This document shows, piece after piece, positions 1-64,000 of a stretch of DNA of 64,000 bases. Location of the stretch: sequence record OR544956. One strand, written 5' to 3'. This DNA is from Escherichia phage vB_EcoM_EP57. Under the pieces are notes generated by a model, which was given only the letters and a program-made list of their open reading frames with translations, was not told where the DNA came from and did not search any database. How positions within the stretch are numbered: position 1 is the stretch's first letter; the number at the start of each line of letters is the position of its first letter. Position numbers and translations under genes: made by a program.

Positions 1-55
1 ACCCAAAGCCATGCCGCGAAAAGAACAACAATAACAATTACCAAGAAACTAAACA

Positions 56-370
56 CTATTGGCATTGCACATCCTCCTGTGTAGCATGATCTTTTACCCA
101 TTTTATACGGGCAGCATTCAAATGCAATAGCCCGTTTCTTTGTGCAAAATCATATTTAAACCAGTCTCCGTCATCAAACGGGTATTCTTCAGACAACCCT
201 GCTTCTCGAAATTGCATTTGCATTTCATAATTTAGATCATCGTAACCACCAGTCCAAAGGTAGAGGCAACTACATAATCCTTTATCATGCCAGAAAGGAT
301 TATTATCTGGAGCACCAGCTAACAGCCAGTTATGATATGCTTGATAAAATTCTTTAAGTTCTTCTGACAT
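56..370 (-). CDS. hypothetical early protein (104 aa)
   Basis: ORF on block coding strand; GGAGG RBS; coupled to upstream small ORF. Confidence 0.6.
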   Translation of the reverse strand: MSEELKEFYQAYHNWLLAGAPDNNPFWHDKGLCSCLYLWTGGYDDLNYEMQMQFREAGLSEEYPFDDGDWFKYDFAQRNGLLHLNAARIKWVKDHATQEDVQCQ

Positions 371-547
371 TTAACCTCCTGTATGCAGTGTTGCAAGATA
401 CACAGCAAAAGCATTCTCGGCTGTTTTCACCTCCTCTTCAAGATCTTCACGCTCTGCTGGCGTTAATGCATTCCGCACAGCAGCGTCTGCTTCTCGGATT
501 TTTCTTACTAAACGTGAAACATCTTTCAGTTGTTGAAAAGTAGCCAT
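371..547 (-). CDS. small hypothetical protein (58 aa)
   Basis: hand-found ORF, ATG with GGAGAAAG RBS, stop abuts next gene. Confidence 0.35.
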   Translation of the reverse strand: MATFQQLKDVSRLVRKIREADAAVRNALTPAEREDLEEEVKTAENAFAVYLATLHTGG

Positions 548-561
548 AATCTTTCTCCTGT

Positions 562-798
562 TTAGTCAAACCAGTTGTATTCGGAAGGGTAACGAGCGTA
601 GTTTGGCTTATACCCCAGCCTTTTCATCTTAACAGACATACGAGTGAAGCCAAAGGTTGTTTTGCCCTTAGACATAAACTTCTTCCCACTCTTCATTGGC
701 TTCTTAGGGTCTTTGATCGTCTGGTGTAACGCTCGCGCAAGCCACAAAGTGTATGCGCTCGGCACTTGATTAACTTTCATCTTGTTACCTTTCATCAT
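562..798 (-). CDS. hypothetical basic protein (78 aa)
   Basis: ORF 562..813 trimmed to ATG with GAGGTGA RBS; ATGA overlap with upstream gene. Confidence 0.5.
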   Translation of the reverse strand: MMKGNKMKVNQVPSAYTLWLARALHQTIKDPKKPMKSGKKFMSKGKTTFGFTRMSVKMKRLGYKPNYARYPSEYNWFD

Positions 799-1094
799 TT
801 CACCTCGGACCAATCAATAGTGATCCACTCGTATGCCCCGTTCAGATCCATTTCTTTATAAACAATAAGCCCACGCTCACGAAGAATTGCTACTGCTTCA
901 TCCATCCACTTCACCTGATTGTAGATCGCCCCTGGGTGGGTGGGGGAATTATCCAGACCAAAATCAGATGGTGTGAAATTTCTTGAAGAATTCCCCGCTC
1001 GTGCTTCAGCAAAACATGTCTCGATCACTTCTTCAACAGGGAAGTTGAAGGAAGCTTCTTTTGCAATACGGCGTAACTGTTCGGTCAGATTCAT
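795..1094 (-). CDS. hypothetical protein (99 aa)
   Basis: ORF, strand-consistent. Confidence 0.55.
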   Translation of the reverse strand: MNLTEQLRRIAKEASFNFPVEEVIETCFAEARAGNSSRNFTPSDFGLDNSPTHPGAIYNQVKWMDEAVAILRERGLIVYKEMDLNGAYEWITIDWSEVK

Positions 1095-1121
1095 CTTATT
1101 CTCCTTTCGTTGTGCGAAACA

Positions 1122-1559
1122 TTATAACAGATCTAATGCTTTCAATTCTTCTTTCAATGATTCAGGCAGGTCACATTCAATGTCAATCAGAGATAACAAG
1201 TGACCAACAATGCCTTCCAGATGTTGATACTCACTATAACTTATAAATTCAGAATTGTAAACAGAAACATCCTTAGTTTCTTTCACAACTTCCCCCGCAG
1301 ACACGCACATAAAAAAGTTACGCTCTCCGCGAGCTAACAATATCTCCCAACTCCTGAACGGATACTGTCCAGCTTCAATAATATCCCCGCTGTCCAATAA
1401 AGTCAATGAGCAAACAGACCCTGATTCACTAACATCTTCGACGCGGAAACAAGACCCTTCAATCAAAGCTGCCATTTTGAAATTTTCATCAGAGATCATA
1501 GAGAAAGCTTCACGGGCAGCTTTAGTTTTGAAACAGTAAACAGCATTAACTTTAAACAT
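1122..1559 (-). CDS. hypothetical protein (145 aa)
   Basis: ORF, strand-consistent. Confidence 0.6.
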   Translation of the reverse strand: MFKVNAVYCFKTKAAREAFSMISDENFKMAALIEGSCFRVEDVSESGSVCSLTLLDSGDIIEAGQYPFRSWEILLARGERNFFMCVSAGEVVKETKDVSVYNSEFISYSEYQHLEGIVGHLLSLIDIECDLPESLKEELKALDLL

Positions 1560-1571
1560 AACATTCCCCTT

Positions 1572-1985
1572 TTAAACAAAAGATACGCCGATGGTAGCAA
1601 CAACCAAACGTTTATAAACTTCAACCTCTTCTGTAGGATTAGCCATTTTATGCTCTGCTGCTTCTTTCAAAGCTTCTTCATAACTTTCAAATCCAGAAAT
1701 ACAGGTGTCACCAGTCATTACAACATACCACTCTTCTTTTGTTGTATCAACAGGTTCTTCTTGGGGTTTTCCACGACCACCACGAACACCGCCGTCAACA
1801 AAATAATCTATATGAGCAGAATTGATTATGTAACGATCCCCATCGCCAGCAGTGATAATACCGTCTCTCATACCTATTACAACCATTGACAAGATATTAC
1901 CATTTGCATCAGTGCTCAACACCTCGAAAAAATTCTCTCCAATGATAGCCGCAATACTGTTATCAAAGGTAGAATATAGTCGCAT
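1572..1985 (-). CDS. hypothetical protein (137 aa)
   Basis: ORF, RBS AGGATGAGG. Confidence 0.6.
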   Translation of the reverse strand: MRLYSTFDNSIAAIIGENFFEVLSTDANGNILSMVVIGMRDGIITAGDGDRYIINSAHIDYFVDGGVRGGRGKPQEEPVDTTKEEWYVVMTGDTCISGFESYEEALKEAAEHKMANPTEEVEVYKRLVVATIGVSFV

Positions 1986-2104
1986 ATAATCCTCATCCTG
2001 GAAACGGTAGACATGTCTCCTCCTAGTTCATCATACCATTTCAAAGCGTCTTTTGGAAGCATACCAAAATCTTCTTTTAGTTCTTTTTCAATCTCTTCTT
2101 TGTC

Positions 2105-2344
2105 TCATTTTCTACCTCCCCATAATGCTAACATTTTATTGAAAATGGAAACGCGTCGTGCGCGAGATGCAACCGGATTCCCTCGGAAGTATTCGTTAAT
2201 GAAATCGATAACACACGTTTCACTGCCTGTCACAACGGACGGCTTAAAGTTTTGGAATTCTACAGCTACACGGCTGGCTTTAGCCAGTGCTTGCACACGT
2301 GTAGGATCAGTCAAGAACATTGTGACAGTTTTCAAATTCTTCAT
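2105..2344 (-). CDS. hypothetical protein (79 aa)
   Basis: ORF with GAGGAGATGAA RBS. Confidence 0.5.
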   Translation of the reverse strand: MKNLKTVTMFLTDPTRVQALAKASRVAVEFQNFKPSVVTGSETCVIDFINEYFRGNPVASRARRVSIFNKMLALWGGRK

Positions 2345-2569
2345 TTCATCTCCTCATTTATTCAATGCAAGCATTATTTGCATGACAATCTCCTCTCATC
2401 GTTAGCCATCTTTCATGGCAATCATCAATCACCAACATCATACGATCAATCTCAGGGAATTACAATCGAATTATCATAGGGGATTCCTATCAATTATCCC
2501 ATATATACCGATTATTTTTGACACCCCACTCTTGTATAAAAAGTAACCCAAAATATCTACGGGGAGAGA

Positions 2570-2764
2570 TTATTTCGACACACCCTGTTTCATGGCAATC
2601 ATGGCAAGAATATCTAATAGAATCAATATCATATGGCAAAAATCATGACGCATACGTAAGAAGTGCTTAACGCGAATTTTCGGGCCGTCAGGTCCACGCA
2701 GCGACAATTCCCAAATATCATGCGAATGAGAATAATTATCATTCGTATTCAATGACTTATGCAA
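2570..2764 (-). CDS. hypothetical protein (64 aa)
   Basis: ORF only; weak support. Confidence 0.3.
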   Translation of the reverse strand: MHKSLNTNDNYSHSHDIWELSLRGPDGPKIRVKHFLRMRHDFCHMILILLDILAMIAMKQGVSK

Positions 2765-3787
2765 GGCTCATGCCAACATAGCGACAAGGTGGGCCACCTG
2801 ATTATAAATCACACAAACACTTATTTATCAATGGCTTGGCAACTTCATCATATGACGGAACAATGTCAACTGATCCCGCTCATGACAAACGGACTATTAT
2901 TTATATGAGAATGATTATTATTTAAACGTTTATTAACATAAAAGCCAAAATAAATCAAGAATTTTCTGATTTTATTTACGTTTAAGAGAACTTGCTCAAC
3001 ATATCGCTACGCGATAGTATTCGCCCCCCATGCTAATGATCTCATCTTGTAATTACCACAATGATTATTGTTATTGCGCTAATGTTATGATCTTGGTAAT
3101 TACATATAATGCTAATAATAAGCCAGCGCAATAAGTGTAAGCGTCATTACGCTTGCAATTATTGCAAGCTACGCAGTAACAAGAAATAACCATCACCGAT
3201 GGTTATGATTGTTGGGGTGTAGTTGGCTTATTATTAGCTCGCTATGTGTCCGGCATAGCGTGCTAATGATGACTCTGTGAATGATTCGTTTTGTAATGAT
3301 TTCATTTAGGCACTATTATGGTAATAGTTATTATTTTAATGGTTTCGTTTGTTATTGTTCGTTAGTTGGTTGTTTTGTCGTGTTATCGTTATCTTGTTTA
3401 GTATTCATCATGGTTTGATTGTTTGTTGTTATCAATCATCTTGCTATTATTCCTTTGATTATGATTAGTTTGCTTATTGTTTTAGGTTGTTGGTTAGTTA
3501 GTTGTTGCGAACTATTATCAACATTATAGTTATGCACTTATATTGCATAGATAAACATGGATAGATGATAATGGTTATCATTGCACTAGAAAGGAGGTAA
3601 AAGGGTGTTTTTGATGGTTTGTTGTTGGTTGTTGATCGATTTTAACCGCTATAAATGGCTCTCTAACAGCCTGTTACCCTGGGAGGTATGGTTATTCGTT
3701 TAATGGTTGATTAGCTTGATACCGCTATTTATTCAGTTTTGTTCTGTGTCGGTTTTCCATAGGCGGAATCTATCAACATTATTCAGG

Positions 3788-3815
3788 CAAAAAGAAAGGG
3801 CGCTTGGTGCGCCCC
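3788..3815 (-). terminator. rho-independent terminator
   Basis: hairpin GGGCGC-TTGGT-GCGCCC followed on minus strand by CTTTCTTTTT; downstream of 3831..4250. Confidence 0.6.
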
Positions 3816-3830
3816 TTGTTTTGTTGTCAA

Positions 3831-4250
3831 TTATAACGCTTCATAGATTGAGTAGATCCGGTTTGCCAGGTCATTACGAAAGCGGAATTTTTCATCACGT
3901 TTGATCATCAGATCCTTAAAACCACATTCTTTCAAGGCTTCATTAACTTTATGGCGGCAAACGTTCATATTATCTTGCGCGTCACCAATAAACTTATTAC
4001 TGTGATGCATTGCTTTGATCTCTTCCTCTAATACCAGGGCAACTACACGGATCGGATCAAGCTGATATGCGGTAACATCCATGCGGCATTGTAAACGGCT
4101 TTTAACATCGTTTACCGGATATACTGCAACCTCTTCCCCGTCAACGTTCACGATAACCAATTTACCATCGATTTCGAAGCCTTTGGCGGCGCTACCGTGA
4201 CAAAAAGCATTATCGAAGGAGTAAGCTGGATTATTTGATTTAATGTTCAT
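3831..4250 (-). CDS. hypothetical protein (139 aa)
   Basis: ORF, strand-consistent. Confidence 0.6.
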   Translation of the reverse strand: MNIKSNNPAYSFDNAFCHGSAAKGFEIDGKLVIVNVDGEEVAVYPVNDVKSRLQCRMDVTAYQLDPIRVVALVLEEEIKAMHHSNKFIGDAQDNMNVCRHKVNEALKECGFKDLMIKRDEKFRFRNDLANRIYSIYEAL

Positions 4251-4359
4251 GGTGTTGTCCTTTGTTTCGTTTCGTTGTTTGCTGCCAGTGAGTTAAATAT
4301 AATATAACGCCGATCCCCTGTCAATAGGGGATAGCGCATTATTTACATTTCTTTACGTT

Positions 4360-4380
4360 AAAGGGCGCTTGGTGCGCCCC
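4360..4380 (-). terminator. hairpin, possible terminator
   Basis: same GGGCGC..GCGCCC hairpin as 3798-3815, weaker U-tract. Confidence 0.4.
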
Positions 4381-4390
4381 TTGTATAATC

Positions 4391-4759
4391 TTACTTTGTG
4401 CGGTTGTGAACGTTATCGCGTTCAACCATCAGGGCAAGGCGGATCAGTTGATCAGTTGTATCGCGTAAATTGTCGGGCCATGTTTTACTGTTCCAGCTAT
4501 CCATGTTTGATTGTATATAGGTTTCAATGGCTTGATCCATATTATCAAACAAGTTTTCCTCCAGGCTCTCGGCTGTTTCACACTGGAAAGCATTAGCGAC
4601 ACTATTAATCAATAAGCAAGCCAGTAAATCAGCATTACGCCAATTTTTACGGATAGTTTCATCTGTCAGATAACCAACGAGATTAACCTTTGCGCCAGTG
4701 GTTGACGTTGCGATAACTTCTTGTGCTTTTTCAAGTGCTTTAATTGCTGATTTGCTCAT
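4391..4759 (-). CDS. hypothetical protein (122 aa)
   Basis: ORF, strand-consistent. Confidence 0.6.
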   Translation of the reverse strand: MSKSAIKALEKAQEVIATSTTGAKVNLVGYLTDETIRKNWRNADLLACLLINSVANAFQCETAESLEENLFDNMDQAIETYIQSNMDSWNSKTWPDNLRDTTDQLIRLALMVERDNVHNRTK

Positions 4760-4837
4760 TTTATTTTCCTCTTTGTGGGCTTGCTGTATTGCTCGCCCTA
4801 CGCAATAACTATAAGTTAACAGGAGCTATAAAGCAAG

Positions 4838-5071
4838 TTATTTTTTATAAAATTTTTCTGCTGTGATATTCTTCCCAGTAGGCTTAACCACTTGCAAGAT
4901 CTTATCATGTGCCGAACGTCCAAAAGAGTAAGATCCGTACACGGTAAACCAATAATCCCCGTTCGGTTGAACGGTTACGGCGGCGTACGGTGTACCTCTT
5001 TCATTATCCCCGATAAAGTGAGAAACATTACCGTTAACATTTGGTTTAGTGCTTTTAATTTGTTCGATCAT
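4838..5071 (-). CDS. hypothetical protein (77 aa)
   Basis: ORF, strand-consistent. Confidence 0.55.
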   Translation of the reverse strand: MIEQIKSTKPNVNGNVSHFIGDNERGTPYAAVTVQPNGDYWFTVYGSYSFGRSAHDKILQVVKPTGKNITAEKFYKK

Positions 5072-5090
5072 GATATGACTCCTAAATCAG

Positions 5091-5148
5091 GCGGGAAACA
5101 TTCCCGCCCTACGTGATAAATAATAATGTAAGCGTGATCCGGTGTCAA
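5091..5148 (-). promoter_or_regulatory. early promoter + 5' hairpin cassette (PeSL-like)
   Basis: minus-strand TTGACA, -10, then hairpin gcgggaaacattcccgcc just upstream of next ORF. Confidence 0.55.
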
Positions 5149-5324
5149 TAGGTAGGATTGTAAAGATTTGATAGTTTATTCCTTTGATGTTTTGTTATTT
5201 GATAGGCGTTAGTTATCAATATATAGCGGGGTCTTCCGGTGATTATCTTCCCCTGTTTCCAGGTGCCGCCCGTTCAATAAGCATAACAAAAAACAGGACA
5301 AAAGCAAGCCCTGTTTTGTAAAGA

Positions 5325-5516
5325 TTAGATCTCGTCACCTATATAATCAGATCTGTTCTTCTCTGTCATACGCTTAAACAATTCTTGCATATGGCTTATA
5401 GCTTGCAATGTGTCTTCTTCCAGACTTGAATCAACATAATCAGGATCATTCTTTACCTTGCTATGGTTGTGATAGCGCAACGCTGCTAATACCTTTCTAA
5501 CTTGTTCTGTATTCAT
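5325..5516 (-). CDS. hypothetical protein (63 aa)
   Basis: ORF. Confidence 0.45.
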   Translation of the reverse strand: MNTEQVRKVLAALRYHNHSKVKNDPDYVDSSLEEDTLQAISHMQELFKRMTEKNRSDYIGDEI

Positions 5517-5664
5517 TTTATTATTCCTTAAAACCAGGTGCCAACCGTTTCCAATAGGTCACTGACTACCAGGACAACATTGATCAGCACATATTCAACC
5601 ATGAAAGGGATAAGCGCCAGTGTCACTACTATGATCCCCATTGTGATGATTACCTTTCTCATGG

Positions 5665-5949
5665 TTAGCGGTTTACGTGGGCTTTACCGTTTACGGTCAT
5701 CGGTATGGCCTCAAGGTCTGGATCTTCCTTAAGGTCGCGTGAAAGCTCACCGCAGCGGATACCCTCGAATCCGTAGTACTCTGTTGTGCCGTCCTGGAAA
5801 GTTTTAGCGGCAAGGCATAGGCGATAATTAACACCGATCCGGTTTACCGCGTTGATATCGGTTAACGTGATGGATTTAGGCAACTCCTTAGCCATTACAG
5901 GCGCGTTAATACCAACAACCAGGGCAACTACTGCGATCATCTTTTTCAT
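5665..5949 (-). CDS. secreted hypothetical protein (94 aa)
   Basis: N-terminal signal peptide MKKMIAVVALVVGINAPVMA. Confidence 0.55.
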   Translation of the reverse strand: MKKMIAVVALVVGINAPVMAKELPKSITLTDINAVNRIGVNYRLCLAAKTFQDGTTEYYGFEGIRCGELSRDLKEDPDLEAIPMTVNGKAHVNR

Positions 5950-6003
5950 GTGTCTATCCTCTTCCTATTGCGTTTAATAGGGCGTTACCGCCCTGCTTAA
6001 AGT

Positions 6004-6240
6004 TTATTGATTGATGTTATAATGAAAGTTATTTTCTTCAATAGCTTTTAAAATAAAAGCTGTGATCGCTTTCGTGTCTACTTGTTCGAACGTATCAGAA
6101 TAGCACCAATAATAATCATCCCCTACTTTCGGCGGGTAAACCTGGACAAGGAGATCGCCACCTGGTTGATCTATAAGCTCAACATGCAAGCCGGATGATT
6201 CAGCGGTTTTAACGGCGGTTAATACTGTTGCAATACTCAT
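6004..6240 (-). CDS. hypothetical protein (78 aa)
   Basis: ORF. Confidence 0.55.
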   Translation of the reverse strand: MSIATVLTAVKTAESSGLHVELIDQPGGDLLVQVYPPKVGDDYYWCYSDTFEQVDTKAITAFILKAIEENNFHYNINQ

Positions 6241-6284
6241 AATCTTTTCCTTTCTGATGTGGGGCGTTGCCGCCCCTTTGTTGA

Positions 6285-6584
6285 TTAGATCGCTGTTTCC
6301 AGTAGTTCGGCTAACGTCTTACCGCCTGATAGTTGGTCTAACGTTTGCTCTTCTGGCAAGAAATTAGCTGATATTAACCCGACTTGATTCCCTTTGTGCC
6401 AATTAGCTTGACGGATGATTCCATCCTTTAAGGATTTTACCGCCATTGTGCAACCGTCGCCAAATGATTCATTTTTATGATCCATCACTTCATAAGCGCC
6501 CAGTTTGCTGCTGTTAGGCACCATTAACGCGAATACATCACCAACAACCAGTTTTTCTACGGTAACAATAGCGATAGTTTCCAT
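6285..6584 (-). CDS. hypothetical protein (99 aa)
   Basis: ORF; RBS GAGGAAA after hairpin. Confidence 0.6.
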   Translation of the reverse strand: METIAIVTVEKLVVGDVFALMVPNSSKLGAYEVMDHKNESFGDGCTMAVKSLKDGIIRQANWHKGNQVGLISANFLPEEQTLDQLSGGKTLAELLETAI

Positions 6585-6602
6585 TTTGTTTTCCTCATTA
6601 TC

Positions 6603-6659
6603 GGCGGCACCATTGCCGCCCTACGTGGTAAATAATACCATATTGGGGATCGGTGTCAA
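6603..6659 (-). promoter_or_regulatory. early promoter + 5' hairpin cassette (PeSL-like)
   Basis: TTGACA-N17-TATTAT then hairpin ggcggcaccattgccgcc. Confidence 0.6.
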
Positions 6660-6665
6660 TACTTT

Positions 6666-7052
6666 TTATTCAATATAAATCAAATTATCTTCACCGATGT
6701 AAGCCGACACGTTCGGCATAAACTTAGCTGCATTGGTTAGGCGGTTGGCGGTGTTAGTGGTGTATATTTCAGTGCGATCCCAAAAGCCTACGCCGTGACC
6801 GTTACGGGTAAAATGTAAATCATTCCCGATCTGGTTGGCTGTAGCGCCGTCGCTCATCGCCTCAGAGATAGCGGCATCATTGGCATCACAAAACGCCGCA
6901 ACGTCACGAATGATCCGTTGATGGGCTTGATCTGAAAATTCATAATCAGTCATGTCATCTATAAAATTACCTTCATGATCCCTTGCTGATTCAGCAAAAA
7001 TAAAGGCTTCTTTATAGCCGTTGATGATTTCAATAATGATTTCTGTTTTCAT
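6666..7052 (-). CDS. hypothetical protein (128 aa)
   Basis: ORF. Confidence 0.6.
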   Translation of the reverse strand: MKTEIIIEIINGYKEAFIFAESARDHEGNFIDDMTDYEFSDQAHQRIIRDVAAFCDANDAAISEAMSDGATANQIGNDLHFTRNGHGVGFWDRTEIYTTNTANRLTNAAKFMPNVSAYIGEDNLIYIE

Positions 7053-7273
7053 GCTGTACGCTCGACAATAATAATAGTTTGCGGGATCTCGTTTTCTACT
7101 ACTAACAAGGCTTTTTTCTGTGTAATAGATATTTTAACACGTTGTAAAGTAGCGGTGAAATCTTTCATTTCATTATGCGCGGACTTCGTGCAATGCCAGA
7201 TCTCAGGCTTACCAACTTGTAAGCCGCGTAAAAATTCCGTTTTGCCTGTTTTGTTCGTGATCATTTGTTTCAC
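7049..7273 (-). CDS. hypothetical protein (74 aa)
   Basis: ORF, ATGA coupling. Confidence 0.5.
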   Translation of the reverse strand: MKQMITNKTGKTEFLRGLQVGKPEIWHCTKSAHNEMKDFTATLQRVKISITQKKALLVVENEIPQTIIIVERTA

Positions 7274-7274
7274 C

Positions 7275-7379
7275 TTAACCGATACCGTGGGAAGATAGGA
7301 TCATGTTAGCCATAGTTGCAACCACTCCAACCGATAACGCCAGGCCAACCACTGCAACCGTGAAAATTTTCTCTAACAT
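7275..7379 (-). CDS. small hydrophobic peptide (34 aa)
   Basis: table ORF 7275..7478 trimmed to ATG after GAGGG RBS; longer form would translate the hairpin. Confidence 0.3.
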   Translation of the reverse strand: MLEKIFTVAVVGLALSVGVVATMANMILSSHGIG

Positions 7380-7398
7380 GATTCTACCCTCATTAGTA

Positions 7399-7459
7399 GG
7401 CGTTGCACCATTGCCCCGCCCTACGTAATACACTTTACTAGATAACAAATTATTGTCAA
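7399..7459 (-). promoter_or_regulatory. early promoter + 5' hairpin cassette (PeSL-like)
   Basis: TTGACA and imperfect hairpin ggcgttgcaccattgccccgcc. Confidence 0.45.
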
Positions 7460-7462
7460 GCT

Positions 7463-7600
7463 TTATTTTACTTCCCAAACGGAAAATTCGCTGCCTGTTG
7501 GGATCATCTTTTTAATCTTGTTTGCTGCCGCTACCAGGTCAACGGCTTGCACTGTAATAATATAACCAATTGTCGAGGCTGTTGCGTTGAAAGTTTTCAT
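7463..7600 (-). CDS. small hypothetical protein (45 aa)
   Basis: hand-found ORF with AAGGGTAATATA RBS. Confidence 0.35.
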   Translation of the reverse strand: MKTFNATASTIGYIITVQAVDLVAAANKIKKMIPTGSEFSVWEVK

Positions 7601-7620
7601 TATATTACCCTTTAATACAG

Positions 7621-7637
7621 GCGGGATTAATCCCGCC
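7621..7637 (-). promoter_or_regulatory. GC hairpin of the same family, no promoter
   Basis: ggcgggattaatcccgcc between two small ORFs. Confidence 0.4.
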
Positions 7638-7644
7638 TTGTTGA

Positions 7645-7815
7645 TTACTCTTCATCGTCGCCGTTATAGTATTCAATGCCGTTTTCATCGGTTACGGTGA
7701 TGTTAACGCCACCGATAGCAACACGATCACGGGCAAACGTCATAGCTTCATTTAAATCTTCAGACCAAAAAATATTGTGACCTTTGCGCGATACATAAAA
7801 CATAGTCGGGATCAT
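7645..7815 (-). CDS. hypothetical protein (56 aa)
   Basis: table ORF 7645..7899 trimmed to internal ATG downstream of hairpin. Confidence 0.45.
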   Translation of the reverse strand: MIPTMFYVSRKGHNIFWSEDLNEAMTFARDRVAIGGVNITVTDENGIEYYNGDDEE

Positions 7816-7836
7816 GATTTGTTTCTCTTCTGTTGT

Positions 7837-7899
7837 GAGCGGTGGACCATTCCGCCGCTCTATGTAATAAACTTTACTACGTTGTTTGCCTACTGTCAA
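7837..7899 (-). promoter_or_regulatory. early promoter + 5' hairpin cassette (PeSL-like)
   Basis: TTGACA then hairpin gagcggtggaccattccgccgctc. Confidence 0.55.
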
Positions 7900-7900
7900 A

Positions 7901-8185
7901 TTATTTTTTAATGTTTTGCCCTACAAAATTGATCACTTCCTTAAGCTGTTTCTCAGTCATGATCGTGCCTGGTAGTTCCTCTTTGATTTCTTCTGGTAAA
8001 TAGATATTACCGCGCCAGGTTAACAAACAACCGTTTTGATCTTCGCAGATAGAATAAGAAAACATCCACTCGCAATCATTTTCAAGCTCCCAAAAACACA
8101 AAAAGTCTTCTTTCCCTAAGTTTTCAACGGTTAAACATAATCCGCGACGTGCTGCATAATTAGTTAGGCTTTTTGTTATTTTCAT
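7901..8185 (-). CDS. hypothetical protein (94 aa)
   Basis: ORF trimmed to ATG downstream of hairpin. Confidence 0.55.
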   Translation of the reverse strand: MKITKSLTNYAARRGLCLTVENLGKEDFLCFWELENDCEWMFSYSICEDQNGCLLTWRGNIYLPEEIKEELPGTIMTEKQLKEVINFVGQNIKK

Positions 8186-8204
8186 GATTTTTCTCTCTTC
8201 TTGT

Positions 8205-8262
8205 GAGCGGCACCATTGCCGCCCTACAAGATACATATTATCAGACTAGGCGGACTTGTCAA
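8205..8262 (-). promoter_or_regulatory. early promoter + 5' hairpin cassette (PeSL-like)
   Basis: TTGACA-N16-TAATAT then hairpin gagcggcaccattgccgcc. Confidence 0.6.
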
Positions 8263-8263
8263 A

Positions 8264-8548
8264 CTATTTTTTCTTTTTCTTTGCTTCCAACCGTCTAAGG
8301 TTACGGCTTGACTTATTGCGCAAGGCGCTTAGATCGTCGTACCCTTTCCATGCTTGCATATCTTTCGGATTCATGTTATCCCCCTTATATTTGTTAGCCG
8401 GATTATATACCAGGACCGCGCCGCTTGCTTTCACGCTTTCCGCTTCATAGTTGCGCAGATCGTTTTCTGTAAGATTGAGCGCGATCACTTCCTCGACTTC
8501 AACGCCAGCGGCAAGGGCGATCTCTTTGATAATGTCTGTTATTTTCAT
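8264..8548 (-). CDS. hypothetical protein (94 aa)
   Basis: ORF trimmed to ATG with AAGGTG RBS. Confidence 0.55.
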   Translation of the reverse strand: MKITDIIKEIALAAGVEVEEVIALNLTENDLRNYEAESVKASGAVLVYNPANKYKGDNMNPKDMQAWKGYDDLSALRNKSSRNLRRLEAKKKKK

Positions 8549-8679
8549 GGTGTGCACCTTATAAGATGATTGATAAGATAGTGACAACGAAAGCGATTAT
8601 ACTGATGGCAAATGTCATCTTTTTTACCTTCGGATACTGCCGGATTCTCTACCGTGTATTCTACTGTGTACTTGCTCAT
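8545..8679 (-). CDS. small hypothetical protein (44 aa)
   Basis: hand-found ORF, GAGAGGA RBS, ATGA overlap with next gene. Confidence 0.3.
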   Translation of the reverse strand: MSKYTVEYTVENPAVSEGKKDDICHQYNRFRCHYLINHLIRCTP

Positions 8680-8702
8680 CGTGTAATCCTCTCGTTTGCT
8701 TT

Positions 8703-8759
8703 GGGAACTATTCCCGCCGCCCTATGAATTAAATATACACTATCTCAAAATGATTGCAA
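8703..8759 (-). promoter_or_regulatory. early promoter + 5' hairpin cassette (PeSL-like)
   Basis: TTGCAA-N16-TATATT then hairpin gggaactattccc. Confidence 0.5.
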
Positions 8760-8776
8760 GCCTTTTTCTAAATTAT

Positions 8777-9061
8777 TTATGCAGTAAACAAACCATCATT
8801 TACAACGGCGGCGATGATCTCCCGTGCCATTGATTCAGGGAAAGGGGCGCTATAGTCCTGGCTTGTCTCATCGGTATCAGTGATCCAATGATAAGCTAAC
8901 GAGTAAAAGCCTTTACTAACTGTTTTCAGTGAGATGATGATCACTCGGTCAAGCTTATTGGTGAATGTTGCCGTTAATGTGTTACCCTCCTGCGTCATGT
9001 TGGACAAGTAAGCGGGATCATTAATCAGGGAAAACATTAGCACGGTGTTAGCTTTACTCAT
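8777..9061 (-). CDS. hypothetical protein (94 aa)
   Basis: ORF trimmed to ATG downstream of hairpin. Confidence 0.55.
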   Translation of the reverse strand: MSKANTVLMFSLINDPAYLSNMTQEGNTLTATFTNKLDRVIIISLKTVSKGFYSLAYHWITDTDETSQDYSAPFPESMAREIIAAVVNDGLFTA

Positions 9062-9079
9062 GATTGCATCCTCAAAGGG

Positions 9080-9138
9080 GGCGCGGCACCATTGCCGCCC
9101 TACACGATAACTATAACACAATATAAAACAGGATCAAC
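9080..9138 (-). promoter_or_regulatory. early promoter + 5' hairpin cassette (PeSL-like)
   Basis: hairpin gcgcggcaccattgccgcc; weak -35. Confidence 0.45.
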
Positions 9139-9340
9139 CTTTATTTTTCCACGGTGTCAGCTTGTTAATCATTGGTGATAAATAGCGTTTACCAACGTAA
9201 AACAGCACGCCAACTGATGCAACGGCGGCGATCTCATGTAAGGAGGAAGGACGCGCGGTGTCATAGTAGGTACCGATAATAGCAATAGCGGCAACGGCTG
9301 CAACGTCGATAATGATTTTTTCTTGTTTTGCGGTGATCAT
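9134..9340 (-). CDS. small membrane protein (68 aa)
   Basis: hydrophobic segments. Confidence 0.5.
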   Translation of the reverse strand: MITAKQEKIIIDVAAVAAIAIIGTYYDTARPSSLHEIAAVASVGVLFYVGKRYLSPMINKLTPWKNKG

Positions 9341-9362
9341 AATATTTACCTTTTTGTATGGT

Positions 9363-9419
9363 GGGGAACTATTCCCCGCCTGATGTAATACAGTTTAACA
9401 GGTCCGGTTATGGTGTCAA
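9363..9419 (-). promoter_or_regulatory. early promoter + 5' hairpin cassette (PeSL-like)
   Basis: TTGACA then hairpin ggggaactattcccc. Confidence 0.55.
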
Positions 9420-9425
9420 CCACTT

Positions 9426-9611
9426 TTAAAGATATTTTATACTGATAACGTTTTCCGGTTTAACCTTGTTGCGATGTGCATCAACATAGATCAAACCATC
9501 GTCAGAAAAGCCCAGGATCACGCCCTGCGCAATAAAACCGTATTCGTCACGGTAACGCACGGCTATTTTTAATGTTGCGTTGTAGGCTGTTTTAAGCTCG
9601 TTTAAAGTCAT
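9426..9611 (-). CDS. hypothetical protein (61 aa)
   Basis: ORF. Confidence 0.5.
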   Translation of the reverse strand: MTLNELKTAYNATLKIAVRYRDEYGFIAQGVILGFSDDGLIYVDAHRNKVKPENVISIKYL

Positions 9612-9631
9612 TTTTGTTTATCCTCTACATG

Positions 9632-9659
9632 TAAAAAGAAAGGGCGCTTGGTGCGCCCT
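9632..9659 (-). terminator. rho-independent terminator
   Basis: GGGCGC-ACCAA-GCGCCC hairpin plus U-tract on minus strand. Confidence 0.55.
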
Positions 9660-9666
9660 TGTTATG

Positions 9667-9813
9667 TTAATCCTCTAAATCCATCCAATTATATTTGTCA
9701 CTCTTCCCGCGCTTTGTTTTATTGCGCTTGTCGCCTTTGCGGATCACTTCCTCATTCCAGGCCTTGCGGATCTTGGAAGATTGAATTTTTTCTGCGCGAT
9801 TAGATGTATTCAT
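9667..9813 (-). CDS. small basic protein (48 aa)
   Basis: hand-found ORF, AAAGAGGAAACAAA RBS. Confidence 0.35.
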   Translation of the reverse strand: MNTSNRAEKIQSSKIRKAWNEEVIRKGDKRNKTKRGKSDKYNWMDLED

Positions 9814-9831
9814 TTTGTTTCCTCTTTATAT

Positions 9832-9886
9832 GAGCGGCACCATTGCCGCTATATTATTAATTTAAACTGTTTTGTAAAATTGTCAA
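9832..9886 (-). promoter_or_regulatory. early promoter + 5' hairpin cassette (PeSL-like)
   Basis: TTGACA then hairpin gagcggcaccattgccgc. Confidence 0.55.
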
Positions 9887-9892
9887 GGTTTA

Positions 9893-10246
9893 TCATTCAT
9901 AAGAGCAAGCAAGGATCACTCCTGCAATATAAAGCCAATAATTTTCCCTTTCTCGTTGGATTTTATCATCGCTGCTATTCTCTTTAATGTATCCCCAGGA
10001 TGTTAACAAGCGATCCACTTCCCAATATTCGAAAGCGATATTAATGTCTGATGGCAAACCTTGTAACCATGATGCAAGTGCTTTAACAATACTATAATTA
10101 AAACGTGATTGGTTATCAGGGTACCAGTACTCGGAATTAAAACGGCGCATCAATTCCGCGATCTTCTCTTTTTCGGTTGTAATACCATAATCATTAAAAT
10201 CGATAGCGGCAAGGATGTACTCTTTAATTGCATTTTGTGCTTTCAT
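9893..10246 (-). CDS. hypothetical protein (117 aa)
   Basis: ORF. Confidence 0.6.
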   Translation of the reverse strand: MKAQNAIKEYILAAIDFNDYGITTEKEKIAELMRRFNSEYWYPDNQSRFNYSIVKALASWLQGLPSDINIAFEYWEVDRLLTSWGYIKENSSDDKIQRERENYWLYIAGVILACSYE

Positions 10247-10264
10247 GGTCTTTCTCTCTTTTTA

Positions 10265-10321
10265 GCGGGAACTATTCCCGCCCTATGTGTAACAGTTTAC
10301 TGAAAATTAGATCCGTGTCAA
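10265..10321 (-). promoter_or_regulatory. early promoter + 5' hairpin cassette (PeSL-like)
   Basis: TTGACA then hairpin gcgggaactattcccgc. Confidence 0.55.
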
Positions 10322-10324
10322 GCT

Positions 10325-10546
10325 TTATTTTGTTACTACCATTTGGTACCCTGTTTCAATGTTAGTAAATACTGTTATCCCGTCCTGGCGTTCACTCATT
10401 AGCATACAAGGCGCTAACATCCTTTCTACTGCCTTGCACTCGTTGTAAACGGCGGTTATATCTCCTGCTGCCTTGTCTTCTGTAGTAAATGTCTCATTTA
10501 CGTAAACTTGACCAGCGACAACGGTGACAATAGCGAAAGTGATCAT
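10325..10546 (-). CDS. hypothetical protein (73 aa)
   Basis: ORF. Confidence 0.5.
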   Translation of the reverse strand: MITFAIVTVVAGQVYVNETFTTEDKAAGDITAVYNECKAVERMLAPCMLMSERQDGITVFTNIETGYQMVVTK

Positions 10547-10619
10547 GATGTTTTTCTCTTTATGTGTTTCGATTAGTTGATATTACAGCAATTCGCAGAT
10601 TAGTTTTCAGCAATTCGTG

Positions 10620-10838
10620 CTATTTACTCATAACAGTATCGAAAACAAATTTTTCTTTGTTGTCAAAGCTCACGTATCCGATTCGACCACGCAAGCCGCG
10701 AGTAGTGCCGTATTCGTAACCGTCAAGACCTTTAACCTTCCAATCCACGCCCATTAAAACCGCATTATATTTCTGACCAACTACAAACGCGCCACCAGTT
10801 GATTCAATGCAAACAACTTTAATTTTACGGATTGCCAT
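10620..10838 (-). CDS. hypothetical protein (72 aa)
   Basis: ORF. Confidence 0.55.
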   Translation of the reverse strand: MAIRKIKVVCIESTGGAFVVGQKYNAVLMGVDWKVKGLDGYEYGTTRGLRGRIGYVSFDNKEKFVFDTVMSK

Positions 10839-10916
10839 TTTCTTTCTCTCTTTCTGGTGATTGGTTTCTCTTCTCTATAGCGCCCATTATAAGGCGCTAT
10901 AACGAAAAGTCAACGA

Positions 10917-11084
10917 TTATTTTTTAAGGCTTAAAGTACCTAACTTGTCAGCGTGACGCAGACCAGGGAAGATCCATTTGCCTGATTCATCTTTTACAGG
11001 GGCTTTAAGTGTAGCGCCCAGGTTGGCGGCGTTAACTTTACGTGCAACGTTGCGAGCGGCTTCACGGGTAGTAAAAGTAATCAT
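10917..11084 (-). CDS. small hypothetical protein (55 aa)
   Basis: hand-found ORF, GAAGAGGAAAACATC RBS. Confidence 0.35.
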   Translation of the reverse strand: MITFTTREAARNVARKVNAANLGATLKAPVKDESGKWIFPGLRHADKLGTLSLKK

Positions 11085-11108
11085 GATGTTTTCCTCTTCT
11101 CTTTGTTA

Positions 11109-11169
11109 GGCGGCGGACCATTCCCCGCCTTGATGTAATACAGTTTACTTTATTTTTGCAGTATTGCAA
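11109..11169 (-). promoter_or_regulatory. early promoter + 5' hairpin cassette (PeSL-like)
   Basis: TTGCAA then hairpin ggcggcggaccattccccgcc. Confidence 0.5.
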
Positions 11170-11174
11170 GCGTT

Positions 11175-11387
11175 TTATGAAATAATCGTCAAAGTAAAAT
11201 TGTAATCACCTGATTGATACAATACCTTGTCACCGAACGTTCCAACACGTTTAACATTGCAATATATACCCATAACACTTTTTACATCTTTGATATTCTT
11301 CACGCCTGTAATATCTTTATTAAAATGATCGTGATCAGAAAATAAAACTTGTTTTGCATTTTTCAACAAGGTGCAGATATTAACCAT
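11175..11387 (-). CDS. hypothetical protein (70 aa)
   Basis: ORF. Confidence 0.5.
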   Translation of the reverse strand: MVNICTLLKNAKQVLFSDHDHFNKDITGVKNIKDVKSVMGIYCNVKRVGTFGDKVLYQSGDYNFTLTIIS

Positions 11388-11410
11388 CGTGATAATCTCT
11401 CTTCTGTTGT

Positions 11411-11468
11411 GAGCGGCACCATTGCCGCCCTACGTAATACAGTTTACTCTTTTTCTTTCCCGTGTCAA
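11411..11468 (-). promoter_or_regulatory. early promoter + 5' hairpin cassette (PeSL-like)
   Basis: TTGACA then hairpin gagcggcaccattgccgcc. Confidence 0.6.
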
Positions 11469-11477
11469 CAATCTTTT

Positions 11478-11705
11478 TCAGATTAATTCATCCAGGCATA
11501 ACAGGCGATCAACGTTGAGATCGGTTAGGCTGATGGTTGGCACCTGGTAGGATTCGATGTACTCGACGCTTGCATATTCCCCAAAATTAGCAATAGCCCA
11601 CTTATTCAAGATCTCACATACATCATTAATCTTTTTGTTTGTTACAACTGCAATAACCTGGGAAGTGCCAACGGTGCCGGATACGCGAACAATATTGATA
11701 GCCAT
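11478..11705 (-). CDS. hypothetical protein (75 aa)
   Basis: ORF. Confidence 0.55.
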   Translation of the reverse strand: MAINIVRVSGTVGTSQVIAVVTNKKINDVCEILNKWAIANFGEYASVEYIESYQVPTISLTDLNVDRLLCLDELI

Positions 11706-11726
11706 AATCTTTAATCTCTCTGTTGT

Positions 11727-11788
11727 GAGCGGGAAACCACTTCCCGCCCTATGTGATACATCTTACACTAATTTTAAACGTTGTCAAC
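11727..11788 (-). promoter_or_regulatory. early promoter + 5' hairpin cassette (PeSL-like)
   Basis: TTGACA then hairpin gcgggaaaccacttcccgc. Confidence 0.55.
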
Positions 11789-11796
11789 TGTTTTTA

Positions 11797-12036
11797 TTAC
11801 ATTCCAACCATCGCGGCGCGGATCGCTGTAGTGCTATACTTGAAACCGTCCGGTGTTTTATCTTGTCCAGTTTGTTCCAGAAAAAGCATCATATCACGGG
11901 CAGCATCATTACGATTAGTATTAGCGGCGATAAATTCTTTCGCCAATCGATATAATGATTCGTCGTTATTAATCCAAAGGCTTACATTCCAATGAGTTTT
12001 GTTTTTGTGACCTAAGAACATTTTTGATTTAGCCAT
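11797..12036 (-). CDS. hypothetical protein (79 aa)
   Basis: ORF. Confidence 0.55.
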   Translation of the reverse strand: MAKSKMFLGHKNKTHWNVSLWINNDESLYRLAKEFIAANTNRNDAARDMMLFLEQTGQDKTPDGFKYSTTAIRAAMVGM

Positions 12037-12060
12037 GATATTAATCTCTTTTTCAGTGAG

Positions 12061-12119
12061 GCGGGAACTATTCCCGCTCTCTATGTAATACAGTTTACTC
12101 TTTTTATTCGTGCTGTCAA
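12061..12119 (-). promoter_or_regulatory. early promoter + 5' hairpin cassette (PeSL-like)
   Basis: TTGACA then hairpin gcgggaactattcccgc. Confidence 0.55.
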
Positions 12120-12125
12120 TGCTTT

Positions 12126-12491
12126 TTATAAATCTTTTTTACGTTTAACATCGCTTGCATGACTGTATACAGCGATCCCATTATCACGGCAAAAACGGGA
12201 AAGGTAGGCATAATTTGAAAACTCTTTACCTTCCAGGTTGATAACCTTGCTAAACTCTTCTAGGGCAACGGTATCAAAATGATCCCCATAGCCATATTGA
12301 AACGGAACGTTAACTACTTCGATCAGTTTACCGCCGATCTCAACATCAACCATCAAAGAGAAATAAGTATTACCATAAGACTTTTGAAACCAGCGACGGG
12401 CGCTAATATGTACCGCTTCAATGCTGGATAGTTCAATTTTAGCAGTGTTAGCCAGGGTAGCATAAGCAGAAACATTGATATTTTTAGCCAT
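12126..12491 (-). CDS. hypothetical protein (121 aa)
   Basis: ORF with E. coli-like codon choice. Confidence 0.6.
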   Translation of the reverse strand: MAKNINVSAYATLANTAKIELSSIEAVHISARRWFQKSYGNTYFSLMVDVEIGGKLIEVVNVPFQYGYGDHFDTVALEEFSKVINLEGKEFSNYAYLSRFCRDNGIAVYSHASDVKRKKDL

Positions 12492-12586
12492 AGTCTTTAA
12501 TCTCTTTTGATTAGTTAGGAGTATTCCCGATAAAAGTTATTATGCTTATACTATCACTCATTGTCAATAGTATAAGACTAAAACTT

Positions 12587-12766
12587 TTAACGATAATCAT
12601 TATAGGCTTTATTGACCTGGCGAATGTAACATTCGAAAGCAAGATCAATGTATTCGTATTCACGCACATAATCACCATAGGTCACTACATACATTTTTAA
12701 AGTTTCCTCATAAGCCAGGAGGATCGAATCTAAACCTATAATCTCAGTTTTTGCAATGATAGCCAT
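12587..12766 (-). CDS. small hypothetical protein (59 aa)
   Basis: hand-found ORF with RBS. Confidence 0.35.
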   Translation of the reverse strand: MAIIAKTEIIGLDSILLAYEETLKMYVVTYGDYVREYEYIDLAFECYIRQVNKAYNDYR

Positions 12767-12786
12767 GATGTTAACCTTTTATTGTT

Positions 12787-12843
12787 GGCGGCACCATTGC
12801 CGCCCTACGTGATAAACTATACCAGAATTTTAAACAGTGTCAA
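12787..12843 (-). promoter_or_regulatory. early promoter + 5' hairpin cassette (PeSL-like)
   Basis: TTGACA then hairpin ggcggcaccattgccgcc. Confidence 0.6.
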
Positions 12844-12849
12844 CCGTTT

Positions 12850-13212
12850 TTATTCGTAAATTTTACCGCTTTCGGCCCATACCATAACGCGGCGCATACT
12901 ATCCCAAGTGTTCTGATCCAAGTTTAAGCCGTGCAACTCTTCGGTACTTCCCAGACCAGGTACCGCTTTGTTGTAAGTTGCATATAAGCGCCCTTGATAC
13001 TCATACGCCAGAGTAAGATCCGTTTGAATCATCTTTTTAAGCATAGCATTAAGCATCATATTAGCGGCATGTTGATCACGTTTTAGCGGTAACATATCAA
13101 TAAGGGCGCGATAAGCTGAAACATGAATATCAACCGTTTCACGTGGTAAATTTTTCATATCATCACGGAAAGATACCAGATTAAACATGATAGTATTGAT
13201 TTGCTTGCTCAT
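12850..13212 (-). CDS. hypothetical protein (120 aa)
   Basis: ORF trimmed to ATG downstream of hairpin. Confidence 0.55.
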   Translation of the reverse strand: MSKQINTIMFNLVSFRDDMKNLPRETVDIHVSAYRALIDMLPLKRDQHAANMMLNAMLKKMIQTDLTLAYEYQGRLYATYNKAVPGLGSTEELHGLNLDQNTWDSMRRVMVWAESGKIYE

Positions 13213-13234
13213 TGTGTTACCCTTTTTTTGTTTT

Positions 13235-13295
13235 GGCGGGGAAGTATTCCGCCGCCCTATGTGATACATCTTATCAGATTAAAAAACGTTGTCAA
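13235..13295 (-). promoter_or_regulatory. early promoter + 5' hairpin cassette (PeSL-like)
   Basis: TTGACA-N16-TAAGAT then hairpin ggcggggaagtattccgccgcc. Confidence 0.6.
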
Positions 13296-13429
13296 GAATA
13301 TTTTTTAGAAAATAATAACCGCTACTACAACCCAAAATGGAACGGCTAGAATGATAGCGTTAATCGTTCCAACCGTCAAGCTATTTTCTTTATTAATCAT
13401 TGTAAGCCTCTTGCATAATTTCACTATTA

Positions 13430-13486
13430 GCGGCACCATTGCCGCCCTACGTGGTAAATATTATGCCAGTGGCGGCGATATGTCAA
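13430..13486 (-). promoter_or_regulatory. early promoter + 5' hairpin cassette (PeSL-like)
   Basis: TTGACA then hairpin gcggcaccattgccgcc. Confidence 0.55.
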
Positions 13487-14049
13487 AGACTATTTTCAAA
13501 GTTTTCTAGTGCGATCCTTTTTTCTTCCTCTGTTGGCTGATAATCAGGAAAAGCATCAACACACAACAACGGCGGGATCTCTTCGTACTCTTCCTCTTCC
13601 GTTGTCTCCTCGTCTTCCTCCTGGGCTATGGCTGCAATTTTGGCTAATTTTCTTTCAGCTTGAATCAATTTACCATCAAGTACGTTTTTTGCCATGTTGT
13701 AAGCGGTCCAGGTGATGCGCTTACTTTCCAATGCTTCATCAAGCGCCGCTATCTTGCTGGGGTATTCATCCAGGACACGAAAAGCCGGATCAACTTTGTA
13801 CAAAGGATTATCTTTCGCGCCATCGCTCGCATCTTCCGCACTGGATAAATCAGCGTTACCATTTGCCAGCCAACCAGGGCGCACATAACGCGCTTTTACG
13901 TTGCCGTTACTACGTGCTAATCTGTTACCTATTTGCTCACCGCTATACCCCGTGGATTCATCGATAAGATGATCGGGAATGATGCGCGGATCATCTGCTT
14001 CATGTTTTACCCAAGACTGGATCACATATTCGCGGCCCATATTAACCAC
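13483..14049 (-). CDS. hypothetical protein with acidic tract (188 aa)
   Basis: ORF; EEDEETTEEEEYEE stretch. Confidence 0.6.
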   Translation of the reverse strand: MVNMGREYVIQSWVKHEADDPRIIPDHLIDESTGYSGEQIGNRLARSNGNVKARYVRPGWLANGNADLSSAEDASDGAKDNPLYKVDPAFRVLDEYPSKIAALDEALESKRITWTAYNMAKNVLDGKLIQAERKLAKIAAIAQEEDEETTEEEEYEEIPPLLCVDAFPDYQPTEEEKRIALENFENSL

Positions 14050-14299
14050 CTTTTTTCAACAATTGACATACTTTAAAAAGACTTGCTGAATCCTTGCAAG
14101 GGTAGAAAGATGTACGATAATCACGTACGCCAACCTTGCGGATCTCGATGTTTTCGCATGTTGTTTGATCAAAGATATTTATTTCATCACGCCCCCTTAT
14201 ATAAACATAGTGGGGATGTATTAACGCATATTTTGCTAATCTGTAAAAAGCGTTATCTTTGAACGCGATCACGTGACCTTTTAATTTGATGTAAAACAT
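14042..14299 (-). CDS. hypothetical protein (85 aa)
   Basis: ORF. Confidence 0.5.
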   Translation of the reverse strand: MFYIKLKGHVIAFKDNAFYRLAKYALIHPHYVYIRGRDEINIFDQTTCENIEIRKVGVRDYRTSFYPCKDSASLFKVCQLLKKGG

Positions 14300-14326
14300 T
14301 CTACCACCTTACAAATAGCGGGAACT

Positions 14327-14372
14327 ATTCCCGCTTTATGTAACATATTAACAAATTATTCGTTAATGTCAA
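14327..14372 (-). promoter_or_regulatory. early promoter + 5' hairpin cassette (PeSL-like)
   Basis: TTGACA then hairpin gcgggaactattcccgc. Confidence 0.55.
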
Positions 14373-14375
14373 GCC

Positions 14376-14648
14376 TTAAAGCAAAAACGCTACATCTTGC
14401 GCTTTTAGTGTAGTATCAACCATTTTCGGGCTTTTATAATCAACAAAGCGCGCGGTTTTTTCAATAGCGAAACCGAGATAATCTTGCTTGTTGAAATTAC
14501 ATTCTTTCTTAAATGTTTCCCGTGCAATAGCGATCGCTGCGTCCAGGGATAAACGCCCGTCAATATCGATATTAGCGAAAGATCCGCCACCGCTCATAGG
14601 TTTACCAGTTGTGCCAGCTACGATCATTGTTGCGCTATATGATGCCAT
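14376..14648 (-). CDS. hypothetical protein (90 aa)
   Basis: ORF; preferred over overlapping 14405..14590. Confidence 0.5.
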   Translation of the reverse strand: MASYSATMIVAGTTGKPMSGGGSFANIDIDGRLSLDAAIAIARETFKKECNFNKQDYLGFAIEKTARFVDYKSPKMVDTTLKAQDVAFLL

Positions 14649-14671
14649 GATGATAATCTCTCTTCTGTTAC

Positions 14672-14732
14672 GAGCGGGAAACCACTTCCCGCCCTATGTG
14701 ATACATCTTATCAGGTTGTTGTTTGTTGTCAA
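14672..14732 (-). promoter_or_regulatory. early promoter + 5' hairpin cassette (PeSL-like)
   Basis: TTGACA then hairpin gcgggaaaccacttcccgc. Confidence 0.55.
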
Positions 14733-14738
14733 TAGTTT

Positions 14739-14936
14739 TTATTCTATTCCTGCGATTTGATTAACGCGCTTGCATTTTGTAGCGTGCTGGTCTTCTGTAA
14801 TGACTCCCATTTCTAACAGGGAATCAATGAAAGATAAAACCGTTTCATGATCATCCTGGGGGTGACTGAACTCAGTAAAACCGTTTACCACTACGTTGAT
14901 TTGTCCAGCTTTCGCCACAATGTGCAATGTTGCCAT
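14739..14936 (-). CDS. hypothetical protein (65 aa)
   Basis: ORF trimmed to ATG downstream of hairpin. Confidence 0.5.
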   Translation of the reverse strand: MATLHIVAKAGQINVVVNGFTEFSHPQDDHETVLSFIDSLLEMGVITEDQHATKCKRVNQIAGIE

Positions 14937-14954
14937 GATCTTAACTCCAAATAG

Positions 14955-15013
14955 TGAGCGGCACCATTGCCGCGCTACGTGGTAAATATTATGCCGCCGC
15001 CTGGCGAACGTCA
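14955..15013 (-). promoter_or_regulatory. early promoter + 5' hairpin cassette (PeSL-like)
   Basis: -35-like TTGACG then hairpin gcggcaccattgccgcg. Confidence 0.5.
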
Positions 15014-15122
15014 ACCATTTTTCAATCTTTTTTATTTTCTTTTTGCTTGCTATATATAAAGAAAAGGGCTATTATCTTTCTACCGCGCCAACCAGGGCGC
15101 ACAACAAAGAAAGGGCGATACC

Positions 15123-15326
15123 ATGACAACTACATTACACCTTATGCACTCATTGGGCTGGCAAGGCGGCACGGTGCACCAGGTAGCAAGCGCAACGGGC
15201 TTAAAGGTTGAAACCGTTCTCAACCTGGGCGATCATAAAGTGGAAGAGATAGAACATTTTGATCCGTTGGCGGCGGGGAAAGCAAGATACCGCCAGGGGC
15301 GCGGGGCGATATGTATTTTTGGTTAG
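15123..15326 (+). CDS. hypothetical protein (67 aa)
   Basis: isolated plus-strand ORF in inter-block region. Confidence 0.3.
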   Translation: MTTTLHLMHSLGWQGGTVHQVASATGLKVETVLNLGDHKVEEIEHFDPLAAGKARYRQGRGAICIFG

Positions 15327-15360
15327 GTGTCCTATCCTGGCAAGAAAACAAAAAATAATC

Positions 15361-15389
15361 TTGACAAGCCCAGGGATCGGGCTTATACT
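15361..15389 (+). promoter_or_regulatory. sigma70-type promoter with no downstream ORF
   Basis: TTGACA-N17-TATACT; reads into ORF-free region. Confidence 0.5.
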
Positions 15390-15662
15390 GTTTTACATAC
15401 AGAAGAGGAAGCGCCACCCCACGGCGTAAAGGCGGGGCTAACATACCAGGGGCACTGGTTGGAAGGTTGATCGCCGGTAGCTCGTCTAAAATAAATTTGT
15501 AAAGAAATGTAAAGATAAAAATAATCGCTTGCTTTTTATTCTTATTGTATGGCGAGGGGACACGGGAGCGCGAGACAAACACCGCCCCTGCGCGTCATTC
15601 TCTAAATGAGATTGATTCTTATTTAATAAAGTAAATGATAATCATTCTCATTTAAAAATTTT

Positions 15663-15850
15663 TGTAAACTTTAAATTTTGCTTTTGTACTTTCATTTTTG
15701 TAAAAGCAAAAAAACTTTAAATACTGTGGGCGCGCAAAATTTTTAAAATTTTCCTTGACTTTTGAGTTTTGTTTTGTATCTAACATTTTAAGATAATTTT
15801 CCTAAACTTTAAATTTTGCTTTTCAACTTTCACTTTTGTAAATTCTTAAA
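15663..15850. repeat. two about 45-bp AT-rich direct repeats about 145 bp apart
   Basis: aaactttaaattttgcttttgtactttcatttttgtaaa vs aaactttaaattttgcttttcaactttcacttttgtaaa. Confidence 0.6.
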
Positions 15851-16188
15851 AAGTTTAAATAATTTGAGGAATTTTTGAGATACTCTCTACGGTGCTGTAG
15901 GAGCCTTATTTCTGTGCTACAAAGTGACACCTTTGTTCTAAAAATGAAAAAAGTTAAAATATCACAAATATCGTCTTTGCGGTATTTTGTCTGGGAAAAG
16001 TATTTCGATCAGTTTATTATGATATTTGCCTAAAAGATTCTGCCCTTTCCAGGTGGCAGGGTTTAGCACCCCTGGTTCATACATCCCCATTCCAATTCCG
16101 TAAACCTTATCGTAGGGGCTTGCTTCAACAAACGTTTTGTATTGGTAAAGGTGTAAGTCTGCATACAAATCTGGATTCTGTACATATT

Positions 16189-16305
16189 TCAAGGATTGAC
16201 TTCCAAACGTTCTTCATCCTCTTTATAACAATCCAACACTGCTTTAAGTTCATCATAGTGGTTCAGAATAGGTTTAAAGATTTCATGATCTGCTAAACGT
16301 GCCAT
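16189..16305 (-). CDS. small hypothetical protein (38 aa)
   Basis: hand-found ORF with AAGGAGAAACT RBS. Confidence 0.3.
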   Translation of the reverse strand: MARLADHEIFKPILNHYDELKAVLDCYKEDEERLEVNP

Positions 16306-16318
16306 AGTTTCTCCTTTG

Positions 16319-17824
16319 TTAATCCATCCACCAGTAGCCATAAACCGCGTCTGCGTCGATGAGTTTGTGTTTGTTGTTCCGCATGTAGTCTAAGATAAGT
16401 AGACGTTTATTGTATCTGGAGAGATTATGACCCTCTTTTCCGCCATAGTCAAAATATTTTGCAAGATCTTTACACTCAAACAAAATCAATTCGGGAGTTT
16501 CTTCATACTGGTCTGTCTGGTACACTTGACGAATGATCATGTATACATCATCGTCTTCCGCTAAATGCTCTACTGGTCCACATCCAGCAGGAACAAATTC
16601 ATAGTCCCATCGAATCAGATGTTTCTCTACTGCTTCAAAGAAGTCCATTCTTTCGTTGCGCATAATTTGAACGTCAACTAACATGTTTCCTCCTCTACCC
16701 AGGGTAGTGGAACGTTGTGTTACAGGTTCCAGCACCACTCGCAGAGTGTTTCCTGGTGTAGTGCTCATAACCAGAATCTTACCACCTTCAATCAGATCAC
16801 AAGTTAGACCATCAGCCGTTGCACATAGATCAATATGTGGATCACCATCTTCATCCAGGATAACATAACTGTTGGTTTCCATTGCTTCCACTTCATCATC
16901 TTTCAAACTTTGTAGATAGATGTTCAGGGAACAAGCACCCGACAAAAACTTAGTAGGGGTGAAGTCGTGCCAGTTATTGATCCAATTCACCTTCAAGGTT
17001 TTGCCATTAGCTACGATAGAAGCCACATTCCATTTAGCATCGTTCCCTAAAGAAATACCCATCATTTCAAGACATTCTTTAAAAGTCATTTTTGGATAGA
17101 AATTCAATTCTTCTACAATGCCTTGAATAACATCGAAAGACAACTCTGTGCTAACATCCCATAAACGTTGGAAGTTATCTACGTGCTTTTTATTTACCAA
17201 GTTCTTATCCAAGTAATCTAACATAGTTTCACTAGACAGTTTATCGTAATTGAAACTGTAGTAGATACGACTAGGACGGTTTACAAAATATTCCGAGATA
17301 TAACCACTATTTTTAGTGAGGATGTAAAGTTTATTCCCACTTCCTGTTCCATCCAACAAGGTCAACAGTGCTTCCTGATCTTCTTTCTTAGCGTACACTT
17401 TATCAAATTCGTCAAATAAAACAACAGCACGATCTGTAATTTTACTCATAAATTCTAAGAAGCCAGCATCTGTGTAAGGCTGTGTAACCAAAATGGTTGG
17501 AATACCTAAACCTTCTGTGGACATTAGGGACATGCTAATTAGTTTAGCTAACATCGTCTTACCACTGCCTTTTGTGCCTGTCAGTAACACCCCAGTATTT
17601 TTACCTTCTTTACTACGACGAGCAAATGTTTTAATAACATGTGCGGCGCGGTCTTTAGTTTCCCCATAAAGAGTGTTCGGAAGAGAGAAACTTTCGCCAC
17701 GCACTAAAGAGTAGTTACCGTGTGGATCGCAGTTGACAACCCAAACTCCAGCAGGAAGTTTATTAGCTTCAACACCATATTCCTTATTTACAACAGCCAC
17801 ATCTCCAAAAATAGTGTATTTCAT
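16319..17824 (-). CDS. AAA-type ATPase, unknown role (501 aa)
   Basis: Walker A GTKGSGKT, Walker B VVLFDEFD. Confidence 0.65.
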   Translation of the reverse strand: MKYTIFGDVAVVNKEYGVEANKLPAGVWVVNCDPHGNYSLVRGESFSLPNTLYGETKDRAAHVIKTFARRSKEGKNTGVLLTGTKGSGKTMLAKLISMSLMSTEGLGIPTILVTQPYTDAGFLEFMSKITDRAVVLFDEFDKVYAKKEDQEALLTLLDGTGSGNKLYILTKNSGYISEYFVNRPSRIYYSFNYDKLSSETMLDYLDKNLVNKKHVDNFQRLWDVSTELSFDVIQGIVEELNFYPKMTFKECLEMMGISLGNDAKWNVASIVANGKTLKVNWINNWHDFTPTKFLSGACSLNIYLQSLKDDEVEAMETNSYVILDEDGDPHIDLCATADGLTCDLIEGGKILVMSTTPGNTLRVVLEPVTQRSTTLGRGGNMLVDVQIMRNERMDFFEAVEKHLIRWDYEFVPAGCGPVEHLAEDDDVYMIIRQVYQTDQYEETPELILFECKDLAKYFDYGGKEGHNLSRYNKRLLILDYMRNNKHKLIDADAVYGYWWMD

Positions 17825-18180
17825 TAGAACGTTTCTCCTTTTAAAATAATTACTGTAAACTTTGCAGTTTTTTCACTCTTAATATTCTTGACTAATAAGT
17901 ATTCTCCTCCAGGGGCATCTTTATACTGTTTAATAGCTACTATTTCATTTTTGCAAGTGGCTATAATCGAATAAAAAGGACGTTCCGTGTTATCTTCTTT
18001 TCCTGTATATGCCTCAACATCTTGGCACTCTTCCAGAACACCATTTCCAGGTGTATAGTAAAATTTGTTGCCTGTGATTACAACATCTTTACCAATATCT
18101 GTTTTAACTGCTACAAATTTTTGAGCGTAAGTGGTGAAGCTTACGGTAGCCAGCAATGTGGCTAAGATTAATTTTTTCAT
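17824..18180 (-). CDS. secreted hypothetical protein (118 aa)
   Basis: signal peptide MKKLILATLLATVSFTTYA; overlaps ATPase start. Confidence 0.55.
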   Translation of the reverse strand: MKKLILATLLATVSFTTYAQKFVAVKTDIGKDVVITGNKFYYTPGNGVLEECQDVEAYTGKEDNTERPFYSIIATCKNEIVAIKQYKDAPGGEYLLVKNIKSEKTAKFTVIILKGETF

Positions 18181-18191
18181 AAACTTCCCTC

Positions 18192-18356
18192 CTATTCCCA
18201 CAACATACAAATCGCAGCGACAAACATATTAGCAATAGCCGCACCAAGAACTATAAACATCGCCAGTTCAGAACAATATTCACCAACCAGAGGGGATACT
18301 ATTGCACAAAGTAGTCCCAATGTCAAACACAAGTTGATGATGAAGTTTAAAATCAT
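18192..18356 (-). CDS. small membrane protein (54 aa)
   Basis: hand-found ORF, GTAAGGAGAGAAT RBS. Confidence 0.35.
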   Translation of the reverse strand: MILNFIINLCLTLGLLCAIVSPLVGEYCSELAMFIVLGAAIANMFVAAICMLWE

Positions 18357-18517
18357 ATTCTCTCCTTACAACCAACCCTTTGCCTGGTAGCCTTTAGAAA
18401 ATCCATCTTCCCATTCTTCGAATTCCTTTTTGTGTATGGATTTACTTTATTAAACATACCAAACTTGAACCCTGCGGTATACCCTTTCTTAAAAGCTATT
18501 GATTCTAAAGAGATCAT
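18353..18517 (-). CDS. hypothetical basic protein (54 aa)
   Basis: ORF trimmed to ATG with AAGAGGAGAAAG RBS. Confidence 0.4.
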   Translation of the reverse strand: MISLESIAFKKGYTAGFKFGMFNKVNPYTKRNSKNGKMDFLKATRQRVGCKERI

Positions 18518-18530
18518 ATTCTTTCTCCTC

Positions 18531-19014
18531 TTAGAACTCGACAATGATTTTGTCTAAGTGTTCTGCTTCAACTTGGGATAATGTTAACACCTGCACCAAA
18601 CCTCTGTCAATGCCTAATTTGATCACTTGCAAATAATCACCGAAAAGATCCTTAACATTACATACTCCCGTATTCTGGTTCAATATTATGTTTACGACAA
18701 ATGGTATCCCAACGTTCATTACCAAAACTTCTTCCATGTAGAGCGTTAAATGCGAAATGCTCTGCCAACCACAATACTACATCATCAGGATCTGTGTCAA
18801 GAGGAATTCTAAACTCTCGATCATAACGCATACGCAGAATAAAATCCTTATCATCTTCAAGGAGATACATGTGACTTTTAGCCCGTGATGCCAAATCAAA
18901 GAAAGGAGGCTCATCTTTCCAAACGTGACGCTCAACTTCAACACCATGATCAACTACCAGAGTAGCGATCACCTCTCTCATTTCTTTACTAAACATATTA
19001 CCTCCATTAACCAA
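18531..19014 (-). CDS. hypothetical protein, possibly frameshifted
   Basis: ORFs 18658..19014 and 18531..18737 overlap in different frames, both protein-like. Confidence 0.4.
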
Positions 19015-19195
19015 TTAGTTCAACCGATTTGCAAATGTAAATCCAAACTGGAGTGAGCATAAGAGCTATACCGAATACACAATTCCACTTAATTCCCATT
19101 TCCTCTATTAGAGACATGATTAAGCCAACAGCACTAATAATCAGATAGATCCCTAAGAAAGCCATTGTGAAGAATTCAGACATATTTAGCTCCAA
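19007..19195 (-). CDS. small membrane protein (62 aa)
   Basis: hydrophobic ORF. Confidence 0.45.
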   Translation of the reverse strand: MELNMSEFFTMAFLGIYLIISAVGLIMSLIEEMGIKWNCVFGIALMLTPVWIYICKSVELIG

Positions 19196-19542
19196 AGATT
19201 ATCAAAATAACTAGCGAATAAAAGACGGCCCTCTAATCGTGCCTTCCTTTGATCTTCAGCATACACGATTTCTGGATTACCACTATCAATAAAAGCATTC
19301 TCCATCTTTTCTAAAATATTTAACCACTCTCTTCTACCTGTCTCCTCTTCTTCATCTGTATACGGCGCACTTCTATTTGGATACAAAACACGCATCAGTT
19401 TAGTGGGGATCATGACAAACGTGCTATTGTTTGCCTTCTCACGGAAGGCTTTAATTCCTGCATAGATTACCTTCCCCAAAGCTGCATCCAAATCCATCAG
19501 GTCACTTTCTTCTATTTGAATTTCATCGTGTACAATTTTCAT
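19186..19542 (-). CDS. hypothetical protein (118 aa)
   Basis: ORF. Confidence 0.55.
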   Translation of the reverse strand: MKIVHDEIQIEESDLMDLDAALGKVIYAGIKAFREKANNSTFVMIPTKLMRVLYPNRSAPYTDEEEETGRREWLNILEKMENAFIDSGNPEIVYAEDQRKARLEGRLLFASYFDNLWS

Positions 19543-19826
19543 CGTGCCTTCTCCCGATCTGCATCTAATTTCAACAAGAAAGCTGTATACTCTTCCGAAC
19601 CTTGGTGTAAAAACATGCGATAAGAGCTTACCAGTTTCTTGGTCGTTGTATAACGTTCCATTTCCCCAACAACACCTCCACCTAGTGTGTAGAGCACAAT
19701 ACCTTCAACTCCAACATGGGTTACTACTTCAACCAAGTCTGTGTTATCCCAATGATAGTTAGGTGACACAATAAGATCGCCAACTGCCAGTTTAATGTTT
19801 GCTACTTCATTTTGTGAATAATACAT
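19539..19826 (-). CDS. hypothetical protein (95 aa)
   Basis: ORF trimmed to ATG with GAGAGGAGG RBS. Confidence 0.5.
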   Translation of the reverse strand: MYYSQNEVANIKLAVGDLIVSPNYHWDNTDLVEVVTHVGVEGIVLYTLGGGVVGEMERYTTTKKLVSSYRMFLHQGSEEYTAFLLKLDADREKAR

Positions 19827-19863
19827 TTGGTCCTCCTCTCTTAATTGATGGAAGTAGTATACC

Positions 19864-20355
19864 TTACCACATAATCTCGCGCAACTCTTTTTCTTCTTTA
19901 AAATTACGTAAGTTTTCCAGTGCACGATTTAGGTCTTCTTCCGTCTCTGCTTTCTGGACTTTTTCCATCATTTTCGCAACAATATTTTTCTTAACTTGCA
20001 AATCTGGAACAGGCATACGTTTTTCCATTTCATAAGCTTCTCGTTTATGACGTTCCTCCATCTCTGCTTTTTCTTTCACCCAATCCGCCTCGTCCATTGC
20101 ACCTTTGCAGACACAAGTGTAACCTTTAATAGTATAATCACCATGTTCAATACCAGGTTGAAGAGCTAAGGCTTCATTACCACAATACGCGCACAACGGA
20201 CGACCTGGCATTTTCAAAGTTTTGGTAGCCTTAGCGCCACATTGACTATCCCAGCTTGTTTTATAACTGGAACCGTTGTCTCCGTGAGAACGACCAACCA
20301 AGAAGTTACGGAAGAAACCCATAGCACGTTCGTCAATGTAATCAGGGTAAGCCAT
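19864..20355 (-). CDS. Cys-rich hypothetical protein (163 aa)
   Basis: CAYCG..C.C zinc-ribbon-like spacing. Confidence 0.6.
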   Translation of the reverse strand: MAYPDYIDERAMGFFRNFLVGRSHGDNGSSYKTSWDSQCGAKATKTLKMPGRPLCAYCGNEALALQPGIEHGDYTIKGYTCVCKGAMDEADWVKEKAEMEERHKREAYEMEKRMPVPDLQVKKNIVAKMMEKVQKAETEEDLNRALENLRNFKEEKELREIMW

Positions 20356-20367
20356 TATATTCTCCTT

Positions 20368-20661
20368 TCACATTAAGACACGTTTTGTGTCGATGGGTGC
20401 ATTATCAAACATGTTAAGAACATTGTCAAGCAGTTTTACTAATTCATTTGTAATTTGTTCTTTTGAACGGGAGGAAGTGAGCACTTTGCTTTCACCAACG
20501 ATATGCATAACTTTTATAGGAGCGTCTAAAATGATGTTGTGTTGACGATCCTCTTCAAAAGAAGCCAACCATTTCTCATTGTTACCGTGCAAGGCTACAA
20601 TCACACCAAAACCGTTAATTGTTTCAGAAATATTCTTAGTTGCTAAAGTAATGTTCATCAT
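20368..20661 (-). CDS. hypothetical protein (97 aa)
   Basis: ORF, first gene of leftward block. Confidence 0.55.
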   Translation of the reverse strand: MMNITLATKNISETINGFGVIVALHGNNEKWLASFEEDRQHNIILDAPIKVMHIVGESKVLTSSRSKEQITNELVKLLDNVLNMFDNAPIDTKRVLM

Positions 20662-20717
20662 CTACCTCTCTTGTTAATGTTCATACATGATACCTGAAAA
20701 TAATTTCAGATCAAGTG

Positions 20718-20745
20718 TTGACATGCTTTTTAGTCCTGTTAAGAT
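20718..20745 (+). promoter_or_regulatory. sigma70-type promoter for rightward block
   Basis: TTGACA-N16-TAAGAT then AAGAGGAG RBS. Confidence 0.55.
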
Positions 20746-20775
20746 CAACTCATACAAAACAAGAGGAGAAAACAA

Positions 20776-21204
20776 ATGCAAAACATGACTTGGACCGAAG
20801 CTAAAGAAGCGATGCAGAATGGCAAACGTGTGAAGCACGAATACTTCTGTAGTGATGAGTGGTTTGAGATGCAATACGGTGTTATTCTGGATGAGCATGG
20901 CTACAATATGTCAAACTGGTTCCGAGGGGAAGCTTGGCAAGAACAGGGTTGGTTTGTAATTGAAAAAGAAGACAGTAAGGAAGAAGGCGTGTTGTCTAAT
21001 GTAGAACGCGAGATGAGGGAAACAAAGATACCTGCTTTGGATTTTGTATACCTGGAAGAACTTGTGGCAGCATCTTTTGTAGCAGGAAACCTTTGGAATA
21101 CACCTGTTAGCCGACTGGAGAACCAAAATAACCCGTCTGCTCGTAATCACAAGCTTTATAAGGGTAAAGGTCACAACAAATTAAAGAAAGGAAAGAAGAA
21201 ATGA
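20776..21204 (+). CDS. hypothetical protein (142 aa)
   Basis: ORF. Confidence 0.6.
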   Translation: MQNMTWTEAKEAMQNGKRVKHEYFCSDEWFEMQYGVILDEHGYNMSNWFRGEAWQEQGWFVIEKEDSKEEGVLSNVEREMRETKIPALDFVYLEELVAASFVAGNLWNTPVSRLENQNNPSARNHKLYKGKGHNKLKKGKKK

Positions 21205-21350
21205 TCTACAAAAACAAGTTCACTGGTTGTCTCCGTAAATTTATCGATAAGAAAGGGTTTGTTTCTCTTGACAAGGGTGTTACGTGGGTGCAAAATGGCA
21301 CTTCAGAACAACTGATCAAGGCTTTACCTTACTATGAGGAGGTTTTATGA
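21201..21350 (+). CDS. small hypothetical protein (49 aa)
   Basis: hand-found ORF, ATGA coupling both ends. Confidence 0.4.
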   Translation: MIYKNKFTGCLRKFIDKKGFVSLDKGVTWVQNGTSEQLIKALPYYEEVL

Positions 21351-21607
21351 CACTTTATCACGTAACTACAGAAGGCGACTGTGAAGGCCGCACTACAAAA
21401 GATTTGGGGTATGTTGAAGCAGATTCACCTGAACATGCTATCAAATACCTGCATTCCATCGGGAAGTATGCGGGTTATGAGTATACTATCTACGAGGTTG
21501 AAATTATTAACCTTATACAAGTGGCAACTCCTATGGCAGAGTTGAAACATCTTAAGGCAAAAGTAAGACCTGGTGTAGTGTCCGATTACAAAGGGGAAGT
21601 AAAGTGA
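21347..21607 (+). CDS. hypothetical protein (86 aa)
   Basis: ORF. Confidence 0.55.
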   Translation: MTLYHVTTEGDCEGRTTKDLGYVEADSPEHAIKYLHSIGKYAGYEYTIYEVEIINLIQVATPMAELKHLKAKVRPGVVSDYKGEVK

Positions 21608-21816
21608 GTGGATGGATTAAAGTATCTGGTACCGAGAATGTTCCTATCGGAGAGTGGCTTGTAATCATGGCAAACGGCAAGAAGGGATTCTGTGAAGTTA
21701 ACAAAACACGCAATGGCACGATAGCTGTTATCAATGGTCATTTTTATTTTGACTTGGCACCTGTGATCGCATACCATGCACTACCAACATATGAAGAGGA
21801 GATTAACAATGGCTAA
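21604..21816 (+). CDS. hypothetical protein (70 aa)
   Basis: ORF, GTG start. Confidence 0.5.
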   Translation: MSGWIKVSGTENVPIGEWLVIMANGKKGFCEVNKTRNGTIAVINGHFYFDLAPVIAYHALPTYEEEINNG

Positions 21817-22132
21817 CAAAGAACCACACGTATATACTGCACTGGTAAAGCACTTGAACAAAGAACGTAACAGGATCATTGCAGATTATCGTAAATTTAA
21901 ACGTAGTAGTCTAAATCGTAAATACATGCCACATGCAGCTTTTGACGCTACACGTGCAGTATTTCGTGCAAAGATTGCGGAAATGGATAATCTGCTTAAG
22001 CTTGCACGATTATCTATTCAGGCATCCAAAGTAACAGGGGTCACTCACTTCTTTGACTTCGATACTAAAGCACTATATGCACCAGAAGCAGGTGAACAAT
22101 TGATTTATCTACTTACCAAAAATAAGTGTTGA
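21809..22132 (+). CDS. hypothetical protein (107 aa)
   Basis: ORF trimmed to ATG after GAGGAG. Confidence 0.55.
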   Translation: MANKEPHVYTALVKHLNKERNRIIADYRKFKRSSLNRKYMPHAAFDATRAVFRAKIAEMDNLLKLARLSIQASKVTGVTHFFDFDTKALYAPEAGEQLIYLLTKNKC

Positions 22133-22301
22133 CTTTTTTCAAAAAATATGCTACCCTAACCCCGAAGGGTCGAGCGATAGCGAGTATAGATTATGTAATA
22201 GATTAATCTCTATCGTTAGATGTTCGAAGAATAGAGATTTAAGTACTTGTTCTTATCGGTAGATGATCGTAAGATCAAGAACAATAATAGGAGAGTATGT
22301 T

Positions 22302-22499
22302 ATGTTAGTCAGTGAAATACTACCTGACTCTAATGGTAATCAGATCACTGTTGATTGGTTTCCTGGTACTGGTACACTAGATCTAACTGCTGAATGGTCT
22401 GGTGATATTTATGGAGAAGGTGTATTATCATTGTCTACAGAACAAATGATCATCCTTCGTGACTTCTTAATTAGTTTAGATCTAGGAGAAAACAAATGA
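22302..22499 (+). CDS. hypothetical protein (65 aa)
   Basis: ORF trimmed to ATG after AGGAGAG. Confidence 0.5.
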   Translation: MLVSEILPDSNGNQITVDWFPGTGTLDLTAEWSGDIYGEGVLSLSTEQMIILRDFLISLDLGENK

Positions 22500-22765
22500 G
22501 TAAAACTTCTGTTGAGTTTATCGAGAAATCCCCTGTTCCAAAGTTATACCGTTTATCTGAAATTGAACCTATGTCTGTTTTCTACTACTACGATTCAGAA
22601 GTAAGTGAACAAGAACGGGACTACTACTTAGCTACAGATACAGGTGCAGTGTGCTTAACAGGTTCTCGTGCAGGAGAATACATTGTGACTAGTCGTTTTA
22701 ATGAAGCAGATTACTGTTGGGCTAAGGTTGAAACTAAGATTGTCATCAACATCACTAATCATTAA
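22496..22765 (+). CDS. hypothetical protein (89 aa)
   Basis: ORF. Confidence 0.55.
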   Translation: MSKTSVEFIEKSPVPKLYRLSEIEPMSVFYYYDSEVSEQERDYYLATDTGAVCLTGSRAGEYIVTSRFNEADYCWAKVETKIVINITNH

Positions 22766-22787
22766 GACTAATCTGACAAAGAGTTAC

Positions 22788-22817
22788 TTGACATGTGCAA
22801 AGCTCTTTGTGTAGAAT
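22788..22817 (+). promoter_or_regulatory. sigma70-type promoter within inverted repeat
   Basis: TTGACA-N17-TAGAAT; caaagag..ctctttg dyad spans -35. Confidence 0.5.
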
Positions 22818-22847
22818 AAAGATTCACTTACTAAGGAGATTTTATAA

Positions 22848-23045
22848 ATGGCTACAAAGAAACAGAAAATGAAATGTCTTACTCTCACTGAACTGGGTCA
22901 AGCTTCCAACTGCGTTACTGTTGGTAAGATTTATTCTACAGTTCTTGATAAAGACAACAACAGTTTTACTTTCAAAGATGATAACGGAAACCCTCAAGTT
23001 GGAATCTACCCTTCCTGTGCTTTTGGTACTTGGGAAAAAGTGTAA
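22848..23045 (+). CDS. hypothetical protein (65 aa)
   Basis: ORF with AAGGAG RBS. Confidence 0.55.
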   Translation: MATKKQKMKCLTLTELGQASNCVTVGKIYSTVLDKDNNSFTFKDDNGNPQVGIYPSCAFGTWEKV

Positions 23046-23087
23046 CTAATTAGAGGGTATACTTGTAAACAAGATTAAGGAGGCATT

Positions 23088-23261
23088 TATGGGAGATAAA
23101 CAAAGTAACATCCGTTACGCGCTTTATGGAAGAATGGGTGCAGATTGTGAATGGATGCTTCTGTCGCAACGTATACCCTCTTACAAAGAGGCTCTTGAAA
23201 AAAGAGACTATTATAAACAAACATGGCGTTTTGTCATTTGTAAACACTATTTGGAGGCGTG
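23088..23261 (+). CDS. small hypothetical protein (57 aa)
   Basis: hand-found ORF with AAGGAGG RBS. Confidence 0.45.
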
Positions 23262-23413
23262 ATGAGTACATTATCATTAGCAGTTATGGTACATCAACAG
23301 TATGAAGAAGCTGTGAAAGATTCAGAAAACCCTTCTACATTGGTGTTTGAAGATCGGACTGGTCTTAAATGGGTAGAATCTGGGGATGAACTCTACTTTT
23401 GGTATCCACTCTG
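23261..23413 (+). CDS. small hypothetical protein (50 aa)
   Basis: hand-found ORF with GGAGG RBS. Confidence 0.4.
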
Positions 23414-23438
23414 ATCGCACGTATGTGTTTAGGTTAAT

Positions 23439-23807
23439 ATGAAGGTATTAAACTTTTACCATTTAGGCAAAACAATCCCAGAGGGTGCTGTTTATATTGG
23501 TAGAGCAATGCCACATATGGGACTAAAAGCCTCTAAGTTTGCAAATCCTTTTAAGTTAAAAGATGATGAACCACGAGGATCAACCATACAAAGGTATAAA
23601 GAGTGGTTGTGGGAGCAAATTCGTTGTGGTAAGATCACTCTTGAAGATTTATTAGAGTTAGAAGGGAAAGATTTAGTTTGCTTCTGCTCACCTCAACCTT
23701 GTCATGGAGATGTATTGGTAGCAGCCGTGGCTTGGGCTAGAAAAGAGTGGGACAAAAGGCATCCTACTTATGTAGACAATTATTGGATTTGGGAGGAGAA
23801 TTTTTGA
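23439..23807 (+). CDS. DUF4326-like protein (122 aa)
   Basis: YIGR, SKFANPF and C..C.P..CH signature recalled from DUF4326 family. Confidence 0.4.
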   Translation: MKVLNFYHLGKTIPEGAVYIGRAMPHMGLKASKFANPFKLKDDEPRGSTIQRYKEWLWEQIRCGKITLEDLLELEGKDLVCFCSPQPCHGDVLVAAVAWARKEWDKRHPTYVDNYWIWEENF

Positions 23808-24157
23808 AAAATATTATTGATGTAGATGTGTTTGGTATCACAACACTACAAGACAAACAAGCAACACTGTATTATCATAAAAAAGAGGACCAAGCTTACA
23901 TCTACATCGGGGCAGAAAAGTTTGGTGTCGGAGATATGGTTTTAAATGTTGAAGGAGATCTTCCTTTAGAACAAAAGTTGAAAGTTTTTCGTTTCACAGG
24001 AGATGTTAAACTAGATGGCGTTATCGCAATCCTACAAGAAGACCATTATTATATGGTAACTTTCGTTACTCCTGCTTTCTCTGGCCTTAATGGAGAAGAA
24101 GCTCTTAATGATGTTATTATCTTAAAGATTGGTAATGCTCTAAACGATGTAAACTAA
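23804..24157 (+). CDS. hypothetical protein (117 aa)
   Basis: ORF, likely TTG start after GGGAGGAG. Confidence 0.45.
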   Translation: MKNIIDVDVFGITTLQDKQATLYYHKKEDQAYIYIGAEKFGVGDMVLNVEGDLPLEQKLKVFRFTGDVKLDGVIAILQEDHYYMVTFVTPAFSGLNGEEALNDVIILKIGNALNDVN

Positions 24158-24170
24158 AGGGGGAGTGAGT

Positions 24171-24680
24171 ATGTTCTTTGATGCAAATTCTCTTTTTGTA
24201 TCTACAGCAGGGCAGTCTGCTGTTAATGCAGAATTTGAGGAAAGAGAAGAATGGATTGATAATCACAACTACGATCCAAGTAATTTAAACTGGTGCAGTT
24301 TGGATGTTGGTAATCTTAGTAGAGATAATGCACTTAGAGCATACTACTCTGTATATACTGTTGACAATCTTTATCAATACTACGTGTTTCGTAGTCTTAT
24401 TGTTAATCTTAATTTAGCTGGACGTTTAAAGAACAATAAGGCATTCACATTGGGACATTATATTCCCTTCCGTAAAGGTGGTGTGCATTTTCCATGTAAT
24501 TGGATTATTCAAACACGAAAAGAAAACAGTTTAGCAGGAGACACTATGCCAAGATTTAAAGATAAGTGGACATGGGAAAAACAAATGGGATACATTAATG
24601 CACATTTGCCACCTAATCTAAAAGAACCTTACGCCAGCAGAGCTAAGGAAATGATGAGGATTGTCAAGAGTTTTTATTAA
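24171..24680 (+). CDS. hypothetical protein (169 aa)
   Basis: ORF with AGGGGGAG RBS. Confidence 0.55.
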   Translation: MFFDANSLFVSTAGQSAVNAEFEEREEWIDNHNYDPSNLNWCSLDVGNLSRDNALRAYYSVYTVDNLYQYYVFRSLIVNLNLAGRLKNNKAFTLGHYIPFRKGGVHFPCNWIIQTRKENSLAGDTMPRFKDKWTWEKQMGYINAHLPPNLKEPYASRAKEMMRIVKSFY

Positions 24681-24694
24681 GAGAGGAGAAATAC

Positions 24695-26287
24695 GTGTCT
24701 ACACAATTGAGTTTTACACCTACCGATGAACAATACGCTATTGAAAGTGGGTATAAAGAAAATCGTTTCGTTACAATTCAAGCTAAATCTGGATCAGGTA
24801 AAACGTCAACACTATATATGTTGGCTAATGGCACAAATGATAGTATTCTATACTTGGCGTTTAACAAAAGTATGGCAGAGGAAGCTCGGCGTAAAATGCC
24901 GCCTAACGTTATGTGCCGAACGCTACATTCAATCTGTTACCAGCGTCTTCCACAAAACCTTCGACACAAATTATCTCGTCCAGAAGGTCAATATGTTAAC
25001 GTAGCTGGAACTGGTAGTGAGATTGCCAAAAAATTCAAGATTCAGAACTTGATTGATAAGAATGGTAAAGTGCTACTGACTCGTGCAATGATCGGGTTAA
25101 TGGTAAAACAAACTTTAGCTAAATATGAGTTTTCTGACGATGAACATATTGGACATAAACATTTTCCTAAAGTGCATATGTCAGATCTTAAACGTAAGAA
25201 TATCAACGAACAAAAACTTATTAACGAAGTTGTTAAATATGCGAAGCAACTTTGGCGTGAGCGTATTGATCCTAAATCAGAAACCATTATGACTCATGAC
25301 ACCTATGTGAAACTCTTTGAATTGAGCAAAGAAGATTTAGGATACGATATTATTTTTGGAGATGAATTCCAGGATGTTAACCCTGCATTCCTGTCTATCC
25401 TTCGCAATGCTAAATCGGCTAAACGTATTGTTGTTGTGGGTGATGAATTTCAGAGTATTTATCAGTTCCGTGGAAGCCAGAACATGATGAAGCAAACAGC
25501 TACATATGGGGTTGAGTTGCCTCTGACAGCTTGTTTTCGCTTTGGTCCTAAAGTTGCGGACATTGCTAATGCGATCCTTTCTGATCGTTCACCTCTGAAG
25601 CATCCGCTGGTAGGCAAAGGTTATGATACTGTCACTGGAAGTTTTCATTCTGATGTGGTAGATTATAGTAAACCTTACACCATTATTTTCCGTAAGAATT
25701 TGACTCTGTTGCTCGAAGCTATGGACCGAATCGCTAACGGAGAAGAGATTATTATTAACGTAGATACCAAAGATTTCATTTCTATGGTTGATAGTGTTAA
25801 TGCTTTACGTAGAGGCGATTTGGACAAAGTTAAGCATGAGACAGTTCTCCCTTACACCTCTTGGGAAGAATTTGTAGAGTGTGCAGAATCAGATCCTGAT
25901 GCAAAACGACTTTTAAACATTGTTGTTTCTGGTAAAGCTAATAATATTGCATACACTTTACGTATGCACCGTAACTCTCCAACGGCTAAAGTTACTTTAA
26001 CTACAGCCCACAAATCAAAAGGTTTGGAGTGGGATCAGGTTATTGTTGCAAATGACTTCCCTTCTAATTATGATAAGAAGGGTGAGTGGGTAGGTCTTGA
26101 AGAATCAGAACGAAACCTTCTGTATGTTGCACATACACGTTGTATTAAATGTCTACAATGGAACCAGACTGTTCAAGAGATTCTAGACATGCATCGTTTA
26201 GGTAAGAGCACGGCTCCTGTATCCGAAGAAGATAAGCTTATAGCTGCCCTTGCTCGTAAGATTAATCAAATCAGAGAGGATCGTTAA
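24695..26287 (+). CDS. UvrD/Rep-family SF1 DNA helicase
   Basis: Walker A SGSGKTS, DEFQD, GDEFQSIYQFRGS, TAHKSKGLEWD. Confidence 0.8.
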   Translation: MSTQLSFTPTDEQYAIESGYKENRFVTIQAKSGSGKTSTLYMLANGTNDSILYLAFNKSMAEEARRKMPPNVMCRTLHSICYQRLPQNLRHKLSRPEGQYVNVAGTGSEIAKKFKIQNLIDKNGKVLLTRAMIGLMVKQTLAKYEFSDDEHIGHKHFPKVHMSDLKRKNINEQKLINEVVKYAKQLWRERIDPKSETIMTHDTYVKLFELSKEDLGYDIIFGDEFQDVNPAFLSILRNAKSAKRIVVVGDEFQSIYQFRGSQNMMKQTATYGVELPLTACFRFGPKVADIANAILSDRSPLKHPLVGKGYDTVTGSFHSDVVDYSKPYTIIFRKNLTLLLEAMDRIANGEEIIINVDTKDFISMVDSVNALRRGDLDKVKHETVLPYTSWEEFVECAESDPDAKRLLNIVVSGKANNIAYTLRMHRNSPTAKVTLTTAHKSKGLEWDQVIVANDFPSNYDKKGEWVGLEESERNLLYVAHTRCIKCLQWNQTVQEILDMHRLGKSTAPVSEEDKLIAALARKINQIREDR

Positions 26288-26518
26288 ATGGCGGGGTATC
26301 ACATAACAGACATTAAGAAACAACCTTATGGCAGCATAGAAAAGATTAAAGAGGAAGTAGAAGAACTTTTTGATGCTGTTGAGCAGGATTGCAAAATAAT
26401 GCAACTTGTTGAATTGTCAGATATTATAGGTGCTGTCGAGGGAGTTTTAGAACAACAGTTCCCAGATATGACTTTACCCACGTTACCGCAAGCGTCGTCA
26501 GAAGCCGCCAGTAGGTAA
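26288..26518 (+). CDS. hypothetical protein (76 aa)
   Basis: ORF. Confidence 0.45.
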   Translation: MAGYHITDIKKQPYGSIEKIKEEVEELFDAVEQDCKIMQLVELSDIIGAVEGVLEQQFPDMTLPTLPQASSEAASR

Positions 26519-26573
26519 GAAGAGTGTCGTTCGTGTCCTTTACACTACACAGCAGACATACACATTTAAAAAT

Positions 26574-26846
26574 GTGGTAGACGTGCAAGTGACCGAGGAG
26601 CGAGTTTATATCCAATATGATCGTGAAGTTACAGAGGGTATTAAAGAATCGGTTACTACCGAAATTGAAAATAAGCTTGTTATGGCAATCATTGTAGAAG
26701 AAAGTAAAGTAGAGAACGGTAAAGCCTACACTGTTCGTGATAGTTTCTTGCGTAACATTGATGGAACTTGGGATTATAATGGACACGATGGGACCGCTGT
26801 AAAGAACGGTAAGATCATGGGAAGACAATTCCTCTCCAAACGATAA
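26574..26846 (+). CDS. hypothetical protein (90 aa)
   Basis: ORF, GTG start. Confidence 0.45.
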   Translation: MVDVQVTEERVYIQYDREVTEGIKESVTTEIENKLVMAIIVEESKVENGKAYTVRDSFLRNIDGTWDYNGHDGTAVKNGKIMGRQFLSKR

Positions 26847-26852
26847 AACTTA

Positions 26853-26877
26853 AAGGCGCACTTTGCGCCTTTTTTGA
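26853..26877 (+). terminator. rho-independent terminator
   Basis: AAGGCGCA-CTTT-GCGCCTT plus TTTTTTG. Confidence 0.65.
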
Positions 26878-26946
26878 TTTTCCTCAAAGCTTTTTTCGGT
26901 TGGAAGAGGTAGAATAATAGTTCTACTCACAAAATAAGGATTAATA

Positions 26947-28196
26947 ATGAAAGATTTGTACCAAGATGTTTTTTCTTTTTTAGATCGCACTTCAGAAACA
27001 TACACTAGAGAGAATGCAAACAAACCTTCCCACCTCGTTAACACACACAGGGATCTCTTGGCGGGGATTTTAAGCAAACATATGGCAATGACACAGATAC
27101 TGCCAAAAAACTTGTCAGAATGGCATACAGAAGGTTTTGGACATATTCACGACTTGGATTATCTGCTCTCTCCTCTTACAAACTGTTGTCTTGTTAATTA
27201 CCAAGATATGTTAGAAAATGGTTTTAAGATCGGTGCTGCACAGATAGAAAAACCAAAATCTATTGGAGTAGCTACCACAGTGCTAACTCAAATCATCCAA
27301 GCTGTAGCATCCAGTCAGTATGTCTGTTCCTTTGAACAAAGAAGTTACGGGATCAGCAGATGGTACTGTTACGAGTATGGGTTGTCGTTCCTTTTTGTCG
27401 TACTATGCCACCGAACAAGGAGAAAAATATGATGGACGATTCAACCTTGAGACATACCAAAGCATCTGAAAACCCTATTCTTTTCATGGAAGGGGCTTTA
27501 GCGCGTTTAAATGCCAATGATGAAATTGGTGTTTTGTTTGAAGATGGTTATGCTTCTATTAGTATTGGTTATGTAGGTCTTGCCGAAGCTTTGGAAATCC
27601 TTTATCCAGAAGAAAAAGATAAAAAGGAACTTGGTAAAAGCATTCTGCAACATATGAAAGATGTGTGTGCTGTGTTTAAAGAACGATCTAAGCTGGCGTT
27701 TAGTCTCTATGGAACTCCAGCAGAATCCTTGTGCTATAAGTTTGCAACAGCTTTAAATAAAAAATACCCAGGTTTGGTAGAAAGAGACTATCTTACTAAC
27801 TCTTTTCATCAACCTGTGTGGTTGGTAACAAATCCTTTTGAAAAATGGGATTATGAAGCAGGTTTTGCACAGATTAGTAATGGTGGTAACATAAGTTATG
27901 TCGAAACACCAAACTTAAAGAATAACTTAGAAGCTTTGGAGACTTTAGTAGACTACGCTTATGAACATATTCACTATTTTGGTATTAATCAGCCCGTGGA
28001 TCAATGCTTTAAGTGTGGTTTTCATGGGGAATTTAAGGCAACGGCTAAAGGGTTTGAGTGTCCTGATTGTGGCAACCATGAAGAAGAAACTATTTCTGTA
28101 GTTAGACGTGTATCAGGGTATCTTTCTGCCCCTAATTCACGGCCTTATAACAAAGGTAAAATGCAGGAAGTTTTGCAAAGGGAGAAACATCTTTGA
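26947..28196 (+). pseudogene. nrdD: anaerobic ribonucleotide reductase nrdD, disrupted
   Basis: RDLLAGI, HIHDLDY, MGCRSFL, glycine-radical RVSGY, C-terminal Zn ribbon; read across three frames and lacks central part. Confidence 0.75.
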
Positions 28197-28663
28197 ATTT
28201 TGCAGGATATGAACCTGTAGATCTTATTAATGGTGAGGGAGTTAGGTGCTCCCTCTGGGTTAGTGGTTGTAGCCACGGTTGTCGTGGCTGTTTTAACCAA
28301 AAAGCCTGGTCTTATTCTTATGGGAAACCGTTTACTCACGAAAATGTAGAGCAAGTTTTAAAAGATTTGTCAAGACCGTTTGTAAAAGGTTTAACAATTT
28401 TAGGAGGAGAGCCATTAGATCCGCAGAATATTTACAATGTTAAAAACCTTATAGAAAAGGTTAGAGATGTTTATGGGTCAAGCAAAGATATAATGGTGTA
28501 TACAGGATATACTTTTGAGGAAGTGCCTTTGTATATTAAAAATCTTGTTGACATTATTGTAGACGGAAAGTATGAAATAAACAATCCAACTACAAAACCT
28601 TTCAGAGGGTCAGATAATCAAAGATTATGGACCAAAACGGCAAGTGGTTGGCAATCAGATTAA
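28193..28663 (+). CDS. nrdG: anaerobic RNR activating enzyme (radical SAM)
   Basis: CSHGCRGC C-x3-C-x2-C motif; follows nrdD. Confidence 0.75.
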   Translation: MNFAGYEPVDLINGEGVRCSLWVSGCSHGCRGCFNQKAWSYSYGKPFTHENVEQVLKDLSRPFVKGLTILGGEPLDPQNIYNVKNLIEKVRDVYGSSKDIMVYTGYTFEEVPLYIKNLVDIIVDGKYEINNPTTKPFRGSDNQRLWTKTASGWQSD

Positions 28664-28676
28664 CTTAGGAGGTTTC

Positions 28677-28868
28677 ATGGTTACATATTTTGCTGTAGGA
28701 GATAGAGTAGGGACGGCAGGACAACTTTTGAAGAACAGTGATCGGGACGTTAAGGACATTCTTGCAACCCTTGTGGATATTTTACAAAGAAAAGAGTTGC
28801 TTTCTGATCGAGATGTTGCTAAATTACTTGATATCGGAGGAGATGAACTTCAAAGACTTCCATTTTAA
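28677..28868 (+). CDS. hypothetical protein (63 aa)
   Basis: ORF trimmed to ATG after AGGAGG. Confidence 0.45.
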   Translation: MVTYFAVGDRVGTAGQLLKNSDRDVKDILATLVDILQRKELLSDRDVAKLLDIGGDELQRLPF

Positions 28869-28883
28869 GTGAGGAGATAAGTA

Positions 28884-29489
28884 ATGCAACATAGTGTAGT
28901 AGTCAACATGCCGAATAGTGGGGATAAATCTTTTGGTGTCCCTGCTAAAAAAGTGTGGAAAGCCCATTTTCATCTTACTTTATCTAACGTTAGTTCTGAA
29001 GAGTTGATGAAAGCAGCTAAGATTATTGGTGCCAAATGCACAACAATTGATTTACATCGGGATACAAAGTCTCAACGTGATCGTATGTTAACAAAGTATC
29101 AAAGCGATCTCGACACTACTTTAATGTTGCAGTGTGTAGAAAAACTTGAGAATGCAGGTTTCAATGTTGTTCGTTACAAACTGGAACGAATGTTTAAACA
29201 TGTTGCCTGTGTTCTTTTCATGGATCTAAGTAAAGAAAATTACGGAGAAGTTCACATTAAGACTTCAGCAAGTGATCCCGAAGTAGAAACAAACTTCTTC
29301 CGTATTTCTTCTAATGCTGAAGAAATTGATTACCGATTTTATAATGCTCGCTTATATTCCGCAGAAGATAAGTTGCGTTTCAATGAAGCGTATGATATGC
29401 TCTTGAACAGTGGGATACAGATAAAAGGCTACCACATAGAACAAGTGGTAGTGGACAGTAATCTTAACTTAGACGCATGGTGGGCTTAA
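28884..29489 (+). CDS. hypothetical protein (201 aa)
   Basis: ORF; one HLTL (HxTx-like) motif only. Confidence 0.55.
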   Translation: MQHSVVVNMPNSGDKSFGVPAKKVWKAHFHLTLSNVSSEELMKAAKIIGAKCTTIDLHRDTKSQRDRMLTKYQSDLDTTLMLQCVEKLENAGFNVVRYKLERMFKHVACVLFMDLSKENYGEVHIKTSASDPEVETNFFRISSNAEEIDYRFYNARLYSAEDKLRFNEAYDMLLNSGIQIKGYHIEQVVVDSNLNLDAWWA

Positions 29490-29490
29490 T

Positions 29491-30147
29491 ATGACCATTA
29501 AACATATCTCTTTTGATGTATGGAACACACTGATCACAGCAAACTCCAATTACGCAGACATGCGAGCCTGGACTATCGCAAAATATGGAGATATTACGGA
29601 AGTGGAAGCAAGAGCAACTTATAAGAAGATCAAAAAGGAACTGGATAATGCAGCACTTCAAGGCAAAGCCGAGTGTGCAGCATACGCCTGGGAAAGACTT
29701 GGTTCTGAATTTGGGATAACGCCTTGGAAGTCTGCAAAGCTTCGTTTCGAGTGTGAACAGTGGTTCCTTAAGTTTCCACCACACGTAGCCGTAGATCTGC
29801 CGATGTACTTGCTGTATCTTTCTGGGCGTTATGATTTGAGTATTAAGAGCAATACCAACTTCATATCAGGGGATATTCTGCGTCGTGCTTGTAAGTTTGA
29901 TAGTTGGAATTGTTTTGAGTTCACCCATTTCTCGGATGAAGCTTTACTTTGTAAACCAGATCCGCGATTCTTTGCTCGCACGCTCACGTATTCTCCGATC
30001 CCTCTGTTAGGGCACGAAGTGTTGCACGTAGGCGATAGTGAAGAATATGATGGAAAATGTGTTGACTTAGGGTTTAACTTCTGTCATATTAAGAACCCTA
30101 ACGACTTACTAGAGAAACTTAAAAGAGGAGAAATTGTAAATGCGTAA
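29491..30147 (+). CDS. HAD-superfamily phosphatase
   Basis: FDVWNTL, KPDP, GDSEEYD motifs. Confidence 0.6.
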   Translation: MTIKHISFDVWNTLITANSNYADMRAWTIAKYGDITEVEARATYKKIKKELDNAALQGKAECAAYAWERLGSEFGITPWKSAKLRFECEQWFLKFPPHVAVDLPMYLLYLSGRYDLSIKSNTNFISGDILRRACKFDSWNCFEFTHFSDEALLCKPDPRFFARTLTYSPIPLLGHEVLHVGDSEEYDGKCVDLGFNFCHIKNPNDLLEKLKRGEIVNA

Positions 30148-30967
30148 TCAAACTCAAATTTTTGCAAATAAATTTGATGACCTGGAAACTGCTACTTTTG
30201 ATATCCAAGATTATTCAAAATTGAAATTTGGTAGTAACCAAGCTGCGCGTCGTATGGGTAAAGAATTGGCACTTCAGTTTTTTGCTCAAGTGGCAATGAA
30301 ACATATTGGGGAACAATTTGTTATCATTCCTTCTCCTTACAACCATGTGTATAATGCTGCAACAATGATGACAGATCATTTTATTAATTACTTCAATATG
30401 TTGCAAGCACAATATGATCAAGGTCGTTCAGCAGAACTGGACATTATTCATCGTAAAGTTAGCTATATCAACGATTATGGTTTCTTGGATAAAGCTAGTC
30501 GTAAGAAACTTATTGATGGGGATACATTCTACTGTAACAAAGAATTCTGGGGGGATAAGAAGCTTGTATTCATTGATGATGTAAATATCACTGGAACGCA
30601 TGAAGACAAACTGATTGAGATCCTTAATGAAAATCAAGTTAAAAATGATGTTTACTTCCTGTATTTTGCAAAATATGAAGGTAATCAAGCAGATACCGAA
30701 GCTAAACTGAATTTTAACTACATTAATACACCGGAAGCGTTTGTTAAAATGATTAATGAAGAACGTGATGCACAGTGTCTTGTTCGTCCTATTAAGTATC
30801 TTATGGGCCAAAATCATGAAGACTTCAAAATCATTCTTAGCCAATTGCCACATTACTATGTAGAGCAACTTTTCTTTGGATGCTTGGGAGAAGGTTACAA
30901 CCGAATTTCAAAGTATGCTGAAAACTTTGAATTCTTGGATCGTTACACAAAACAACACATTCTGTAA
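30140..30967 (+). CDS. type-I phosphoribosyltransferase-like protein
   Basis: PRPP-binding motif LVFIDDVNITGTHE. Confidence 0.6.
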   Translation: MRNQTQIFANKFDDLETATFDIQDYSKLKFGSNQAARRMGKELALQFFAQVAMKHIGEQFVIIPSPYNHVYNAATMMTDHFINYFNMLQAQYDQGRSAELDIIHRKVSYINDYGFLDKASRKKLIDGDTFYCNKEFWGDKKLVFIDDVNITGTHEDKLIEILNENQVKNDVYFLYFAKYEGNQADTEAKLNFNYINTPEAFVKMINEERDAQCLVRPIKYLMGQNHEDFKIILSQLPHYYVEQLFFGCLGEGYNRISKYAENFEFLDRYTKQHIL

Positions 30968-30980
30968 TAAGGAGCTAAAA

Positions 30981-31454
30981 ATGCTTAAAATGAAAACAGG
31001 TAATCTTATTGATGCCGCTAAAGCAGGTGAAGTAACTGTTATTGCTCATTGTTGCAACTGTATGTGTAATATGGGGGCAGGTATTGCCCCACAAATCAAA
31101 CGAGCATTTCCTTACGCATATGCAGCAGACTTAGGCACAATGGCTGGTGATCAAAGTAAACTAGGTTGTTTTAGTTTAGGGGTGCCAGACGAACAATCAG
31201 ACCCTTTGGTATATAATCTATACGGGCAATACCGTTACGGATACAATGCTAAAGGTCGTCAGTTGGACTATGATGCACTTTACGATGCACTAATAGCTAT
31301 GGCTAACGATTTGCTTCTCCGTGACCAAAAATGTAAGATCGGCTTACCTATGATTGGCGCTGGATATGCTGGAGGTAATTGGGCTATCATCCAAGTGATG
31401 ATTGAAGAAACTTTAGTAAAAACAGGTTACGATGTGACTATTTATAAACTTTAA
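30981..31454 (+). CDS. macrodomain protein, TARG1/DarG-like
   Basis: IAHCCNCMCNMGAGIA and GLPMIGAGY..VTIYKL resemble TARG1. Confidence 0.65.
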   Translation: MLKMKTGNLIDAAKAGEVTVIAHCCNCMCNMGAGIAPQIKRAFPYAYAADLGTMAGDQSKLGCFSLGVPDEQSDPLVYNLYGQYRYGYNAKGRQLDYDALYDALIAMANDLLLRDQKCKIGLPMIGAGYAGGNWAIIQVMIEETLVKTGYDVTIYKL

Positions 31455-31466
31455 GAGGAGATTAGT

Positions 31467-31688
31467 ATGGGTGTTTTTGCAGGTATTGTTGCAGTGGTAA
31501 GCTTTTTTGTTATTGCTTTTATGCTTAGTTTGATTCCAGCTTGGTTATTGTTGCTGGCTTACAACTATGTTGCTGAGGTTATGGGTCATGCAGATATCAC
31601 TGTCCCAGTAACCTTCTGGACCGTGGTTTGTGTTTCGTTTATTCTGGCTGTATTACGAGGAATCTTTTCCTCTCATTCAACAAAATAA
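31467..31688 (+). CDS. small membrane protein (73 aa)
   Basis: two hydrophobic helices. Confidence 0.5.
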   Translation: MGVFAGIVAVVSFFVIAFMLSLIPAWLLLLAYNYVAEVMGHADITVPVTFWTVVCVSFILAVLRGIFSSHSTK

Positions 31689-31691
31689 GTG

Positions 31692-31750
31692 TTGACATAG
31701 TTCTTAAAAAGAGTAAGATGTATCACATGAAGCGGGGAATAGTTCCCCGC
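31692..31750 (+). promoter_or_regulatory. early promoter + 5' hairpin cassette (PeSL-like), plus strand
   Basis: TTGACA-N17-TAAGAT, gtatcacat, hairpin gcggggaatagttccccgc. Confidence 0.6.
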
Positions 31751-31767
31751 AAAGAGAGGAGAAAAGA

Positions 31768-32686
31768 ATGCAACTTGGTTTCCCAATTATTGATGTAGTT
31801 GTTTTAGTTGGTATTTTAGCATTGTCTATTGGTATTGATTTCTTTGGTCACAAAGAAAATAAAGAAATTTCATTCAAATCCGCAGTTGGTTGGTCGATCT
31901 TTTGGATTGGTGTATCATTAGCTTATTATGGTTTTGTATACTTCCAACATGGTGCCGATTTTGCTAACTTGTTTTTAAGTGGATATGTGTTGGAAAAATC
32001 TTTGTCGGTAGATAACTTGGTAGTATTTGTAGCAGTATTCGCAAGTTTTGGTATTAAAAGCACACACTTGCAGCACAATAGGCACTTACTTGTTAAGTTT
32101 GGGCTGGTATGTTAATATCTTCTTCGGTGCGGTCATCCTTTTCTGTGCAGCTAAAATGGTATTTGCTGGAGATAATGACGCAGAAGTTGATTACTCTAAA
32201 CACTGGGCTACCCGTATTGTTCGTAAACTGTTCCCTGTATCTAATAAAATGGATGGGGAGAAGTTCTTCACAATCGAAAATGGTGTTCGTGTAGCAACTC
32301 CAGCTTTGGTTTGCGTATTCGTGATGGAAATGGTGGATGTAATCTTTGCAGTAGATTCGGTTCCAGCGGTGATCGCAGTGACACAAGAACCCCTGCTTGT
32401 ATTCTCTTCGATGTTATGTGCAATCTTAGGTCTACGTGCTCTGTTCTTTGTTCTTAGTGTCGCACTGAAGTATCTGGTTCACTTGGAGAAAGCAGTTATT
32501 GTGGTTCTGGTGTTTGTAGGCGTTAAACTGATGTATCACCCGTTTGCAGAAACATTGCATGAGAAAATGAGTTTCCTGCCAGCACATATTGATCCAACTA
32601 TTAGTATGTATATCGTGCTTGGTACTTTGGCCCTTGGTGTTATTGCAAGCTTTATCTTCCCTGAAAAAGAAGAAGCTACTGTTTAA
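31768..32686 (+). CDS. terC: TerC-family membrane protein, frameshifted
   Basis: LSVDNLVVF and QH motifs; ORFs 31768..32115 and 32048..32686. Confidence 0.65.
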
Positions 32687-32691
32687 TAAAT

Positions 32692-32717
32692 GAGCCTCCT
32701 TCGGGAGGCTATTTTAT
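32692..32717 (+). terminator. rho-independent terminator
   Basis: GAGCCTCC-TTCG-GGAGGCT plus ATTTTAT. Confidence 0.6.
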
Positions 32718-32728
32718 AGGAGAGACTT

Positions 32729-33079
32729 ATGAGTAATTTTGATGAAATTCAAGAACTTGTTTGGGATTTATCTGGTGATGTGGATTACATTTCAGATTAT
32801 CTTTCAAAAGTTTACCCTGGGGTAAGCGTTATGATTGTGACCAAAGATCCAATTAATTTGCCTCCTAATGTTGTAGCTTGTTGTGGAAGTGGTTCAGGAG
32901 AAGTAGAGCCTGTATCTCGTTGGGAATTAACTAAAGCTGTTTCAAAACGAAACGGTGAAGTTTTGAATATTGATATTGAGCAAATATGGACTTCTCCAGC
33001 AGCCAAATGGAATGATCCAAATGGTTGGGATTTGTTCTTCTGGGATAATGAGACTGATGATGAGGTGTTTTTAAAATGA
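32729..33079 (+). CDS. hypothetical protein (116 aa)
   Basis: ORF. Confidence 0.55.
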   Translation: MSNFDEIQELVWDLSGDVDYISDYLSKVYPGVSVMIVTKDPINLPPNVVACCGSGSGEVEPVSRWELTKAVSKRNGEVLNIDIEQIWTSPAAKWNDPNGWDLFFWDNETDDEVFLK

Positions 33080-33321
33080 AATACTTGTTGGTTGTGTTTG
33101 AAAATATCTGTTTTGCAATAGGGTTGTTTGTTGTAATTTTTGTATTGACAAGCGTAATCAACGGCAGTAAAGTGAGTTTATACCGAGATGGAGAGCAACT
33201 TTATTGCTTCTCTGGAGATTTCAAACACAGATGTATTAATAGCCAAAACGAGGAAAGCAAATATGAAAAAACTAGCCCTGATTTTAATTGGTTGTATCTT
33301 TTTAACAGCTTGCGAGGATGA
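33076..33321 (+). CDS. small membrane protein (81 aa)
   Basis: N-terminal TM helix; overlaps next start. Confidence 0.4.
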   Translation: MKYLLVVFENICFAIGLFVVIFVLTSVINGSKVSLYRDGEQLYCFSGDFKHRCINSQNEESKYEKTSPDFNWLYLFNSLRG

Positions 33322-33700
33322 AACAAATCCTGCACAATACCAACAACCTCCTCAACAATACGCTCAACAAGGATCTGACGGAGATACAACTATTATCAAC
33401 AATGGTGGCGGTTCTAGTAGTAGCGGTGTTGGTGAGTTTGCTACAGGTATGTTGTTAGGGCATATGATGAGTGGCGGTAGTAATCGTAGCAGTGGGGATT
33501 ATAACGATAACAGAACGATTATTAATAAGCATTATAATACACCTAAACCGAAAACTAATTTTTATGGTAAGCCTAAACAAGAGATAAAAACTTATGAAAA
33601 GCCGAGACAAACTTTTAAAACAAATAGTAGCTATACAACTCGTAAATCTTACAATAGCCCTTTAAGTAAAAAGAGTTCATCTCGTAGCAAGCGACGTTAA
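33263..33700 (+). CDS. lipoprotein (145 aa)
   Basis: signal peptide and lipobox LTAC; Gly/Ser-rich. Confidence 0.6.
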   Translation: MKKLALILIGCIFLTACEDETNPAQYQQPPQQYAQQGSDGDTTIINNGGGSSSSGVGEFATGMLLGHMMSGGSNRSSGDYNDNRTIINKHYNTPKPKTNFYGKPKQEIKTYEKPRQTFKTNSSYTTRKSYNSPLSKKSSSRSKRR

Positions 33701-33714
33701 TAAGGAGAAAAACA

Positions 33715-34308
33715 ATGACAATTTCTATTCGTACTTCCATCGTAGGTGTTAAAAGGTTGCCTAATGCTTTGCAAATCACACGCGCTTTGAGGGATACATT
33801 CTCTGCTGTGGACGAGCATAAGATGCTTGATAATCTTTCAAATTGGCCCTATTTCCATTATTTTAAAAATGAAGATGACGAGTTTATAGACGCTGTTTCT
33901 TATGGTTATGATTTCGGTAAGGAGGTTTCTGCTGAAGAATTTGTAGCTATGGTGTTCCCAAACGGTTTGCCTACTCGCAGTAAACGTAAAAAAGGACCAA
34001 AAAACAAGAAACGTGCTACTAATAAAGCTACCATTTTCTTTACTGATGGCACACAATATACGATTAAAGATTTTGAAGAGGTATCTTATACAGCAGGTGG
34101 GAATCTTTCTTTCTACACCATCAAAAAACAAAACTCTACGTTCAGCCATGTTTCTAACATGATTGAAATGTTAGTAGAAGATATTGAAAGCGTAGCTGTG
34201 TTAGGTATGCATAAAAGCTTTTTAATTACAAATATTTCAGATTTCAGTGCAAGTTTATCTGGCCCTGATTTTGAAGCCACGACCACGCATTTCGCTTTTA
34301 AGGTGTAA
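33715..34308 (+). CDS. hypothetical protein (197 aa)
   Basis: ORF with AAGGAG RBS. Confidence 0.55.
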   Translation: MTISIRTSIVGVKRLPNALQITRALRDTFSAVDEHKMLDNLSNWPYFHYFKNEDDEFIDAVSYGYDFGKEVSAEEFVAMVFPNGLPTRSKRKKGPKNKKRATNKATIFFTDGTQYTIKDFEEVSYTAGGNLSFYTIKKQNSTFSHVSNMIEMLVEDIESVAVLGMHKSFLITNISDFSASLSGPDFEATTTHFAFKV

Positions 34309-34311
34309 GTT

Positions 34312-34902
34312 ATGCATACCGAGAGAGACTTGCAACTCTTGTGGTGGGAAGTGATGCAGGAAATAAAAGAAGATTTTCCTGTTTACTACAACATGTTACG
34401 TGAAGCAGGATATAAAGCTTGTGTTAGAAACAAAGTGAATAACTCTTTCGGTTGGTGCAACTACCGAGATAAAATTGTTGTTGTAAATTGGCACTTGCAT
34501 AAGAACTCCACAAGAGATATGATCGTGGATACAATGAAGCACGAAATTGCTCATGCTATTGATGGTTGTATGGGTAAGTTTAGTAGGCACGGTGCTCATT
34601 GGCAAAAACTGGCAGCAGAATTAGGGGCTAATCCTAAAGCCACTTCCAAAGAGCCGTTGAACCACGAATATAAATATGTTCTTGTTCTGGTAGATAGGTT
34701 TGCGACAAGATGTGTTAGAGGTTATAATCGTAAACCTAATCGCATGTACCCAGGTAAGCAACCTAATATGTGGTTGAAATCAGATAAAGAAGGGACCGAA
34801 GGAAAATTATGGTTGTATAAATGGGACGATTGGGTTAAAGTAGCTAAAGAGTACGGTGTTTCACCATATATAAGAGATGCAGAAGAGGAGAATGAAGAAT
34901 GA
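34312..34902 (+). CDS. SprT-like zinc metalloprotease
   Basis: HEIAHAI with downstream HG.HW. Confidence 0.55.
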   Translation: MHTERDLQLLWWEVMQEIKEDFPVYYNMLREAGYKACVRNKVNNSFGWCNYRDKIVVVNWHLHKNSTRDMIVDTMKHEIAHAIDGCMGKFSRHGAHWQKLAAELGANPKATSKEPLNHEYKYVLVLVDRFATRCVRGYNRKPNRMYPGKQPNMWLKSDKEGTEGKLWLYKWDDWVKVAKEYGVSPYIRDAEEENEE

Positions 34903-36011
34903 CAAGTCCATTTTTAAAAGCAGCTACTGGTGGTCAGAAGAAGCCTGAAATGAGCGTATTTGCTGCAACAACAGATGCAAGTAAATCTGTATTCGCTCCA
35001 AGCGTGTTAGATGCCAGTCCTGTTTATGCACCAGCGGCACCGCAAGAAGTTCCAGTTTTGCCTTCTATGACCCGACAAGAGATCGAAGAGATTGGGGCAG
35101 AGGCAGGAACAACCTTGCGTTCCTTGAATGCCGAGGTATTAAAACATCAACGTAGTAATCAAGGCGATCAGATGAGTGAACGACTCACAGCTTTGATTAA
35201 ACAGGCAAAACAACTTGATCCAAACTCTATTAAACAAAGCAAGGGTATTACTAAACTCATTAAAAAAGTTATGGGTATGAAAGAAGACCTGTTTGGGGAG
35301 TTTGATAATGTTAATAACCGTATTGAAGAGTTGGTAAAGAACCTTCAAATGGATATTCGCAAAGAAGAAGATTCCTTGGTATATCTTGAAAAGCTACATC
35401 AAGCTATTGGACAATATGCTGCAAGTTTGAACCGAGATATGCAGCTTCTAACAGCAACCTATGAAAAAGAAGAACAAGCTTTGGCTGCTCTTCCAGAAGA
35501 TGCAGTAGAACAGCGACAAGTGATCCGAGATACTTTGGATCTTCTGGAGATTCGTATTGCAGATTTAAAAGCATTGCGCCTACTGTGTGTCCAAATGGGA
35601 CCGCGTGTACAAGGTATGCAAAAAGTTTCTGCAAGCTTAATGCGATCTGCGCGTAACATAGTAAATAATGTTATTCCTGCTTACTCTGCTAACTTCTCAA
35701 TGTATATAGAGAGCTTACGTCAAATGAAAGCAGCAGAGACGCAGAATAACGTTCTTGATGAATTTAACCTGGCAATTAAACTGGGTAGCGATCTTGCCAC
35801 ACAGAATCAGATCGAAGCAGCAGCACTGGCTAACCGTCAAGTGTTGGATATTGAAACTCTGCGTCACGATCAGGAAAACTTGGTTAAGATGTTGGAAGAA
35901 ACTAACCGCATCAATACGGAAGCCCGTGCTGCTCGTGTTGATTATATTAATGAAGTTCAATCTCTGGAAGACGGGATGGTAGCTGCTGTGAAACGAGGGC
36001 TTGGTAAATGA
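34899..36011 (+). CDS. coiled-coil protein, possible TelA-like
   Basis: 370 aa helical protein in Ter context; assignment by size and composition. Confidence 0.35.
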   Translation: MTSPFLKAATGGQKKPEMSVFAATTDASKSVFAPSVLDASPVYAPAAPQEVPVLPSMTRQEIEEIGAEAGTTLRSLNAEVLKHQRSNQGDQMSERLTALIKQAKQLDPNSIKQSKGITKLIKKVMGMKEDLFGEFDNVNNRIEELVKNLQMDIRKEEDSLVYLEKLHQAIGQYAASLNRDMQLLTATYEKEEQALAALPEDAVEQRQVIRDTLDLLEIRIADLKALRLLCVQMGPRVQGMQKVSASLMRSARNIVNNVIPAYSANFSMYIESLRQMKAAETQNNVLDEFNLAIKLGSDLATQNQIEAAALANRQVLDIETLRHDQENLVKMLEETNRINTEARAARVDYINEVQSLEDGMVAAVKRGLGK

Positions 36012-36205
36012 GAATCCGTATCTATATAATTGATGAAGACATTGGTGTCCGTTATGATGACGAAAAACGATTCGCACCGATGGGAGGTATATATCCCCCA
36101 AGTGTTCTAGCAGTTTGTCGTGATTGTTATATTTATGAAGGTTGTCGTAACTTCCGTAAATTCGAACTCCTTGCAGATATTGACTTCAATGAGGAGGAGG
36201 AGTAA
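36008..36205 (+). CDS. hypothetical protein (65 aa)
   Basis: ORF. Confidence 0.45.
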   Translation: MRIRIYIIDEDIGVRYDDEKRFAPMGGIYPPSVLAVCRDCYIYEGCRNFRKFELLADIDFNEEEE

Positions 36206-36378
36206 TGAAAATATTACGAGTGAATATTGAAACTGCTTGGTGTGGATGCAATGAGGTTGTGGATATCGAAATTGAAGATGATATGTCTCAAGAGGATATA
36301 GAAGATCTTGCGCACGAAACCTTTCAGGATTATTGTAATTACGGGTTCCATATTTTAGAGGAGGAAGAAGATGTTTAA
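36205..36378 (+). CDS. small acidic protein (57 aa)
   Basis: hand-found ORF, GAGGAGGAGG RBS. Confidence 0.4.
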   Translation: MKILRVNIETAWCGCNEVVDIEIEDDMSQEDIEDLAHETFQDYCNYGFHILEEEEDV

Positions 36379-36546
36379 TTGACTCGACAGGAACTGATCA
36401 CAATCATTGAAGATGCTTTTATTGATGGCTGGAATACACAAGATAATGACTGGGGTGGACCCGAAGCTTTTCTGGAACATCATAAAACTTATGGAGACTC
36501 TTGTGAAACCACTGTAGCTCTTGATAATCTGAAGGAGGGTTTGTAA
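36379..36546 (+). CDS. small hypothetical protein (55 aa)
   Basis: hand-found ORF, TTG start. Confidence 0.3.
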   Translation: MTRQELITIIEDAFIDGWNTQDNDWGGPEAFLEHHKTYGDSCETTVALDNLKEGL

Positions 36547-37109
36547 TGGGTTGTTTTAGCTTTTTGTGCAAAGAATCGGGCAAAGCTGCCCTTTCTACTT
36601 CTTTCGACGGATCACCTTGCTACCTCTTTCTTTTGAAGGACGGTGTTGTTATTGAAGAGATGTATGGCAACTATGATAGTTATGGTTGTGTTTTCTCTGG
36701 AAAGGAGGATGAAAACGGCGTTCGTGAACGATTTGAATGGGCTATGGATTGGGGTAAGGTTTGTGATTTGATGCATTCCTCAAATCCAAGGGACGGTATC
36801 GCTATGGTGCTGGAAGAGTACTTTACAGGTGAAATCCCTACAGAACAATCTGACGGAGATCCTAACCAAGGTTGGGGTGATGGTGAAGAAGATCCAGATT
36901 GTTTTTTCAGCACAGAAAAGAATAAGTTTAAACGTGTTGACAACCCTTATCACAAAGTGCATAATACTCTCATTGAAACAGAAGATGACAAGATGGAAAT
37001 TGAAGAAGATGATCCTCTTGTAACACTTCCTGTAAGTGAGTTACAAAAGATCACTAAGGAAGCTTACGATTTGGGCTTCAAAATTGGTAGAGGAGGTATG
37101 CGTGTTTAG
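36546..37109 (+). CDS. acidic hypothetical protein (187 aa)
   Basis: ORF. Confidence 0.55.
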   Translation: MGCFSFLCKESGKAALSTSFDGSPCYLFLLKDGVVIEEMYGNYDSYGCVFSGKEDENGVRERFEWAMDWGKVCDLMHSSNPRDGIAMVLEEYFTGEIPTEQSDGDPNQGWGDGEEDPDCFFSTEKNKFKRVDNPYHKVHNTLIETEDDKMEIEEDDPLVTLPVSELQKITKEAYDLGFKIGRGGMRV

Positions 37110-37380
37110 ATTCAATATTCAAGAAGAAAAAAGTCAGGATTTACCTATTGCTTTCGAAGATCTTGACGTAGGGGCCACATTCATGTATTATGATGCCTAT
37201 GAAGACGCAGGGTTGGATACCTACCGTAACTTGGTGTTCATTAAAAATTCCACAAACAGTGCGATCTGTATTAATGGATCACTAGCACAACGAGGCTATA
37301 CTCATTGCATCCCACCAGATACAAATATGGTGGAAGTAGATTTAGAAGTTACCAATATTACACTTAAGAAGGAGAAATAA
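37102..37380 (+). CDS. small protein, paralog family member A (92 aa)
   Basis: GTG after GAGGAGG; paralog of 38402..38671. Confidence 0.5.
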   Translation: MFRFNIQEEKSQDLPIAFEDLDVGATFMYYDAYEDAGLDTYRNLVFIKNSTNSAICINGSLAQRGYTHCIPPDTNMVEVDLEVTNITLKKEK

Positions 37381-37381
37381 T

Positions 37382-38176
37382 ATGTCCGAGAAAATCAGCC
37401 TGAAAAAACGTCAAGAAAACCTTGCTTTCTCTCTGAAAAAGAATAAGAACCTGAATGAAGGTAAGATTGTTCTTCGTGTAGCATGTGCTCTAGATATTTC
37501 TGGTAGTATGCATGGTCTATATTCTAGTGGGGTAGTGAGTGATTTTGTAGGTAAACTGCTTCCTTTTGGTATGCTGTTCGACGATAATCAACAAATTGAT
37601 ATGTGGGCCTTCAATACGAGTTCCCAAGAGCTTACTCCAGCAACAGCAGATGTTTACGATGACTATGTTGGTAAATGTATGCGTAATGTTCGTATCGGAG
37701 GTGGAACAAATTACGCCCCTGTAATGGCGGATATCTACGATGAGTATTTTGGCACTGTTACTAAATATATTACCACTAAACAAGTGGTACAAGAGGAGGC
37801 TCCAAAGAAAGGTTTCTTTAATCGTCTACTTGGTAAAACTGAAACAGTATCTGTAGAGCGTGAAAAGGTCGTAGCTGTATCTGAACCAGGTGCTGACGTT
37901 ACCCCTGGTGTTGTATTCTTCCAGACAGACGGTGAGAATGGTGATCCTAGTGCTGTTCGTCGTCTTATCGAAGAGAATAAGAATAAACCTATTTATTGGT
38001 TCATGGTTGGCGTTGGTAATGAGAAGTTTGGCTTCCTGAAAGAACTGGCAAATGCTTATGATAATGTTGGTTTTATTGGCATTAAAGATTTAGACTTGAC
38101 AGATTCAGAGCTTTATGACAAACTCTTATCTGAAGAGTTCGGAGAGTGGGTTGTTAAAGTAGGTGCTAAAAAATGA
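37382..38176 (+). CDS. vWA-domain protein, TerY-like
   Basis: MIDAS motif DISGSM; TerD-like N-terminus ISLKK. Confidence 0.65.
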   Translation: MSEKISLKKRQENLAFSLKKNKNLNEGKIVLRVACALDISGSMHGLYSSGVVSDFVGKLLPFGMLFDDNQQIDMWAFNTSSQELTPATADVYDDYVGKCMRNVRIGGGTNYAPVMADIYDEYFGTVTKYITTKQVVQEEAPKKGFFNRLLGKTETVSVEREKVVAVSEPGADVTPGVVFFQTDGENGDPSAVRRLIEENKNKPIYWFMVGVGNEKFGFLKELANAYDNVGFIGIKDLDLTDSELYDKLLSEEFGEWVVKVGAKK

Positions 38177-38421
38177 TCGACGAGCTTGCCTCTCAAGTCA
38201 TAGAAAATTATTGGCGCGAGAGAGAAGCTTTCATTATGCGCAGTCTCAAAGAGTATTTCATTGGGACTGTGCGAATGGAAGATATTGTAAGTAGAGTAGA
38301 GATTCATGTATGGCCCGATTATGAAGAATGGGTTGACAAAGAAAATGAAAATGCTATAATTCTTCGTATATACAAACCGGAGATAACATTAGGAGGAAGA
38401 AGTGTTAAACTTCGAAATTGA
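38173..38421 (+). CDS. hypothetical protein (82 aa)
   Basis: ORF. Confidence 0.5.
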   Translation: MIDELASQVIENYWREREAFIMRSLKEYFIGTVRMEDIVSRVEIHVWPDYEEWVDKENENAIILRIYKPEITLGGRSVKLRN

Positions 38422-38671
38422 TGAGCAAAAAGTAAATAAACGATGCCTTACCATTAAAGATTTGGATGTAGGAGATACTTTCGTCTATGAAAATGCATTT
38501 GACGAAAATGGTTTAGACCTTAGTGAAATCATTGTTTATTTAAAAGTAGATGATGGGGAAAATGATTATTCTGCTGTAGAACTAAACCATCATGCACAAT
38601 TAGTATCAATCCAAAACACATCTAAGCTTTTGGAAGTAGAATTGACTGTAACTGGTATTACACTTAAATAA
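38402..38671 (+). CDS. small protein, paralog family member B (89 aa)
   Basis: GTG after AGGAGGAAG; shares DLDVG.TF.Y..A.D..GLD and EV.L.VT.ITLK. Confidence 0.5.
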   Translation: MLNFEIDEQKVNKRCLTIKDLDVGDTFVYENAFDENGLDLSEIIVYLKVDDGENDYSAVELNHHAQLVSIQNTSKLLEVELTVTGITLK

Positions 38672-38686
38672 TAGAGGAGACAAAAG

Positions 38687-39289
38687 ATGACTGATAAAAT
38701 TTCCCTGAAAAAAGGCTCTAGCGAAAAAATTTCCCTGAAGAAAGTTGCTCCGGCTCTGAAAGAACTACGCCTGGAATTCTCTTGGAAATCTGATTCTAAA
38801 CTAGATCTGGATGTAAGTGCACTGGTTTGTCGTCACAATGCCGCTGGCAATCCTGAAATGCTGTCTGCACGTCATCTGGTTTGCTATGCTAACAAGTTTG
38901 ATCCTGAACGTTCTACCTTCGCTGGTGACGATGTTCGTGATGGAACTGGCAGCATGGAGCAGATTGATATTACTCTGGCTAAAATCTCTCCTGATGCACA
39001 AGAGATTGCCTTTGTTCTGACCATTGATGATGATACAGGTCTGAAACGTTTTGGTCATGCTTCTGAAGGTATGCTTAAAATCTTCGACTCCGAGCGCAAT
39101 GTGGAAATTCTGGATTTTGACTTCCTGGCTCCTGAAGTAGCTGGCAACACAATCTGCCACGTGGCTTCCTTGGTTCGTGAAGATGGGGAATGGAAGCTGA
39201 AAGCATATGGTGTAGGTAAAGCTGGTCTGGATATTTGTGATGTGGTGATGGCCTTCGGTGGTAAAAAAGAATGGTATGAATGTCCGTAA
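38687..39289 (+). CDS. terD: TerD-family stress protein
   Basis: ISLKKG repeats, LDLDVSAL, GDDVRDGTG, GEWKLKAYGVG; highly optimised codons. Confidence 0.8.
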   Translation: MTDKISLKKGSSEKISLKKVAPALKELRLEFSWKSDSKLDLDVSALVCRHNAAGNPEMLSARHLVCYANKFDPERSTFAGDDVRDGTGSMEQIDITLAKISPDAQEIAFVLTIDDDTGLKRFGHASEGMLKIFDSERNVEILDFDFLAPEVAGNTICHVASLVREDGEWKLKAYGVGKAGLDICDVVMAFGGKKEWYECP

Positions 39290-39307
39290 TAATTAACAAA
39301 TGATTTT

Positions 39308-39330
39308 GAGGGGGAGAAATCCCCCTCTTG
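39308..39330 (+). terminator. hairpin, possible weak terminator
   Basis: GAGGGGG-AGAAAT-CCCCCTC, short U-tract. Confidence 0.35.
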
Positions 39331-39356
39331 CAATAAAGCCTCTATCGTGTTATACT
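39328..39356 (+). promoter_or_regulatory. sigma70-type promoter
   Basis: TTGCAA-N17-TATACT upstream of 39389. Confidence 0.5.
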
Positions 39357-39388
39357 AGAAATTCGTTAACTTAAAAAGGAGGCAAAAT

Positions 39389-39910
39389 TTGCTGATAAAA
39401 AACTTTGTAACAGTTGCGTTACTATCCTTAACTGCTTTTACATTTACACCTGTTGTGGCGAAAGCCGAAGCTGCAAACGTAAAAACCGCTAAAGTAGTTC
39501 ACAAATGTACAAAGCAATATAATGATAAAATTCTATTAGCTTGTGCAATTTACGCAGAAGGTCGCGGTCTGGGTAAAAAAGGAATGAATGCCGTTGGGAA
39601 TGTGGTAATCAACAGAAGAAATGATACCTACTTCCCTAACACAGTCAGAGGAGTCTTGTTCCAGAAAGGGCAATTCTCATATGCGAAAACTTTTAACGTA
39701 ACAGAGAAAGATAAGTGGCAGGAAGCAAAAGCAATAGCGGAGCGTTTACTTTATTTAGAGAAACATTTTCCTGAATTGCGGTCTGTTTTAGATGTTACTA
39801 AAGGTGCTCTATACTTCAAGAAACGGAATATAAGAACACACTGGGAACGTGATATGCGTCTTGTTTATCGAGATAAAGTGCATGGTTTCTATCTACCAAA
39901 GGGGAGTTAA
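39389..39910 (+). CDS. secreted SleB/CwlJ-like cell-wall hydrolase
   Basis: signal peptide; AIYAEGRG..VGNVVINR. Confidence 0.6.
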   Translation: MLIKNFVTVALLSLTAFTFTPVVAKAEAANVKTAKVVHKCTKQYNDKILLACAIYAEGRGLGKKGMNAVGNVVINRRNDTYFPNTVRGVLFQKGQFSYAKTFNVTEKDKWQEAKAIAERLLYLEKHFPELRSVLDVTKGALYFKKRNIRTHWERDMRLVYRDKVHGFYLPKGS

Positions 39911-39911
39911 A

Positions 39912-40196
39912 ATGCAAGAAGATAATACTGTTGTTGTAGCAAGTTACCTGGTTGTCGGTCTTACTGAAGAGGATGTATACTACACCCGTAAGCATTTAGA
40001 AGCATACGCTACTTTGTTTATGGAAGATGAAAAGGATGTAGATAAATATAGCATTGACATGATCAACGACAGTATTTATCCTTGTATGGTTCTTAAAGTA
40101 GATGCTGTGTTGTGGGAGCGTTTTGCAAGGACTCATGATGCTGTAGAATGCTCCGCAGTAATGTCTCAAAACAACATTTTAGGGGAGATTCACTGA
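39912..40196 (+). CDS. hypothetical protein (94 aa)
   Basis: ORF trimmed to ATG. Confidence 0.5.
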   Translation: MQEDNTVVVASYLVVGLTEEDVYYTRKHLEAYATLFMEDEKDVDKYSIDMINDSIYPCMVLKVDAVLWERFARTHDAVECSAVMSQNNILGEIH

Positions 40197-40420
40197 TGGG
40201 AGAAGTCATTGAAGTCAATTTTCGCACTAAACAGAAAGTGCAAAAATATGTCGTTATTAAAAACATTTGCGTTGTCTGCTTCAATACAGTAATATACGAC
40301 TCACGACGCGGAGAAAACGAACCTTACATTGAAATTTCTAAGAACAAAGGTCAATGTATTTGTAAGAACTGTGCAGTAGCTATTAAGGAGGTTGTAAATG
40401 AAAACGCTTGGGACCAATGA
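40196..40420 (+). CDS. Cys-rich small protein (74 aa)
   Basis: C..C ... C..C spacing. Confidence 0.5.
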   Translation: MGEVIEVNFRTKQKVQKYVVIKNICVVCFNTVIYDSRRGENEPYIEISKNKGQCICKNCAVAIKEVVNENAWDQ

Positions 40421-40589
40421 AACTGGCGAGATCTCTCTTCAAGAAGTGACAAACGACAAACTGATTAAACTACGGGACGTAGCCCGTGACCATCTCCAAG
40501 AATCTTTTAAAGAATATATGGAAGCACGAGATCGTGTGATCCAAATCCAACAAGAAATGATTAAACGTGGGATTGTAGCCGACAGTTAA
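40398..40589 (+). CDS. hypothetical protein (63 aa)
   Basis: ORF with AAGGAGG RBS. Confidence 0.5.
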   Translation: MKTLGTNETGEISLQEVTNDKLIKLRDVARDHLQESFKEYMEARDRVIQIQQEMIKRGIVADS

Positions 40590-40605
40590 TATAACGGAGG
40601 GGAGA

Positions 40606-41169
40606 ATGATTTATTATATTACTCCCTATCTGACAGGAAATATCGGCAAGGCTATCAATGAAGCCATTGCCGTTCTTCCAGATGATAGTTGGGTGTGTTT
40701 AAGAGATACCGATACAATGTTCCTCCTACCTGATCAACCATCTATGCTTGAAGAGCTTGTTATGTCAAACCCGCCTTTTGATGTAATAGGTGCAACTTGT
40801 AACAGGTTAGGCAGTGGTTATCAGCTTTTCTCTAACCAAATTAACGATGATCCAGATATTCTAAACCATATAGAATATGCTAAGATTGCAAGAGAATATC
40901 ATAAAGTAAATGTTGAAGAAGTTCCTTTCGGAACACCTCTGGCAGGTTTCTTTTTGCTTTTTAGAAAATCATTGTGGAATGAAATTCCTTTTGAAGAAAA
41001 ATCTATCCAATTCGACTTAATTTTCTCTCGCACTTTACATGAAAAAGGAAAGAGGTTAGGATTGATGCGGGGAATGTATCTGTTTCACATTTACAGATTA
41101 GGTCAAACAAATCCTCAACGGTCTATACATCATTTATTACACTGTCATGATCACAGTAAAACTATTTAG
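40606..41169 (+). CDS. putative GT-A-like glycosyltransferase
   Basis: DTD (DxD) after N-terminal beta-alpha-beta. Confidence 0.4.
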   Translation: MIYYITPYLTGNIGKAINEAIAVLPDDSWVCLRDTDTMFLLPDQPSMLEELVMSNPPFDVIGATCNRLGSGYQLFSNQINDDPDILNHIEYAKIAREYHKVNVEEVPFGTPLAGFFLLFRKSLWNEIPFEEKSIQFDLIFSRTLHEKGKRLGLMRGMYLFHIYRLGQTNPQRSIHHLLHCHDHSKTI

Positions 41170-41177
41170 GAGAGAAA

Positions 41178-41861
41178 ATGGAAAATATTAAAATCGGAGT
41201 GGGTGTTATCACTGTAGGTGTCCGTCCGCTTAAAGACTACCTTGTAACAGATCCACGTGCAGATTTTCGAGTATTCAACGATCCAGATCGTAAAGGTGTA
41301 GCTTATGCCAGGAATGAACTTATGCACCAGTTTTATGAAGAAGGTTATGATTATTGGTTTATTTTTGACGACGATTGCTACCCAGTCATGGAGGGATGGG
41401 AAACATATTTTGTAGATCAAGCTGTCTCTGGAGGATGGGATTTCTTTGGTATGCCGGAGTACTTCAAAGATAAAGTTGTTGGAAGCAAAGGAGAAGTTAT
41501 TCTCTGGGAACTTGCAATGTGTCAATTTGCAATGTATTCTCGTGCCGTTGTTGAGAAGATGGGTTATTTCCGTCCTTACACTCACGGTTATGGTTTTGAA
41601 GATGCTGAATGGGGACACCGTTTGCAAGCTGCTGGTTTGAATCATGGTATTCAGGCAACACCTTGTCCACTTCGTATCATGGCTTATATCCACCCAGACG
41701 ATGTTTTTGGAAACAATCCTATGCCTTTTGCTAATCTGACAAAAGAAGAGAAAGAAGCTGCTATTGGGATTAACTGGGAAGAATATAAAGCATCTTTAGA
41801 GGATATTAAAAATGGGAAAATCCGAATTTCCTATGAGGAGGCACTAGCACATGTCAAATAA
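41178..41861 (+). CDS. GT-A (family 2-like) glycosyltransferase
   Basis: FDDDCYP DxD and GFEDAEWG. Confidence 0.55.
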   Translation: MENIKIGVGVITVGVRPLKDYLVTDPRADFRVFNDPDRKGVAYARNELMHQFYEEGYDYWFIFDDDCYPVMEGWETYFVDQAVSGGWDFFGMPEYFKDKVVGSKGEVILWELAMCQFAMYSRAVVEKMGYFRPYTHGYGFEDAEWGHRLQAAGLNHGIQATPCPLRIMAYIHPDDVFGNNPMPFANLTKEEKEAAIGINWEEYKASLEDIKNGKIRISYEEALAHVK

Positions 41862-42798
41862 AAAATGGTCTAAACTAAAAATTGATGCAAAACCTCACAG
41901 CGGTTGTGACTATCATCGTATTGTTATGCCATTTAACAACAATAATATTCAACCTAAGAAAGATGCTGTTGTGTTTAACCGTATCCACTCTAAAGGTGCA
42001 GAATACGTTTTATCTTTGAAACGTCAAGGTGTTAAGATTGTTGTAGATTTAGATGATTTCTACCAACTTAATCCAGAACATTATTTAGCAAGTCTATACG
42101 AGTCAAACACTCATGCTATTGTAGCTATGGTTAAGCTTGCGGATGTGGTTATTGTGACTACGGAATATTTGGCATATAAGATCCGTCACTTAAATAGGAA
42201 TGTTGTTGTGATCCGAAATGCACTTCCTTTTGATAGTGGACAATTCACTTTGTCAAATGATCGTTCATCCGGTACCCCTGTTGTATGGGCTGGCGGTGCT
42301 AGTCACGAACCAGACTTACGACTAGTCTCTAATACTTTCGATGATGAACTTCTTACTATTGCGGGATATGAAACATCACAAAGCATCACGGGACAAGAGT
42401 GGATTAAGATTCGCAGAAATTTACCAAATGCTAAATATAAAGCCGCTGTAAAAGATTTAGATAATTACATGAGTGTTTACGAAAGTCATGCTATTGCTAT
42501 AGCTCCTTTGGTAGATAACGATTTTAATAATTGTAAAAGTAATCTCAAAATCCTGGAAGCTGGAGCAAAAGGTATTCCAATTGTTTGTTCTAAGGTATTA
42601 CCTTATTTTAACCCTGTAGATGCTCGCGCTGTTGCTTACGCAGAGAATAAAGCAGAATGGCATTACGAAATTGTTAAGCTTCTTCGCAATCCAAACTATC
42701 GGGAAGATCGTGGCTTGTTCTTGGCTGAACATGTTCGAACACATTATAATCTGGCAGATGCAAACGAGTTGCGACGCCAGGTTATTGAAAGTTTGTAG
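41851..42798 (+). CDS. GT-B-fold glycosyltransferase
   Basis: KSNLKILEAGAKGIPIV donor-binding motif. Confidence 0.6.
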   Translation: MSNKKWSKLKIDAKPHSGCDYHRIVMPFNNNNIQPKKDAVVFNRIHSKGAEYVLSLKRQGVKIVVDLDDFYQLNPEHYLASLYESNTHAIVAMVKLADVVIVTTEYLAYKIRHLNRNVVVIRNALPFDSGQFTLSNDRSSGTPVVWAGGASHEPDLRLVSNTFDDELLTIAGYETSQSITGQEWIKIRRNLPNAKYKAAVKDLDNYMSVYESHAIAIAPLVDNDFNNCKSNLKILEAGAKGIPIVCSKVLPYFNPVDARAVAYAENKAEWHYEIVKLLRNPNYREDRGLFLAEHVRTHYNLADANELRRQVIESL

Positions 42799-42805
42799 GT
42801 GAAGT

Positions 42806-43750
42806 ATGGGACAAATAATTCTTGACAATCGTAACGGAATCAATTATAGTGTCTGCGATTTCCATAGGGTAGTGCTGCCTTACTCAAGGCAGTTCTCTTC
42901 ACAACCTAAACACAACGTTTTCGTTTTTAACGGGGTGCCAACAAAAGGTAAAGAGGGCTTTTTAGCCCTTAAAAACCTAGGCTTTAAAATGGTTATGGAT
43001 TTGGATGACTCTTTAGTTATTCCAAAAGGACACATGTTAGAAGGTATTTTTGAATCAGGTATTCGTGAACATTTAAAATGGTTTTTAGAGCACAGCGATC
43101 TTGTTACAACTACGACACCTGCTTTGCAAGTTGAACTTTCACAATACAATGATAATGTGCACATAATCCCTAATGGACTTCCTTACGATGAAGGTCAATT
43201 TGTGTTGACCCGTGATCGCTACTCCAAAACTCCATTAGTCTGGGCTGGAAGTGAAACACATAAACAAGATTTGGCTATCTTGCCCGATTTTGGTAAAGAT
43301 CTTACAATATGTGGTTTTCGTAGGGATTCTGAAGTTTTAAGTAGTCGTGAATGGTCTGTGATCAGAGAAAATGTAGCACCAACTTGTGTTTATGAAGGTG
43401 TAAGACCATATGCCAACTACATGGAATCTTACGATGGTCATCAAATCAGTCTTGCGCCATTGATTGATAACGTGTTTAATAATGCAAAAAGCAATCTTAA
43501 AATTCTTGAGGCAGGTGCTAAGGGTTTACCTTTGATTTGTTCTCCTCGTGAGAATTATCATACACAAGAGTTTAAAGATTTGTTATTCTTTGCTGAAACA
43601 CCTTCCGAGTGGAAAGATATTACGGAATACTTATTAAGTGCTCCCGATGTTTGCATGGAGAAAGGATTAGCATTAGCTAAGTATGTCAGGACTCATTATC
43701 ACATTGATGTGTTGAATGAGCGTCGTAGACTTTTATTTGAGGAGCTATAA
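42806..43750 (+). CDS. GT-B-fold glycosyltransferase, tandem paralog
   Basis: KSNLKILEAGAKGLPLI; colinear with previous gene. Confidence 0.6.
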   Translation: MGQIILDNRNGINYSVCDFHRVVLPYSRQFSSQPKHNVFVFNGVPTKGKEGFLALKNLGFKMVMDLDDSLVIPKGHMLEGIFESGIREHLKWFLEHSDLVTTTTPALQVELSQYNDNVHIIPNGLPYDEGQFVLTRDRYSKTPLVWAGSETHKQDLAILPDFGKDLTICGFRRDSEVLSSREWSVIRENVAPTCVYEGVRPYANYMESYDGHQISLAPLIDNVFNNAKSNLKILEAGAKGLPLICSPRENYHTQEFKDLLFFAETPSEWKDITEYLLSAPDVCMEKGLALAKYVRTHYHIDVLNERRRLLFEEL

Positions 43751-44028
43751 TGATTAACACTTTTGATTTTGAATACACCACTCGTAACGGGAAAGCTTTA
43801 GTCGTGGAGGTGGATTACTATTATGAAGAGCCTAACCCGCTTTCTCGTGAAAGTGATTGGGATTACCACGGAGGGCTTTTAATCGACGGTATTCGTTTTT
43901 ATGAAGGCTCTACAGAAGTTTTTGAAAAAGATTTAAATGTAACTGTAGCAGAAATTGCTTTCCAATTTAGAAAGCACATGGAAGAACTAGAAGCAGAATA
44001 TATGATGGAGACTAACGAACCATTTTAA
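43750..44028 (+). CDS. hypothetical protein (92 aa)
   Basis: ORF. Confidence 0.5.
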   Translation: MINTFDFEYTTRNGKALVVEVDYYYEEPNPLSRESDWDYHGGLLIDGIRFYEGSTEVFEKDLNVTVAEIAFQFRKHMEELEAEYMMETNEPF

Positions 44029-44040
44029 CAGGAGAACAAA

Positions 44041-45812
44041 GTGTCGCACATTATAACTAAATATGGATTTGATGTTGATCTTAGCAAGGAAGGGCATACA
44101 GGTTGTCCGCGCTGCATGAAAAATGGCAAGGATCGCTCTCGTAATAACCTGATGGTTTATGGATTAGATTCTAATGGAGAGCATAAAGGTGCTAAGTGCT
44201 TTGCGTGTGAATACACTATTCCTAGCGTAGAATGGTTACGAGAAAATGGTGAAGTTTTAGAAGAAGAGGAGGAGATTGTGGGTTCGGAATTTAATAAACA
44301 GATTCATCGTAAAATTGTTCAAGAAACATCAACCAACCCACGTGGTTATCGAGGCATTAAAGAAAAAGTTTCATCTTTCTATGGCGTTCGTTATGAATAC
44401 CGTCAGGAAGGGGATCAGATGGTAGTAGAAAGTTGTTTATATCCGACTACCATCGGTAAAGAGTTGGTTGGTTTTAAGCGTCGTATTCATCCTAAAGATT
44501 TCAGTAAACCTATTGGTCAAGTAGGTAAAGATGTAGATCTTTTTGGACAAATTCGTTTTGCAGACCGTTCTCATACTGTGGTAATTACAGGTGGTGAACA
44601 CGATGCTCTGGCAGCTTATCAAATGCTGTCTGAAAACTTGGACAACAAATATGAACTTCCAGCAGTAGTTAGTGGCACAACTGGTGAAACCAGTATGTAT
44701 AAACAAGTTCAGGCACAATATCCTTTCTTTGAAAAATTTAAGAAGATTATTGTTTGCATGGATAATGACAAAGCAGGTAATGAGGCATTTGAAAATATTG
44801 TTAAGGTGCTGCCTCGTAACAAAGTCTACCGTATGCAGATGGATCTAAAGGATGCCAATCAGTATCTGGAAGAAGGCCGTGCAAAAGATTTCGTAAAAGC
44901 TTTTTGGAGTGCTCGTCTATACACCCCAGCAGGTGTTTATGCTTCTAATGTCTTGTATGAAGCTGCATTAGAATGCTTGGAATCCAAGATGATTACCTTG
45001 CCTCCTTTTATGCGTGTTGCTGCAAACATGCTGGGTGGTGGTTTAGTAGAGGAAGAGATTACCGTCATCCTGGCAAAGACCAGTATCGGTAAAACTTTGA
45101 TGGTGAACGAGATCACCAAACATATTATTGTTGCGCACCCAGAACATACCCTAGGTATTCTGTCCTTGGAAGCAACTTATAAGAAATATTCTCGTAACCT
45201 GTTGTCCTCGTTCCTGCATATTCCTCTACACAGGAAAACACCGGAAGAGAAATTTCAAATCTTGGAAGAGAATAAAGAAAAAATCCTAGATTTTTACGAA
45301 AGAGAAGATGGATCACCACGTTTTTATGTGTGTGATGATCGTGGAGCAGATGTGGAGTCTATCAAAGAAAAAGTTTTGGAGATGATCATCTATTTTGGAG
45401 TAACAATTCTTGTTATCGACCCTTATTCTGATTTGCTTTCTGGTATGGATGTTCAAGCCCAGGAAGAGTTAGCAACATGGTTGAAGCGCATCATGAAAGA
45501 GTATGCTATAACCATTATCCACACGTTAAGAAGTCGGCTAATGGTGGCAATGAACACTTAACAGAGGACGATGCAATGGGTAGTAGTTTCTTGGCTAAAG
45601 GTGCTGGTATTACCTTGGCTTTGGAACGAGATAAAGCCGCTGAAGACCCTGTAGAACGCAATACGACTCATTGCTTTATCCTAAAAAACCGTGAGTTCTC
45701 GGAAACTGGTCCGGCAGGGCAGTTTTACTATGACATTAGAACTGCAACTCTGCATGACAAAGAGCAGTATTTCAACAATCCTGCTAATTTGCCTACGGAT
45801 AGCAACTATTAA
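44041..45812 (+). CDS. T7 gp4-like primase-helicase, frameshifted
   Basis: Zn ribbon, TOPRIM, Walker A/B, C-terminal HVKK..GG..ALER in next frame; ORFs 44041..45561 and 45477..45812. Confidence 0.75.
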
Positions 45813-45832
45813 GGGCTTCGGCCCTTTTATTA
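45813..45832 (+). terminator. rho-independent terminator
   Basis: GGGCTTCGGCCC plus TTTTATT. Confidence 0.65.
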
Positions 45833-45842
45833 AAAATACCTG

Positions 45843-45871
45843 TTGACAACTTTACGGAAGAGATTTATACT
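45843..45871 (+). promoter_or_regulatory. sigma70-type promoter
   Basis: TTGACA-N17-TATACT then AAGAGGAG RBS. Confidence 0.6.
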
Positions 45872-45904
45872 TGTCTCATCAACCAAACAAGAGGAGAAGT
45901 AAAA

Positions 45905-46336
45905 ATGCGTATGACAATCGATCTGAATGCAAAAGTTAAAGCTGCTGGTGCTCTGGGTGCTGGTGTTATTAAACACAAACAAGCGTTGGCATTTGCCATC
46001 CCACATATGATTGTTGAGGATCATCCTGAAGAGTTTGCTGTAAAAGTTGTTGAGAACAATGTCTCTGTTATTGAACATCTTCCAACTGGACGTTCTTACC
46101 GTGTTGTTTCTTCTAAAGGTTTTCGTTTCGATGTAAGCCCTTCTTTCACAAAAGGTGCTGGTCGTAGTAAAGTGGGTATTCTTTCTTACAAATATTATAT
46201 CGATAAAGTTGCAGATGGTGTCGCATTCTGTCGTGTAAGTGAAGGTAAAGTAGATATCATCTTTAAAAATACCAAAAACATGGTTATTTCTGACGATGGT
46301 AAAGTTGACCTCACTATTGAGTTCGCTAACAACTAA
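45905..46336 (+). CDS. hypothetical protein (143 aa)
   Basis: ORF. Confidence 0.6.
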   Translation: MRMTIDLNAKVKAAGALGAGVIKHKQALAFAIPHMIVEDHPEEFAVKVVENNVSVIEHLPTGRSYRVVSSKGFRFDVSPSFTKGAGRSKVGILSYKYYIDKVADGVAFCRVSEGKVDIIFKNTKNMVISDDGKVDLTIEFANN

Positions 46337-46345
46337 GGAGGACTA

Positions 46346-47140
46346 TTGAGCAAGTTGAATACACTTGATCAATATTACACTAACCCCGCTTATGCGGGGT
46401 TCTTATGTGATAAGATCAAAGAAATTTTTGGAGAGGAAGCTAACTACGTAGAACCATCTGCGGGAGAAGGAGCTTTCTCTTTTTGTTTTAAAAACATAAC
46501 TTCTTTTGATATTGATCCTAAGTTTGAAGATTGTATTGAGGCAGATTTTTTAGCTCAATCTGTTGAGTCTGTTGGTAGTGTAACTGCTTTTGTCGGTAAT
46601 CCTCCGTTTGGAAAAAATGCCAGTCTTGCCATTAAGTTCTTTAACCATTGTGCTGAAATGTTGGATAACGAAGGTGGTATTTGTTTTATCTTGCCTCGCA
46701 CATTTCAAAAAATCTTTTTTGCACACAAACTAAATCCCCACATGCATCTTCTTTACGAAGAAGAATGTCCAAAAGGATCTTTTATTCTTCATGGAGAACC
46801 TTGGGATGTTCCTTGTGTATTCCAGATATGGATTAAACGCAACGAGAAGCGTTCTCCCGTTGTTTTAGGAGAAAATCGACTGTTCGTATTAGGTAACAGT
46901 AAAGACTACGACATAGCCGTTAGGAGAGCGGGAGCAAGTGCAGGTAAAGTGTTATCAGAAGAAGATTCTTTATCTGAAGCATCTACCTACTTTTTAAAAG
47001 CCTTGACTTCTGATCTTAAAACACGTATCATTGAGGCTTACCCGTTACTTAAAGCTGAAGCTAGTAAAACTGCGGGAGTAAGAAGTTTAAGTTTAAAAGA
47101 ACTTCAGTGGGTTCTGGAGAACATTAGAAAGGAGGAATAG
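46346..47140 (+). CDS. DNA N6-adenine methyltransferase
   Basis: SAM motif EPSAGEGAF and catalytic GNPPFG. Confidence 0.65.
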   Translation: MSKLNTLDQYYTNPAYAGFLCDKIKEIFGEEANYVEPSAGEGAFSFCFKNITSFDIDPKFEDCIEADFLAQSVESVGSVTAFVGNPPFGKNASLAIKFFNHCAEMLDNEGGICFILPRTFQKIFFAHKLNPHMHLLYEEECPKGSFILHGEPWDVPCVFQIWIKRNEKRSPVVLGENRLFVLGNSKDYDIAVRRAGASAGKVLSEEDSLSEASTYFLKALTSDLKTRIIEAYPLLKAEASKTAGVRSLSLKELQWVLENIRKEE

Positions 47141-49737
47141 TGAGTAAGTTTACATGGGATATTGAAGCAAACGGATTGTTGAATAATGACACTATTGATT
47201 ATTTAGCTAGTCCTTATCGTCTCAAAGACACATTTCAAATGCACTGTATTGTCTTAGAGAACCATGAAACAGGAGAAATAGTAGCTTTCCACGATGGCCC
47301 TAAATACATCTTTGATGGGCGTCCTTATGAAGAGTCAGATGGTAAATACACATATGTTCTTAAAGAGTATGTGGCGCAAGATTACACACATTTTCAACTA
47401 AAAGATTTCCCAGATTTTATTAATCATGAAGGTTATTTTAAAGATAAGCCTGAATATCTGGTTGAAATGGCTGTGGCTCACAACGGTATCAACTACGACT
47501 GGTTGGCTACAAAACTGTTTTATGGATTAGATTACAGTGTTAAATATAATACGTGGGGCAAAAATAAGGTAAAACTTATTGACTCCTTGATTTTGAGTAA
47601 AGTGTTAAACCCAGATCGAAAGATTGAGGGCAAATCAGGACATAGCTTGGCAGCACTTTCTCGAAAAGCAGGTGGTGATGTAAAAATAGATTTCCGTAAA
47701 GAGATTCCAGAAGAAGATCGATTTAAGACTTTTGCTGCGGATATGCTTTATTACTGTATCTATGACAACAAAGCCAATACGAGCGTATATAATTACCTTA
47801 TGGAAGAATGGGGTGATTATGATAAATGGGAAGGTCCATTTGAACTTGAACAACGTGTAGCAGACATTATTACACGTCAGGAACACCGTGGATTTGCTTT
47901 TAACATGAAACAAGCAGAAGAGAACCTTGCTTTTTTGGATGCAGAAATGGAGCGTCTTCGTTTACTCGTTGAGCCTATTTTGCCACCTAAACCAGCAACA
48001 AAAGGTTATCTTAAGGCTTTTATTCCACCTAAGTTGCAAATTAAAAAGAACTTAGAGCCAACTAACCATATGATCAATTTTGCTAAGAAACATGATGGTC
48101 ATTTGGAAGAGAGGGATGGCGATTGGTGGTTAGTTATGTTGGGGAAAGAGTGGAAACTGCCAGTTGCAGCAGATGAGCCTCTATGTGATCCTAACATCCC
48201 TGCAACATTGAACGATACAACCCATATTAAAAACTGGCTTGTAGGATTAGGTTGGGTACCGTCTGAATATAAAGATAAAGACTTGACGCTTAAATCTGGC
48301 ACCAAAATTAAAAAGAGCGAGGAAGAACTTCAGAAAGGTATTCGAGCTTACGTTGAGCAAACTCTATCTTCTAATTTTTGTCAGGATCGTTGTGATCATC
48401 TGGAGTGCACACCGGAAACCTTGGAAAGGAAGATTCAAGAGCGTATAGCAAAAGGTAAAGGTCGCGGTCTTAAAGTATTGACTAACCCGTGTTTTACCAA
48501 AGGTCAGGAAAAAGAAATTTGTCCTAACCTGCAAGCTTTGGGTGAGAAGTTTCCTTATGCTACACAGATTGTAGAATACTTAACGTATAAGCATCGTAGG
48601 AACTCTATTTTAGGTGGCGGTGCTGATTGGGAAGAAGATGAAGAAGATCAAGAATACGATAAAGGTTTCTTAGCCGCAGTAAGGGCGGATGGTCGTATTC
48701 CTACCCCAGCAGCTACATGTGATGCTGCAACCTCTCGTATGAAGCATAGGTCTGTAGCTAATATTCCTCGTGTCACATCTTTGTTTGGATGGGAGATGCG
48801 TAACTTGTTTGGTGTAGAGGTTCCTAAATACTTCCAGATTGGCTACGACTTCGACTCTTTGGAAGCAAAAATTGAATCACACTACTGTTGGCGGTACGAG
48901 CCGGAGCCACACGAATATTGTAACGCTCTGTTATTAGAGAAACCTAATGATGTTCACACAATGATGGCAAAACGTATCACTGAAACTATCGGACGTAAAT
49001 TTGAACGTAGTCCTGCTAAATCTGTTAAGTATGGTATTACCTATGGTGCACAAGCCGACAAGGTTGCTAAAACAATTGGTAGCGATAAGTTTACAGGTCA
49101 ATTGGTGTTCGATGCTTTCTGGGAAGCTGCATTCCCATTGGCGCGTCTTAAAGAACGTTTAAACGATTTCTGGGTTAAGACTGGTAAACAATATGTTTTG
49201 GGTATTGACGGTCGTAAGGTTCCTACTCGTTCTGCTCACGCGATTCTTAACTCTCTGTTCCAAAGCGGCGGGGTTATCTGTGCTAAACGTGCAATGGTTA
49301 TTTATGACGACATGATCGAAGAAGAAGGGCTAAGTGTTGACTTCTTTAAAGATGACTGGAAGAATAAAGATTTCGTGCAACAAATGATTGCATATCACGA
49401 TGAAGCCCAGCTTGAAGTTTCTCGTAACCTTGTAGAATTTAAATGGTTTTCACCTGAATCATTAGGTTGGAAGAAAGTAGACGATCCTGAAGAACAAAAG
49501 AAAATTGATAAAGAATGCCTTGCTAAAGTTGAAGAATGGAAGCATAATAAGGAAAAAGAGACGGGACAAATTTGGGCTAACATTCATGAATCTCCCAAAG
49601 GTGGATGGTTTACAGCCTATAGTCGGGCAGGTGAACTTGCTGCTTTAGCTGTTACTAAGGCTGGAGAATTTTACAATCTTAACGTTCAGCTTACTGCCGG
49701 ATATGATGTGGGTAACTCTTGGGCGTCCTGTCACTAG
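47140..49737 (+). CDS. family-A DNA polymerase with 3'-5' exonuclease domain
   Basis: DIEANGL exo motif, K..YGITYG motif B, YHDE motif C. Confidence 0.85.
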   Translation: MSKFTWDIEANGLLNNDTIDYLASPYRLKDTFQMHCIVLENHETGEIVAFHDGPKYIFDGRPYEESDGKYTYVLKEYVAQDYTHFQLKDFPDFINHEGYFKDKPEYLVEMAVAHNGINYDWLATKLFYGLDYSVKYNTWGKNKVKLIDSLILSKVLNPDRKIEGKSGHSLAALSRKAGGDVKIDFRKEIPEEDRFKTFAADMLYYCIYDNKANTSVYNYLMEEWGDYDKWEGPFELEQRVADIITRQEHRGFAFNMKQAEENLAFLDAEMERLRLLVEPILPPKPATKGYLKAFIPPKLQIKKNLEPTNHMINFAKKHDGHLEERDGDWWLVMLGKEWKLPVAADEPLCDPNIPATLNDTTHIKNWLVGLGWVPSEYKDKDLTLKSGTKIKKSEEELQKGIRAYVEQTLSSNFCQDRCDHLECTPETLERKIQERIAKGKGRGLKVLTNPCFTKGQEKEICPNLQALGEKFPYATQIVEYLTYKHRRNSILGGGADWEEDEEDQEYDKGFLAAVRADGRIPTPAATCDAATSRMKHRSVANIPRVTSLFGWEMRNLFGVEVPKYFQIGYDFDSLEAKIESHYCWRYEPEPHEYCNALLLEKPNDVHTMMAKRITETIGRKFERSPAKSVKYGITYGAQADKVAKTIGSDKFTGQLVFDAFWEAAFPLARLKERLNDFWVKTGKQYVLGIDGRKVPTRSAHAILNSLFQSGGVICAKRAMVIYDDMIEEEGLSVDFFKDDWKNKDFVQQMIAYHDEAQLEVSRNLVEFKWFSPESLGWKKVDDPEEQKKIDKECLAKVEEWKHNKEKETGQIWANIHESPKGGWFTAYSRAGELAALAVTKAGEFYNLNVQLTAGYDVGNSWASCH

Positions 49738-49755
49738 TTAACATATTGTTTTATA

Positions 49756-49775
49756 AGGGGCTTCTGCCCCTTTAT
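49756..49775 (+). terminator. rho-independent terminator
   Basis: AAGGGGC-TTCT-GCCCCTT plus TAT. Confidence 0.55.
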
Positions 49776-49785
49776 AGGAGGAAAT

Positions 49786-49977
49786 ATGCATTACGATTTA
49801 GATTGTCTTGGTATGCCTTACCTACCAGATGAATTTGAAGGCGAAGAAGAACGTGAATGGGACGATGGGGATATCCGTTGTTGGTCTTGTGGTAAAGATA
49901 TGTCTTATGAACAACATATGCACAATGATGGTTTCTGTATACATTGTTATAATGAAATTGATCTGGAGGAAGATTAA
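49786..49977 (+). CDS. Cys/His-rich small protein (63 aa)
   Basis: CWSCG ... CIHCY. Confidence 0.5.
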   Translation: MHYDLDCLGMPYLPDEFEGEEEREWDDGDIRCWSCGKDMSYEQHMHNDGFCIHCYNEIDLEED

Positions 49978-50144
49978 TGGGAAATGGTATCATGATTTGC
50001 TATAAAATTGTGCGTATTGTCGGAGACGAAGTTACCACTCGGTATTTTATGATAGAGTCTCAAGCCGATGAGGTTTACAATGACTGGCTTGAAAAAGGTG
50101 GATACGATTTTGTATCTAAAGAAACTTTCCGTTTAGAAGTATAA
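49977..50144 (+). CDS. small hypothetical protein (55 aa)
   Basis: hand-found ORF after GGAGGAAG. Confidence 0.4.
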   Translation: MGNGIMICYKIVRIVGDEVTTRYFMIESQADEVYNDWLEKGGYDFVSKETFRLEV

Positions 50145-50154
50145 GGAGAAAACA

Positions 50155-50373
50155 ATGCGTAAACTAGTGAGCTTTAATGTTTCAATTCTTATTGATGAAC
50201 AAAATGAAGATGTTATTAAAGGTCTTGCAAATAAGATTGCAGGTGGAATGACGGAAGCTGAAGTGTGGGAAGAATGTGCTCGACTTTATGAGGAAGGTGT
50301 TATTGAGGTCTTGGGAGATGAGATTAATATGGACGATATTGTTAAAGTAACTGTGGAGCGTATCAATGACTAA
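50155..50373 (+). CDS. hypothetical protein (72 aa)
   Basis: ORF with AAGGAG RBS. Confidence 0.55.
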   Translation: MRKLVSFNVSILIDEQNEDVIKGLANKIAGGMTEAEVWEECARLYEEGVIEVLGDEINMDDIVKVTVERIND

Positions 50374-50868
50374 ATCAAAACAAATCAATATTGCCAAAGA
50401 AATTCTTACCGTATTAAAGATCGCTGATCCTAATTCTGTCTTGGCTGGCGGTGCTGTTCGTGATTGGCGTATTCTTGATATTGCTGGACGTGATCTGGAT
50501 TTTTACACATCTCTTCCTGCACATCGGAAGGTGTTACTGGTCTTAAACACGTTTTTGAGTTTGAACGTGATGGTCAGCTTTGCAACCTTATGATTATGGA
50601 ACCAAGCGTAATGACAACCTTTCTAAATGAGTTTGATCTGTCCATCTGTCAAGCTGCATTTGATGGGAAGGATTGTTATTATTCTAAAGATTTTGAAACA
50701 ACCTTGGAAACAGGGATCTGCTTCTTGCACAAAGATGTTAGAGAAGATGCCAAACACGTTATTAAAATTGCTACACGTTTCCCATATCTTCGTTTTGTGA
50801 AAGAGGTTAAGGTTCCACGTCCACCTCAAGTAGATACCAGATTGGAAGAAGATGATATTCCTTGGTAA
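50366..50868 (+). CDS. Pol-beta-superfamily nucleotidyltransferase, frameshifted
   Basis: GGAVRD and DLD motifs; C-terminal part continues in another frame. Confidence 0.45.
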
Positions 50869-50875
50869 TTAAAGC

Positions 50876-50905
50876 TTGACAATATTAAACATTTTATGAT
50901 AGGAT
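50876..50905 (+). promoter_or_regulatory. sigma70-type promoter
   Basis: TTGACA-N18-TAGGAT. Confidence 0.5.
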
Positions 50906-50913
50906 AGCATTCA

Positions 50914-51306
50914 ATGACTGAACGTTCTAAGATAGCTGTTGAAACTGTTTATGGAAACTATACCAGTTTGACACTAGTTGAGAAAAATGTTGTAGGTCTT
51001 GACAACTCTTTTTATTTTCAAATTTTGGTTATTCAAGGTGGAAACAAGAAGCTAACTGCTCGTGTTGAAACATCTGAAATAATTGAAACCACTGTTACAA
51101 ACAAAGAATTCATTTCACTGCAAGATACAATCCGAAACGTTATAGACGAAGAAGGCAAAGCTGCCACAATTAAACTCGGAGGTTTCCCAGTGCAAATAGT
51201 TCATTTTCCTAATGGTGAAATTGGAGTTGGAATAGGTAAAGGTAAATACCTGTTAGAGCAAGATGATATGGAAAGACTCCGCTCTTTCTGTGCAAAATTA
51301 ATGTAA
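50914..51306 (+). CDS. hypothetical protein (130 aa)
   Basis: ORF. Confidence 0.55.
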   Translation: MTERSKIAVETVYGNYTSLTLVEKNVVGLDNSFYFQILVIQGGNKKLTARVETSEIIETTVTNKEFISLQDTIRNVIDEEGKAATIKLGGFPVQIVHFPNGEIGVGIGKGKYLLEQDDMERLRSFCAKLM

Positions 51307-51322
51307 TGTAGAGGAGATAATA

Positions 51323-52210
51323 ATGTCCGTAATTAATACTGAAACTGATCGTAAAGGCAAAACCGTAACTTATGCAACTGGTATCGTAGACTACGTTAAA
51401 CTGGATAAATTCGCTGAACCTAAAACTTTCCATTGGGAAGGAAAAACGATTGTTTCAACTCACCGAGCTTCTCTTGTTCTGAAAGAGAAAGGTGCTAAAC
51501 CAGATGAGAAAGGTGTTTGGATTTCTCTTGGTGACATTGAACTGAAAGAAGGTTATGAAAACCTGCAAGTCAAAGAAGGTGATAACTGGATCACTATTGA
51601 AAAAGGTGTAGAAGTAAGTATTGATATTGATCGCGTTGATAATAAAGGCGGTAAAACTTACTACAATACTAAAAAATCTCGTATTACAGTATTGTCTACC
51701 GAGGGTGTTCAGAAGTCTAACAAATCTTCTGGCAATAAGGGGTCCAACGATGCGGCTCCTAAACAATCCTATAAAAAACGTGATACTGTAGGTCTGGAAA
51801 CTGGTCACGCAGTAAATGGTGCACTGGAACTGATTCGTAATGGTGTTAAAGGCGATGCTTTCGATATTGCTGGGGTTGTTCAATCTGCAACTGTCACGCT
51901 GAAATCTGAAATTGCTGAATCTCGTGGCGTTGATATTAATGATTATGATCTTGGGGCATCTGTTGGTCACGCTATTCTCAATGCTTGTAAAGACCATACT
52001 ATTAAGACTGTCTCTGTAGAAGATCTGATTGATTCTGCTCGTAAAGTTCTGGCTCTGTCTGATAAAGTTGCTGCTGCCATTCGTGGTTCAGCAGAACAGC
52101 CTAAGAAAGAAGAGAAGAAAGAAGTTAAGAAACCTGAACCACAACCAGAACCAACTCCAAGTAATCAAGAAGAACCTCCAATGGACTTCGACGATGATAT
52201 TCCATTCTGA
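51323..52210 (+). CDS. putative ssDNA-binding protein
   Basis: acidic C-terminus MDFDDDIPF as in E. coli SSB; optimised codons. Confidence 0.5.
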   Translation: MSVINTETDRKGKTVTYATGIVDYVKLDKFAEPKTFHWEGKTIVSTHRASLVLKEKGAKPDEKGVWISLGDIELKEGYENLQVKEGDNWITIEKGVEVSIDIDRVDNKGGKTYYNTKKSRITVLSTEGVQKSNKSSGNKGSNDAAPKQSYKKRDTVGLETGHAVNGALELIRNGVKGDAFDIAGVVQSATVTLKSEIAESRGVDINDYDLGASVGHAILNACKDHTIKTVSVEDLIDSARKVLALSDKVAAAIRGSAEQPKKEEKKEVKKPEPQPEPTPSNQEEPPMDFDDDIPF

Positions 52211-52220
52211 TCTTATTGAT

Positions 52221-53849
52221 TTATAAAGAGTTTTTATAAAAGAAAAGATACTCAACAACCATACCAGGTAAGCTTGCTGCCCCTGTTGGCGTTATTTCTG
52301 CTACCATTGTTTGTGTTGTTCCTACATCCATCGCAGATAAGCTAGGAGTGTAAACGCTCAATGTTGAAGCATATCCTCCAGAGGTATCTGATAAAGTTGT
52401 TCCTTCAGCGTTTAAGGCTGTCATACCTGCATCAAAACCACCTTCTGCATGGAAAGTCATTAAACCAGTAGATGATATTGTCATGTTTGCAGGGGCAGAA
52501 GAAGTGTATTTAATATTGAAAAGTTTACCTCCTTCTGGGCTAACAGAATGTGTCAACTGTTTAGTTCCACCTACAATACAAATTCCTAAAGAATCTGTAG
52601 TTAAGCCAGTTGCCAGAATATCACCCGTAATCACGGAGCTTGCTATTGGTGTGAATTTATTATAGTTTAGACCGCTATTGAACAGATACGAGGCTTTCCC
52701 ATCTTTCCAAATACCGGAATAATACATATCTCCATTATAAACGAAAAAGGTTCCTTGATAACCTAATTGGTTAGTAACATCCATATTCAGCGTATGAACG
52801 CTTGTGAGCTTGTTTATATCCCAAGAACCCACTCCTTCAGGTTTAACTGGTTTTCCCACTTGGAGTGGATCTCCGCTCGCAGAATCATACCCCAAACCTA
52901 AGTTTGCAGTGTAGTTCTTACCAATAGCCCACAAGGAATTATTGATCCCAACGAAAAAAGAGTGGCGGCTTGGTGGAAACTTCCATGTTGAGAAACCTGC
53001 TGCAAAGGTATCCAGTTTAGTGTAGGTTGTTTCTGTATTAGACCTAACATATAAGTAGTTTACTGTACCCGAGCCACCGGAGGTATCTCCTACAACTATT
53101 GTCTGGGAAACTGTATTGATGTAATCTTTGACATACACTGTTTCAGTAGCGGATATCTTAGCATTGACAAAAGCTGTTGTTGTGTTATTATTACCTGCTA
53201 AACCTTTACTAGCTCCACAAACACGCAAGGTTCCCACATTGTTGACATAAGAGCATTGGTTGTAACCTGCATCAAAAGCAACTGCTGCACTTGTTATCTG
53301 ACGAGGAGTAGAAACTTCGTTAGTAGTACTTGCACCTAAACTACCTACTGTGTTTTGACCTGATCCATAAAGAACACCACTATTCATTAACCAGAGAGTG
53401 TTGTTATATCCTCCCTTAACCTCTTTAAGATTGGCTAAAGAGATAGTCCCTGTTATTACAGATGGAAAGCTGGTCCAAGTAGTTACACATGCGTCCGTAC
53501 CACCTGCCGCTATAGATCCTACCAATCCTGCTGTCAATCCTGAATATTGCCATCCCCCACTGTTAGTTTTAATAACAAAACAACGATCTGCGGTAAACAC
53601 ATCCGCTACTACAGTAGAAGCTAAGTGGAAATTATTGAATCGTGCACTACGAGTTCCATCTGCAATCTCACCAAAAAGGTTTGCGCCTTGAGTAAACAAT
53701 CTACCATCATTAAGCAAAATTGCTAAACTGCTATTAGAATTACCAGCATTATCTGGGTAATCTAAAGTGATTACTTTTTTAACAATACCTGCTGGCAGAG
53801 GAACGACACCAGTGCTGGTCATAATAGTAAATATTGGAATTGGAAACAT
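52221..53849 (-). CDS. tail fibre / receptor-binding protein (542 aa)
   Basis: G/T/S/N-rich beta protein next to fibre genes. Confidence 0.5.
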   Translation of the reverse strand: MFPIPIFTIMTSTGVVPLPAGIVKKVITLDYPDNAGNSNSSLAILLNDGRLFTQGANLFGEIADGTRSARFNNFHLASTVVADVFTADRCFVIKTNSGGWQYSGLTAGLVGSIAAGGTDACVTTWTSFPSVITGTISLANLKEVKGGYNNTLWLMNSGVLYGSGQNTVGSLGASTTNEVSTPRQITSAAVAFDAGYNQCSYVNNVGTLRVCGASKGLAGNNNTTTAFVNAKISATETVYVKDYINTVSQTIVVGDTSGGSGTVNYLYVRSNTETTYTKLDTFAAGFSTWKFPPSRHSFFVGINNSLWAIGKNYTANLGLGYDSASGDPLQVGKPVKPEGVGSWDINKLTSVHTLNMDVTNQLGYQGTFFVYNGDMYYSGIWKDGKASYLFNSGLNYNKFTPIASSVITGDILATGLTTDSLGICIVGGTKQLTHSVSPEGGKLFNIKYTSSAPANMTISSTGLMTFHAEGGFDAGMTALNAEGTTLSDTSGGYASTLSVYTPSLSAMDVGTTQTMVAEITPTGAASLPGMVVEYLFFYKNSL

Positions 53850-53860
53850 TTAAACCCTCC

Positions 53861-53886
53861 ATAAAAAGAAAGCCCCTTTCGGGGCT
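53861..53886 (-). terminator. rho-independent terminator between fibre genes
   Basis: AGCCCC-GAAA-GGGGCT plus TTCTTTTTAT on minus strand. Confidence 0.6.
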
Positions 53887-53890
53887 TCTG

Positions 53891-55429
53891 TTATCGTGTT
53901 ACAACAACCATGTCCACGATATCACCCACACCAGGATACGTTAATTGCAAAATTGTTACTGCGTTAGCAGTAGTTGCTATTTCTGTATCATTTAGTGCTC
54001 CATAAGACGCATCTAGTGTAACCGTGTGTCCCGTTGTATCTTGAATCAAATAAATCATTGCTGAAAACGCTTTAGGTTTTGTAGAGCCAGTGACACCAGG
54101 CCATGCTCCAACTGTCAGAGCGTCAGTTACTGTAACAACATACATATTGGAAGTTCCAGAAGGAGTCCAAGATGCTCCAGAGTTGGCAGTAGTTGTTTCA
54201 AGTTCCATGAAACCTGCTGTAACTCTAGTTGGTGTTATAGCTTCCGTAGGATCTGATCCTGATATTTCGATCCAGTTTCCATCAGAACGACCATACGTCA
54301 AGCCGTCTTGAGGGGCTTCTGGTATACTAGGAAGAGTTCCTATAAGTGTCCACGTAGAAGAATCTGTTTTCTTAAACACTGCTCCAGTGGTAGTATTGAA
54401 GGCGTAATCATTGATAACACCGTCTCCTGCGACTGGATTAGTTGTTGCTACAAACCATTGTGCGCCGTCCTTACCGACAAAATCTACTTCTGTCCCTTCA
54501 TTACCAGCATCCAGCCAACTTTGATATGCAGATTTCCCTTCGTCTCCATCTGTTCCATCTAGACCGTCTTTACCTGCCTCACCTTGTGGACCTTGAGGAC
54601 CAACAATATTACCCATGTTGACCCAAGCTGTCCCATTAGAGACATAAAGATTACCACTGATAGAATAAGCTTGGCTTACGTTTTCAGAGTTAGGTTGTGG
54701 TAAGTTACTTGTAGAAGGCAAATCTCCACGATAATCAAAACCGTTGGCGTTAACACCAGGTGCTCCCTGTGGCCCTGTAGGACCAACATCGCCTTTATCA
54801 CCTTTTATAGAGGTAAGAAAATCATAAACAGACCCTGTATTACCATCTGCCAACCATACCTCGTAAGCTGATTTACCTTCTGGCCCAAGAGAAGAAATAA
54901 GTTTCCAAACAGAACCATCCCAAGCGTAAATCACATCACCTACAATATAACCGTCCCCTGCAACGTTACCTGTGGATGGTAGTTCACTAGTGCTTGCTAA
55001 TGATCCTTTAATATTAAGTTGAGCACCAGTATCCCCTTTCAAAGAGGCAAGCCATTGTGCTTCTGTTCCAACAAAACCATTATCAAGTGCGATCTGATAA
55101 GCCGATTTACCAGCTTCAGGTATTGTTTCCGACAGATCATCAATTTGTTGCTGCACTGCCGTAAACTTGGCATTGATAATTGCTATATCATCAGCGGTCC
55201 CAACACTTTGCCATGCAAGGGAAGAAATACCACCTGTGGTGGCTGGCGTAGAGTTTGCTGGAACTACTTTAGGAAAAGTTCCTTTCCATTGGTAATAATT
55301 CCCTTCTGCTGCTAACAGCAAAACTTCACGGGAATTACGTAATGTAAAACCTGCCTCAAAGCTGCGACGTTTTCGATAAGTAGCTTCTACCAGATCGGCT
55401 ATCGCACTATTAGGTCTTGTTAAATTCAT
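53891..55429 (-). CDS. tail fibre protein with collagen-like repeats (512 aa)
   Basis: Gly-X-Y runs such as GPQGPQGEAGKDGLDGTDGDEGK. Confidence 0.6.
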   Translation of the reverse strand: MNLTRPNSAIADLVEATYRKRRSFEAGFTLRNSREVLLLAAEGNYYQWKGTFPKVVPANSTPATTGGISSLAWQSVGTADDIAIINAKFTAVQQQIDDLSETIPEAGKSAYQIALDNGFVGTEAQWLASLKGDTGAQLNIKGSLASTSELPSTGNVAGDGYIVGDVIYAWDGSVWKLISSLGPEGKSAYEVWLADGNTGSVYDFLTSIKGDKGDVGPTGPQGAPGVNANGFDYRGDLPSTSNLPQPNSENVSQAYSISGNLYVSNGTAWVNMGNIVGPQGPQGEAGKDGLDGTDGDEGKSAYQSWLDAGNEGTEVDFVGKDGAQWFVATTNPVAGDGVINDYAFNTTTGAVFKKTDSSTWTLIGTLPSIPEAPQDGLTYGRSDGNWIEISGSDPTEAITPTRVTAGFMELETTTANSGASWTPSGTSNMYVVTVTDALTVGAWPGVTGSTKPKAFSAMIYLIQDTTGHTVTLDASYGALNDTEIATTANAVTILQLTYPGVGDIVDMVVVTR

Positions 55430-55491
55430 TTATCTCTCCTATCATTAGACCATTCTATTGGAAGAAGAGGGGGGAATCCCCCTCTATTCCA

Positions 55492-57704
55492 TTAGGTTGT
55501 TGGCACATCTACTACTGGCGTTGGGCGAATAACCGCAGTATTACCTACAGAAACATTACTGGAATCATTAGGTATGGTTTTAATTCTAACTCCAGCACTT
55601 GTAGGCGTTACAATTGGATCTGCAATGTCTATTTTAACTGGGTTAGTCCACGTATCATTATCTTGATAAGGTGCACGAGTAATAACTGTGTCCAAATCTG
55701 CTCCACCTACGCCAGCACCAGGAATACGGATACGTGTCCCTGCTGACAGAGGGTAATGATACAACCAAGAAGCATTTGTTGCTGTCCCGTTAGGAGTCAA
55801 GTTCTGTGTCAGGAAGGTATCTCCTGCCTGTGTAGCTCGAATACCGAAAGCTGGGATATCTGGAATATATGCCCCACTTGTTGTTACAAGGAAGAACGTA
55901 TTATCCGCCTTGACTATCATATCACCTTTGTCAAACTCTTTCCCTGTTGGGAAATGCATTCCATCAATGTTTCGACTAGGATTAGGCTCTAAGTAATAAA
56001 CTTTGCCCGTTGTCCCTACAATAGCTCCAATACCACCTGCGATATTGGTATACATATTAGCTTCAACATTACAGTTGACACGATGAATATCCGAGTAACG
56101 GCAACGGCTCCACTGTGGACGACCAGTAACCATCGTCTTGCCATCTGGGTAACAGTTTACGTTAACCATTTCAAGAACAGATTTTTCTCTACGGAAGAAT
56201 CCATCATAAAATGTTCCTGGACCAGATTCAGGTTGACCAACACAATCGAAGATATTACAGGTGATGTTAGACATTGAAAGCCAAGAAGCTATACCGAACA
56301 ACTGCAATGCAGCGCAACGAATATTTTCAAAGCTAACTCTGTTTTCATAACCTGGCCCAGCGGAAACTCCCGCAAAAACACGCCCAGTTTTGGTGTGAAT
56401 GTTACGAACAGAATAGTTAAAGCATGGGTTTGAAGGTCTACCCTGTGCCGGAACTACCGGATTACCCTCTTCGTCCAGAACTGCGTTAGTTCCCCACTCC
56501 AAATAAATCATACGGATATTACTTGCAAGTGTGCTACCGTCTGTTTTAGGCTCCCCATAAACACCGTCAATCGTAAAATCTTTACTTCCATACATTACAA
56601 CTGCGCCAGTTGCCAAACCTGTCCCAACAGATACGGTTTGATCTGGATCGCCATGAATGTTTTCGATAGAAATATTACGACCAACTTCTACGTGGACAAT
56701 CTGACGGCAACGTTTTGCAAAAACGTTACGAATTGTAATATTCTTGCAATATTGATCATCAGGGATTCCGTAACCATATGGTCCTTTACCAGCTACACCG
56801 ATACCGATACCCCAGTTGGACAGAGGAATAGGAGCGTTAGTCCCATCGATATTAGACAGGTAAATATTCTCAATCACACAACCATCATCATAATGTTTAT
56901 TGATGACGTTCAGTTCTATCGCATCACCTTGCATGTCCATGAAGGTAAGGTTACGGAAGACACCACGTGTTACTGGTTCCCCTGTCCCTTGTTGAAGCCA
57001 TATAACCCGTTTTTAAAAGTACAGTTATCAATTTCAAAAGTACCTGATATTGGGTTGCCTTGGAATACCAAGCTACCAACTTGACCTGCGCGAGGAGCAC
57101 CGTCCCACAAACAATCGAACATGCGCACAGCACCACCCCAATACATAACACGAGAGTTACGGAAAGTTGTGCCTTCTACTGTAGCATTTTGCACACGATA
57201 GTCGCGTTGACCACGGAACACACCCCCACGCAAAGTGATATCTTGAATATCAAAAGAGCTTGTCGTGAAAGTCATATCGCAACCGTAAGCATCGAGAATC
57301 TTGCTTTTCGAAGCTTTTGCTGCTAACAGTGCCGCCTGGAAAGCTGCTTCTGGTGTGGTATAGGTAGTTGTATTGTTAGCAAATTCTGACAAGTAGACAA
57401 CATCGAATAAATCGTTGTATGTTCCACCACGAGGGGTTAACAGTCCTTCCGTATTAGTTAGAACCCATGCGTTTGGACCTAATCCACCGCTTGTCTCTAA
57501 TGTGTCAGAGGCCAAAATACTTTTTGGTAAACTTCCAGCCCAACGATAACGACCAGCACCACGTCCAATCGTCTGATTTTTAGCTGTCAGGGTTACGTTA
57601 TTACCAAAGCTTGTAGGCAAATGGACAAATTGTCCACGTTCAACAGCCAGTGCAGAAAGATCTACAGATCCCCCAGAATAAGTCATTACTCCAGAAACAG
57701 ACAA
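55492..57704 (-). CDS. tailspike-like beta-helix protein, frameshifted
   Basis: ORFs 56970..57704 and 55492..56940, contiguous in different frames. Confidence 0.45.
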
Positions 57705-57709
57705 AGATG

Positions 57710-58261
57710 TTAAAGTTCCTGTAATGTTAGGAGGTAGTGTGTAGGAAGACTGTGACTATCTTCTATGCGGAAAGCTTCCCCCAGAACCTGAATAACACCA
57801 TTGATCGTAACAATAGCACTATCAAAGATGTAAGGAGGACTAATTACTGTTTCATAACCAGTTGCACCAGAATATACCCAAGGGGTGACTTCTGTTGCCA
57901 ATTGTTCTGTCTTCAGTCCCCACAATACCCAGTTGTTATCTCCTACTGGAGTCCCTTGCATAGGGATAGGGTTAACCAATGTAGCGTTAGGAGCATAGTA
58001 ATAACCGCTCAATACTCCATTCTGGAAATAACGAAGTTGGTTAAAAACTGTTTCGTTTGTGCCTTGCGCCCAATCCAATGGGCTTTTAAAGAAAAAGTTG
58101 TCAACAAGGGCTTTTCTCAGGGTTGGTATCAACCCTGATTCTGTTTCAATACTCTCTGTAGCACTTCCATTAATAACATCATGGAGTTGGTTAGATGAGA
58201 AAATAACCAGGTCTACGCCCTGTTCGAGAGACGTTGCTGGATATGTTGGGAATGTTGCCAT
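57710..58261 (-). CDS. tail/baseplate-associated protein (183 aa)
   Basis: ORF in structural operon. Confidence 0.5.
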   Translation of the reverse strand: MATFPTYPATSLEQGVDLVIFSSNQLHDVINGSATESIETESGLIPTLRKALVDNFFFKSPLDWAQGTNETVFNQLRYFQNGVLSGYYYAPNATLVNPIPMQGTPVGDNNWVLWGLKTEQLATEVTPWVYSGATGYETVISPPYIFDSAIVTINGVIQVLGEAFRIEDSHSLPTHYLLTLQEL

Positions 58262-58264
58262 TAA

Positions 58265-58516
58265 TTACCCCTTATTCTGTGTACGTTTAACTATGTCATC
58301 TAGCATCATTTGGATAGTCGCATTCTTGAGGTCCATAATCTTTTCAATTTTTTGCTCAAGGGTGTTGTTATTTGCCATTAATGTAGAGTTAATTTGATTT
58401 AGCATCTGGGTAAGTTCGGCTTTAGTTGCGTAAGTTGATTCAACAAAGACCAACTTCTTCTCTAGCTCTCGACTTTTCTCCTCCATTTCCTCAAGATCAG
58501 AGCCGAATTTATCCAT
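58265..58516 (-). CDS. coiled-coil structural or chaperone protein (83 aa)
   Basis: helical, charged. Confidence 0.45.
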   Translation of the reverse strand: MDKFGSDLEEMEEKSRELEKKLVFVESTYATKAELTQMLNQINSTLMANNNTLEQKIEKIMDLKNATIQMMLDDIVKRTQNKG

Positions 58517-58557
58517 TTTTTGTTTGAAAAAGAACCAGATGACTCCGATTAAAGGGA

Positions 58558-58950
58558 TTATTGCATCCTTTGCAAGTCCCCATGCGTAGCATCTGTAATA
58601 TTTGCCGACAAGTGATTATGACTGTTATCTAGAACTTGAATAGATAAAGTAACTTCTTTATTACCATTCCAAGTAGCCTCACCAGTAGCATCACCTGCCA
58701 TTGTAATCTTAGTTCCAACTAAAGGCAAGTAAGTATCAGGTAAAGTTGGAAGAAAGTCATCCACCAAATAGCGAATCCATAAACCGATATTATTAAGAAT
58801 CCAGTTCATTTCTTCGCAAGTCATGATTTGACCATAATCCATACCAACTGTGCGGATGGTTTCTTTAGGTCTAATTTTGTTTGTGTTTAAAGTTCCTGGG
58901 AGCGTTACAGTTTGTGTAGCCCAGTCAGGATAATATATTGGCTTCGCCAT
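58558..58950 (-). CDS. baseplate-associated protein (130 aa)
   Basis: position after baseplate genes. Confidence 0.45.
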   Translation of the reverse strand: MAKPIYYPDWATQTVTLPGTLNTNKIRPKETIRTVGMDYGQIMTCEEMNWILNNIGLWIRYLVDDFLPTLPDTYLPLVGTKITMAGDATGEATWNGNKEVTLSIQVLDNSHNHLSANITDATHGDLQRMQ

Positions 58951-58959
58951 TTAAACTCC

Positions 58960-59589
58960 TTAATCTATTTGCTTGAGAAGCGTACACATGCGTCCTGTTT
59001 CATCCCCAGTAGATTCCATGTACAGGGAACCTAAACCACCAATACCATGAGGCGGTTTGGTAGCATAATAAGAACTAAAACCAAAAGCTGATCCTGCTTT
59101 TGCTCCAAGACGGTAGCTACTAATGATAGGGAAAACACTTAGCAACTGTTCTAAAGCTTGATCAGATTGAAGACACAGGTTGTAGAAAAACACATCAAAG
59201 GTTTTATTCAAACCTACGTAAGTATTAAGCGTTTCACGCTCTGTTCCTGTGAAACGGGCGAAGATATCAATTATGTCACCACGAGTCCCCGATGAGGCTA
59301 CGCGGTAAGCCCTGATTTTTAATATTGTTCTATACTCTTCATCATCAGAGCCATTACGTTCGATCCCCATTTCTTCTCCTAAGATATCTAGGTATTTGCC
59401 TGTGGCTGTGGAGATCAAGCGGTGTTTAGCAAGATAGATCATTGCCTGATCTATCTTTTGCTTTTCACTGGATACGATGTAGAGGAGCTTGACAATGTTA
59501 GGAGAAGATTTAAAATCTTCAATCAGAAGGTTTTTAACGTCTTCATTGATACTGGCCCAAGTTGTTACATGGTCAACACTCACTGCCAT
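58960..59589 (-). CDS. baseplate protein, gpI-like (209 aa)
   Basis: immediately downstream of J-like gene. Confidence 0.4.
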   Translation of the reverse strand: MAVSVDHVTTWASINEDVKNLLIEDFKSSPNIVKLLYIVSSEKQKIDQAMIYLAKHRLISTATGKYLDILGEEMGIERNGSDDEEYRTILKIRAYRVASSGTRGDIIDIFARFTGTERETLNTYVGLNKTFDVFFYNLCLQSDQALEQLLSVFPIISSYRLGAKAGSAFGFSSYYATKPPHGIGGLGSLYMESTGDETGRMCTLLKQID

Positions 59590-59591
59590 TT

Positions 59592-60969
59592 TTACACTCC
59601 ATACTCGTAAGAAATGTTATCAAGGTCAAAAGAAGGGACAACATTATAAGCAGGAACTATATTATTCTCTGTATATTTACTGTCATCCTCAGTATTAAGT
59701 TTAACATAAACACGAAGAGAAGTCAAGCGTCCAAAAGCAAGTGCTGCATAAATAACCCCTTTGATTTGATCGTTCGTTACTGAAGAACCTAATTCAAAGT
59801 AAGCTTGCAGGTTTTGTAAAGCTTCTACGATGTTTTGTTTTTCTGTTCCACTTAAAGTTGTTCCGTTGACAGTTTGATAAACAAGTTTTACAGAATACAT
59901 AGCAGAAGCACCTTTCTTCAGCACTCCCTCCATAAACTATAGTCTGGAAAGTCATAGCTGGAGCATGTTCTTGATCATGTAACGTAGGGTTATCATAAAT
60001 CTTCACCTTAGTAACACCATCTGTAAGTAACAGAGCTTTCACAATAGCTGCTCGTGTCCCTGCGTTAGCTTCGTCAACGTTGTCATTGAAACGAGAGCGG
60101 AATTCTGCGTCTGTCTCAACATCTCGACCAGGGGAAAATGAATAGAAGTTACCACTATCAAGATAACCTGTAAAGGTAGAAGATATCCCTGTAATAGACT
60201 CCACACCAACAGGATTGTATCCTTTCTCTGCTGCAACTACCGGAATCTCACTCCACTTGGTTCCAACCGGAACACTAGCATAAAATTTAATAGGAGTTAC
60301 CAGTCCCACTGGAGTATCACTGGTTAAAGAAGTAAAACCAATTGATAAGTTACCTGAATCAGAAAATACAAGACTACGATCAGCTTCTGTTAAATTTGCC
60401 TTGATAAAAGTTTCAAGATCGGTTATAAATGTAGAAGAACCAGGTGCAAGTGTTTTACTGTTTAGTCCTCCATCGACCGCACTTTGTGCATAAAAAGTAA
60501 TATTTGGAACACCTGTAGCAGTTGCATTAGCACGAGAGATTTGATAAGCTGCAATCTTAGCATTCAACATGGTTGGTGTGCTAACATAATAGTTCATATC
60601 ACTATCAGAGTTGAAGTAAATATCCGTGCCTAACTCATAAGTCCAAGCTGCTTTGTTATTACTCTTAACATATGCATAACCTGTACTTGCTGCTGCCCCT
60701 GCTCGATAGAAACCGCGTTTAGAAAAAATTTCGTCAAGATAAATACCTTCTGCGCCATCTAGTGTTTGAGTATTATAAACACCTTGCATACCTTCCCACA
60801 ATGTGTAATCTGTGTATGCAATTATTCTAAACAGTTGTCCGATCACAGTATCTTCAGAAGTGGCTGCATCTGCACCAAATGTGTTTTTTACTGCTGTCAT
60901 ATAATTGTTTAGAACATCGTCAAAAGTCGGGATTACAAATCCCGCATCTGTTAAACCATATTCGTCCAT
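59592..60969 (-). CDS. baseplate J-like protein, frameshifted
   Basis: ORFs 59794..60969 and 59592..59933; shift at an A-run. Confidence 0.45.
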
Positions 60970-61151
60970 TAGTCATCCTCTTTGGTAGATTGTGATCTGC
61001 CCCAACGTAAATCAATAAGATTTTTCATGAGGCGAGAAGGGGTTATCATGAAAACAAAAGCCCAACCCATCCATTCAGGAATTTCTTTTTCTATTCCTAA
61101 AAAGATAAACATGCCTGTCATAACAGACATGCCTACAGCGTTCCAGACCAT
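60969..61151 (-). CDS. small membrane protein (60 aa)
   Basis: two TM segments. Confidence 0.45.
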   Translation of the reverse strand: MVWNAVGMSVMTGMFIFLGIEKEIPEWMGWAFVFMITPSRLMKNLIDLRWGRSQSTKEDD

Positions 61152-61202
61152 TAACTTTTGATGTTTCGGGTAAATTAGTAATTGTAGTTGACATTTTTAC
61201 TC

Positions 61203-63283
61203 CTATATATAAAATTTTTGTGTTGTTACTAAATCTTCTCCAGATTTAGTGGCTAATGTAATTCCACTTATGGTGGCAATCTCAACATTTACCTGTTTAA
61301 GAGTGATATCCTGTAAATAAACGTTCAAAGGCACGTTACCCATATAGAAAACTTGGGATTGAGAATTAACTACCGTGATAGAATCGTGCATTATTTGAGG
61401 ATAGGCCCATATATATTGTGTAAGTCCGTCAAACTTATTGGCGTTCAACACTATGTTACCTATAATCATCTTCCAAAGATACGTGCGGTAGTTTGATTTA
61501 GGATCAAAGCCATACAAAGGTGCAAGAGTAGCATCTGGAACAAAACCTGCATCTTACCTTCCAACAACCAGTCATAACACTCTGAACAGTAAAAATCAAA
61601 AGCTTCAGGAATGTAGTAATCAGACGGGAAGTTAACTTTCTCCATCAAACCGTTGCCGATAATTGATGGCAAGAACGGAAGCAATGTTACCTTGGCTCCT
61701 GGGTAAGTTGCTCTAGTATCTGTTGCAAACTTTGTAACTCTTAATCCTAGTTTACGAGACAAAAATGCATAGTATTCGTCAAACGGCGTTCCTGTTTTAT
61801 AATTATCTATTGTTCCTGCATCTTGTGCAAATAAACCTGTTTCTGTGTTGAATGCCAGTTTGGTAGTGTAATCATATATGCAAGGCATTTTACTTGCTGT
61901 ATTATACCACCACCAAGGCTCACCAATTTGAATGACAACTGGAATATTATTAGCTTGCGAAATAGATGCTATTTTATTAATAACATTTTGCAAATATTCC
62001 ATACCTTCGTCAATAGTTGGAGACAACACATAACTAGGAGGTTTATACCCTGTTGCTGCAAGAGCATCGTTCCAATCATGCTGGACCCATTCTACAGGAC
62101 AAACTGTGCTCATCAATTCAAAACTTAAAGAGTTCATTATTGTGTAGCCCTTCTCGTTTGCTATAGAATGGAAGCTGTTAAGCCAAGCTTCTGTAGCCGG
62201 ATTCAGGAAAACAGATTTATTTAAAGCCCAAGATGTTCCATTCCATGAGAACTCATAATAGTGAGACATTCCGTTATAATGGTTAATCATCCCACGATAA
62301 CCTAGTGCATATGTATTATAAATAACTCTCTCTGGAGTCAGGTTATACATATCATCATAAGATGTGCACATGCGAATATCATGTTCAGGCTGGACAAGGT
62401 TGCTGACTTTCATCATACTGTAACCAGAAGTAGGTTCAAGAAGAGTGAAAGTAAACCAAGCCTCTTGACTGGCAATAGGTACAATCTCTTCTATTTCTTC
62501 GTACCTTGCTGTAATCAAAGAGAAGAAAATATTATCTACAGCACTCATATCCAAAGGAATATCATTATTAGGGCCAGAAAAGATATTACCAAAATCTAAC
62601 TTGATTGTAGCTGTTTTACCATCTTCTGAAATATCTAAAGCGTAGAATCCTAAACTGACATAATGAACACTTTTATCCAGGAGAGTTACAGTCAAAGTCG
62701 GCACCAAAGGTTCTTCTTTAAAACCTGGCATGTTTTGACTAATTTCCATTTTAAACCAAAGTTTCTCTGAACTTAAATCTGTGTGGGGTAAATACCCAAC
62801 ACCTTTATGGTCATATTTGTCAACTGTGCTCCAGATAACCCCTGCCAAACCTGCTGTTGTTCTGTTTACAAATCTTGCAGTAAAAGAGTCTCCATGAGAT
62901 ACAATAGAACAACTTTCCGTTGCTTGAGAATCTATTGTCCAATACATAGGAGAGAACATTTTAACGTCTTTTGTAGTCCAAGTTATTGGAGTAGTATTTT
63001 CTTGGATAGTAGTTATAATACAATTGATGGTTGTTTCAACCATCATATTATTTTGACTAATCCCTGAAACTTGGAGGGAGAAGTTAAGATCTATTGAGTT
63101 CTTTGGTCGTTCAAATACTTCAACCACAATAGTAGCAGAATCAGCATCATCAGGGAACACAAGTGTTCCCGATTTTGCAATATAATCTCTACCAGCGACT
63201 GCTGTTCCGTCAACAGTCGTGTAGTTAAATGAACTCGCATTTACTCTCTTGTCTCGCGTGACAGTAAATATAGCTTGTTTCAT
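61203..63283 (-). CDS. large tail/baseplate structural protein, frameshifted
   Basis: ORFs 61466..63283 and 61203..61517. Confidence 0.45.
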
Positions 63284-63291
63284 TTTACCCC

Positions 63292-63885
63292 TTACTCAGT
63301 AACGTCCACACTAATGTTTGCCATTGTCAAAACAGTAAGTGCAGGAATATTGCTCGAATCCAAAACAGGTAATGCATTTTGGGGATTAAGTTTTTTGTAT
63401 AAGGCATACAACCCAAAACCACGTAACAACTCTCCAGCGTGGAAGCCAAAGAAAACTCCGTTATCACTGTCTGGTCTAGGGGCAGCACTCCAACAACCAT
63501 TCATAACGTGATTAGGACCAAGAACAATATAATTTTCCTGAATAAGTTCAAAACAGCGGTCTGCTACTATTTTAATGTTAGGAATTTCTGAATCATATCC
63601 AGCCATCCCCATTATAGCACATCCCGCCATAAAGAGCGCAGACATGTGACTTGTAAAGTCATCTACAGGCGCAGCCACTTCTCCGTTGGGATAAAATATT
63701 GTTGGTGTTCTTCCTTCGTTGTTATCTTGGAACCACTTCAGATAGTTGATCCAGTTTTTACAAACTGTTAAAAGTTTTTCAGGAACTTCTGCTCCTCGTC
63801 GCTTTAGTTCGTATACCGTATGACACGCACAGAAGAATGCTCGTGCTTCATAACCATCCCAAGCTTTATCGTTCCAATGATACAT
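63292..63885 (-). CDS. structural-module protein, 5' end may lie beyond annotated start
   Basis: frame stays open upstream of first ATG. Confidence 0.45.
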   Translation of the reverse strand: MYHWNDKAWDGYEARAFFCACHTVYELKRRGAEVPEKLLTVCKNWINYLKWFQDNNEGRTPTIFYPNGEVAAPVDDFTSHMSALFMAGCAIMGMAGYDSEIPNIKIVADRCFELIQENYIVLGPNHVMNGCWSAAPRPDSDNGVFFGFHAGELLRGFGLYALYKKLNPQNALPVLDSSNIPALTVLTMANISVDVTE

Positions 63886-64000
63886 TGTGAACTCATTTTT
63901 GTTTCCATAACATAAGCTTGTGCCATTGGCCCAGGCATTACAGGGGCAAACTTATTATAAAACCACATTTGTGAATCATATAAAAAGTCTATACTGTTGT

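Follow-up and report, generated by a model that had tools for sequence, protein, structure and literature searches.

Among the closest described counterparts of the locus considered here are the concatemer junctions of T7 and T3. T7 has a secondary origin, phiOR, and the remaining features of the T7/T3 ends (the SRL/SRR arrays, pacB, phiOR and a proposed hairpin intermediate) are said to have been described by Dunn and Studier in 1983 and by Chung et al. in 1990. Outside T7, we know of no established mechanism for regenerating, priming or packaging terminally repeated genomes with exact ends. According to a 2026 review, cos and headful packaging are better understood than the way in which exact terminally redundant genomes arise (PMC13595956). 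In T7/T3 the specificity of packaging resides in the terminal few percent of the genome, with transcription coupled to junction processing (PMC3276506). T5 provides a second point of comparison, with a conserved, repeat- and palindrome-rich untranslated region of 1.66 kb that extends across the end of the terminal repeat and contains the injection stop signal (bioRxiv 10.1101/866236).

The window analysed here, a stretch of 64,000 nucleotides from Escherichia phage vB_EcoM_EP57 (OR544956), comes from a Phapecoctavirus (phAPEC8-like) that shares 98% identity with Escherichia phage tuntematon and has 113 related records. The sequence-only reading had singled out an ORF-free kilobase and placed it inside the early-gene block. 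The gap is not internal, however; with the direct terminal repeat (DTR) mapped from the records of relatives, it spans the physical ends of the genome. That reading thus missed the main point, as the gap holds the DTR and the concatemer-junction region. The layout is as follows.

2384-2667, minus strand: left-end untranslated leader, between the DTR and the remnant of the first left-arm gene (ATG at 2383, minus strand)
2668-2996, unstranded: DTR of 329 bp, present as one collapsed copy and defined by the record ends of relatives
2997-3830: untranslated right-end region, just inside the right-hand repeat
3831-4250, minus strand: last right-arm gene, a homologue of phAPEC8_0017, forming the right border of the non-coding region

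The gene-free kilobase is very probably the genome terminus and concatemer-junction region of a linear DTR phage, encoding no protein, and we regard it as somewhat more probable than otherwise that it serves there to control packaging, replication and transcription, as in T7 and T5. Like the T7/T3 junction, it includes a short exact terminal repeat (160-230 bp there, 329 bp here) and, on the side of the right end, non-coding unique sequence with reiterated short motifs and inverted repeats. It differs from T7/T3 in belonging to a 150-kb myovirus genome without phage RNA polymerase promoters, in having a non-coding zone four times longer and without sequence similarity, and in carrying a covarying multi-helix fold of 150 nt, which has not been described for T7. 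With T5 it shares a non-coding, stop-codon-rich region of more than 1 kb across the terminal-repeat boundary, whereas the T5 repeat measures 10 kb and the T5 hallmark, eight paired DnaA boxes, is absent here. The phi29 pRNA is comparable in being structured, about 120-170 nt long, built around a three-way junction (predicted in the present case) and encoded near the end of a linear phage genome. However, phi29-like phages replicate by protein priming and lack a small terminase, and the element described here, which may be RNA or DNA, has neither sequence nor Rfam similarity to pRNA.

The termini of the DTR were read from the records of relatives, including two independent ones, which carry exact repeats of 329 bp (MK373788) and 328 bp (MT496970) at both record ends; these map to 2668/9-2996 with 96-98% identity, where the window holds a single copy. 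The records of WPEC1, BI-EHEC, VEcB, PD114 and 118_SA_NWU begin or finish at the DTR edges. In the passages searched of the published accounts, the DTR is given as 328 bp for Schickermooser, from PacBio data (PMC6563267), and as 342 bp for BME3, from PhageTerm (PMC12210895); those passages state the length, with no description there of an edge motif, adjacent modules or fold. Positions 2668-2996 are 97% identical to the Schickermooser repeat and represent the same element. Three features define its edges.

2664-2671, plus strand: left DTR edge motif TGCT/TAAC (the slash marking the edge), a putative terminase cut site; the other edge is flanked by the same 4+4 nt (TGCT/YAAC)
2993-3000, plus strand: right DTR edge motif TGCT/CAAC
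2933-3000, plus strand: run-up to the right DTR edge, AAATCAAGAWWWTTC-N15-TTTAAGARA-N4-GCT/CAAC, conserved across clades

The right edge and its 45-nt run-up are kept in four clades, namely Phapecoctavirus, the phiWec clade, the Klebsiella phage and Justusliebigvirus, and the annotated DTR edge of Hena1, GTGTT/TAGC, is homologous or equivalent. Taken by itself, TGCTYAAC occurs eight times in the window against 4.9 expected, which counts against the reading of the gap as a terminus. The leader on the left side is 97-99% identical to that of close relatives and contains short tandem repeats at 2419-2440 (7 nt, 3.3 copies) and 2454-2498 (24 nt, 1.9 copies), as well as a promoter-like site, TTGCCA-18-AATAAT, running from 2598 to 2569.

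No ORF of at least 60 aa lies wholly within 2770-3830, as had been claimed, and the gene-free interval is actually wider, extending over 2384-3830 and corresponding to the 1.5-kb gap between phAPEC8_0018 and phAPEC8_0017. A mechanical ORF at 3707-3904 (plus strand, TTG start, 65 aa) crosses the right-hand limit and continues into the genuine gene at 3831-4250, to which it is antisense. Conserved proteins in the homologous regions of relatives, named beforehand as the finding that would speak for missed genes, do not appear, there being no conserved gene in 2384-3830. The reported strong Shine-Dalgarno sequence is present as AAAGGAGGT at 3590-3598, 6 nt upstream of GTG 3605, although the ORF that it precedes has 32 aa (3605-3703), or 29 aa from an internal ATG, instead of the 30 aa given. 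This hydrophobic ORF speaks for the view that small genes have been missed, as do the 5-8 tiny CDS annotated here in the ETEC-TG and WPEC1 records. Both the Shine-Dalgarno sequence and the start codon are, however, absent from the phiWec clade, Justusliebigvirus and the Klebsiella phage, a result that also disposes of the proposed cluster of micro-ORFs, and codon 17 is TAG in most Phapecoctavirus relatives; Schickermooser, ETEC-TG, TSP7_1, EcG1 and phiWec have this stop. A PHROGs search with nine micro-ORFs, including the 106-aa CDS of WPEC1, assigned no family, and the 106-aa ORF is interrupted in the window. Missed small genes are therefore scarcely credible as an explanation, and that the stretch is a terminus and non-coding can be stated with high confidence. 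The DTR with its edges, the lack of conserved ORFs, the covariation and strand specificity of the fold and the pattern in which the modules are conserved are established here, whereas the functions proposed for these elements, and the choice between RNA and DNA for the folded one, are inferences.

Immediately inside the right-hand repeat, short modules and boxes are reiterated, and Fur-box-like palindromes recur both within the repeat and further to the right.

2997-3030, plus strand: cut-site-adjacent module composed of CAACAT, the hairpin TATCGC-TAC-GCGATA (3002-3016) and TTCGCCCCCC (3020-3029)
3032-3270, unstranded: cluster of GCTAAT boxes, on the plus strand at 3032, 3078, 3111 and 3262 and inverted at 3230
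2722-2746, unstranded: Fur-box-like palindrome inside the DTR, scoring 13-15/19 against GATAATGATAATCATTATC, with 14-15/19 at 2722
2907-2925: second Fur-box-like copy inside the DTR, 14/19 against the same 19-bp consensus
3565-3582: Fur-box-like palindrome opening conserved block R, 14-15/19 at 3567

The cut-site module and the short repeats are reiterated next to the repeat in relatives, which carry two or three such modules, the window having lost 85-153 bp between C-run repeats. The recurring motifs noted earlier are likewise borne out, as five of the 12 matches to GCTAATRWT in the window lie within 3032-3270, with 2.9 expected for the whole 64 kb, and GCTAAT boxes are reiterated in all clades. 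In the DTR of Justusliebigvirus the Fur-like copy reaches 16/19 by hand count, and its position relative to the cut site is conserved. About 55 sites in the 64 kb score at least 13/19, so that the Fur-box score alone is weak. The three palindromes at conserved positions, together with the T5 precedent, could be taken to mark an injection-stop or docking zone, where a host protein bound to the boundary palindromes and repeats would halt the incoming DNA for a time or tether it; DnaA has been proposed for this part in T5, and Fur would be its counterpart here. Given that consensus DnaA boxes are absent, that Fur-like boxes also occur in ordinary intergenic regions (12586 and 15631), which suggests operators, and that two-step injection is not known in this phage group, we consider such a role very improbable.

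Within the span of the boxes, ahead of the low-complexity sequence, lies the segment most conserved across genera, which is predicted to adopt a fold of 45-51 pairs.

3111-3260, plus strand: conserved fold consisting of a three-way junction and a 3' hairpin, identified by covariation
3111-3125 with 3224-3238: helix P1
3128-3144 with 3149-3165: helix P2, with an alternative hairpin at 3150-3168
3168-3174 with 3217-3223: helix P3
3177-3182 with 3209-3214: helix P3b
3186-3194 with 3198-3206: helix P4
3240-3247 with 3253-3260: helix P5

The two perfect hairpins cited at the outset, CGCTATG-TGTCCGG-CATAGCG (3240-3260) and AAGCG-TCATTA-CGCTT (3139-3154), are present and form parts of this larger conserved fold. 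For 3105-3275, the plus-strand folding energy is -76.8 kcal/mol (z = -10). Across 51 pairs, 99.2% of cells are paired and 13 pairs have changed on both sides, a result reached in 0 of 500 shuffles, while slid controls are 23-53% paired. In 24 distinct sequences, 99.4% of cells are paired and 71 cells have changed on both sides, again with 0 of 500 shuffles on all five measures; the covariance comparison with related phages that had been called for thus yields compensating changes beyond all 500 shuffles. On the plus strand, G·T cells number 81 and A·C cells one, which indicates that only this strand folds, and it is more stable than the minus strand by 16 kcal/mol with RNA parameters and by 7 kcal/mol with DNA parameters. 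The fold is thus very probably functional on the plus strand, and we propose that it acts as a single-stranded plus-strand molecule. The suggestion of a structured non-coding RNA accordingly holds for the 150-nt core at 3111-3260, with its covariation and G·T wobbles, and fails for the T/G-rich stretch, where neither strand has structure.

A search with a covariance model of the fold yields a single copy in the window and nine metagenomic homologues, with no convincing match at three Vequintavirinae or unclassified loci. Beside their DTR, the Vequintavirinae have an architecture-equivalent and separately covarying element, seen in Henunavirus and Seunavirus, which was found by eye and by folding. 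At gathering thresholds, Rfam 15 returns no match in the 64 kb, and within 2300-3900 at E-values up to 5 the matches are at chance level (E at least 0.59); a search for tRNA and tmRNA likewise found none. An exact-pattern scan of 185,579 bacterial genomes produced five matches, all in unrelated MAGs and close to the chance expectation, from which it follows that the fold is not host-derived. Cut site and fold lie anywhere from 115 to about 330 nt apart, which excludes the fold as a rigid component of a cutting complex.

This variable distance would also suit a free-standing, trans-acting phage RNA, such as a host-takeover factor or an anti-defence decoy produced early from the genome end, which would lie beside the repeat and have no role in packaging or replication. 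The strand-specific covariation with invariant G·U pairs and the varying length of the P2 tip, as in many RNAs, agree with such a role, and a precedent exists in the wider rV5-like group, where the relative PhiTE reportedly encodes a non-coding RNA that mimics an antitoxin (Blower et al., 2012). Against it, the fold is not bracketed by a convincing promoter or terminator (none of the latter was found 3' of P5), and helices as long and nearly perfect as these, which reach 15 bp here and 20 bp in Hena1, would be open to cleavage by RNase III. Rfam has no matching family, and ToxI-like repeats are lacking. A type III antitoxin-like array (ToxI or pseudo-ToxI, 34-40 nt in tandem) was specifically considered and rejected, as 2997-3830 contains no tandem array and no match to the ToxI unit. 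We therefore judge a free-standing RNA unlikely.

For the preferred reading of the fold as part of a genome terminus, RNA and DNA are about evenly matched. Between an RNA transcribed out of the repeat from a conserved -10-like element at 2957-2962 and a fold-back DNA strand, we slightly favour the RNA. This element (AAGAAT) belongs to a promoter-like plus-strand pair in the run-up, with TTAACA at 2933-2938, which is weak (9/12); the pair lies inside the repeat, and its -10 is conserved, whereas Justusliebigvirus has not kept its -35. Immediately ahead of P1, a sigma-70 promoter was rejected, as TATAAT at 3105-3110 lacks a -35 and is not conserved in Justusliebigvirus. A literature search found no transcriptomes for this phage or its relatives. 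Tentatively, the fold may represent a new family of single-stranded structured phage elements, most likely RNA read out of the terminal repeat, that would act directly in regenerating, priming or packaging repeated genomes with exact ends. Its proposed members would be Phapecoctavirus, Justusliebigvirus, the phiWec and Klebsiella clades and the nine metagenomic contigs, with a counterpart in Henunavirus and Seunavirus.

To the right of the fold lie the spacer, a second conserved block and a terminator.

3271-3560, unstranded: low-complexity spacer, G/T-rich and C-poor as read on the plus strand (GTTGTT, TTAGTT etc.; 30% G+C), unstructured
3561-3794, unstranded: conserved block R, with the Fur-like palindrome, the motif TTAGCTYGATACCGC..TTATTCA (3711-3735) and the hairpin ATAG-N7-CTAT (3759-3773)
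3795-3817, minus strand: intrinsic terminator of the last right-arm gene, a symmetric hairpin

The T/G skew described before is real, although confined to about 3150-3750. Nowhere in the 64 kb is the G+T content higher than in the 500-nt segment at 3201 (0.676, some 4 sd over the mean), where the AT skew also reaches its minimum of -0.347. Neither strand of the T/G-rich stretch shows secondary structure beyond that of shuffles, the skewed stretch contains no tandem repeats, and helical (10-11 bp) phasing or a bent-DNA signal was not found, a weak local period of 3-4 nt being all that appears. The spacer is 70-73% identical to that of other genera and is C-poor in all of them, whereas T exceeds A only in Phapecoctavirus; the terminus reading offers no explanation for this restricted T-richness, which counts against it.

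Such composition would also be expected of a replication origin in which GCTAAT iterons flank an AT-rich unwinding or R-loop zone at 3271-3560, and the fold would then be a primer-RNA domain of the ColE1 RNA II or T4 oriF/G type or a single-strand priming signal of the G4 type. An order in which a structured domain precedes an AT-rich stretch with G>C skew does resemble ColE1 RNA II and T4 oriF/oriG, and the presence of three hairpins on a single strand inside about 140 nt recalls G4-type signals. The locus is ORF-free, has five clustered GCTAAT boxes and combines 29-33% G+C with a strong G>C skew on the non-template strand, and phiOR is said to sit at the equivalent place in T7. The authors of the rV5 study were moreover unable to place an origin by skew analysis (PMC3606486). 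Of the origin suggested by the sequence-only reading, the iteron-like boxes and the spacer of low G+C content stand, while consensus DnaA boxes and a detectable initiator context are missing. Neither 2384-3830 nor its counterpart in any of five relatives contains a consensus DnaA box, near-matches are not clearly enriched, and a check by eye found no conserved CTG priming site after the hairpins. The locus differs from RNA-primed and G4 origins in this lack of a CTG site and in having no identified promoter, and it would yield a U-rich RNA poorly suited to R-loops, its 43% U implying weak RNA:DNA hybrids. The boxes also take part in the covarying helix P1, and the spacer is the least conserved part of the region. 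An origin is thus rather improbable.

The same spacer may alternatively serve as a transcription buffer, in which untranslated, unstructured minus-strand RNA with C>G would load Rho, so that read-through from the right-arm genes would end short of the junction and of the early genes in the following genome unit. The spacer lies directly downstream of the intrinsic terminator, the 285-nt minus-strand RNA of 3276-3560 has a folding energy of only -22 kcal/mol, its C/G ratio (median 2.2, maximum 7.3) is the highest of the window, and C>G on the minus strand is the one compositional trait common to all genera. However, YC dinucleotides number 5.9 per 100 nt against a genome average of 10.0, just 42% of 78-nt segments exceed the 95th percentile of the genome, and the argument is drawn from composition alone. 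Rho loading is therefore doubtful, though compatible with the reading of the gap as a genome terminus.

In block R, the spacing from palindrome to terminator is fixed at 217-220 nt in 16 phages from two subfamilies. Despite this sequence conservation, its consensus RNA fold is weak (-17 kcal/mol), with little covariation. The terminator hairpin is invariant in all relatives, whereas the plus-strand T-run present in this phage is not conserved.

On the terminus reading, these elements would form a cis-acting stack, leading from the edge cut-site motifs and run-up through the hairpin/C-run modules and GCTAAT boxes to the fold, the spacer and block R. By analogy with the pacB-SRR-phiOR arrangement of T7/T3 and the untranslated terminal-repeat region of T5, terminase would recognise the boxes and cut at TGCT/YAAC. 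The same two analogies suggest that elements near the cut site would organise regeneration of the repeat and end-proximal replication or transcription, and that neighbouring elements would also insulate the junction against read-through. That the region plays a part in packaging or replication has, in our estimate, about an even chance.

Phapecoctavirus, Justusliebigvirus and Vequintavirinae count among the broad-host-range coliphages and Salmonella phages that are isolated most often, and they are included in therapy cocktails. The ends of such genomes are routinely mis-assembled or arbitrarily placed, and their terminus is left unannotated or given spurious small CDS. The present analysis provides a precise cut-site motif, a map of conserved modules and a strongly covarying, strand-specific fold beside the repeat. 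Motif, modules and fold are targets for mutagenesis, genome orientation and engineering, and deletion or insertion designs must spare them. If the fold is RNA, it would constitute a new phage RNA family.

The ORF-free, strand-skewed stretch that the sequence-only reading had flagged at 2770-3830 is real, and it is the terminus of the phage genome. Window 2500-4100 shares 98% identity with Escherichia phage tuntematon and matched 113 phage records, nearly all of them Phapecoctavirus (phAPEC8-like, Stephanstirmvirinae, about 150 kb), and several matching records start or stop within this query. Comparing the start of each of two independent records with its end showed that MK373788 is bounded on both sides by an exact 329-bp repeat and MT496970 by an exact 328-bp repeat; both map onto window 2668/2669-2996. 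The WPEC1 record begins at the same base as the repeat edge, and the opposite edge is the exact start of the VEcB and PD114 records. The terminal repeat occurs once in the window, consistent with a circularised assembly. As the headline explanation, a terminal-repeat region is already known for this phage group: genomes of the subfamily are said to carry direct terminal repeats at their ends, with 328 bp for Schickermooser (Korf et al., PMC6563267) and 342 bp, by PhageTerm, for BME3 (PMC12210895).

The minus strand carries the flanking genes on both sides and corresponds to the conventional orientation, in which the repeat is followed by a 285-nt leader, the left-arm genes and, at the far end, the last right-arm gene (3831-4250), after which come a terminator, 800 nt of untranslated sequence (3794 down to 2997) and the second repeat. 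At the equivalent place in phAPEC8, gp18 and gp17 are separated by a 1.5-kb gap with a terminator as its sole annotation. Records MG065650, MG065645 and MG065656, labelled 'Campylobacter phage' B15, A145 and C3, share about 97% identity with Phapecoctavirus or Justusliebigvirus coliphages, and their host label looks doubtful.

Gene-free interval and helices of the conserved fold
2384-3830, no strand: gene-free interval, from the first left-arm gene remnant (start codon at 2383) to the next gene, 3831-4250 (minus strand)
3111-3125 / 3224-3238, plus strand: P1, closing helix (RNAalifold)
Within the fold (3111-3260), plus strand: P2, long hairpin; P3, stacking on P1; P4, hairpin; P5, 3' hairpin (RNAalifold)

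Left of the terminus, window 2016-2383 consists of pieces of five tuntematon/phAPEC8 early genes, 100% identical but lacking the gene bodies. The deletions, of 668, 354, 445, 34 and 345 bp, leave, for example, the nine-codon stub MQIMLALNK followed by a stop. The junctions, found in none of 50,697 phage records, may have arisen naturally, by loss of early genes that are dispensable, or through editing of the sequence.

No ORF of at least 60 aa lies inside 2770-3830, the exception being a 65-aa frame at 3707-3904 (plus strand) with a TTG start that overlaps the neighbouring gene in antisense. The T/G skew ascribed to the whole stretch is genuine but local, since the 500-nt window at 3201 holds both the maximum G+T fraction (0.676, about 4 sd) and the minimum AT skew in the 64 kb. 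The recurring motifs also bear out, with GCTAATRWT matching 12 times in the whole window against 2.9 expected and five of the 12 clustered within 3032-3270, and both quoted hairpins are present in the sequence. A Shine-Dalgarno-like AAAGGAGGT does lie at 3590-3598, upstream of a GTG at 3605 that opens a 32-aa frame. The proposed cluster of micro-ORFs nevertheless fails on conservation: this Shine-Dalgarno and start codon are absent in the phiWec clade, Justusliebigvirus and the Klebsiella phage, a TAG occupies codon 17 in Schickermooser, ETEC-TG, TSP7_1, EcG1 and phiWec186/188, and none of nine candidates, including a 106-aa CDS annotated in WPEC1, has a PHROG match. The five to eight tiny CDS annotated in the terminus region of ETEC-TG (locus 1415-2930) and WPEC1 (locus 168-1293) are all unconserved and without a PHROGs match, which makes over-prediction probable.

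The suggestion of a structured element is supported by covariation across relatives. The core at 3147-3270 is about 80% identical in Justusliebigvirus in a distant search, with surroundings at about 70% or lost. In the plus-strand RNAalifold consensus of 17 distinct sequences, the fold comprises 51 pairs with 99.2% of cells paired, and both sides have changed in 13 pairs; none of 500 shuffles reached the observed pairing or covariation, and sliding the partners by 1-3 columns left only 23-53% pairing. P1 alone occurs as AAGCC/GGCTT, AACGCA/TGCGTT, ACCGCA/TGCGGT and AACACA/TGTGTT, with an additional AAT/ATT swap in phage arall. When the alignment was enlarged to 24 distinct sequences, all five measures lay above every shuffle. 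A covariance model scored a single copy in the window at 200 bits and picked up nine homologues in metagenomic contigs, with no convincing match in three Vequintavirinae or unclassified loci. A separate scan of bacterial genomes (one per species) gave matches only at chance level, in unrelated MAGs, and Rfam contains no family for the fold. The P4 loop (3195-3197) reads ACC in Phapecoctavirus and arall and its reverse complement, GGT, in most Justusliebigvirus, a pattern that inversion of the loop inside a perfect palindrome would give.

On the plus strand, the paired cells contain 81 G·T wobbles at nine positions against a single A·C, and several wobbles are invariant, their minus-strand equivalents being mismatches. 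Folding energies as RNA are -76.8 kcal/mol (z = -10.1) for the plus strand versus -60.9 for the minus strand, and with DNA parameters -47.4 versus -40.7. Together, the wobbles and the greater stability argue that the functional form would be a single-stranded plus-strand molecule (RNA or DNA), antisense to the flanking genes.

A comparable arrangement is found in the sister subfamily Vequintavirinae. In Erwinia phage Hena1, 950 gene-free nt adjoin the annotated 519-bp repeat, and 266 nt from the repeat edge a 20-bp closing helix encloses nested helices; next comes a hairpin opening with GCTCGCTATG, the same bases as P5 of vB_EcoM_EP57. The design recurs with other helix sequences in the Hena1 relatives pEp_SNUABM_01 and pEa_SNUABM_55 and in Salmonella phage PVP-SE1 and Cronobacter phage EspYZU15, each variant accompanied by its complement (e.g., CCACCTATAAACGCTGATAG, CCACCTATAAAAGCAAGTAG, GACACTATAACACGAGAG). 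Both sides have changed in 11 pairs among five aligned sequences, an alignment small and partly misaligned and thus counted as support rather than proof. In PVP-SE1 (locus 940-1000), a strong sigma-70-like TTGACT-18-TATAAC, then a short hairpin and T-run, lies directly upstream of the structured element, with GACACTATAACAC present twice. Escherichia phage TH18, also of Vequintavirinae, has a 500-nt hairpin cluster with a CA-rich array on one side (2050-2170) and a GT-rich array on the other (2770-2930), giving large-scale inverted symmetry about the structured zone.

The same eight bases recur in matching register at the two ends of the repeat (AAGTGCT|TAACGCG and ACTTGCT|CAACATA). On the right, the edge and the roughly 45 nt that precede it follow AAATCAAGAWWWTTC-N15-TTTAAGARA-N4-GCT|CAAC across genera (Phapecoctavirus, phiWec clade, Klebsiella phage, an IMG/VR contig and Justusliebigvirus), and the annotated repeat edge of Hena1 reads AAAAGTGTT|TAGCACAT. 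Since the octamer TGCTYAAC is not rare (8 in the window versus 4.9 expected), the cut-site argument rests on shared register and conservation. Outside the repeat, the right edge adjoins a module that combines CAACAT, a short hairpin of clade-dependent sequence and TTCGCCCCC; relatives carry two to three copies, and Justusliebigvirus instead has five to six CAACAAATAG units. At 3028-3031, a deletion between TTCGCCCCC direct repeats (C-run) has removed 85-153 bp present in every relative, where this stretch contains one or two extra cut-site/hairpin/C-run modules.

Beyond the fold, the spacer (3271-3560) shows structure no better than shuffles on either strand, no tandem repeats and no helical phasing. 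It has the lowest conservation between genera (70-73%) and is C-poor on the plus strand in all clades, but strongly T>A in Phapecoctavirus only. Its minus-strand RNA would be unstructured with C>G, which is Rho-friendly; its YC density is low, however, so that Rho loading there is no more than possible. In the adjacent block R (3561-3794), a Fur-box-like palindrome, GATAATGGTTATCATT (3565-3582), lies 217-220 nt from the terminator in 16 phages of two subfamilies. Conserved stretches including TTAGCTCGATACCGCG.TTTATTCA, with no consensus RNA fold found in the block, point to candidate protein-binding DNA. Within the repeat, two similar palindromes keep a conserved distance to the cut site; others sit in ordinary intergenic sequence at 12586-12604 and 15631-15649 (AATGATnATCATT; 15/19 and 16/19 matches with the Fur consensus), and a 40-bp module of the repeat (2900-2941) recurs inverted at 15619-15656 with 83% identity. 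One possibility is that these palindromes serve as a common operator, bound by host Fur or by a phage repressor. At 3795-3826, the terminator hairpin of the last gene is followed by T-runs on both strands in vB_EcoM_EP57 and its closest relatives; WPEC1, TSP7_1, Justusliebigvirus and others keep the minus-strand T-run only.

The fold, cut-site motif and module map appear to be undescribed, the searched passages of papers on the group giving the repeat length only. By position and make-up, the terminus corresponds to the T7/T3 junction region, where the repeat lies between short-repeat arrays, pacB and phiOR, and to the untranslated zone of T5 at the repeat boundary. In T7/T3, packaging specificity lies close to the ends and transcription is coupled to junction processing (PMC3276506), and the T5 zone holds many repeats and palindromes (bioRxiv 10.1101/866236). 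From the anatomy, which is what the data establish, we infer functions by analogy: the reiterated boxes would be recognised by terminase, with cutting at TGCT|YAAC, and the fold may act in repeat regeneration, in end-proximal priming or as RNA. Such an RNA would be made from the conserved -10-like AAGAAT/GATAAT at 2957-2962, paired with TTAACA at -35 in vB_EcoM_EP57, and the terminator and spacer would insulate the junction from read-through.

Follow-up and report, generated by a model that had tools for sequence, protein, structure and literature searches.

Repeated promoter-hairpin cassettes between the small early genes of a Phapecoctavirus: proposed expression modules and sites of gene shuffling

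Introduction

Why should the small early genes of an Escherichia phage, grouped in a 10-kb block, have about 22 copies of one module of about 100 bp between them, and what might the GC hairpin in each module do? The question arises in the 64,000-nucleotide stretch of phage vB_EcoM_EP57 (OR544956) analyzed here, which we call the window. An initial annotation, made from the letters alone, described a repeated promoter plus hairpin, likened it to the promoter-early stem-loop (PeSL) motifs of T4-type phages, and placed the phage in a different lineage. That placement was borne out: the window is a Phapecoctavirus (a phAPEC8/tuntematon-like myovirus of the Stephanstirmvirinae), and the genome closest to it has an annotated DNA polymerase I. 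Part of the module had already been marked in the phAPEC8 GenBank record (NC_020079), where the label "putative promoter determined with PHIRE" lies exactly on the cassettes' 20-nt block.

Results

Read on the minus strand from 5000 to 15100, the module has a constant order: an A-rich stretch that overlaps the stop codon of the upstream gene, TTGACA, a 16- to 17-nt spacer, TAnnnT, the block (G/T)TAT(C/T)AC(A/G)TAGG, a GC hairpin, a purine-rich Shine-Dalgarno sequence (SD), and ATG. The promoters are near-consensus and of the sigma-70 type. Cassettes were searched for with two covariance models, R1 (filters off) and R2. R1 returned 20 minus-strand cassettes within 5088-15014, with E values ranging from 1e-16 to 0.07, and, beyond those limits, a plus-strand copy at 31692-31751 and a diverged copy at 4776-4836; R2 retrieved the same set. 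Both the reading and the models thus confirm the module first described, and its count of 21 plus one copy upstream of terC was right to within one, including the terC copy but missing the diverged one. Two further promoters in the array are variants, at 12567 with a degenerate hairpin and at 10913 with an inverted repeat straddling the -10. Across the window plus positions 66 to 150 kb of tuntematon, the family is restricted to the array and the terC copy.

Cassettes and variants
14955-15014, minus: cassette (-35 to hairpin), stem GCGGCA/TGCCGC, first in the leftward array (R1 58.6 bits, E 1.5e-12)
14671-14732, minus: cassette, stem GCGGGAA/TTCCCGC, loop GTGGT (R1 40.1 bits, R2 54.8 bits)
14315-14372, minus: cassette, stem AGCGGGAA/TTCCCGCT (R1 29.4 bits, R2 49 bits)
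13427-13486, minus: cassette, stem GCGGCA/TGCCGC (R1 59.4 bits)
13233-13295, minus: cassette, imperfect stem GGCGGCGGAA/TTCCCCGCC (R1 42 bits)
12785-12843, minus: cassette, stem GGCGGCA/TGCCGCC (R1 66.5 bits)
12510-12567, minus: variant, near-consensus promoter TTGACA-17-CATAAT, degenerate hairpin GGGAATACTCC (fold z -0.4; missed by the models)
12057-12119, minus: cassette, stem GCGGGAA/TTCCCGC (R1 36.2 bits)
11726-11787, minus: cassette, stem GCGGGAA/TTCCCGC, loop GTGGT; the orthologous phAPEC8 site is a chimeric hairpin (R1)
11410-11468, minus: cassette, stem GCGGCA/TGCCGC, top-scoring copy (R1 75 bits, E 1e-16)
11110-11169, minus: cassette, -35 TTGCAA, bulged stem GGCGGGGA/TCCGCCGCC (R1 26.4 bits, R2 50.4 bits)
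10878-10913, minus: variant of classic PeSL geometry, TTGACT-16-TATAAT, inverted repeat TAGCGCC/GGCGCTA straddling the -10
10262-10321, minus: cassette, stem GGCGGGAA/TTCCCGCT (R1 38.1 bits)
9831-9886, minus: cassette without the CAYRTAGG block, stem AGCGGCA/TGCCGCT (R1 42.7 bits)
9362-9419, minus: cassette, stem GGCGGGGAA/TTCCCCACC, one C.A mismatch (R1 22.4 bits, R2 48.8 bits)
9080-9137, minus: cassette, -35 TTGATC, stem GCGGCA/TGCCGC (R1 54 bits)
8700-8759, minus: cassette, -35 TTGCAA, stem partly decayed, GGGAA/TTCCC (R1 16.7 bits, E 0.066; R2 26.2 bits, E 0.001)
8204-8262, minus: cassette, stem GCGGCA/TGCCGC (R1 66.2 bits)
7836-7899, minus: cassette, stem GCGGCGGA/TCCACCGC, one C.A mismatch (R1 44 bits)
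7397-7459, minus: cassette, internal-loop stem GGCGGGGCA/TGCAACGCC; PsgM04F breakpoint at 7424 (R1)
6601-6659, minus: cassette equal to the promoter half of one and the UTR half of the other of two cassettes that flank an extra SKA64/PsgM04F gene (R1)
5088-5148, minus: cassette, stem GGGCGGGAA/TTCCCGCCT; in SKA64/PsgM04F its promoter half is joined to the 4836 hairpin (R1)
4776-4836, minus: extra diverged cassette, hairpin GGGCGAGCAATACAGCAAGCCC (R1 20 bits, E 0.009; fold z -5.0)
31692-31751, plus: isolated cassette upstream of terC, stem GCGGGGAA/TTCCCCGC (R1 33.8 bits; R2 53.4 bits, E 4e-10)

The geometry is fixed. Stems are 6 to 10 bp long, longer than the 5 to 7 bp first reported; 9 to 12 nt separate the end of the -10 from the first paired base, and 15 to 28 nt separate the hairpin from the ATG. 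The block motif AYRTAGRGCGG occurs 19 times at up to one mismatch, against 2.6 +/- 1.7 in shuffles, and the loop consensus in Phapecoctavirus cassettes is AAT-R-GT. The gene downstream of the plus-strand copy is identified as terC by TerC Pfam hits. Both models support that copy; the early control of terC read from it is presumptive, and the gene is disrupted in the window by a 56-nt deletion.

The array and its flank also hold four promoter-less intergenic hairpins at cassette-like distances upstream of start codons, along with other elements.

Other hairpins and promoters
9640-9660, minus: promoter-less intergenic hairpin with a T-run (true intrinsic terminator), next start codon 28 nt downstream
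7619-7638, minus: promoter-less intergenic GC hairpin GGCGGGATTAATCCCGCC, start codon 20 nt downstream
6261-6276, minus: promoter-less intergenic GC hairpin GGGGCGGCAACGCCCC, start codon 20 nt downstream
5980-5993, minus: promoter-less intergenic GC hairpin GGGCGGTAACGCCC
5290-5317, minus: intrinsic terminator within the array
4296-4335, minus: promoter with RB49-type PeSL strings (TTGACAGGGGATCGG; CGAAACGAAACAAAGGA downstream at 4258-4274)

The cassette stem is under structural selection. Among 109 distinct copies, 98.2% of cells were paired and five of the seven pairs had double changes; none of 500 shuffles matched these values, and slid controls were 9 to 64% paired. In four other lineages 96.9% were paired, with double changes in six of seven pairs and a covariation score of 0.323 (control, 0.114 +/- 0.012). 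The covariation counts in both sets represent non-independent events, as duplication and gene conversion link the copies within and between genomes. Alignments A3 and A4 were built to fit the structure of the model; RNAalifold, run independently of the model, returned the same helix. These results support the compensatory stem changes noticed at the outset. In 20 of 23 cassettes the predicted +1 to +32 segment has a folding energy of -11 to -16 kcal/mol, and the mean z against dinucleotide shuffles is -3.0; 35 promoter-like sites elsewhere in the window average -3.3 kcal/mol and have no such hairpin. Mismatches of the G.U type outnumbered those of the A.C type by 39:5 and 12:7, an excess that lends weak support to sense-strand RNA as the selected form.

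The same design, built with different stems, recurs in phi92, rV5, W70, Salmonella phage PVP-SE1, and jumbo phage 121Q. Block and loop sequences vary across these lineages while the structure is kept, and both spacings given above hold in the window, phi92, W70, rV5, and 121Q. PVP-SE1 uses GCCGGGG/CCCCGGC stems, and some of its stem-loops fall within the promoter itself, either in the spacer or across the -10. Describing the array as an independent lineage was correct in that the phage is not T4-like, but understates its spread, since the design, together with shared genes, extends to Vequintavirinae and 121Q.

Comparison of early-region synteny among relatives, a check proposed in the initial annotation, came out positive and revealed hybrid cassettes and cassette-bounded gene indels. 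The gene at 4838-5071 is absent from SKA64 and PsgM04F, where a hybrid cassette links the 5148 promoter to the 4836 hairpin, with the junction in CGTAGGGCG. The 6659 cassette of the window corresponds to halves of the two cassettes on either side of an extra gene in those phages, and the halves meet within GTAGGGCGGCAATGGTGCCGC. Orthologous sites in phAPEC8 include swapped hairpin variants as well as the chimeric hairpin. Between 121Q and the window, each unit of homology covers a single gene, beginning at the hairpin or UTR and ending at the stop codon, and the order of the units is shuffled. Fourteen of 28 synteny breakpoints fell inside cassettes, which make up 21% of the region (P = 6e-4), an enrichment to which the demand of viability for intergenic breakpoints would contribute by itself; about half of the breakpoints were gene-exact, with no cassette. 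Crossover zones were the longest identical stretches (9 to 21 nt). Judged by genome comparison, hybrid cassettes with crossovers in the block or hairpin and the share of breakpoints in cassettes show that the cassettes mediate gene shuffling.

Discussion

We consider it somewhat probable that the cassettes are early expression modules whose hairpins cap the 5' ends of the RNAs and whose repetition supplies patches of homology. Host sigma-70 RNA polymerase would read each one as a self-contained unit, with a UP-like A-tract preceding the near-consensus -35 and -10 and a start region (..YAC-R-TAGG) setting +1 at a conserved purine about 7 to 8 nt past the -10. Promoter geometry would then place the hairpin at the mRNA 5' end, opening about 3 to 6 nt into the predicted transcript. 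Behind it would come an unstructured leader, rich in A/C and purines, that carries the SD, and then the start codon. The hairpin's most likely role is that of a selected RNA structure that caps and insulates the early mRNA. RppH and RNase E require a single-stranded 5' end, which is why secondary structure there stabilizes E. coli mRNA (PMC3997798); a cap hairpin would slow decay by these enzymes while holding the context of the ribosome-binding site (RBS) constant regardless of the gene downstream. The 3 to 5 unpaired nt predicted before the stem may still give RppH and RNase E access, allowing only partial protection. On read-through transcripts, the same hairpin could act as an intercistronic barrier against 3' exonucleases. 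With about 22 near-identical modules in one orientation, recombination in the block or hairpin deletes, inserts, and swaps single early genes, in exchanges that involve other coliphage lineages as well as its own.

The nearest functional likeness is to the ompA/papA 5' stem-loop stabilizers of E. coli (Emory/Bouvet/Belasco, cited in PMC3997798), which also place a short stable hairpin a few nucleotides from the 5' end, ahead of an accessible RBS. In contrast to those single-gene features, the cassette element is a multicopy family fused to a promoter, with a predicted 5' end, predicted unpaired nucleotides, and a putative function.

In architecture, the cassettes resemble PeSL (Arbiol et al. 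2010, PMC2839356; Comeau et al. 2014, PMC4122927). Both are composite intergenic motifs repeated among small ORFans in a hyperplastic region; in both, a near-consensus sigma-70 early promoter is combined with an AT-rich region, a GC stem-loop, and an SD; both have lineage-specific stems; and both bound indels or replacements between close relatives, with crossovers inside the motifs, including the loop. However, PeSL phages are T4-like, sequence homology is limited to the promoter consensus, and the RB49 PeSL stem-loop, described as a terminator/attenuator, lies between the -35 and -10 or over the -10 (PMC2839356, PMC4122927) and so is not transcribed from its own promoter. The cassette hairpin lies past the -10, inside the predicted transcript, and lacks a T-run; RB49-like geometry or strings occur in the window only at 10878-10913 and 4296-4335. 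The resemblance first proposed thus stands for design and shuffling but not for family membership, and we file the cassettes as a PeSL-like variant.

These comparisons bear on a less likely but serious alternative, in which the hairpin is a PeSL-type attenuator or 3'-end element that attenuates or terminates read-through transcripts, or shields them from 3' exonucleases once processed, balancing some 22 co-oriented strong promoters, its position after its own promoter being incidental. The terminator/attenuator activity reported for PeSL stem-loops fits this reading. So do the PVP-SE1 and RB49 stem-loops that lie within the promoter, a placement that the window has once (10878-10913) and that means a role at the transcript's own 5' end is not universal. 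The four promoter-less hairpins, equally spaced from start codons, also favor it and count against a cap. Yet a T-run, sought 3' of every cassette hairpin on the coding strand, followed none of them, which makes intrinsic termination by E. coli RNA polymerase unexpected and agrees with the initial annotation's non-terminator reading, and a read-through element would have no need of an offset from the -10 that is fixed across unrelated stems.

REP-type and intercistronic stabilizer hairpins are GC-rich, lack U-tracts, lie between cotranscribed genes, and can block 3' exonucleases. The array shares with them GC-rich hairpins without U-tracts between genes, some of them promoter-less, that could likewise block 3' exonucleases. 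REP elements, however, repeat along the host chromosome and have a consensus and binding partners of their own, whereas each cassette hairpin keeps a set distance from a promoter.

It is improbable that the block and hairpin (+1 to about +25) form, as DNA or RNA, a binding site for a phage or host factor that switches off early expression or modifies the transcription complex, such as an early shut-off operator, a RegA-like translational repressor site, or a nut/put-like site. Within Phapecoctavirus the unpaired block and loop are conserved beyond the needs of folding, and the element occupies a position at which a bound repressor would obstruct RNA polymerase. Across lineages, however, structure is conserved and block and loop sequence is not; several stem variants, symmetrical ones included, coexist in one genome, which disfavors a dimeric-protein operator; occurrence in three taxonomically separate phage groups favors host machinery; and an Rfam search reached no family's gathering score anywhere in the window.

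Still more doubtful is a hairpin that serves primarily as a recombination signal, a cruciform or single-strand hairpin read by a dedicated or structure-specific enzyme in the manner of integron attC, with any RNA role secondary. Crossovers do lie within the block and hairpin, single-gene units bounded by cassettes are traded between unrelated phages, and the PeSL authors raised the idea, drawing analogies to integron attC gene cassettes and phage morons (PMC2839356, PMC4122927), which likewise are single genes bounded by structured or regulatory sites, mobile as units and expressed from a promoter that the system supplies. Yet many breakpoints lie outside hairpins, the identical stretches at crossovers are what ordinary homologous recombination would leave, and, unlike integrons, the array has no evident recombinase, integrase, or site-specific chemistry; the crossovers fit short-homology recombination. 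Promoters of the N4 virion polymerase are small DNA hairpins. With that precedent and the position of the PHIRE promoters in its favor, a phage-specific, possibly N4-like promoter for a non-host RNA polymerase is nevertheless very hard to credit, as the closest complete genome has no annotated RNA polymerase gene, PHIRE reports only over-represented 20-mers, a near-consensus sigma-70 promoter always precedes the element, and the element is common to unrelated phage groups.

Whatever the hairpin does, comparison with relatives shows gains, losses, and swaps of early genes through recombination within the cassettes, a pattern also reported for T4-type phages.

A repeated promoter and hairpin module in the early region

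Nearly every intergenic gap from 15014 to 4776 on the minus strand carries the same module of about 100 bp. An A-rich stretch across the upstream stop codon leads into TTGACA, a 16- to 17-nt spacer, and TAnnnT, often with TG upstream; past this -10 element lie a conserved block, (G/T)TAT(C/T)AC(A/G)TAGG, a GC hairpin, and an A/C- and purine-rich leader with the SD that ends at the ATG. A covariance model (R1) built from a seed alignment of 16 same-geometry copies (A2) and searched with filters off matched 20 minus-strand copies between 5088 and 15014, a plus-strand copy at 31692-31751, and a diverged copy at 4776-4836. These matches confirm the family described in the initial annotation, which had counted 21 copies plus one ahead of terC and did not list the diverged one. 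A second model (R2), based on 130 copies, recovered the same set of cassettes, and because its only further matches in the window and 84 kb of Escherichia phage tuntematon (about 150 kb) were weak (E 0.06 to 0.9), the family is restricted to a single 10-kb array plus the terC copy. Of the 24 sites between 4000 and 16000 that score at least 10/12 as a promoter, 21 belong to the minus strand of this array.

The family cannot be put down to chance. There are 19 occurrences of the block motif, compared with 2.6 ± 1.7 in shuffled sequence. In 20 of 23 cassettes the opening 32 nt of the predicted transcript have folding energies of -11 to -16 kcal/mol (mean z = -3.0), whereas 35 other promoter-like sites in the window average -3.3 kcal/mol. 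On our reading of the ORFs, the array has about 22 cassette copies for about 35 genes in 10 kb: 21 genes come after a promoter-hairpin cassette, 3 after a promoter that lacks the standard hairpin, and 4 after a promoter-less hairpin, while 7 are translationally coupled to the upstream gene. Three elements depart from the array pattern in promoter, hairpin, or location:

12567, minus strand: variant promoter with a decayed hairpin
10878-10913, minus strand: variant promoter TTGACT-16-TATAAT, with the inverted repeat TAGCGCC/GGCGCTA across the -10, the classic geometry of the promoter-early stem-loop (PeSL) cassettes of T4-like phages
31692-31751, plus strand: isolated cassette, 53 bits with R2

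The variant promoter at 10878-10913 drives a gene (10620-10838) that is missing from phAPEC8, ECO340P2, SKA64, and PsgM04F via a UTR-to-UTR junction. The isolated copy is real, as first proposed, and is followed after 17 nt by a TerC-family ORF; its promoter type suggests early timing of terC. The terC region itself (31768-32686) is split into two ORFs of 115 and 212 amino acids, both with TerC Pfam matches, because 56 nt are missing at 32078/32079 relative to the otherwise 100%-identical Phapecoctavirus TSP7_1. In tuntematon the gene is intact at 975 nt, and the gap could be a real deletion, making terC a pseudogene, or an assembly error.

Beyond the upstream end of the array, a divergent rightward promoter on the plus strand at 15047-15100 (TTGCTA-17-TATTAT) has its own hairpin, GCGCCAACCAGGGCGC, 9 nt later, and is conserved in phi92 at about 9416; the design of a hairpin just after a promoter is thus not limited to the repeat family. 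Direct repeats of the form TTTACA...CAAAATTTAAAGTTTA lie at about 15842 and 15704 within a noncoding stretch (about 15600-15900) whose counterpart in tuntematon is annotated as a repeat_region; it could be an origin or another cis element.

The hairpin is conserved as a structure

When geometry was measured across all lineages by a detector blind to stem sequence, the first paired base fell 9 to 12 nt past the -10 hexamer, as it does in all 22 model-detected copies of the window, and the stem ended 15 to 28 nt ahead of the start codon. Were E. coli RNA polymerase to start at the conserved purine of YAC-R-T, 7 to 8 nt past the -10, the hairpin would begin at about +3 to +6 of the RNA; the literature searched yielded no mapped 5' ends for cassette transcripts. 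No cassette hairpin is followed by a T-run, so a role as intrinsic terminators is rejected, and the sequence bears out the original view of these hairpins as nonterminators. The only intrinsic terminators on the coding strand are elsewhere:

9660-9640, minus strand: hairpin plus T-run, bidirectional
5317-5290, minus strand: hairpin plus T-run

GC hairpins without a promoter also occur, each intergenic and 20 to 30 nt upstream of a start codon:

7619-7638: promoter-less GC hairpin
6261-6276: promoter-less GC hairpin
5980-5993: promoter-less GC hairpin
9640-9660: promoter-less GC hairpin, the bidirectional terminator listed above
4360-4380: promoter-less GC hairpin

Those at 7619-7638 and 6261-6276 have T-rich tails on the plus strand and would stop antisense transcription.

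Compensatory stem changes had been taken as a sign of selection on structure, and comparison with shuffled controls upholds that view. In 109 distinct copies, drawn from the window and from nine related loci, standard pairs make up 98.2% of cells and both-side changes occur in five of the seven pairs; no column shuffle out of 500 reached these values. Since the copies are kin through duplication and gene conversion, cells do not count as independent events, and the alignments were fitted to the model structure. Sliding the 3' partner by one to three columns reduced pairing to 9 to 64%. Four other phages show the covariation as well: in the 51 distinct copies from phi92, W70, rV5, and 121Q only, 96.9% of cells are paired, double changes occur in six of the seven pairs, and the covariation score is 0.323 against 0.114 ± 0.012. 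Pair counts came from A2 and two model-based alignments (A3 and A4); the first MAFFT alignment of all copies (A1) was left out because differing stem lengths had misaligned its 3' arms.

RNAalifold, run unguided, predicts the same helix, and the pairing, covariation, and fold tests together identify the stem-loop as part of a conserved composite motif with the promoter. Stem sequence varies widely among lineages (GCGGCA/TGCCGC, GCCGCA/TGCGGC, GCGGGAA/TTCCCGC, GGGGCAA/TTGCCCC, GGGGAGAA/TTCTCCCC, and GGTGGGGAA/TTCCCCACT, with GCCGGGG/CCCCGGC in Salmonella phage PVP-SE1), and Rfam 15 at its gathering score has no match in the whole window. Bulges made a gap-free, symmetric count of mismatches across 56 distinct hairpins too noisy to use. 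On model alignments, G.U-type mismatches outnumber A.C-type ones (39:5 and 12:7), an excess that fits a sense-strand RNA and is weak evidence because one terminal position holds most of the G.U pairs.

Exchange of genes at cassettes

The window belongs to Phapecoctavirus (Stephanstirmvirinae), a lineage of myoviruses of about 150 kb that is not T4-like (Straboviridae), and DNA polymerase I is annotated in the closest complete genome. Across 5000-15100, identity is 99% to tuntematon and 93 to 97% to other Phapecoctavirus genomes. Near-identical Phapecoctavirus/Vequintavirus early regions also occur under the names of Campylobacter, Klebsiella, Acinetobacter, Pseudomonas, and Listeria phages; the host labels of these records look doubtful, possibly reflecting contaminating coliphages or mislabeling.

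Alignment of the window to five Phapecoctavirus early regions revealed gene swaps bounded by cassettes, as the initial annotation had anticipated. SKA64 and PsgM04F lack the gene at 4838-5071 and have in its place one hybrid cassette that joins the promoter of the 5148 copy to the hairpin of the 4836 copy, with the switch inside the shared CGTAGGGCG. Both carry an extra small gene at the place of the window's single 6659 cassette, which combines the promoter half of their upstream copy with the UTR half of their downstream copy and switches inside an identical GTAGGGCGGCAATGGTGCCGC. In phAPEC8, two other genes take the place of four genes plus four cassettes; one orthologous gene is preceded by a chimeric hairpin, GCGGCGGAATGG-TTTCCCGC, and another by a different hairpin variant. 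Cassette footprints, which make up 21% of the region, contain 14 of the 28 distinct breakpoints (binomial p = 6e-4). At the remaining breakpoints the junction is ATG-to-ATG, UTR-to-UTR, or gene-exact, with no cassette involved; exchange thus often runs through cassettes but has other routes as well. A dedicated recombination site is among the less likely readings of the element.

The initial annotation had also supposed an independent lineage of such cassettes, which is too narrow: phi92 (Justusliebigvirus), the Vequintavirinae W70 and rV5, PVP-SE1 (Seunavirus), and the jumbo phage 121Q (Asteriusvirus, 348 kb) all have this design. At 131.6-147.9 kb, 121Q has many single small early genes in common with rV5-like and phi92-like phages, at 66 to 89% nucleotide identity and in shuffled order; several are common to W70, phi92, and the window, at 66 to 84% identity and again in another order. 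Units of homology between 121Q and the window start in the hairpin, the UTR, or the start codon and stop within a few bases of the stop codon. Each shared gene in 121Q is preceded by that phage's own cassette type, TTGCAA-16-TATAAT...ACATCAAGGGGAG..., where the window has TTGACA-16-TAAGAT or TAAACT; such genome-specific promoter flavors would be expected of crossovers that fall in the hairpin or UTR and leave the resident promoter half in place. PVP-SE1 (118.8-127.3 kb) combines three stem-loop positions in a single early array, past the -10, within the spacer, and across the -10; the block of one copy, GCGTAGGGCGGCAATGGTGCC, is identical to the window's. These comparisons support a common pool of genes that are bounded by cassettes and traded through short-homology recombination.

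Relation to PeSL cassettes

The PeSL motif is a composite of early promoter and stem-loop that is repeated in hyperplastic regions of T4-like genomes, where it mediates indels, replacements, and mini-circles; its stem-loop, a terminator or attenuator, takes five positions, mostly inside the promoter (PMC2839356, PMC4122927). A rare subclass has the stem-loop downstream of the -10. The likeness noted at the outset holds for architecture class, clustering, and recombination: the cassettes have a near-consensus sigma-70-like early promoter with an AT-rich upstream region, are clustered in a hyperplastic region of small ORFans, and bound indels and replacements with crossovers inside the motif. 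It does not extend to membership. In the T4-like phage RB49 the stem-loop lies between -35 and -10 or over the -10, whereas here it lies 9 to 12 nt past the -10 and would be transcribed, in cassettes outside T4-like genomes and without terminator features. Because of these differences, we file the family as a PeSL-like variant and not as a member. The first interpretation (PeSL-like, structural, nonterminator) was therefore largely right in spirit.

Homology to the RB49 PeSLs was rejected, as RB49 intergenic regions share only the promoter consensus with the window, with one exception:

4296-4335 and 4258-4274, minus strand: promoter of ORF 3831-4250, with two strings identical to RB49 PeSLs, TTGACAGGGGATCGG and CGAAACGAAACAAAGGA

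This odd promoter has an inverted repeat, ATCCCCT/AGGGGAT, over its -35, and it suggests the remnant of a T4-type PeSL within a phage that is not T4-like. Together with the element at 10878-10913, it is one of two odd elements in the window with T4-type geometry.

Function and significance

The best-supported reading is that the cassette serves as a standardized early expression module, in which the hairpin would cap and insulate the 5' end of the mRNA and the repeated module provides a substrate for gene shuffling, as a by-product or a co-selected trait. The stabilizer role proposed for the hairpin at that 5' end draws on established E. coli biology, in which RppH and RNase E require single-stranded 5' ends (PMC3997798). 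Three observations count against this role: 3 to 5 unpaired nucleotides are predicted before the stem, promoter-less hairpins lie equally far from start codons, and in PVP-SE1 and RB49 stem-loops also occur inside the promoter. The chief alternative is that the hairpin would act on read-through transcripts in the PeSL manner, attenuating them or serving as a 3' barrier.

A protein-binding site is less likely; the operator version of this reading loses weight because symmetrical stem variants are found together in a single genome and sequence conservation does not extend across lineages. Also less likely is a hairpin promoter for a phage polymerase, which would call for the phage's own RNA polymerase, and none is annotated in tuntematon from 16.5 to 150 kb (annotation only). 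Unlikely, in our judgment, is that block and hairpin form an actively read tag bridging Stephanstirmvirinae, Vequintavirinae including PVP-SE1, and Asteriusvirus jumbo phages, either as a universal adaptor by which a structure-specific factor moves single early genes between coliphage lineages, in an integron-like exchange, or as a mark on early transcripts for a shared RNA-binding regulator.

Parts of the element have been recorded before. The phAPEC8 record (NC_020079) labels the sigma-70 half "host dependent promoter (MEME)" and the 20-nt block plus hairpin "putative promoter determined with PHIRE," so the repeat was noticed in 2012 with its hairpin unrecognized. The rV5 paper gives 33 sigma-70 promoters, and its main text does not mention hairpins. 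In the literature on Phapecoctavirus, phAPEC8, rV5, PVP-SE1, Vequintavirus, and Stephanstirmvirinae, apart from the phAPEC8 genome announcement and one 2026 preprint, we found no description of the element or transcriptome, and no published account of structure, covariation, or cassette-mediated shuffling in these phages. The PHIRE promoters of phAPEC8 are probably misannotated hairpin halves of sigma-70 cassettes, and the database annotation can be corrected to that effect.

The analysis defines a compact, strongly conserved unit of promoter, 5' hairpin, and RBS that is directly testable as an mRNA-stabilizing or insulating part and reusable in phage engineering or as a synthetic expression cassette. 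It also extends the PeSL idea, that regulatory cassettes drive modular gene shuffling, beyond T4-like phages. Large enterobacterial myoviruses of at least three further groups are now included, several of them in phage-therapy use, and these groups draw on a common pool of single-gene early modules.

Follow-up and report, generated by a model that had tools for sequence, protein, structure and literature searches.

A conserved gene-free region with a putative structured RNA at its head in Escherichia phage vB_EcoM_EP57 and related phages

Results

A modular region lies between two early gene blocks

The DNA analysed here (the window) is a stretch of 64,000 nucleotides from Escherichia phage vB_EcoM_EP57 (sequence record OR544956), a phAPEC8-like E. 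coli myovirus (Phapecoctavirus) whose nearest relative is tuntematon. A gene-free control region of about 1 kb, with an element designated RNA-1 at its head, was compared with its counterparts in about 35 relatives. In every phAPEC8-like (Stephanstirmvirinae) and rV5-like (Vequintavirinae) phage examined, the unit is flanked by two early gene blocks that run leftward, and the region is kept at the DNA level in 240 phage records, two subfamilies of large enterobacterial phages included. The order of its modules was identical in the 14 relatives for which the region was printed: promoter P1, RNA-1, a GTAAA-N5-GTAAA motif, a second promoter and unit, palindromes (AATGAGAATnATTCTCATT), three iteron-like repeats and a bidirectional terminator. 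By sequence comparison, this is a conserved modular non-coding region of which the window holds one copy. The conservation, with the constant distance of P1 and the repeat arrays found in relatives, is the strongest argument against a chance arrangement. Phages of this kind are often isolated for therapy and biocontrol, and their largest conserved non-coding region is either unannotated or misannotated as a 'hypothetical protein'.

Deletions within the region set the window genome apart from its relatives: 14 nt in the spacer of promoter P2, 68 nt carrying two palindrome copies and 123 nt carrying a TTTGAGATAA copy. If the genome is viable, P2, the two palindromes and the TTTGAGATAA copies are not essential, since they are deleted here.

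On the left, a small rightward ORF of 67 aa (phrog_19316; 15123-15326, plus strand) with the motif LGWQGGTVHQVAsATGL is preceded by a promoter-like site, P0 (TTGCTA-17-TATTAT, 9/12; 15047-15075, plus strand), which diverges from a leftward promoter at 15014-14986. The frame is shifted by a 28-nt deletion relative to the 88-aa tuntematon_49. Across relatives, four unrelated small ORFs occupy this slot, and in some it is empty; the ORF was therefore not counted as a conserved part of the region, and its candidacy as a conserved DNA-binding partner was rejected.

Promoter P1 (TTGACA-17-TATACT; 15361-15389, plus strand) scored 11/12 and is the only plus-strand site that good between 12 and 19 kb, which bears out the initial annotation of a near-perfect plus-strand promoter. 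Its hexamers follow the sigma-70 pattern (TTGACA and TATAAT, 16-18 nt apart), and its activity is predicted from sequence. P1 was found at the same position in 29/29 relatives with scores of 9-12/12, at a fixed distance from the downstream element. This establishes P1 as a conserved promoter of predicted host type. The dyad that had been noticed in its spacer was also recovered (AAGCCC-N7-GGGCTT at 15366-15384, plus strand, GC-rich; in full AAGCCC-AGGGATC-GGGCTT). Relatives retain a hairpin in the P1 spacer with differing sequences, including G:T pairs on the plus strand, and the dyad probably forms the 3' hairpin, or the terminator, of the upstream ORF's transcript.

A remnant of P2 lies further downstream (15529-15542, plus strand), where TTGCTT and TATTCT stand 2 nt apart. 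P2 was found in most of the 29 relatives with a spacer of 16-18 nt, which is gone in the window through the 14-nt deletion; P2 is thus predicted to be inactivated here. P1 had been described as an orphan. This holds in part: the unit it heads is indeed non-coding, and is conserved and ends at a bidirectional terminator, but P1 stands in a tandem of two to three promoters that all point rightward. A separate candidate for a phage-wide promoter motif, TTGAGATA, was rejected with only 2 occurrences in 64 kb.

RNA-1 is conserved as a predicted folded RNA

The 120 nt downstream of P1 were the best conserved sequence of the region across the two phage subfamilies, with the identity peak (up to 85%) of the DNA comparison at 15392-15515. 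RNA-1, about 100 nt in size, was placed at 15395-15484 (plus strand), and the match to its covariance model spans 15395-15514. The window contains a single copy (141.9 bits), and diverged members scored 67-79 bits. Folding of the single sequence 15394-15600 was no better than that of shuffled sequences (z = 0.16), and the structure was therefore taken from comparison. It comprises a helix (helix P1 of the RNA, 15412-15415 paired with 15423-15426), a variable hairpin with a bulged A (15442-15461) and an invariant stretch, GGAAGGTnGATCGCCGGTAG (15461-15480), all on the plus strand. A candidate pseudoknot on the same strand joins the loop CCC at 15418-15420 to GGG at 15435-15437.

Several counts support this structure. 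Paired cells made up 86.8% of the total, and double changes were found at 8 pairs. Compensatory cells numbered 34 versus 12 in shuffled alignments (0/500), and the covariation score was 0.139 versus 0.058 in shuffles and at most 0.032 in slid controls. Each of the 27 distinct versions of the variable arm (27/27) forms its hairpin in the same place, and almost every version has the bulged A; the tetraloop that caps it, UUCG or of the GNRA type (GAAA or GGGA), depends on the lineage. Changes from G:C to G:U are confined to the plus strand, and insertions or deletions of 1, 3, 5 and 6 nt distinguish the hairpin and loop of the relatives. The comparative data indicate that RNA-1 is a folded RNA selected for its structure on the plus strand, consisting of two hairpins, one invariant and one variable with a bulged A, and of a long single-stranded stretch without variation. 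The pseudoknot is probable; it is backed by few independent events and is broken in 2 sequences. Of the readings first offered for this locus, that of a non-coding RNA is strongly supported by the best-conserved 120 nt, the compensatory base changes and the RNA tetraloops.

Known RNA families gave no counterpart. A search of Rfam 15 at gathering thresholds returned no match in the window or in tuntematon, an E-value scan of 15000-16100 (E up to 10) returned low-scoring unrelated matches only, and ARAGORN found no tRNA or tmRNA. The 3' end expected of an Hfq-type sRNA was not found: there is no terminator-like site on the plus strand in 15395-15880, the first being the hairpin at 15883-15913. 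No host homologue or antisense target of RNA-1 was matched among 5,426 E. coli genomes, and its invariant core had zero exact matches among 185,579 species genomes. No RNA-seq or transcription start mapping was located in the literature for this phage group. RNA-1 appears to be a previously undescribed small RNA, the founder of what would be a new family of phage RNAs, and a conserved partner is implied by its invariant stretches.

RNA-1 resembles cis-acting leader RNAs, such as the HK022 put RNAs and riboswitch aptamers, in its compact fold with a pseudoknot or several helices, in its start at +1 of a strong early promoter and in its long unpaired stretches that stay invariant. Unlike these, it matches no Rfam family (E up to 10), lacks an expression platform or terminator behind it and has no downstream plus-strand gene to control. 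A second comparison was made with pseudo-ToxI of phiTE, the non-coding mimic of a type III antitoxin that this Vequintavirinae phage encodes (PMC3475682). Both are phage-encoded intergenic non-coding RNAs with repeats in the same phage subfamily (PMC3475682), but pseudo-ToxI adjoins tRNA genes and a terminase gene, and its 36-nt tandem repeats are unrelated in sequence. It was rejected as a counterpart of RNA-1 on account of its different locus.

Fur-box-like palindromes, direct repeats and a terminator follow RNA-1

The motif GTAAAGAAATGTAAA (GTAAA-N5-GTAAA; 15499-15513, plus strand) lies directly upstream of the -35 hexamer of P2. A second, identical copy was found at 4342-4356 (minus strand) between two leftward ORFs, giving 2 occurrences in the window versus 0.25 expected. 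It is followed by unit 2, a second conserved GC-rich element (ATGGCG...GAGACAAACACC...CGTCATTC; 15549-15600, plus strand), whose structural support is weak and limited to an outer stem with modest covariation.

Two palindromes come next, AATGAGATTGATTCTTATT at 15605-15623, which is Fur-box-like, and AATGATAATCATTCTCATT at 15634-15652, 29 bp after the first. Palindromes of this type gave 4 matches in 64 kb versus 0.16 expected. Relatives carry up to 5 copies, including the two lost in the 68-nt deletion, and the palindromes hold a fixed offset and the 29-bp spacing. Compared with the 19-bp Fur consensus GATAATGATAATCATTATC, the palindromes scored 12-16/19, and the range over all 52 copies in relatives was 11-16/19. 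Palindrome 2 (scan match at 15631-15649) scored 16/19 and is the sole match with at most 3 mismatches in 64 kb, where 0.09 were expected. In E. coli, the best match to the palindromes was located 43 nt ahead of a gene for a TonB-dependent receptor. A hexamer-repeat organisation is common to Fur boxes and to the phage copies, which match the consensus. The two differ at one symmetric position (TGAGAAT-n-ATTCTCA in the phage consensus, TGATAAT-n-ATTATCA in Fur boxes), and the phage copies stand in strict 29-bp register between promoters, not over the -10 and -35 hexamers. A listed iron box of aerobactin type, GATAATGAGAATCATTATT, contains the TGAGAATCATT core of the phage palindromes (PMC10665472). 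Nothing specific on Fur sites in this phage group was found in the literature. The palindromes were read as host-factor operators because unrelated T5-like phages carry them too; the factor is most likely Fur, the iron regulator of the host, or one similar to it.

The direct repeats that had been reported as two copies of about 45 bp were confirmed, but proved longer: copies 1 (15657-15728) and 3 (15795-15866) measure 72 nt and are 83% identical, and a third, partial copy lies between them (15741-15778; 74% identity across 38 nt). Copy 1 is preceded by AAAAATTTTT (15654-15663), which is found nowhere else in the window. Each relative analysed for repeats has an array of 3-4 direct repeats with a core of about 20 bp; the sequence of the repeats differs between genera, and their number and layout are kept. 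Their spacing is only partly in helical register, and Tandem Repeats Finder returned nothing. The surrounding DNA is as rich in A-tracts as had been described, with A/T tracts of at least 4 nt covering 38.6% of 15640-15880 versus 6.7% window-wide, and 15616-15815 (20.5% GC) is the lowest 200-bp stretch in GC content in the 64 kb. The suggestion that this DNA is probably bent was not upheld, as no 10-11 bp phasing of the tracts was detected (score 0.08, with 497/500 shuffles at least as high). Most likely, the three direct repeats are bound by a protein specific to the phage.

The motif TTTGAGATA (15874-15882, plus strand) precedes a terminator hairpin, CTCTCTACGGTGCTGTAGGAGCC followed by TTATTTCT (15883-15913). 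Relatives have 2-3 copies of TTTGAGATAA, and the extra copy of tuntematon was lost with the 123-nt deletion. The terminator is bidirectional in tuntematon and phAPEC8, as confirmed by folding, and is weakened in the window by the deletion on its left. The right edge of the region is marked by AAAATATC and CAAATATC (15956-15972). This right-edge motif is present in 3-4 copies in relatives, and it also stands ahead of the palindrome that lies at 2725, within the non-coding gap at the terminus.

Discussion

We tentatively favour the reading that the window holds the EP57 version of a transcription unit that is conserved, gene-free and directed rightward. The unit would make a non-coding RNA early and act as a regulatory hub tied to host factors, not as a packaging site. 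This reading keeps the non-coding RNA locus of the initial annotation and drops its packaging site. Host RNA polymerase would fire P1 once the DNA enters the cell, and RNA-1 would be made from the first moments of infection. Read-through past RNA-1 is expected because RNA-1 has no terminator of its own. Transcription from P1 would continue through unit 2, the palindromes and the AT-rich repeats, and would stop at the bidirectional terminator at 15883-15913. The predicted primary transcript measures about 520 nt in the window and about 830 nt in relatives, and the folded RNA-1 could be its stable product. The palindromes may gate read-through or the next promoter, or recruit or titrate a Fur-like host factor, and the three direct repeats may bind a phage-specific protein.

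The repeat part may double as a replication origin, which the iteron-like repeats in the AT-richest DNA fit equally well. Transcription is known to activate model origins such as the primary origin of T7 (two promoters and an AT-rich stretch), T4 ori(uvsY) and oriE, and ColE1 RNA II. By analogy, P1 and P2 transcripts, with a G-rich non-template strand, would run into the iterons and the easiest-melting DNA, and the RNA would prime or open the origin. We consider this proposal doubtful, although the layout agrees with it. An iteron origin is expected to have several direct repeats of about 17-22 bp beside an AT-rich, easily melted stretch, and the three copies in the window agree with this. The repeat arrays with their core of about 20 bp recur in each relative analysed and diverge between genera within a kept layout, the GC minimum of the 64 kb falls at 15616-15815, GC skew is positive over 15100-15600 and the promoters are aimed at the repeats. 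The likeness to transcription-primed origins extends to one or two strong promoters directed into an AT-rich, repeat-bearing stretch and to a G-rich non-template strand.

The differences weigh against an origin. The transcription-primed phage origins need no conserved RNA fold, and a primer or activator transcript would not require the conserved tertiary structure of RNA-1. No recognisable initiator gene adjoins the region, the neighbours being a NADAR fragment, an AAA ATPase of unassigned role and proteins without known function. Candidate initiators among these were rejected: the AAA ATPase gave generic AAA matches only, and the neighbour of about 275 aa in Vequintavirinae matched nothing known. 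No DnaA boxes were seen on reading 15330-15960 by eye. The repeat spacing is in helical register only in part, and P2, two palindromes and TTTGAGATAA copies are deleted in the window genome. In phage T5, the counterpart module lies in the terminal repeat and the origins map near the genome centre, and the homologous palindrome and repeat module is not regarded as an origin (10.1101/866236). Our literature search returned nothing specific on an origin in this phage group, and the origin has never been located in rV5-like phages (PMC3606486). If the repeat part were an origin, it would settle where replication starts, which the rV5 genome paper could not determine.

The likeness to T5 was pursued further. 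A palindrome copy in tuntematon and phAPEC8 agrees with T5 direct repeat C at 30/31 positions, and in the window TAAATGAGATTGATTCT (15603-15619) equals this repeat over 17 nt. In T5, 'Repeat Region 3' of the left terminal repeat, the injection stop signal (iss) region, consists of direct repeat C and palindromes E-J followed by nine direct repeats D (10.1101/866236). The same elements were found here, as palindromes of the repeat C/palE-J type and a direct-repeat array within a long untranslated region. Both regions are large, strongly conserved and untranslated, with a fixed order of modules in which virtually identical palindromes (30/31, 17/17) are followed by direct-repeat arrays and AAAAATTTTT, and both lie about 8-9% from a genome end. 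This raises the alternative that the palindromes and repeats act in cis as an injection-stop or entry-pause boundary, which would halt or organise the incoming DNA and split off the first-expressed small leftward genes. The distance of the region from the putative left end at about 2668, 12.7-13.3 kb or 8.6-9% of about 150 kb, is consistent with this, the T5 iss lying at 7.9% (10.1101/866236), and the genes from the end to the region are small, leftward and of unassigned function.

We nevertheless judge such a boundary improbable. T5 Repeat Region 3 opens with paired DnaA boxes (TGTGGATAA in the T5-like counterpart) and inverted repeats, and neither RNA-1 nor unit 2 was seen there; in our region, the paired boxes in inverted repeats (IRD'-spacer-IRC') are absent, and RNA-1 and unit 2 occupy that position. 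These boxes are stressed for T5, where the molecular basis of the iss is itself unexplained. The T5 direct repeats (TGTGCAAATCCGACA) are unlike those of the window. T5 belongs to an unrelated siphovirus family and its module lies within a 10-kb terminal repeat; the region studied here is single-copy and lies 12.7 kb from a putative terminal repeat, which is reported to measure 342 bp, not 10 kb, for this group (PMC12210895). Two-step entry has never been reported for the contractile-tailed rV5-like phages. Finally, the palindromes are not specific to the region, since they are also present at 2725 and 2904 in the terminal gap.

A broader conjecture, which we regard as somewhat more improbable still, is that rV5- and phAPEC8-like myoviruses and T5-like siphoviruses share an entry-boundary module about 8-9% from the first-entering end. 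The shared module may consist of Fur-box-like palindromes in fixed register, then AAAAATTTTT and direct repeats. Fur or a similar factor would hold or mark the DNA and separate the pre-early genes, and RNA-1 would replace the T5 DnaA boxes. In a variant, the arrays may titrate Fur as the phage DNA increases in number, and the host iron uptake induced in this way would serve the iron-dependent nucleotide reductases of the phage. The link to T5 gives a decades-old palindrome puzzle a second, independent test system and a candidate ligand, Fur.

Two further alternatives to the early RNA and regulatory unit are very unlikely. Direct-repeat arrays are typical of terminase recognition sites, and the repeats could accordingly be terminase binding sites of a pac or cos packaging signal; but no terminase was found among the checked genes beside the region, and public records of relatives begin at many places, none of those inspected beginning at the repeats. 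The record of the relative BME3 is collinear with the window and starts at about 2668, in a different non-coding gap that is 12.7 kb further left. PhageTerm assigned BME3 direct terminal repeats of 342 bp (PMC12210895), which map to about 2668 and not to the region. A packaging site is disfavoured because the genome probably ends some 12.7 kb away on the left side.

Equally hard to sustain is a protein-coding role through an antisense ORF (gp009 in phAPEC8, a 113-aa leftward CDS annotated over RNA-1) or through small ORFs called in the gap in some records: in 29 relatives the frame left open over RNA-1 measures anywhere from 0 to 138 codons and the antisense frame is therefore not a gene, the 1-, 3-, 5- and 6-nt indels fall in the RNA-1 hairpin and loop, substitutions in RNA-1 keep base pairs and not codons, and the annotated small ORFs vary from record to record. 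The earlier statement that 15390-15960 has no credible ORF stands, the sole long frame in the window being the antisense GTG frame of 120 aa at 15220-15582, which is variable in the 29 relatives.

Conservation and module order of the hub

The hub, a gene-free region of about 1 kb around 15330-15960, occupies the gap separating two leftward gene blocks. Searching with 14900-16400 matched 143 phage records, the best match being Escherichia phage tuntematon (Phapecoctavirus, Stephanstirmvirinae; 98.4% identity), and a sensitive DNA search with 15330-15960 matched 240 records. The latter included Vequintavirinae (rV5-like) phages of Klebsiella, Salmonella, Cronobacter, Pectobacterium, Serratia, Erwinia and Pantoea at 70-85%, with the similarity restricted to the stretch starting directly after promoter P1. 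As judged from these matches, hub conservation reaches far outside the genus. A literature search found no published description of the hub, of the structured RNA described below (RNA-1) or of a link between the hub and the injection-stop-signal (iss) region of phage T5.

All 14 annotated relatives compared had a 0.8-1 kb gap, unannotated or annotated inconsistently, with an identical module order: promoter P1 with a GC dyad within its spacer; RNA-1, a conserved GC-rich element; TTTGTAAAGAAnTGTAAAG; a second promoter, P2; a second conserved element, unit 2; 1-5 copies of the palindrome AATGAGAATnATTCTCATT; in Vequintavirinae, a third promoter; 3-4 direct repeats, most with AAAAATTTTT(T) at their head; 2-3 copies of TTTGAGATAA; a terminator hairpin; and (C)AAATATC motifs. 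Because this order is the same in relatives, P1 and the direct repeats are two modules of one conserved unit.

Some records depart from the common layout. In the distant relative IMGVR_UViG_3300026472_000003 (4960-5440), an inserted ORF splits unit 2 after its first ~20 nt, and beyond it the promoter and unit 2 occur a second time in full; four iterons are present, without a Fur-like palindrome. Cronobacter phage CR3 (2060-2135) carries ~1.5 copies of a ~40-nt repeat (ATTGTAACGTATATGTGCCGTTAGT / AATGTAACATTTATGGTACATTAGC) in the stretch from the iterons to the right-hand hub boundary, as do two further relatives (L008, L011) at the same place. This arrangement resembles the 1.5-repeat pseudo-antitoxin of phiTE, although the sequences are unrelated. 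Five 'Campylobacter phage' records (e.g. MG065645, host C. jejuni) contain an Escherichia-type hub at ~90% identity and are probably mislabelled or contaminant genomes.

P1 reads into a conserved structured RNA

The initial annotation had described a near-consensus rightward promoter with a dyad in its spacer, and both features were confirmed. P1 (TTGACA-17-TATACT, 15361-15389, + strand) scored 11/12, making it the sole + strand site that good in 12-19 kb, and AAGCCC-N7-GGGCTT lies inside its spacer. The spacer hairpin was retained in relatives despite changed sequence, G:T pairs included, and most plausibly represents the 3' hairpin of the transcript of a small + strand ORF upstream of P1, which has its own weaker promoter (15047-15075). 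In relatives the slot of this ORF was filled by four unrelated small ORFs, or by none; given this variability, the small ORF is cargo and lies outside the hub. Almost all small leftward early genes have a similar GC hairpin (e.g. GCGGGAACTATTCCCGC or GCGGCACCATTGCCGC) in their leader, after a TTGACA-type promoter and ahead of the start codon (~10265-10285, 11105-11125, 11410-11430, 11735-11760, 12058-12078 and 14955-14995). The record of the related phage phAPEC8 labels these sites 'promoter determined with PHIRE'.

The suggestion of a non-coding RNA locus was strongly supported by the conserved promoter together with a conserved folded + strand RNA showing compensatory changes. A covariance model made of 22 sequences detected a single copy of RNA-1 in the window (15395-15514, 141.9 bits) and diverged members in viral and metagenome contigs (67-79 bits). 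The structure counted in 35 distinct sequences comprised an invariant hairpin (CGCC/GGCG), a pseudoknot between the loop of this hairpin and the GGGG preceding CTA, a three-pair closing stem, a variable hairpin and a small hairpin. Across these sequences, 86.8% of the cells were paired, 8 pairs were changed on both sides, and compensatory cells numbered 34 as compared to 12 in shuffles, with 0 of 500 shuffles reaching this value. Covariation scored 0.139 in the alignment, 0.058 in shuffles and no more than 0.032 in slid controls. It was clearest at pairs 50:78 (AU 22, GC 12), 53:76 (CG 29, GC 5) and 55:68 (AU 16, CG 6, GC 2); the pseudoknot pair 27:42 was CG in 28 sequences, AU in 5 and broken in 2. 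The variable arm formed a hairpin at the same position in 27 of 27 distinct versions, nearly all with a bulged A, and was capped according to lineage by UUCG, GAAA or GGGA loops. From the sequences compared, this pattern is a signature of selection on RNA, not on double-stranded DNA; changes from G:C to G:U were found on the + strand.

RNA-1 matched no Rfam family, no tRNA-like gene was called, and no similar sequence was found in E. coli genomes. None of 185,579 bacterial and archaeal species genomes contained its invariant core, but phage-sized metagenome contigs did. RNA-1 has no terminator of its own.

P2 scored 8-10/12 in most Vequintavirinae. Its Phapecoctavirus version is TTGCTT-16-TATTCT; in the window, loss of 14 nt of the spacer leaves the two hexamers just 2 nt apart. 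In unit 2 (15549-15600), an outer stem covaries modestly and a GAGACAAnCACC loop is conserved. Exactly two copies of GTAAAGAAATGTAAA (GTAAA-N5-GTAAA) were present in the window against 0.25 expected, one directly upstream of the P2 -35 (15499-15513) and one between two leftward ORFs (4342-4356, - strand), which hints at a factor site that is associated with promoters and serves in at least two places in the genome. GTAAA-N5-GTAAA is the CpxR box consensus, a lead for this repeat.

Fur-box-like palindromes are shared with phage T5

The palindrome consensus (up to 3 mismatches) had 4 matches in the window as compared to 0.16 expected, two in the hub (15605 and 15634) and two in another non-coding gap (2725 and 2904). 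Among 22 phages, the first palindrome lay at a fixed offset past unit 2 and most later copies followed at 29-bp steps. Copies agreed with the Fur consensus GATAATGATAATCATTATC (PMC4506495) at 11-16 of 19 positions; 15631-15649 agreed at 16/19, the sole match with 3 mismatches or fewer in 64 kb. The iron box GATAATGAGAATCATTATT, from a published list (PMC10665472), includes the core of the palindrome family.

A weak match in a T5-like Salmonella phage pointed to the left terminal repeat of T5, where 'direct repeat C' and 'palindromes E-J' of Repeat Region 3 (the iss region) have almost the same sequence as the hub palindromes. T5 CTTAAATGAGAATCATTATCATTTGCATTTC and tuntematon/phAPEC8 CTTAAATGCGAATCATTATCATTTGCATTTC were identical at 30/31 positions, and TAAATGAGATTGATTCT of the window matched T5 at 17/17. 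In T5, paired DnaA boxes precede the palindromes and nine direct repeats D and an AAAAATTTTT follow them (10.1101/866236). That unrelated phage families with hosts in one bacterial order have this palindrome in common suggests a host protein as its partner. On E. coli chromosomes, the closest matches (23/25) lay 43 nt in front of a TonB-dependent receptor gene and, in the lambdoid prophage of Z1323CEC0015, with the small terminase gene on one side and a TonB-family gene carried by the prophage on the other (L157 1501-1525); these positions fit Fur as a candidate palindrome-binding protein.

Iteron-like repeats and terminator

The direct repeats reported initially are real and longer than noted, with two 72-nt copies (15657-15728 and 15795-15866, 83% identical) and a third, partial copy (15741-15778). 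The A-tract richness proposed for this DNA was also found, tracts of A/T covering 38.6% of 15640-15880 against 6.7% overall, but they showed no 10-11 bp phasing and bending was unsupported. The lowest 200-bp GC content in 64 kb was at 15616-15815 (20.5%). Each relative analysed had 3-4 repeats, spaced by ~63-78 bp and in some by 29-75 bp. The ~20-bp core was TGAAAAACCGATCGAGAAC in Mydo-, Certre- and Seunaviruses, TGAAAAACCYCTCAAGT in Vequinta- and Henunaviruses, and AACTTTCAYTTTTG plus AAACTTTAAATA in Stephanstirmvirinae. Only some of the groups have an inverted repeat within the copies, making a conserved RNA hairpin unlikely. A layout retained while the sequence is replaced would be expected for sites co-evolving with a phage-specific binding protein. 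The repeats behave like iterons, which alone does not show an origin. Downstream, GGCTCTCTACGGTGCTGTAGGAGCC of tuntematon folded as a strong bidirectional terminator (+ strand, -20.2 kcal/mol, then UUAUUUCU; - strand, -16.4 kcal/mol, then UAUUAUUUU), and the phAPEC8 record annotates the same hairpin as a terminator.

Function of the hub and position of the genome end

The data demonstrate conservation of a promoter, of a folded + strand RNA and of arrays formed by two types of protein-binding-like site. We class the hub as a non-coding phage control region that is partly related to the T5 repeat region and includes a new structured RNA. Tentatively, we favour an early non-coding RNA combined with a regulatory hub that is wired to host factors. 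The main alternative, a transcription-activated replication origin, agrees with the anatomy of the hub, and no origin has been located in this phage group (PMC3606486); the T5 counterpart of the palindrome/repeat module is however not regarded as an origin, and we consider this reading rather unlikely.

The related phage BME3 is reported to have direct terminal repeats of 342 bp (PMC12210895), and its record is collinear with the window from ~2668, within a second non-coding gap (2405-3830). The hub is thereby 12.7-13.3 kb from the probable genome end, or ~8.6-9% of ~150 kb, as compared to 7.9% for the T5 iss. A T5-like entry boundary has a low probability and is the most novel of the readings compatible with the data. 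The distance of the hub from the genome end speaks against the packaging site initially proposed, which we regard as very unlikely. Equally doubtful is a protein-coding region: as first noted, there is no credible ORF, the sole long frame being an antisense GTG frame (15220-15582) whose place holds an open frame of 0-138 codons among 29 relatives. The left part of the 2405-3830 gap corresponds to the BME3 start, and the gap contains the same Fur-like palindromes (at 2725, at 2904 and close to 3565) along with a CAAATATC motif; it is probably the physical genome end region.

Deletions in the genome

Compared with tuntematon (MN850618), the first 48 kb of the window had at least 15 deletions, 27-1,628 nt in size, without any net insertion. 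Insertions would also be expected in a natural relative, so this genome may be deletion-selected, engineered or mis-assembled. Hub deletions frameshifted the small ORF (28 nt) and removed the P2 spacer (14 nt), two palindromes (68 nt), and one TTTGAGATAA copy with the left flank of the terminator (123 nt). P1, RNA-1, unit 2, two palindromes and all three repeats were spared. If the genome is viable, the deleted modules are dispensable.

Two further deletions lie within 850 bp after the hub. The adjoining ORF (15962-16192, - strand) encodes the C-terminal part of a NADAR-domain protein (PF08719) alone, a 372-nt deletion having taken what remains of this gene in tuntematon (tuntematon_50) together with the last part of tuntematon_51. 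For the neighbouring AAA ATPase region, the tuntematon version gave no group I intron. In the window, the 501-aa AAA ATPase ORF (16319-17824, - strand) is an in-frame fusion of two genes of relatives (phrog_2376 ATPase and phrog_24465; junction ~16695), a 1,058-nt deletion having removed the stop codon of the first fused gene and the whole 'endonuclease' gene (tuntematon_53 / phAPEC8 gp013).
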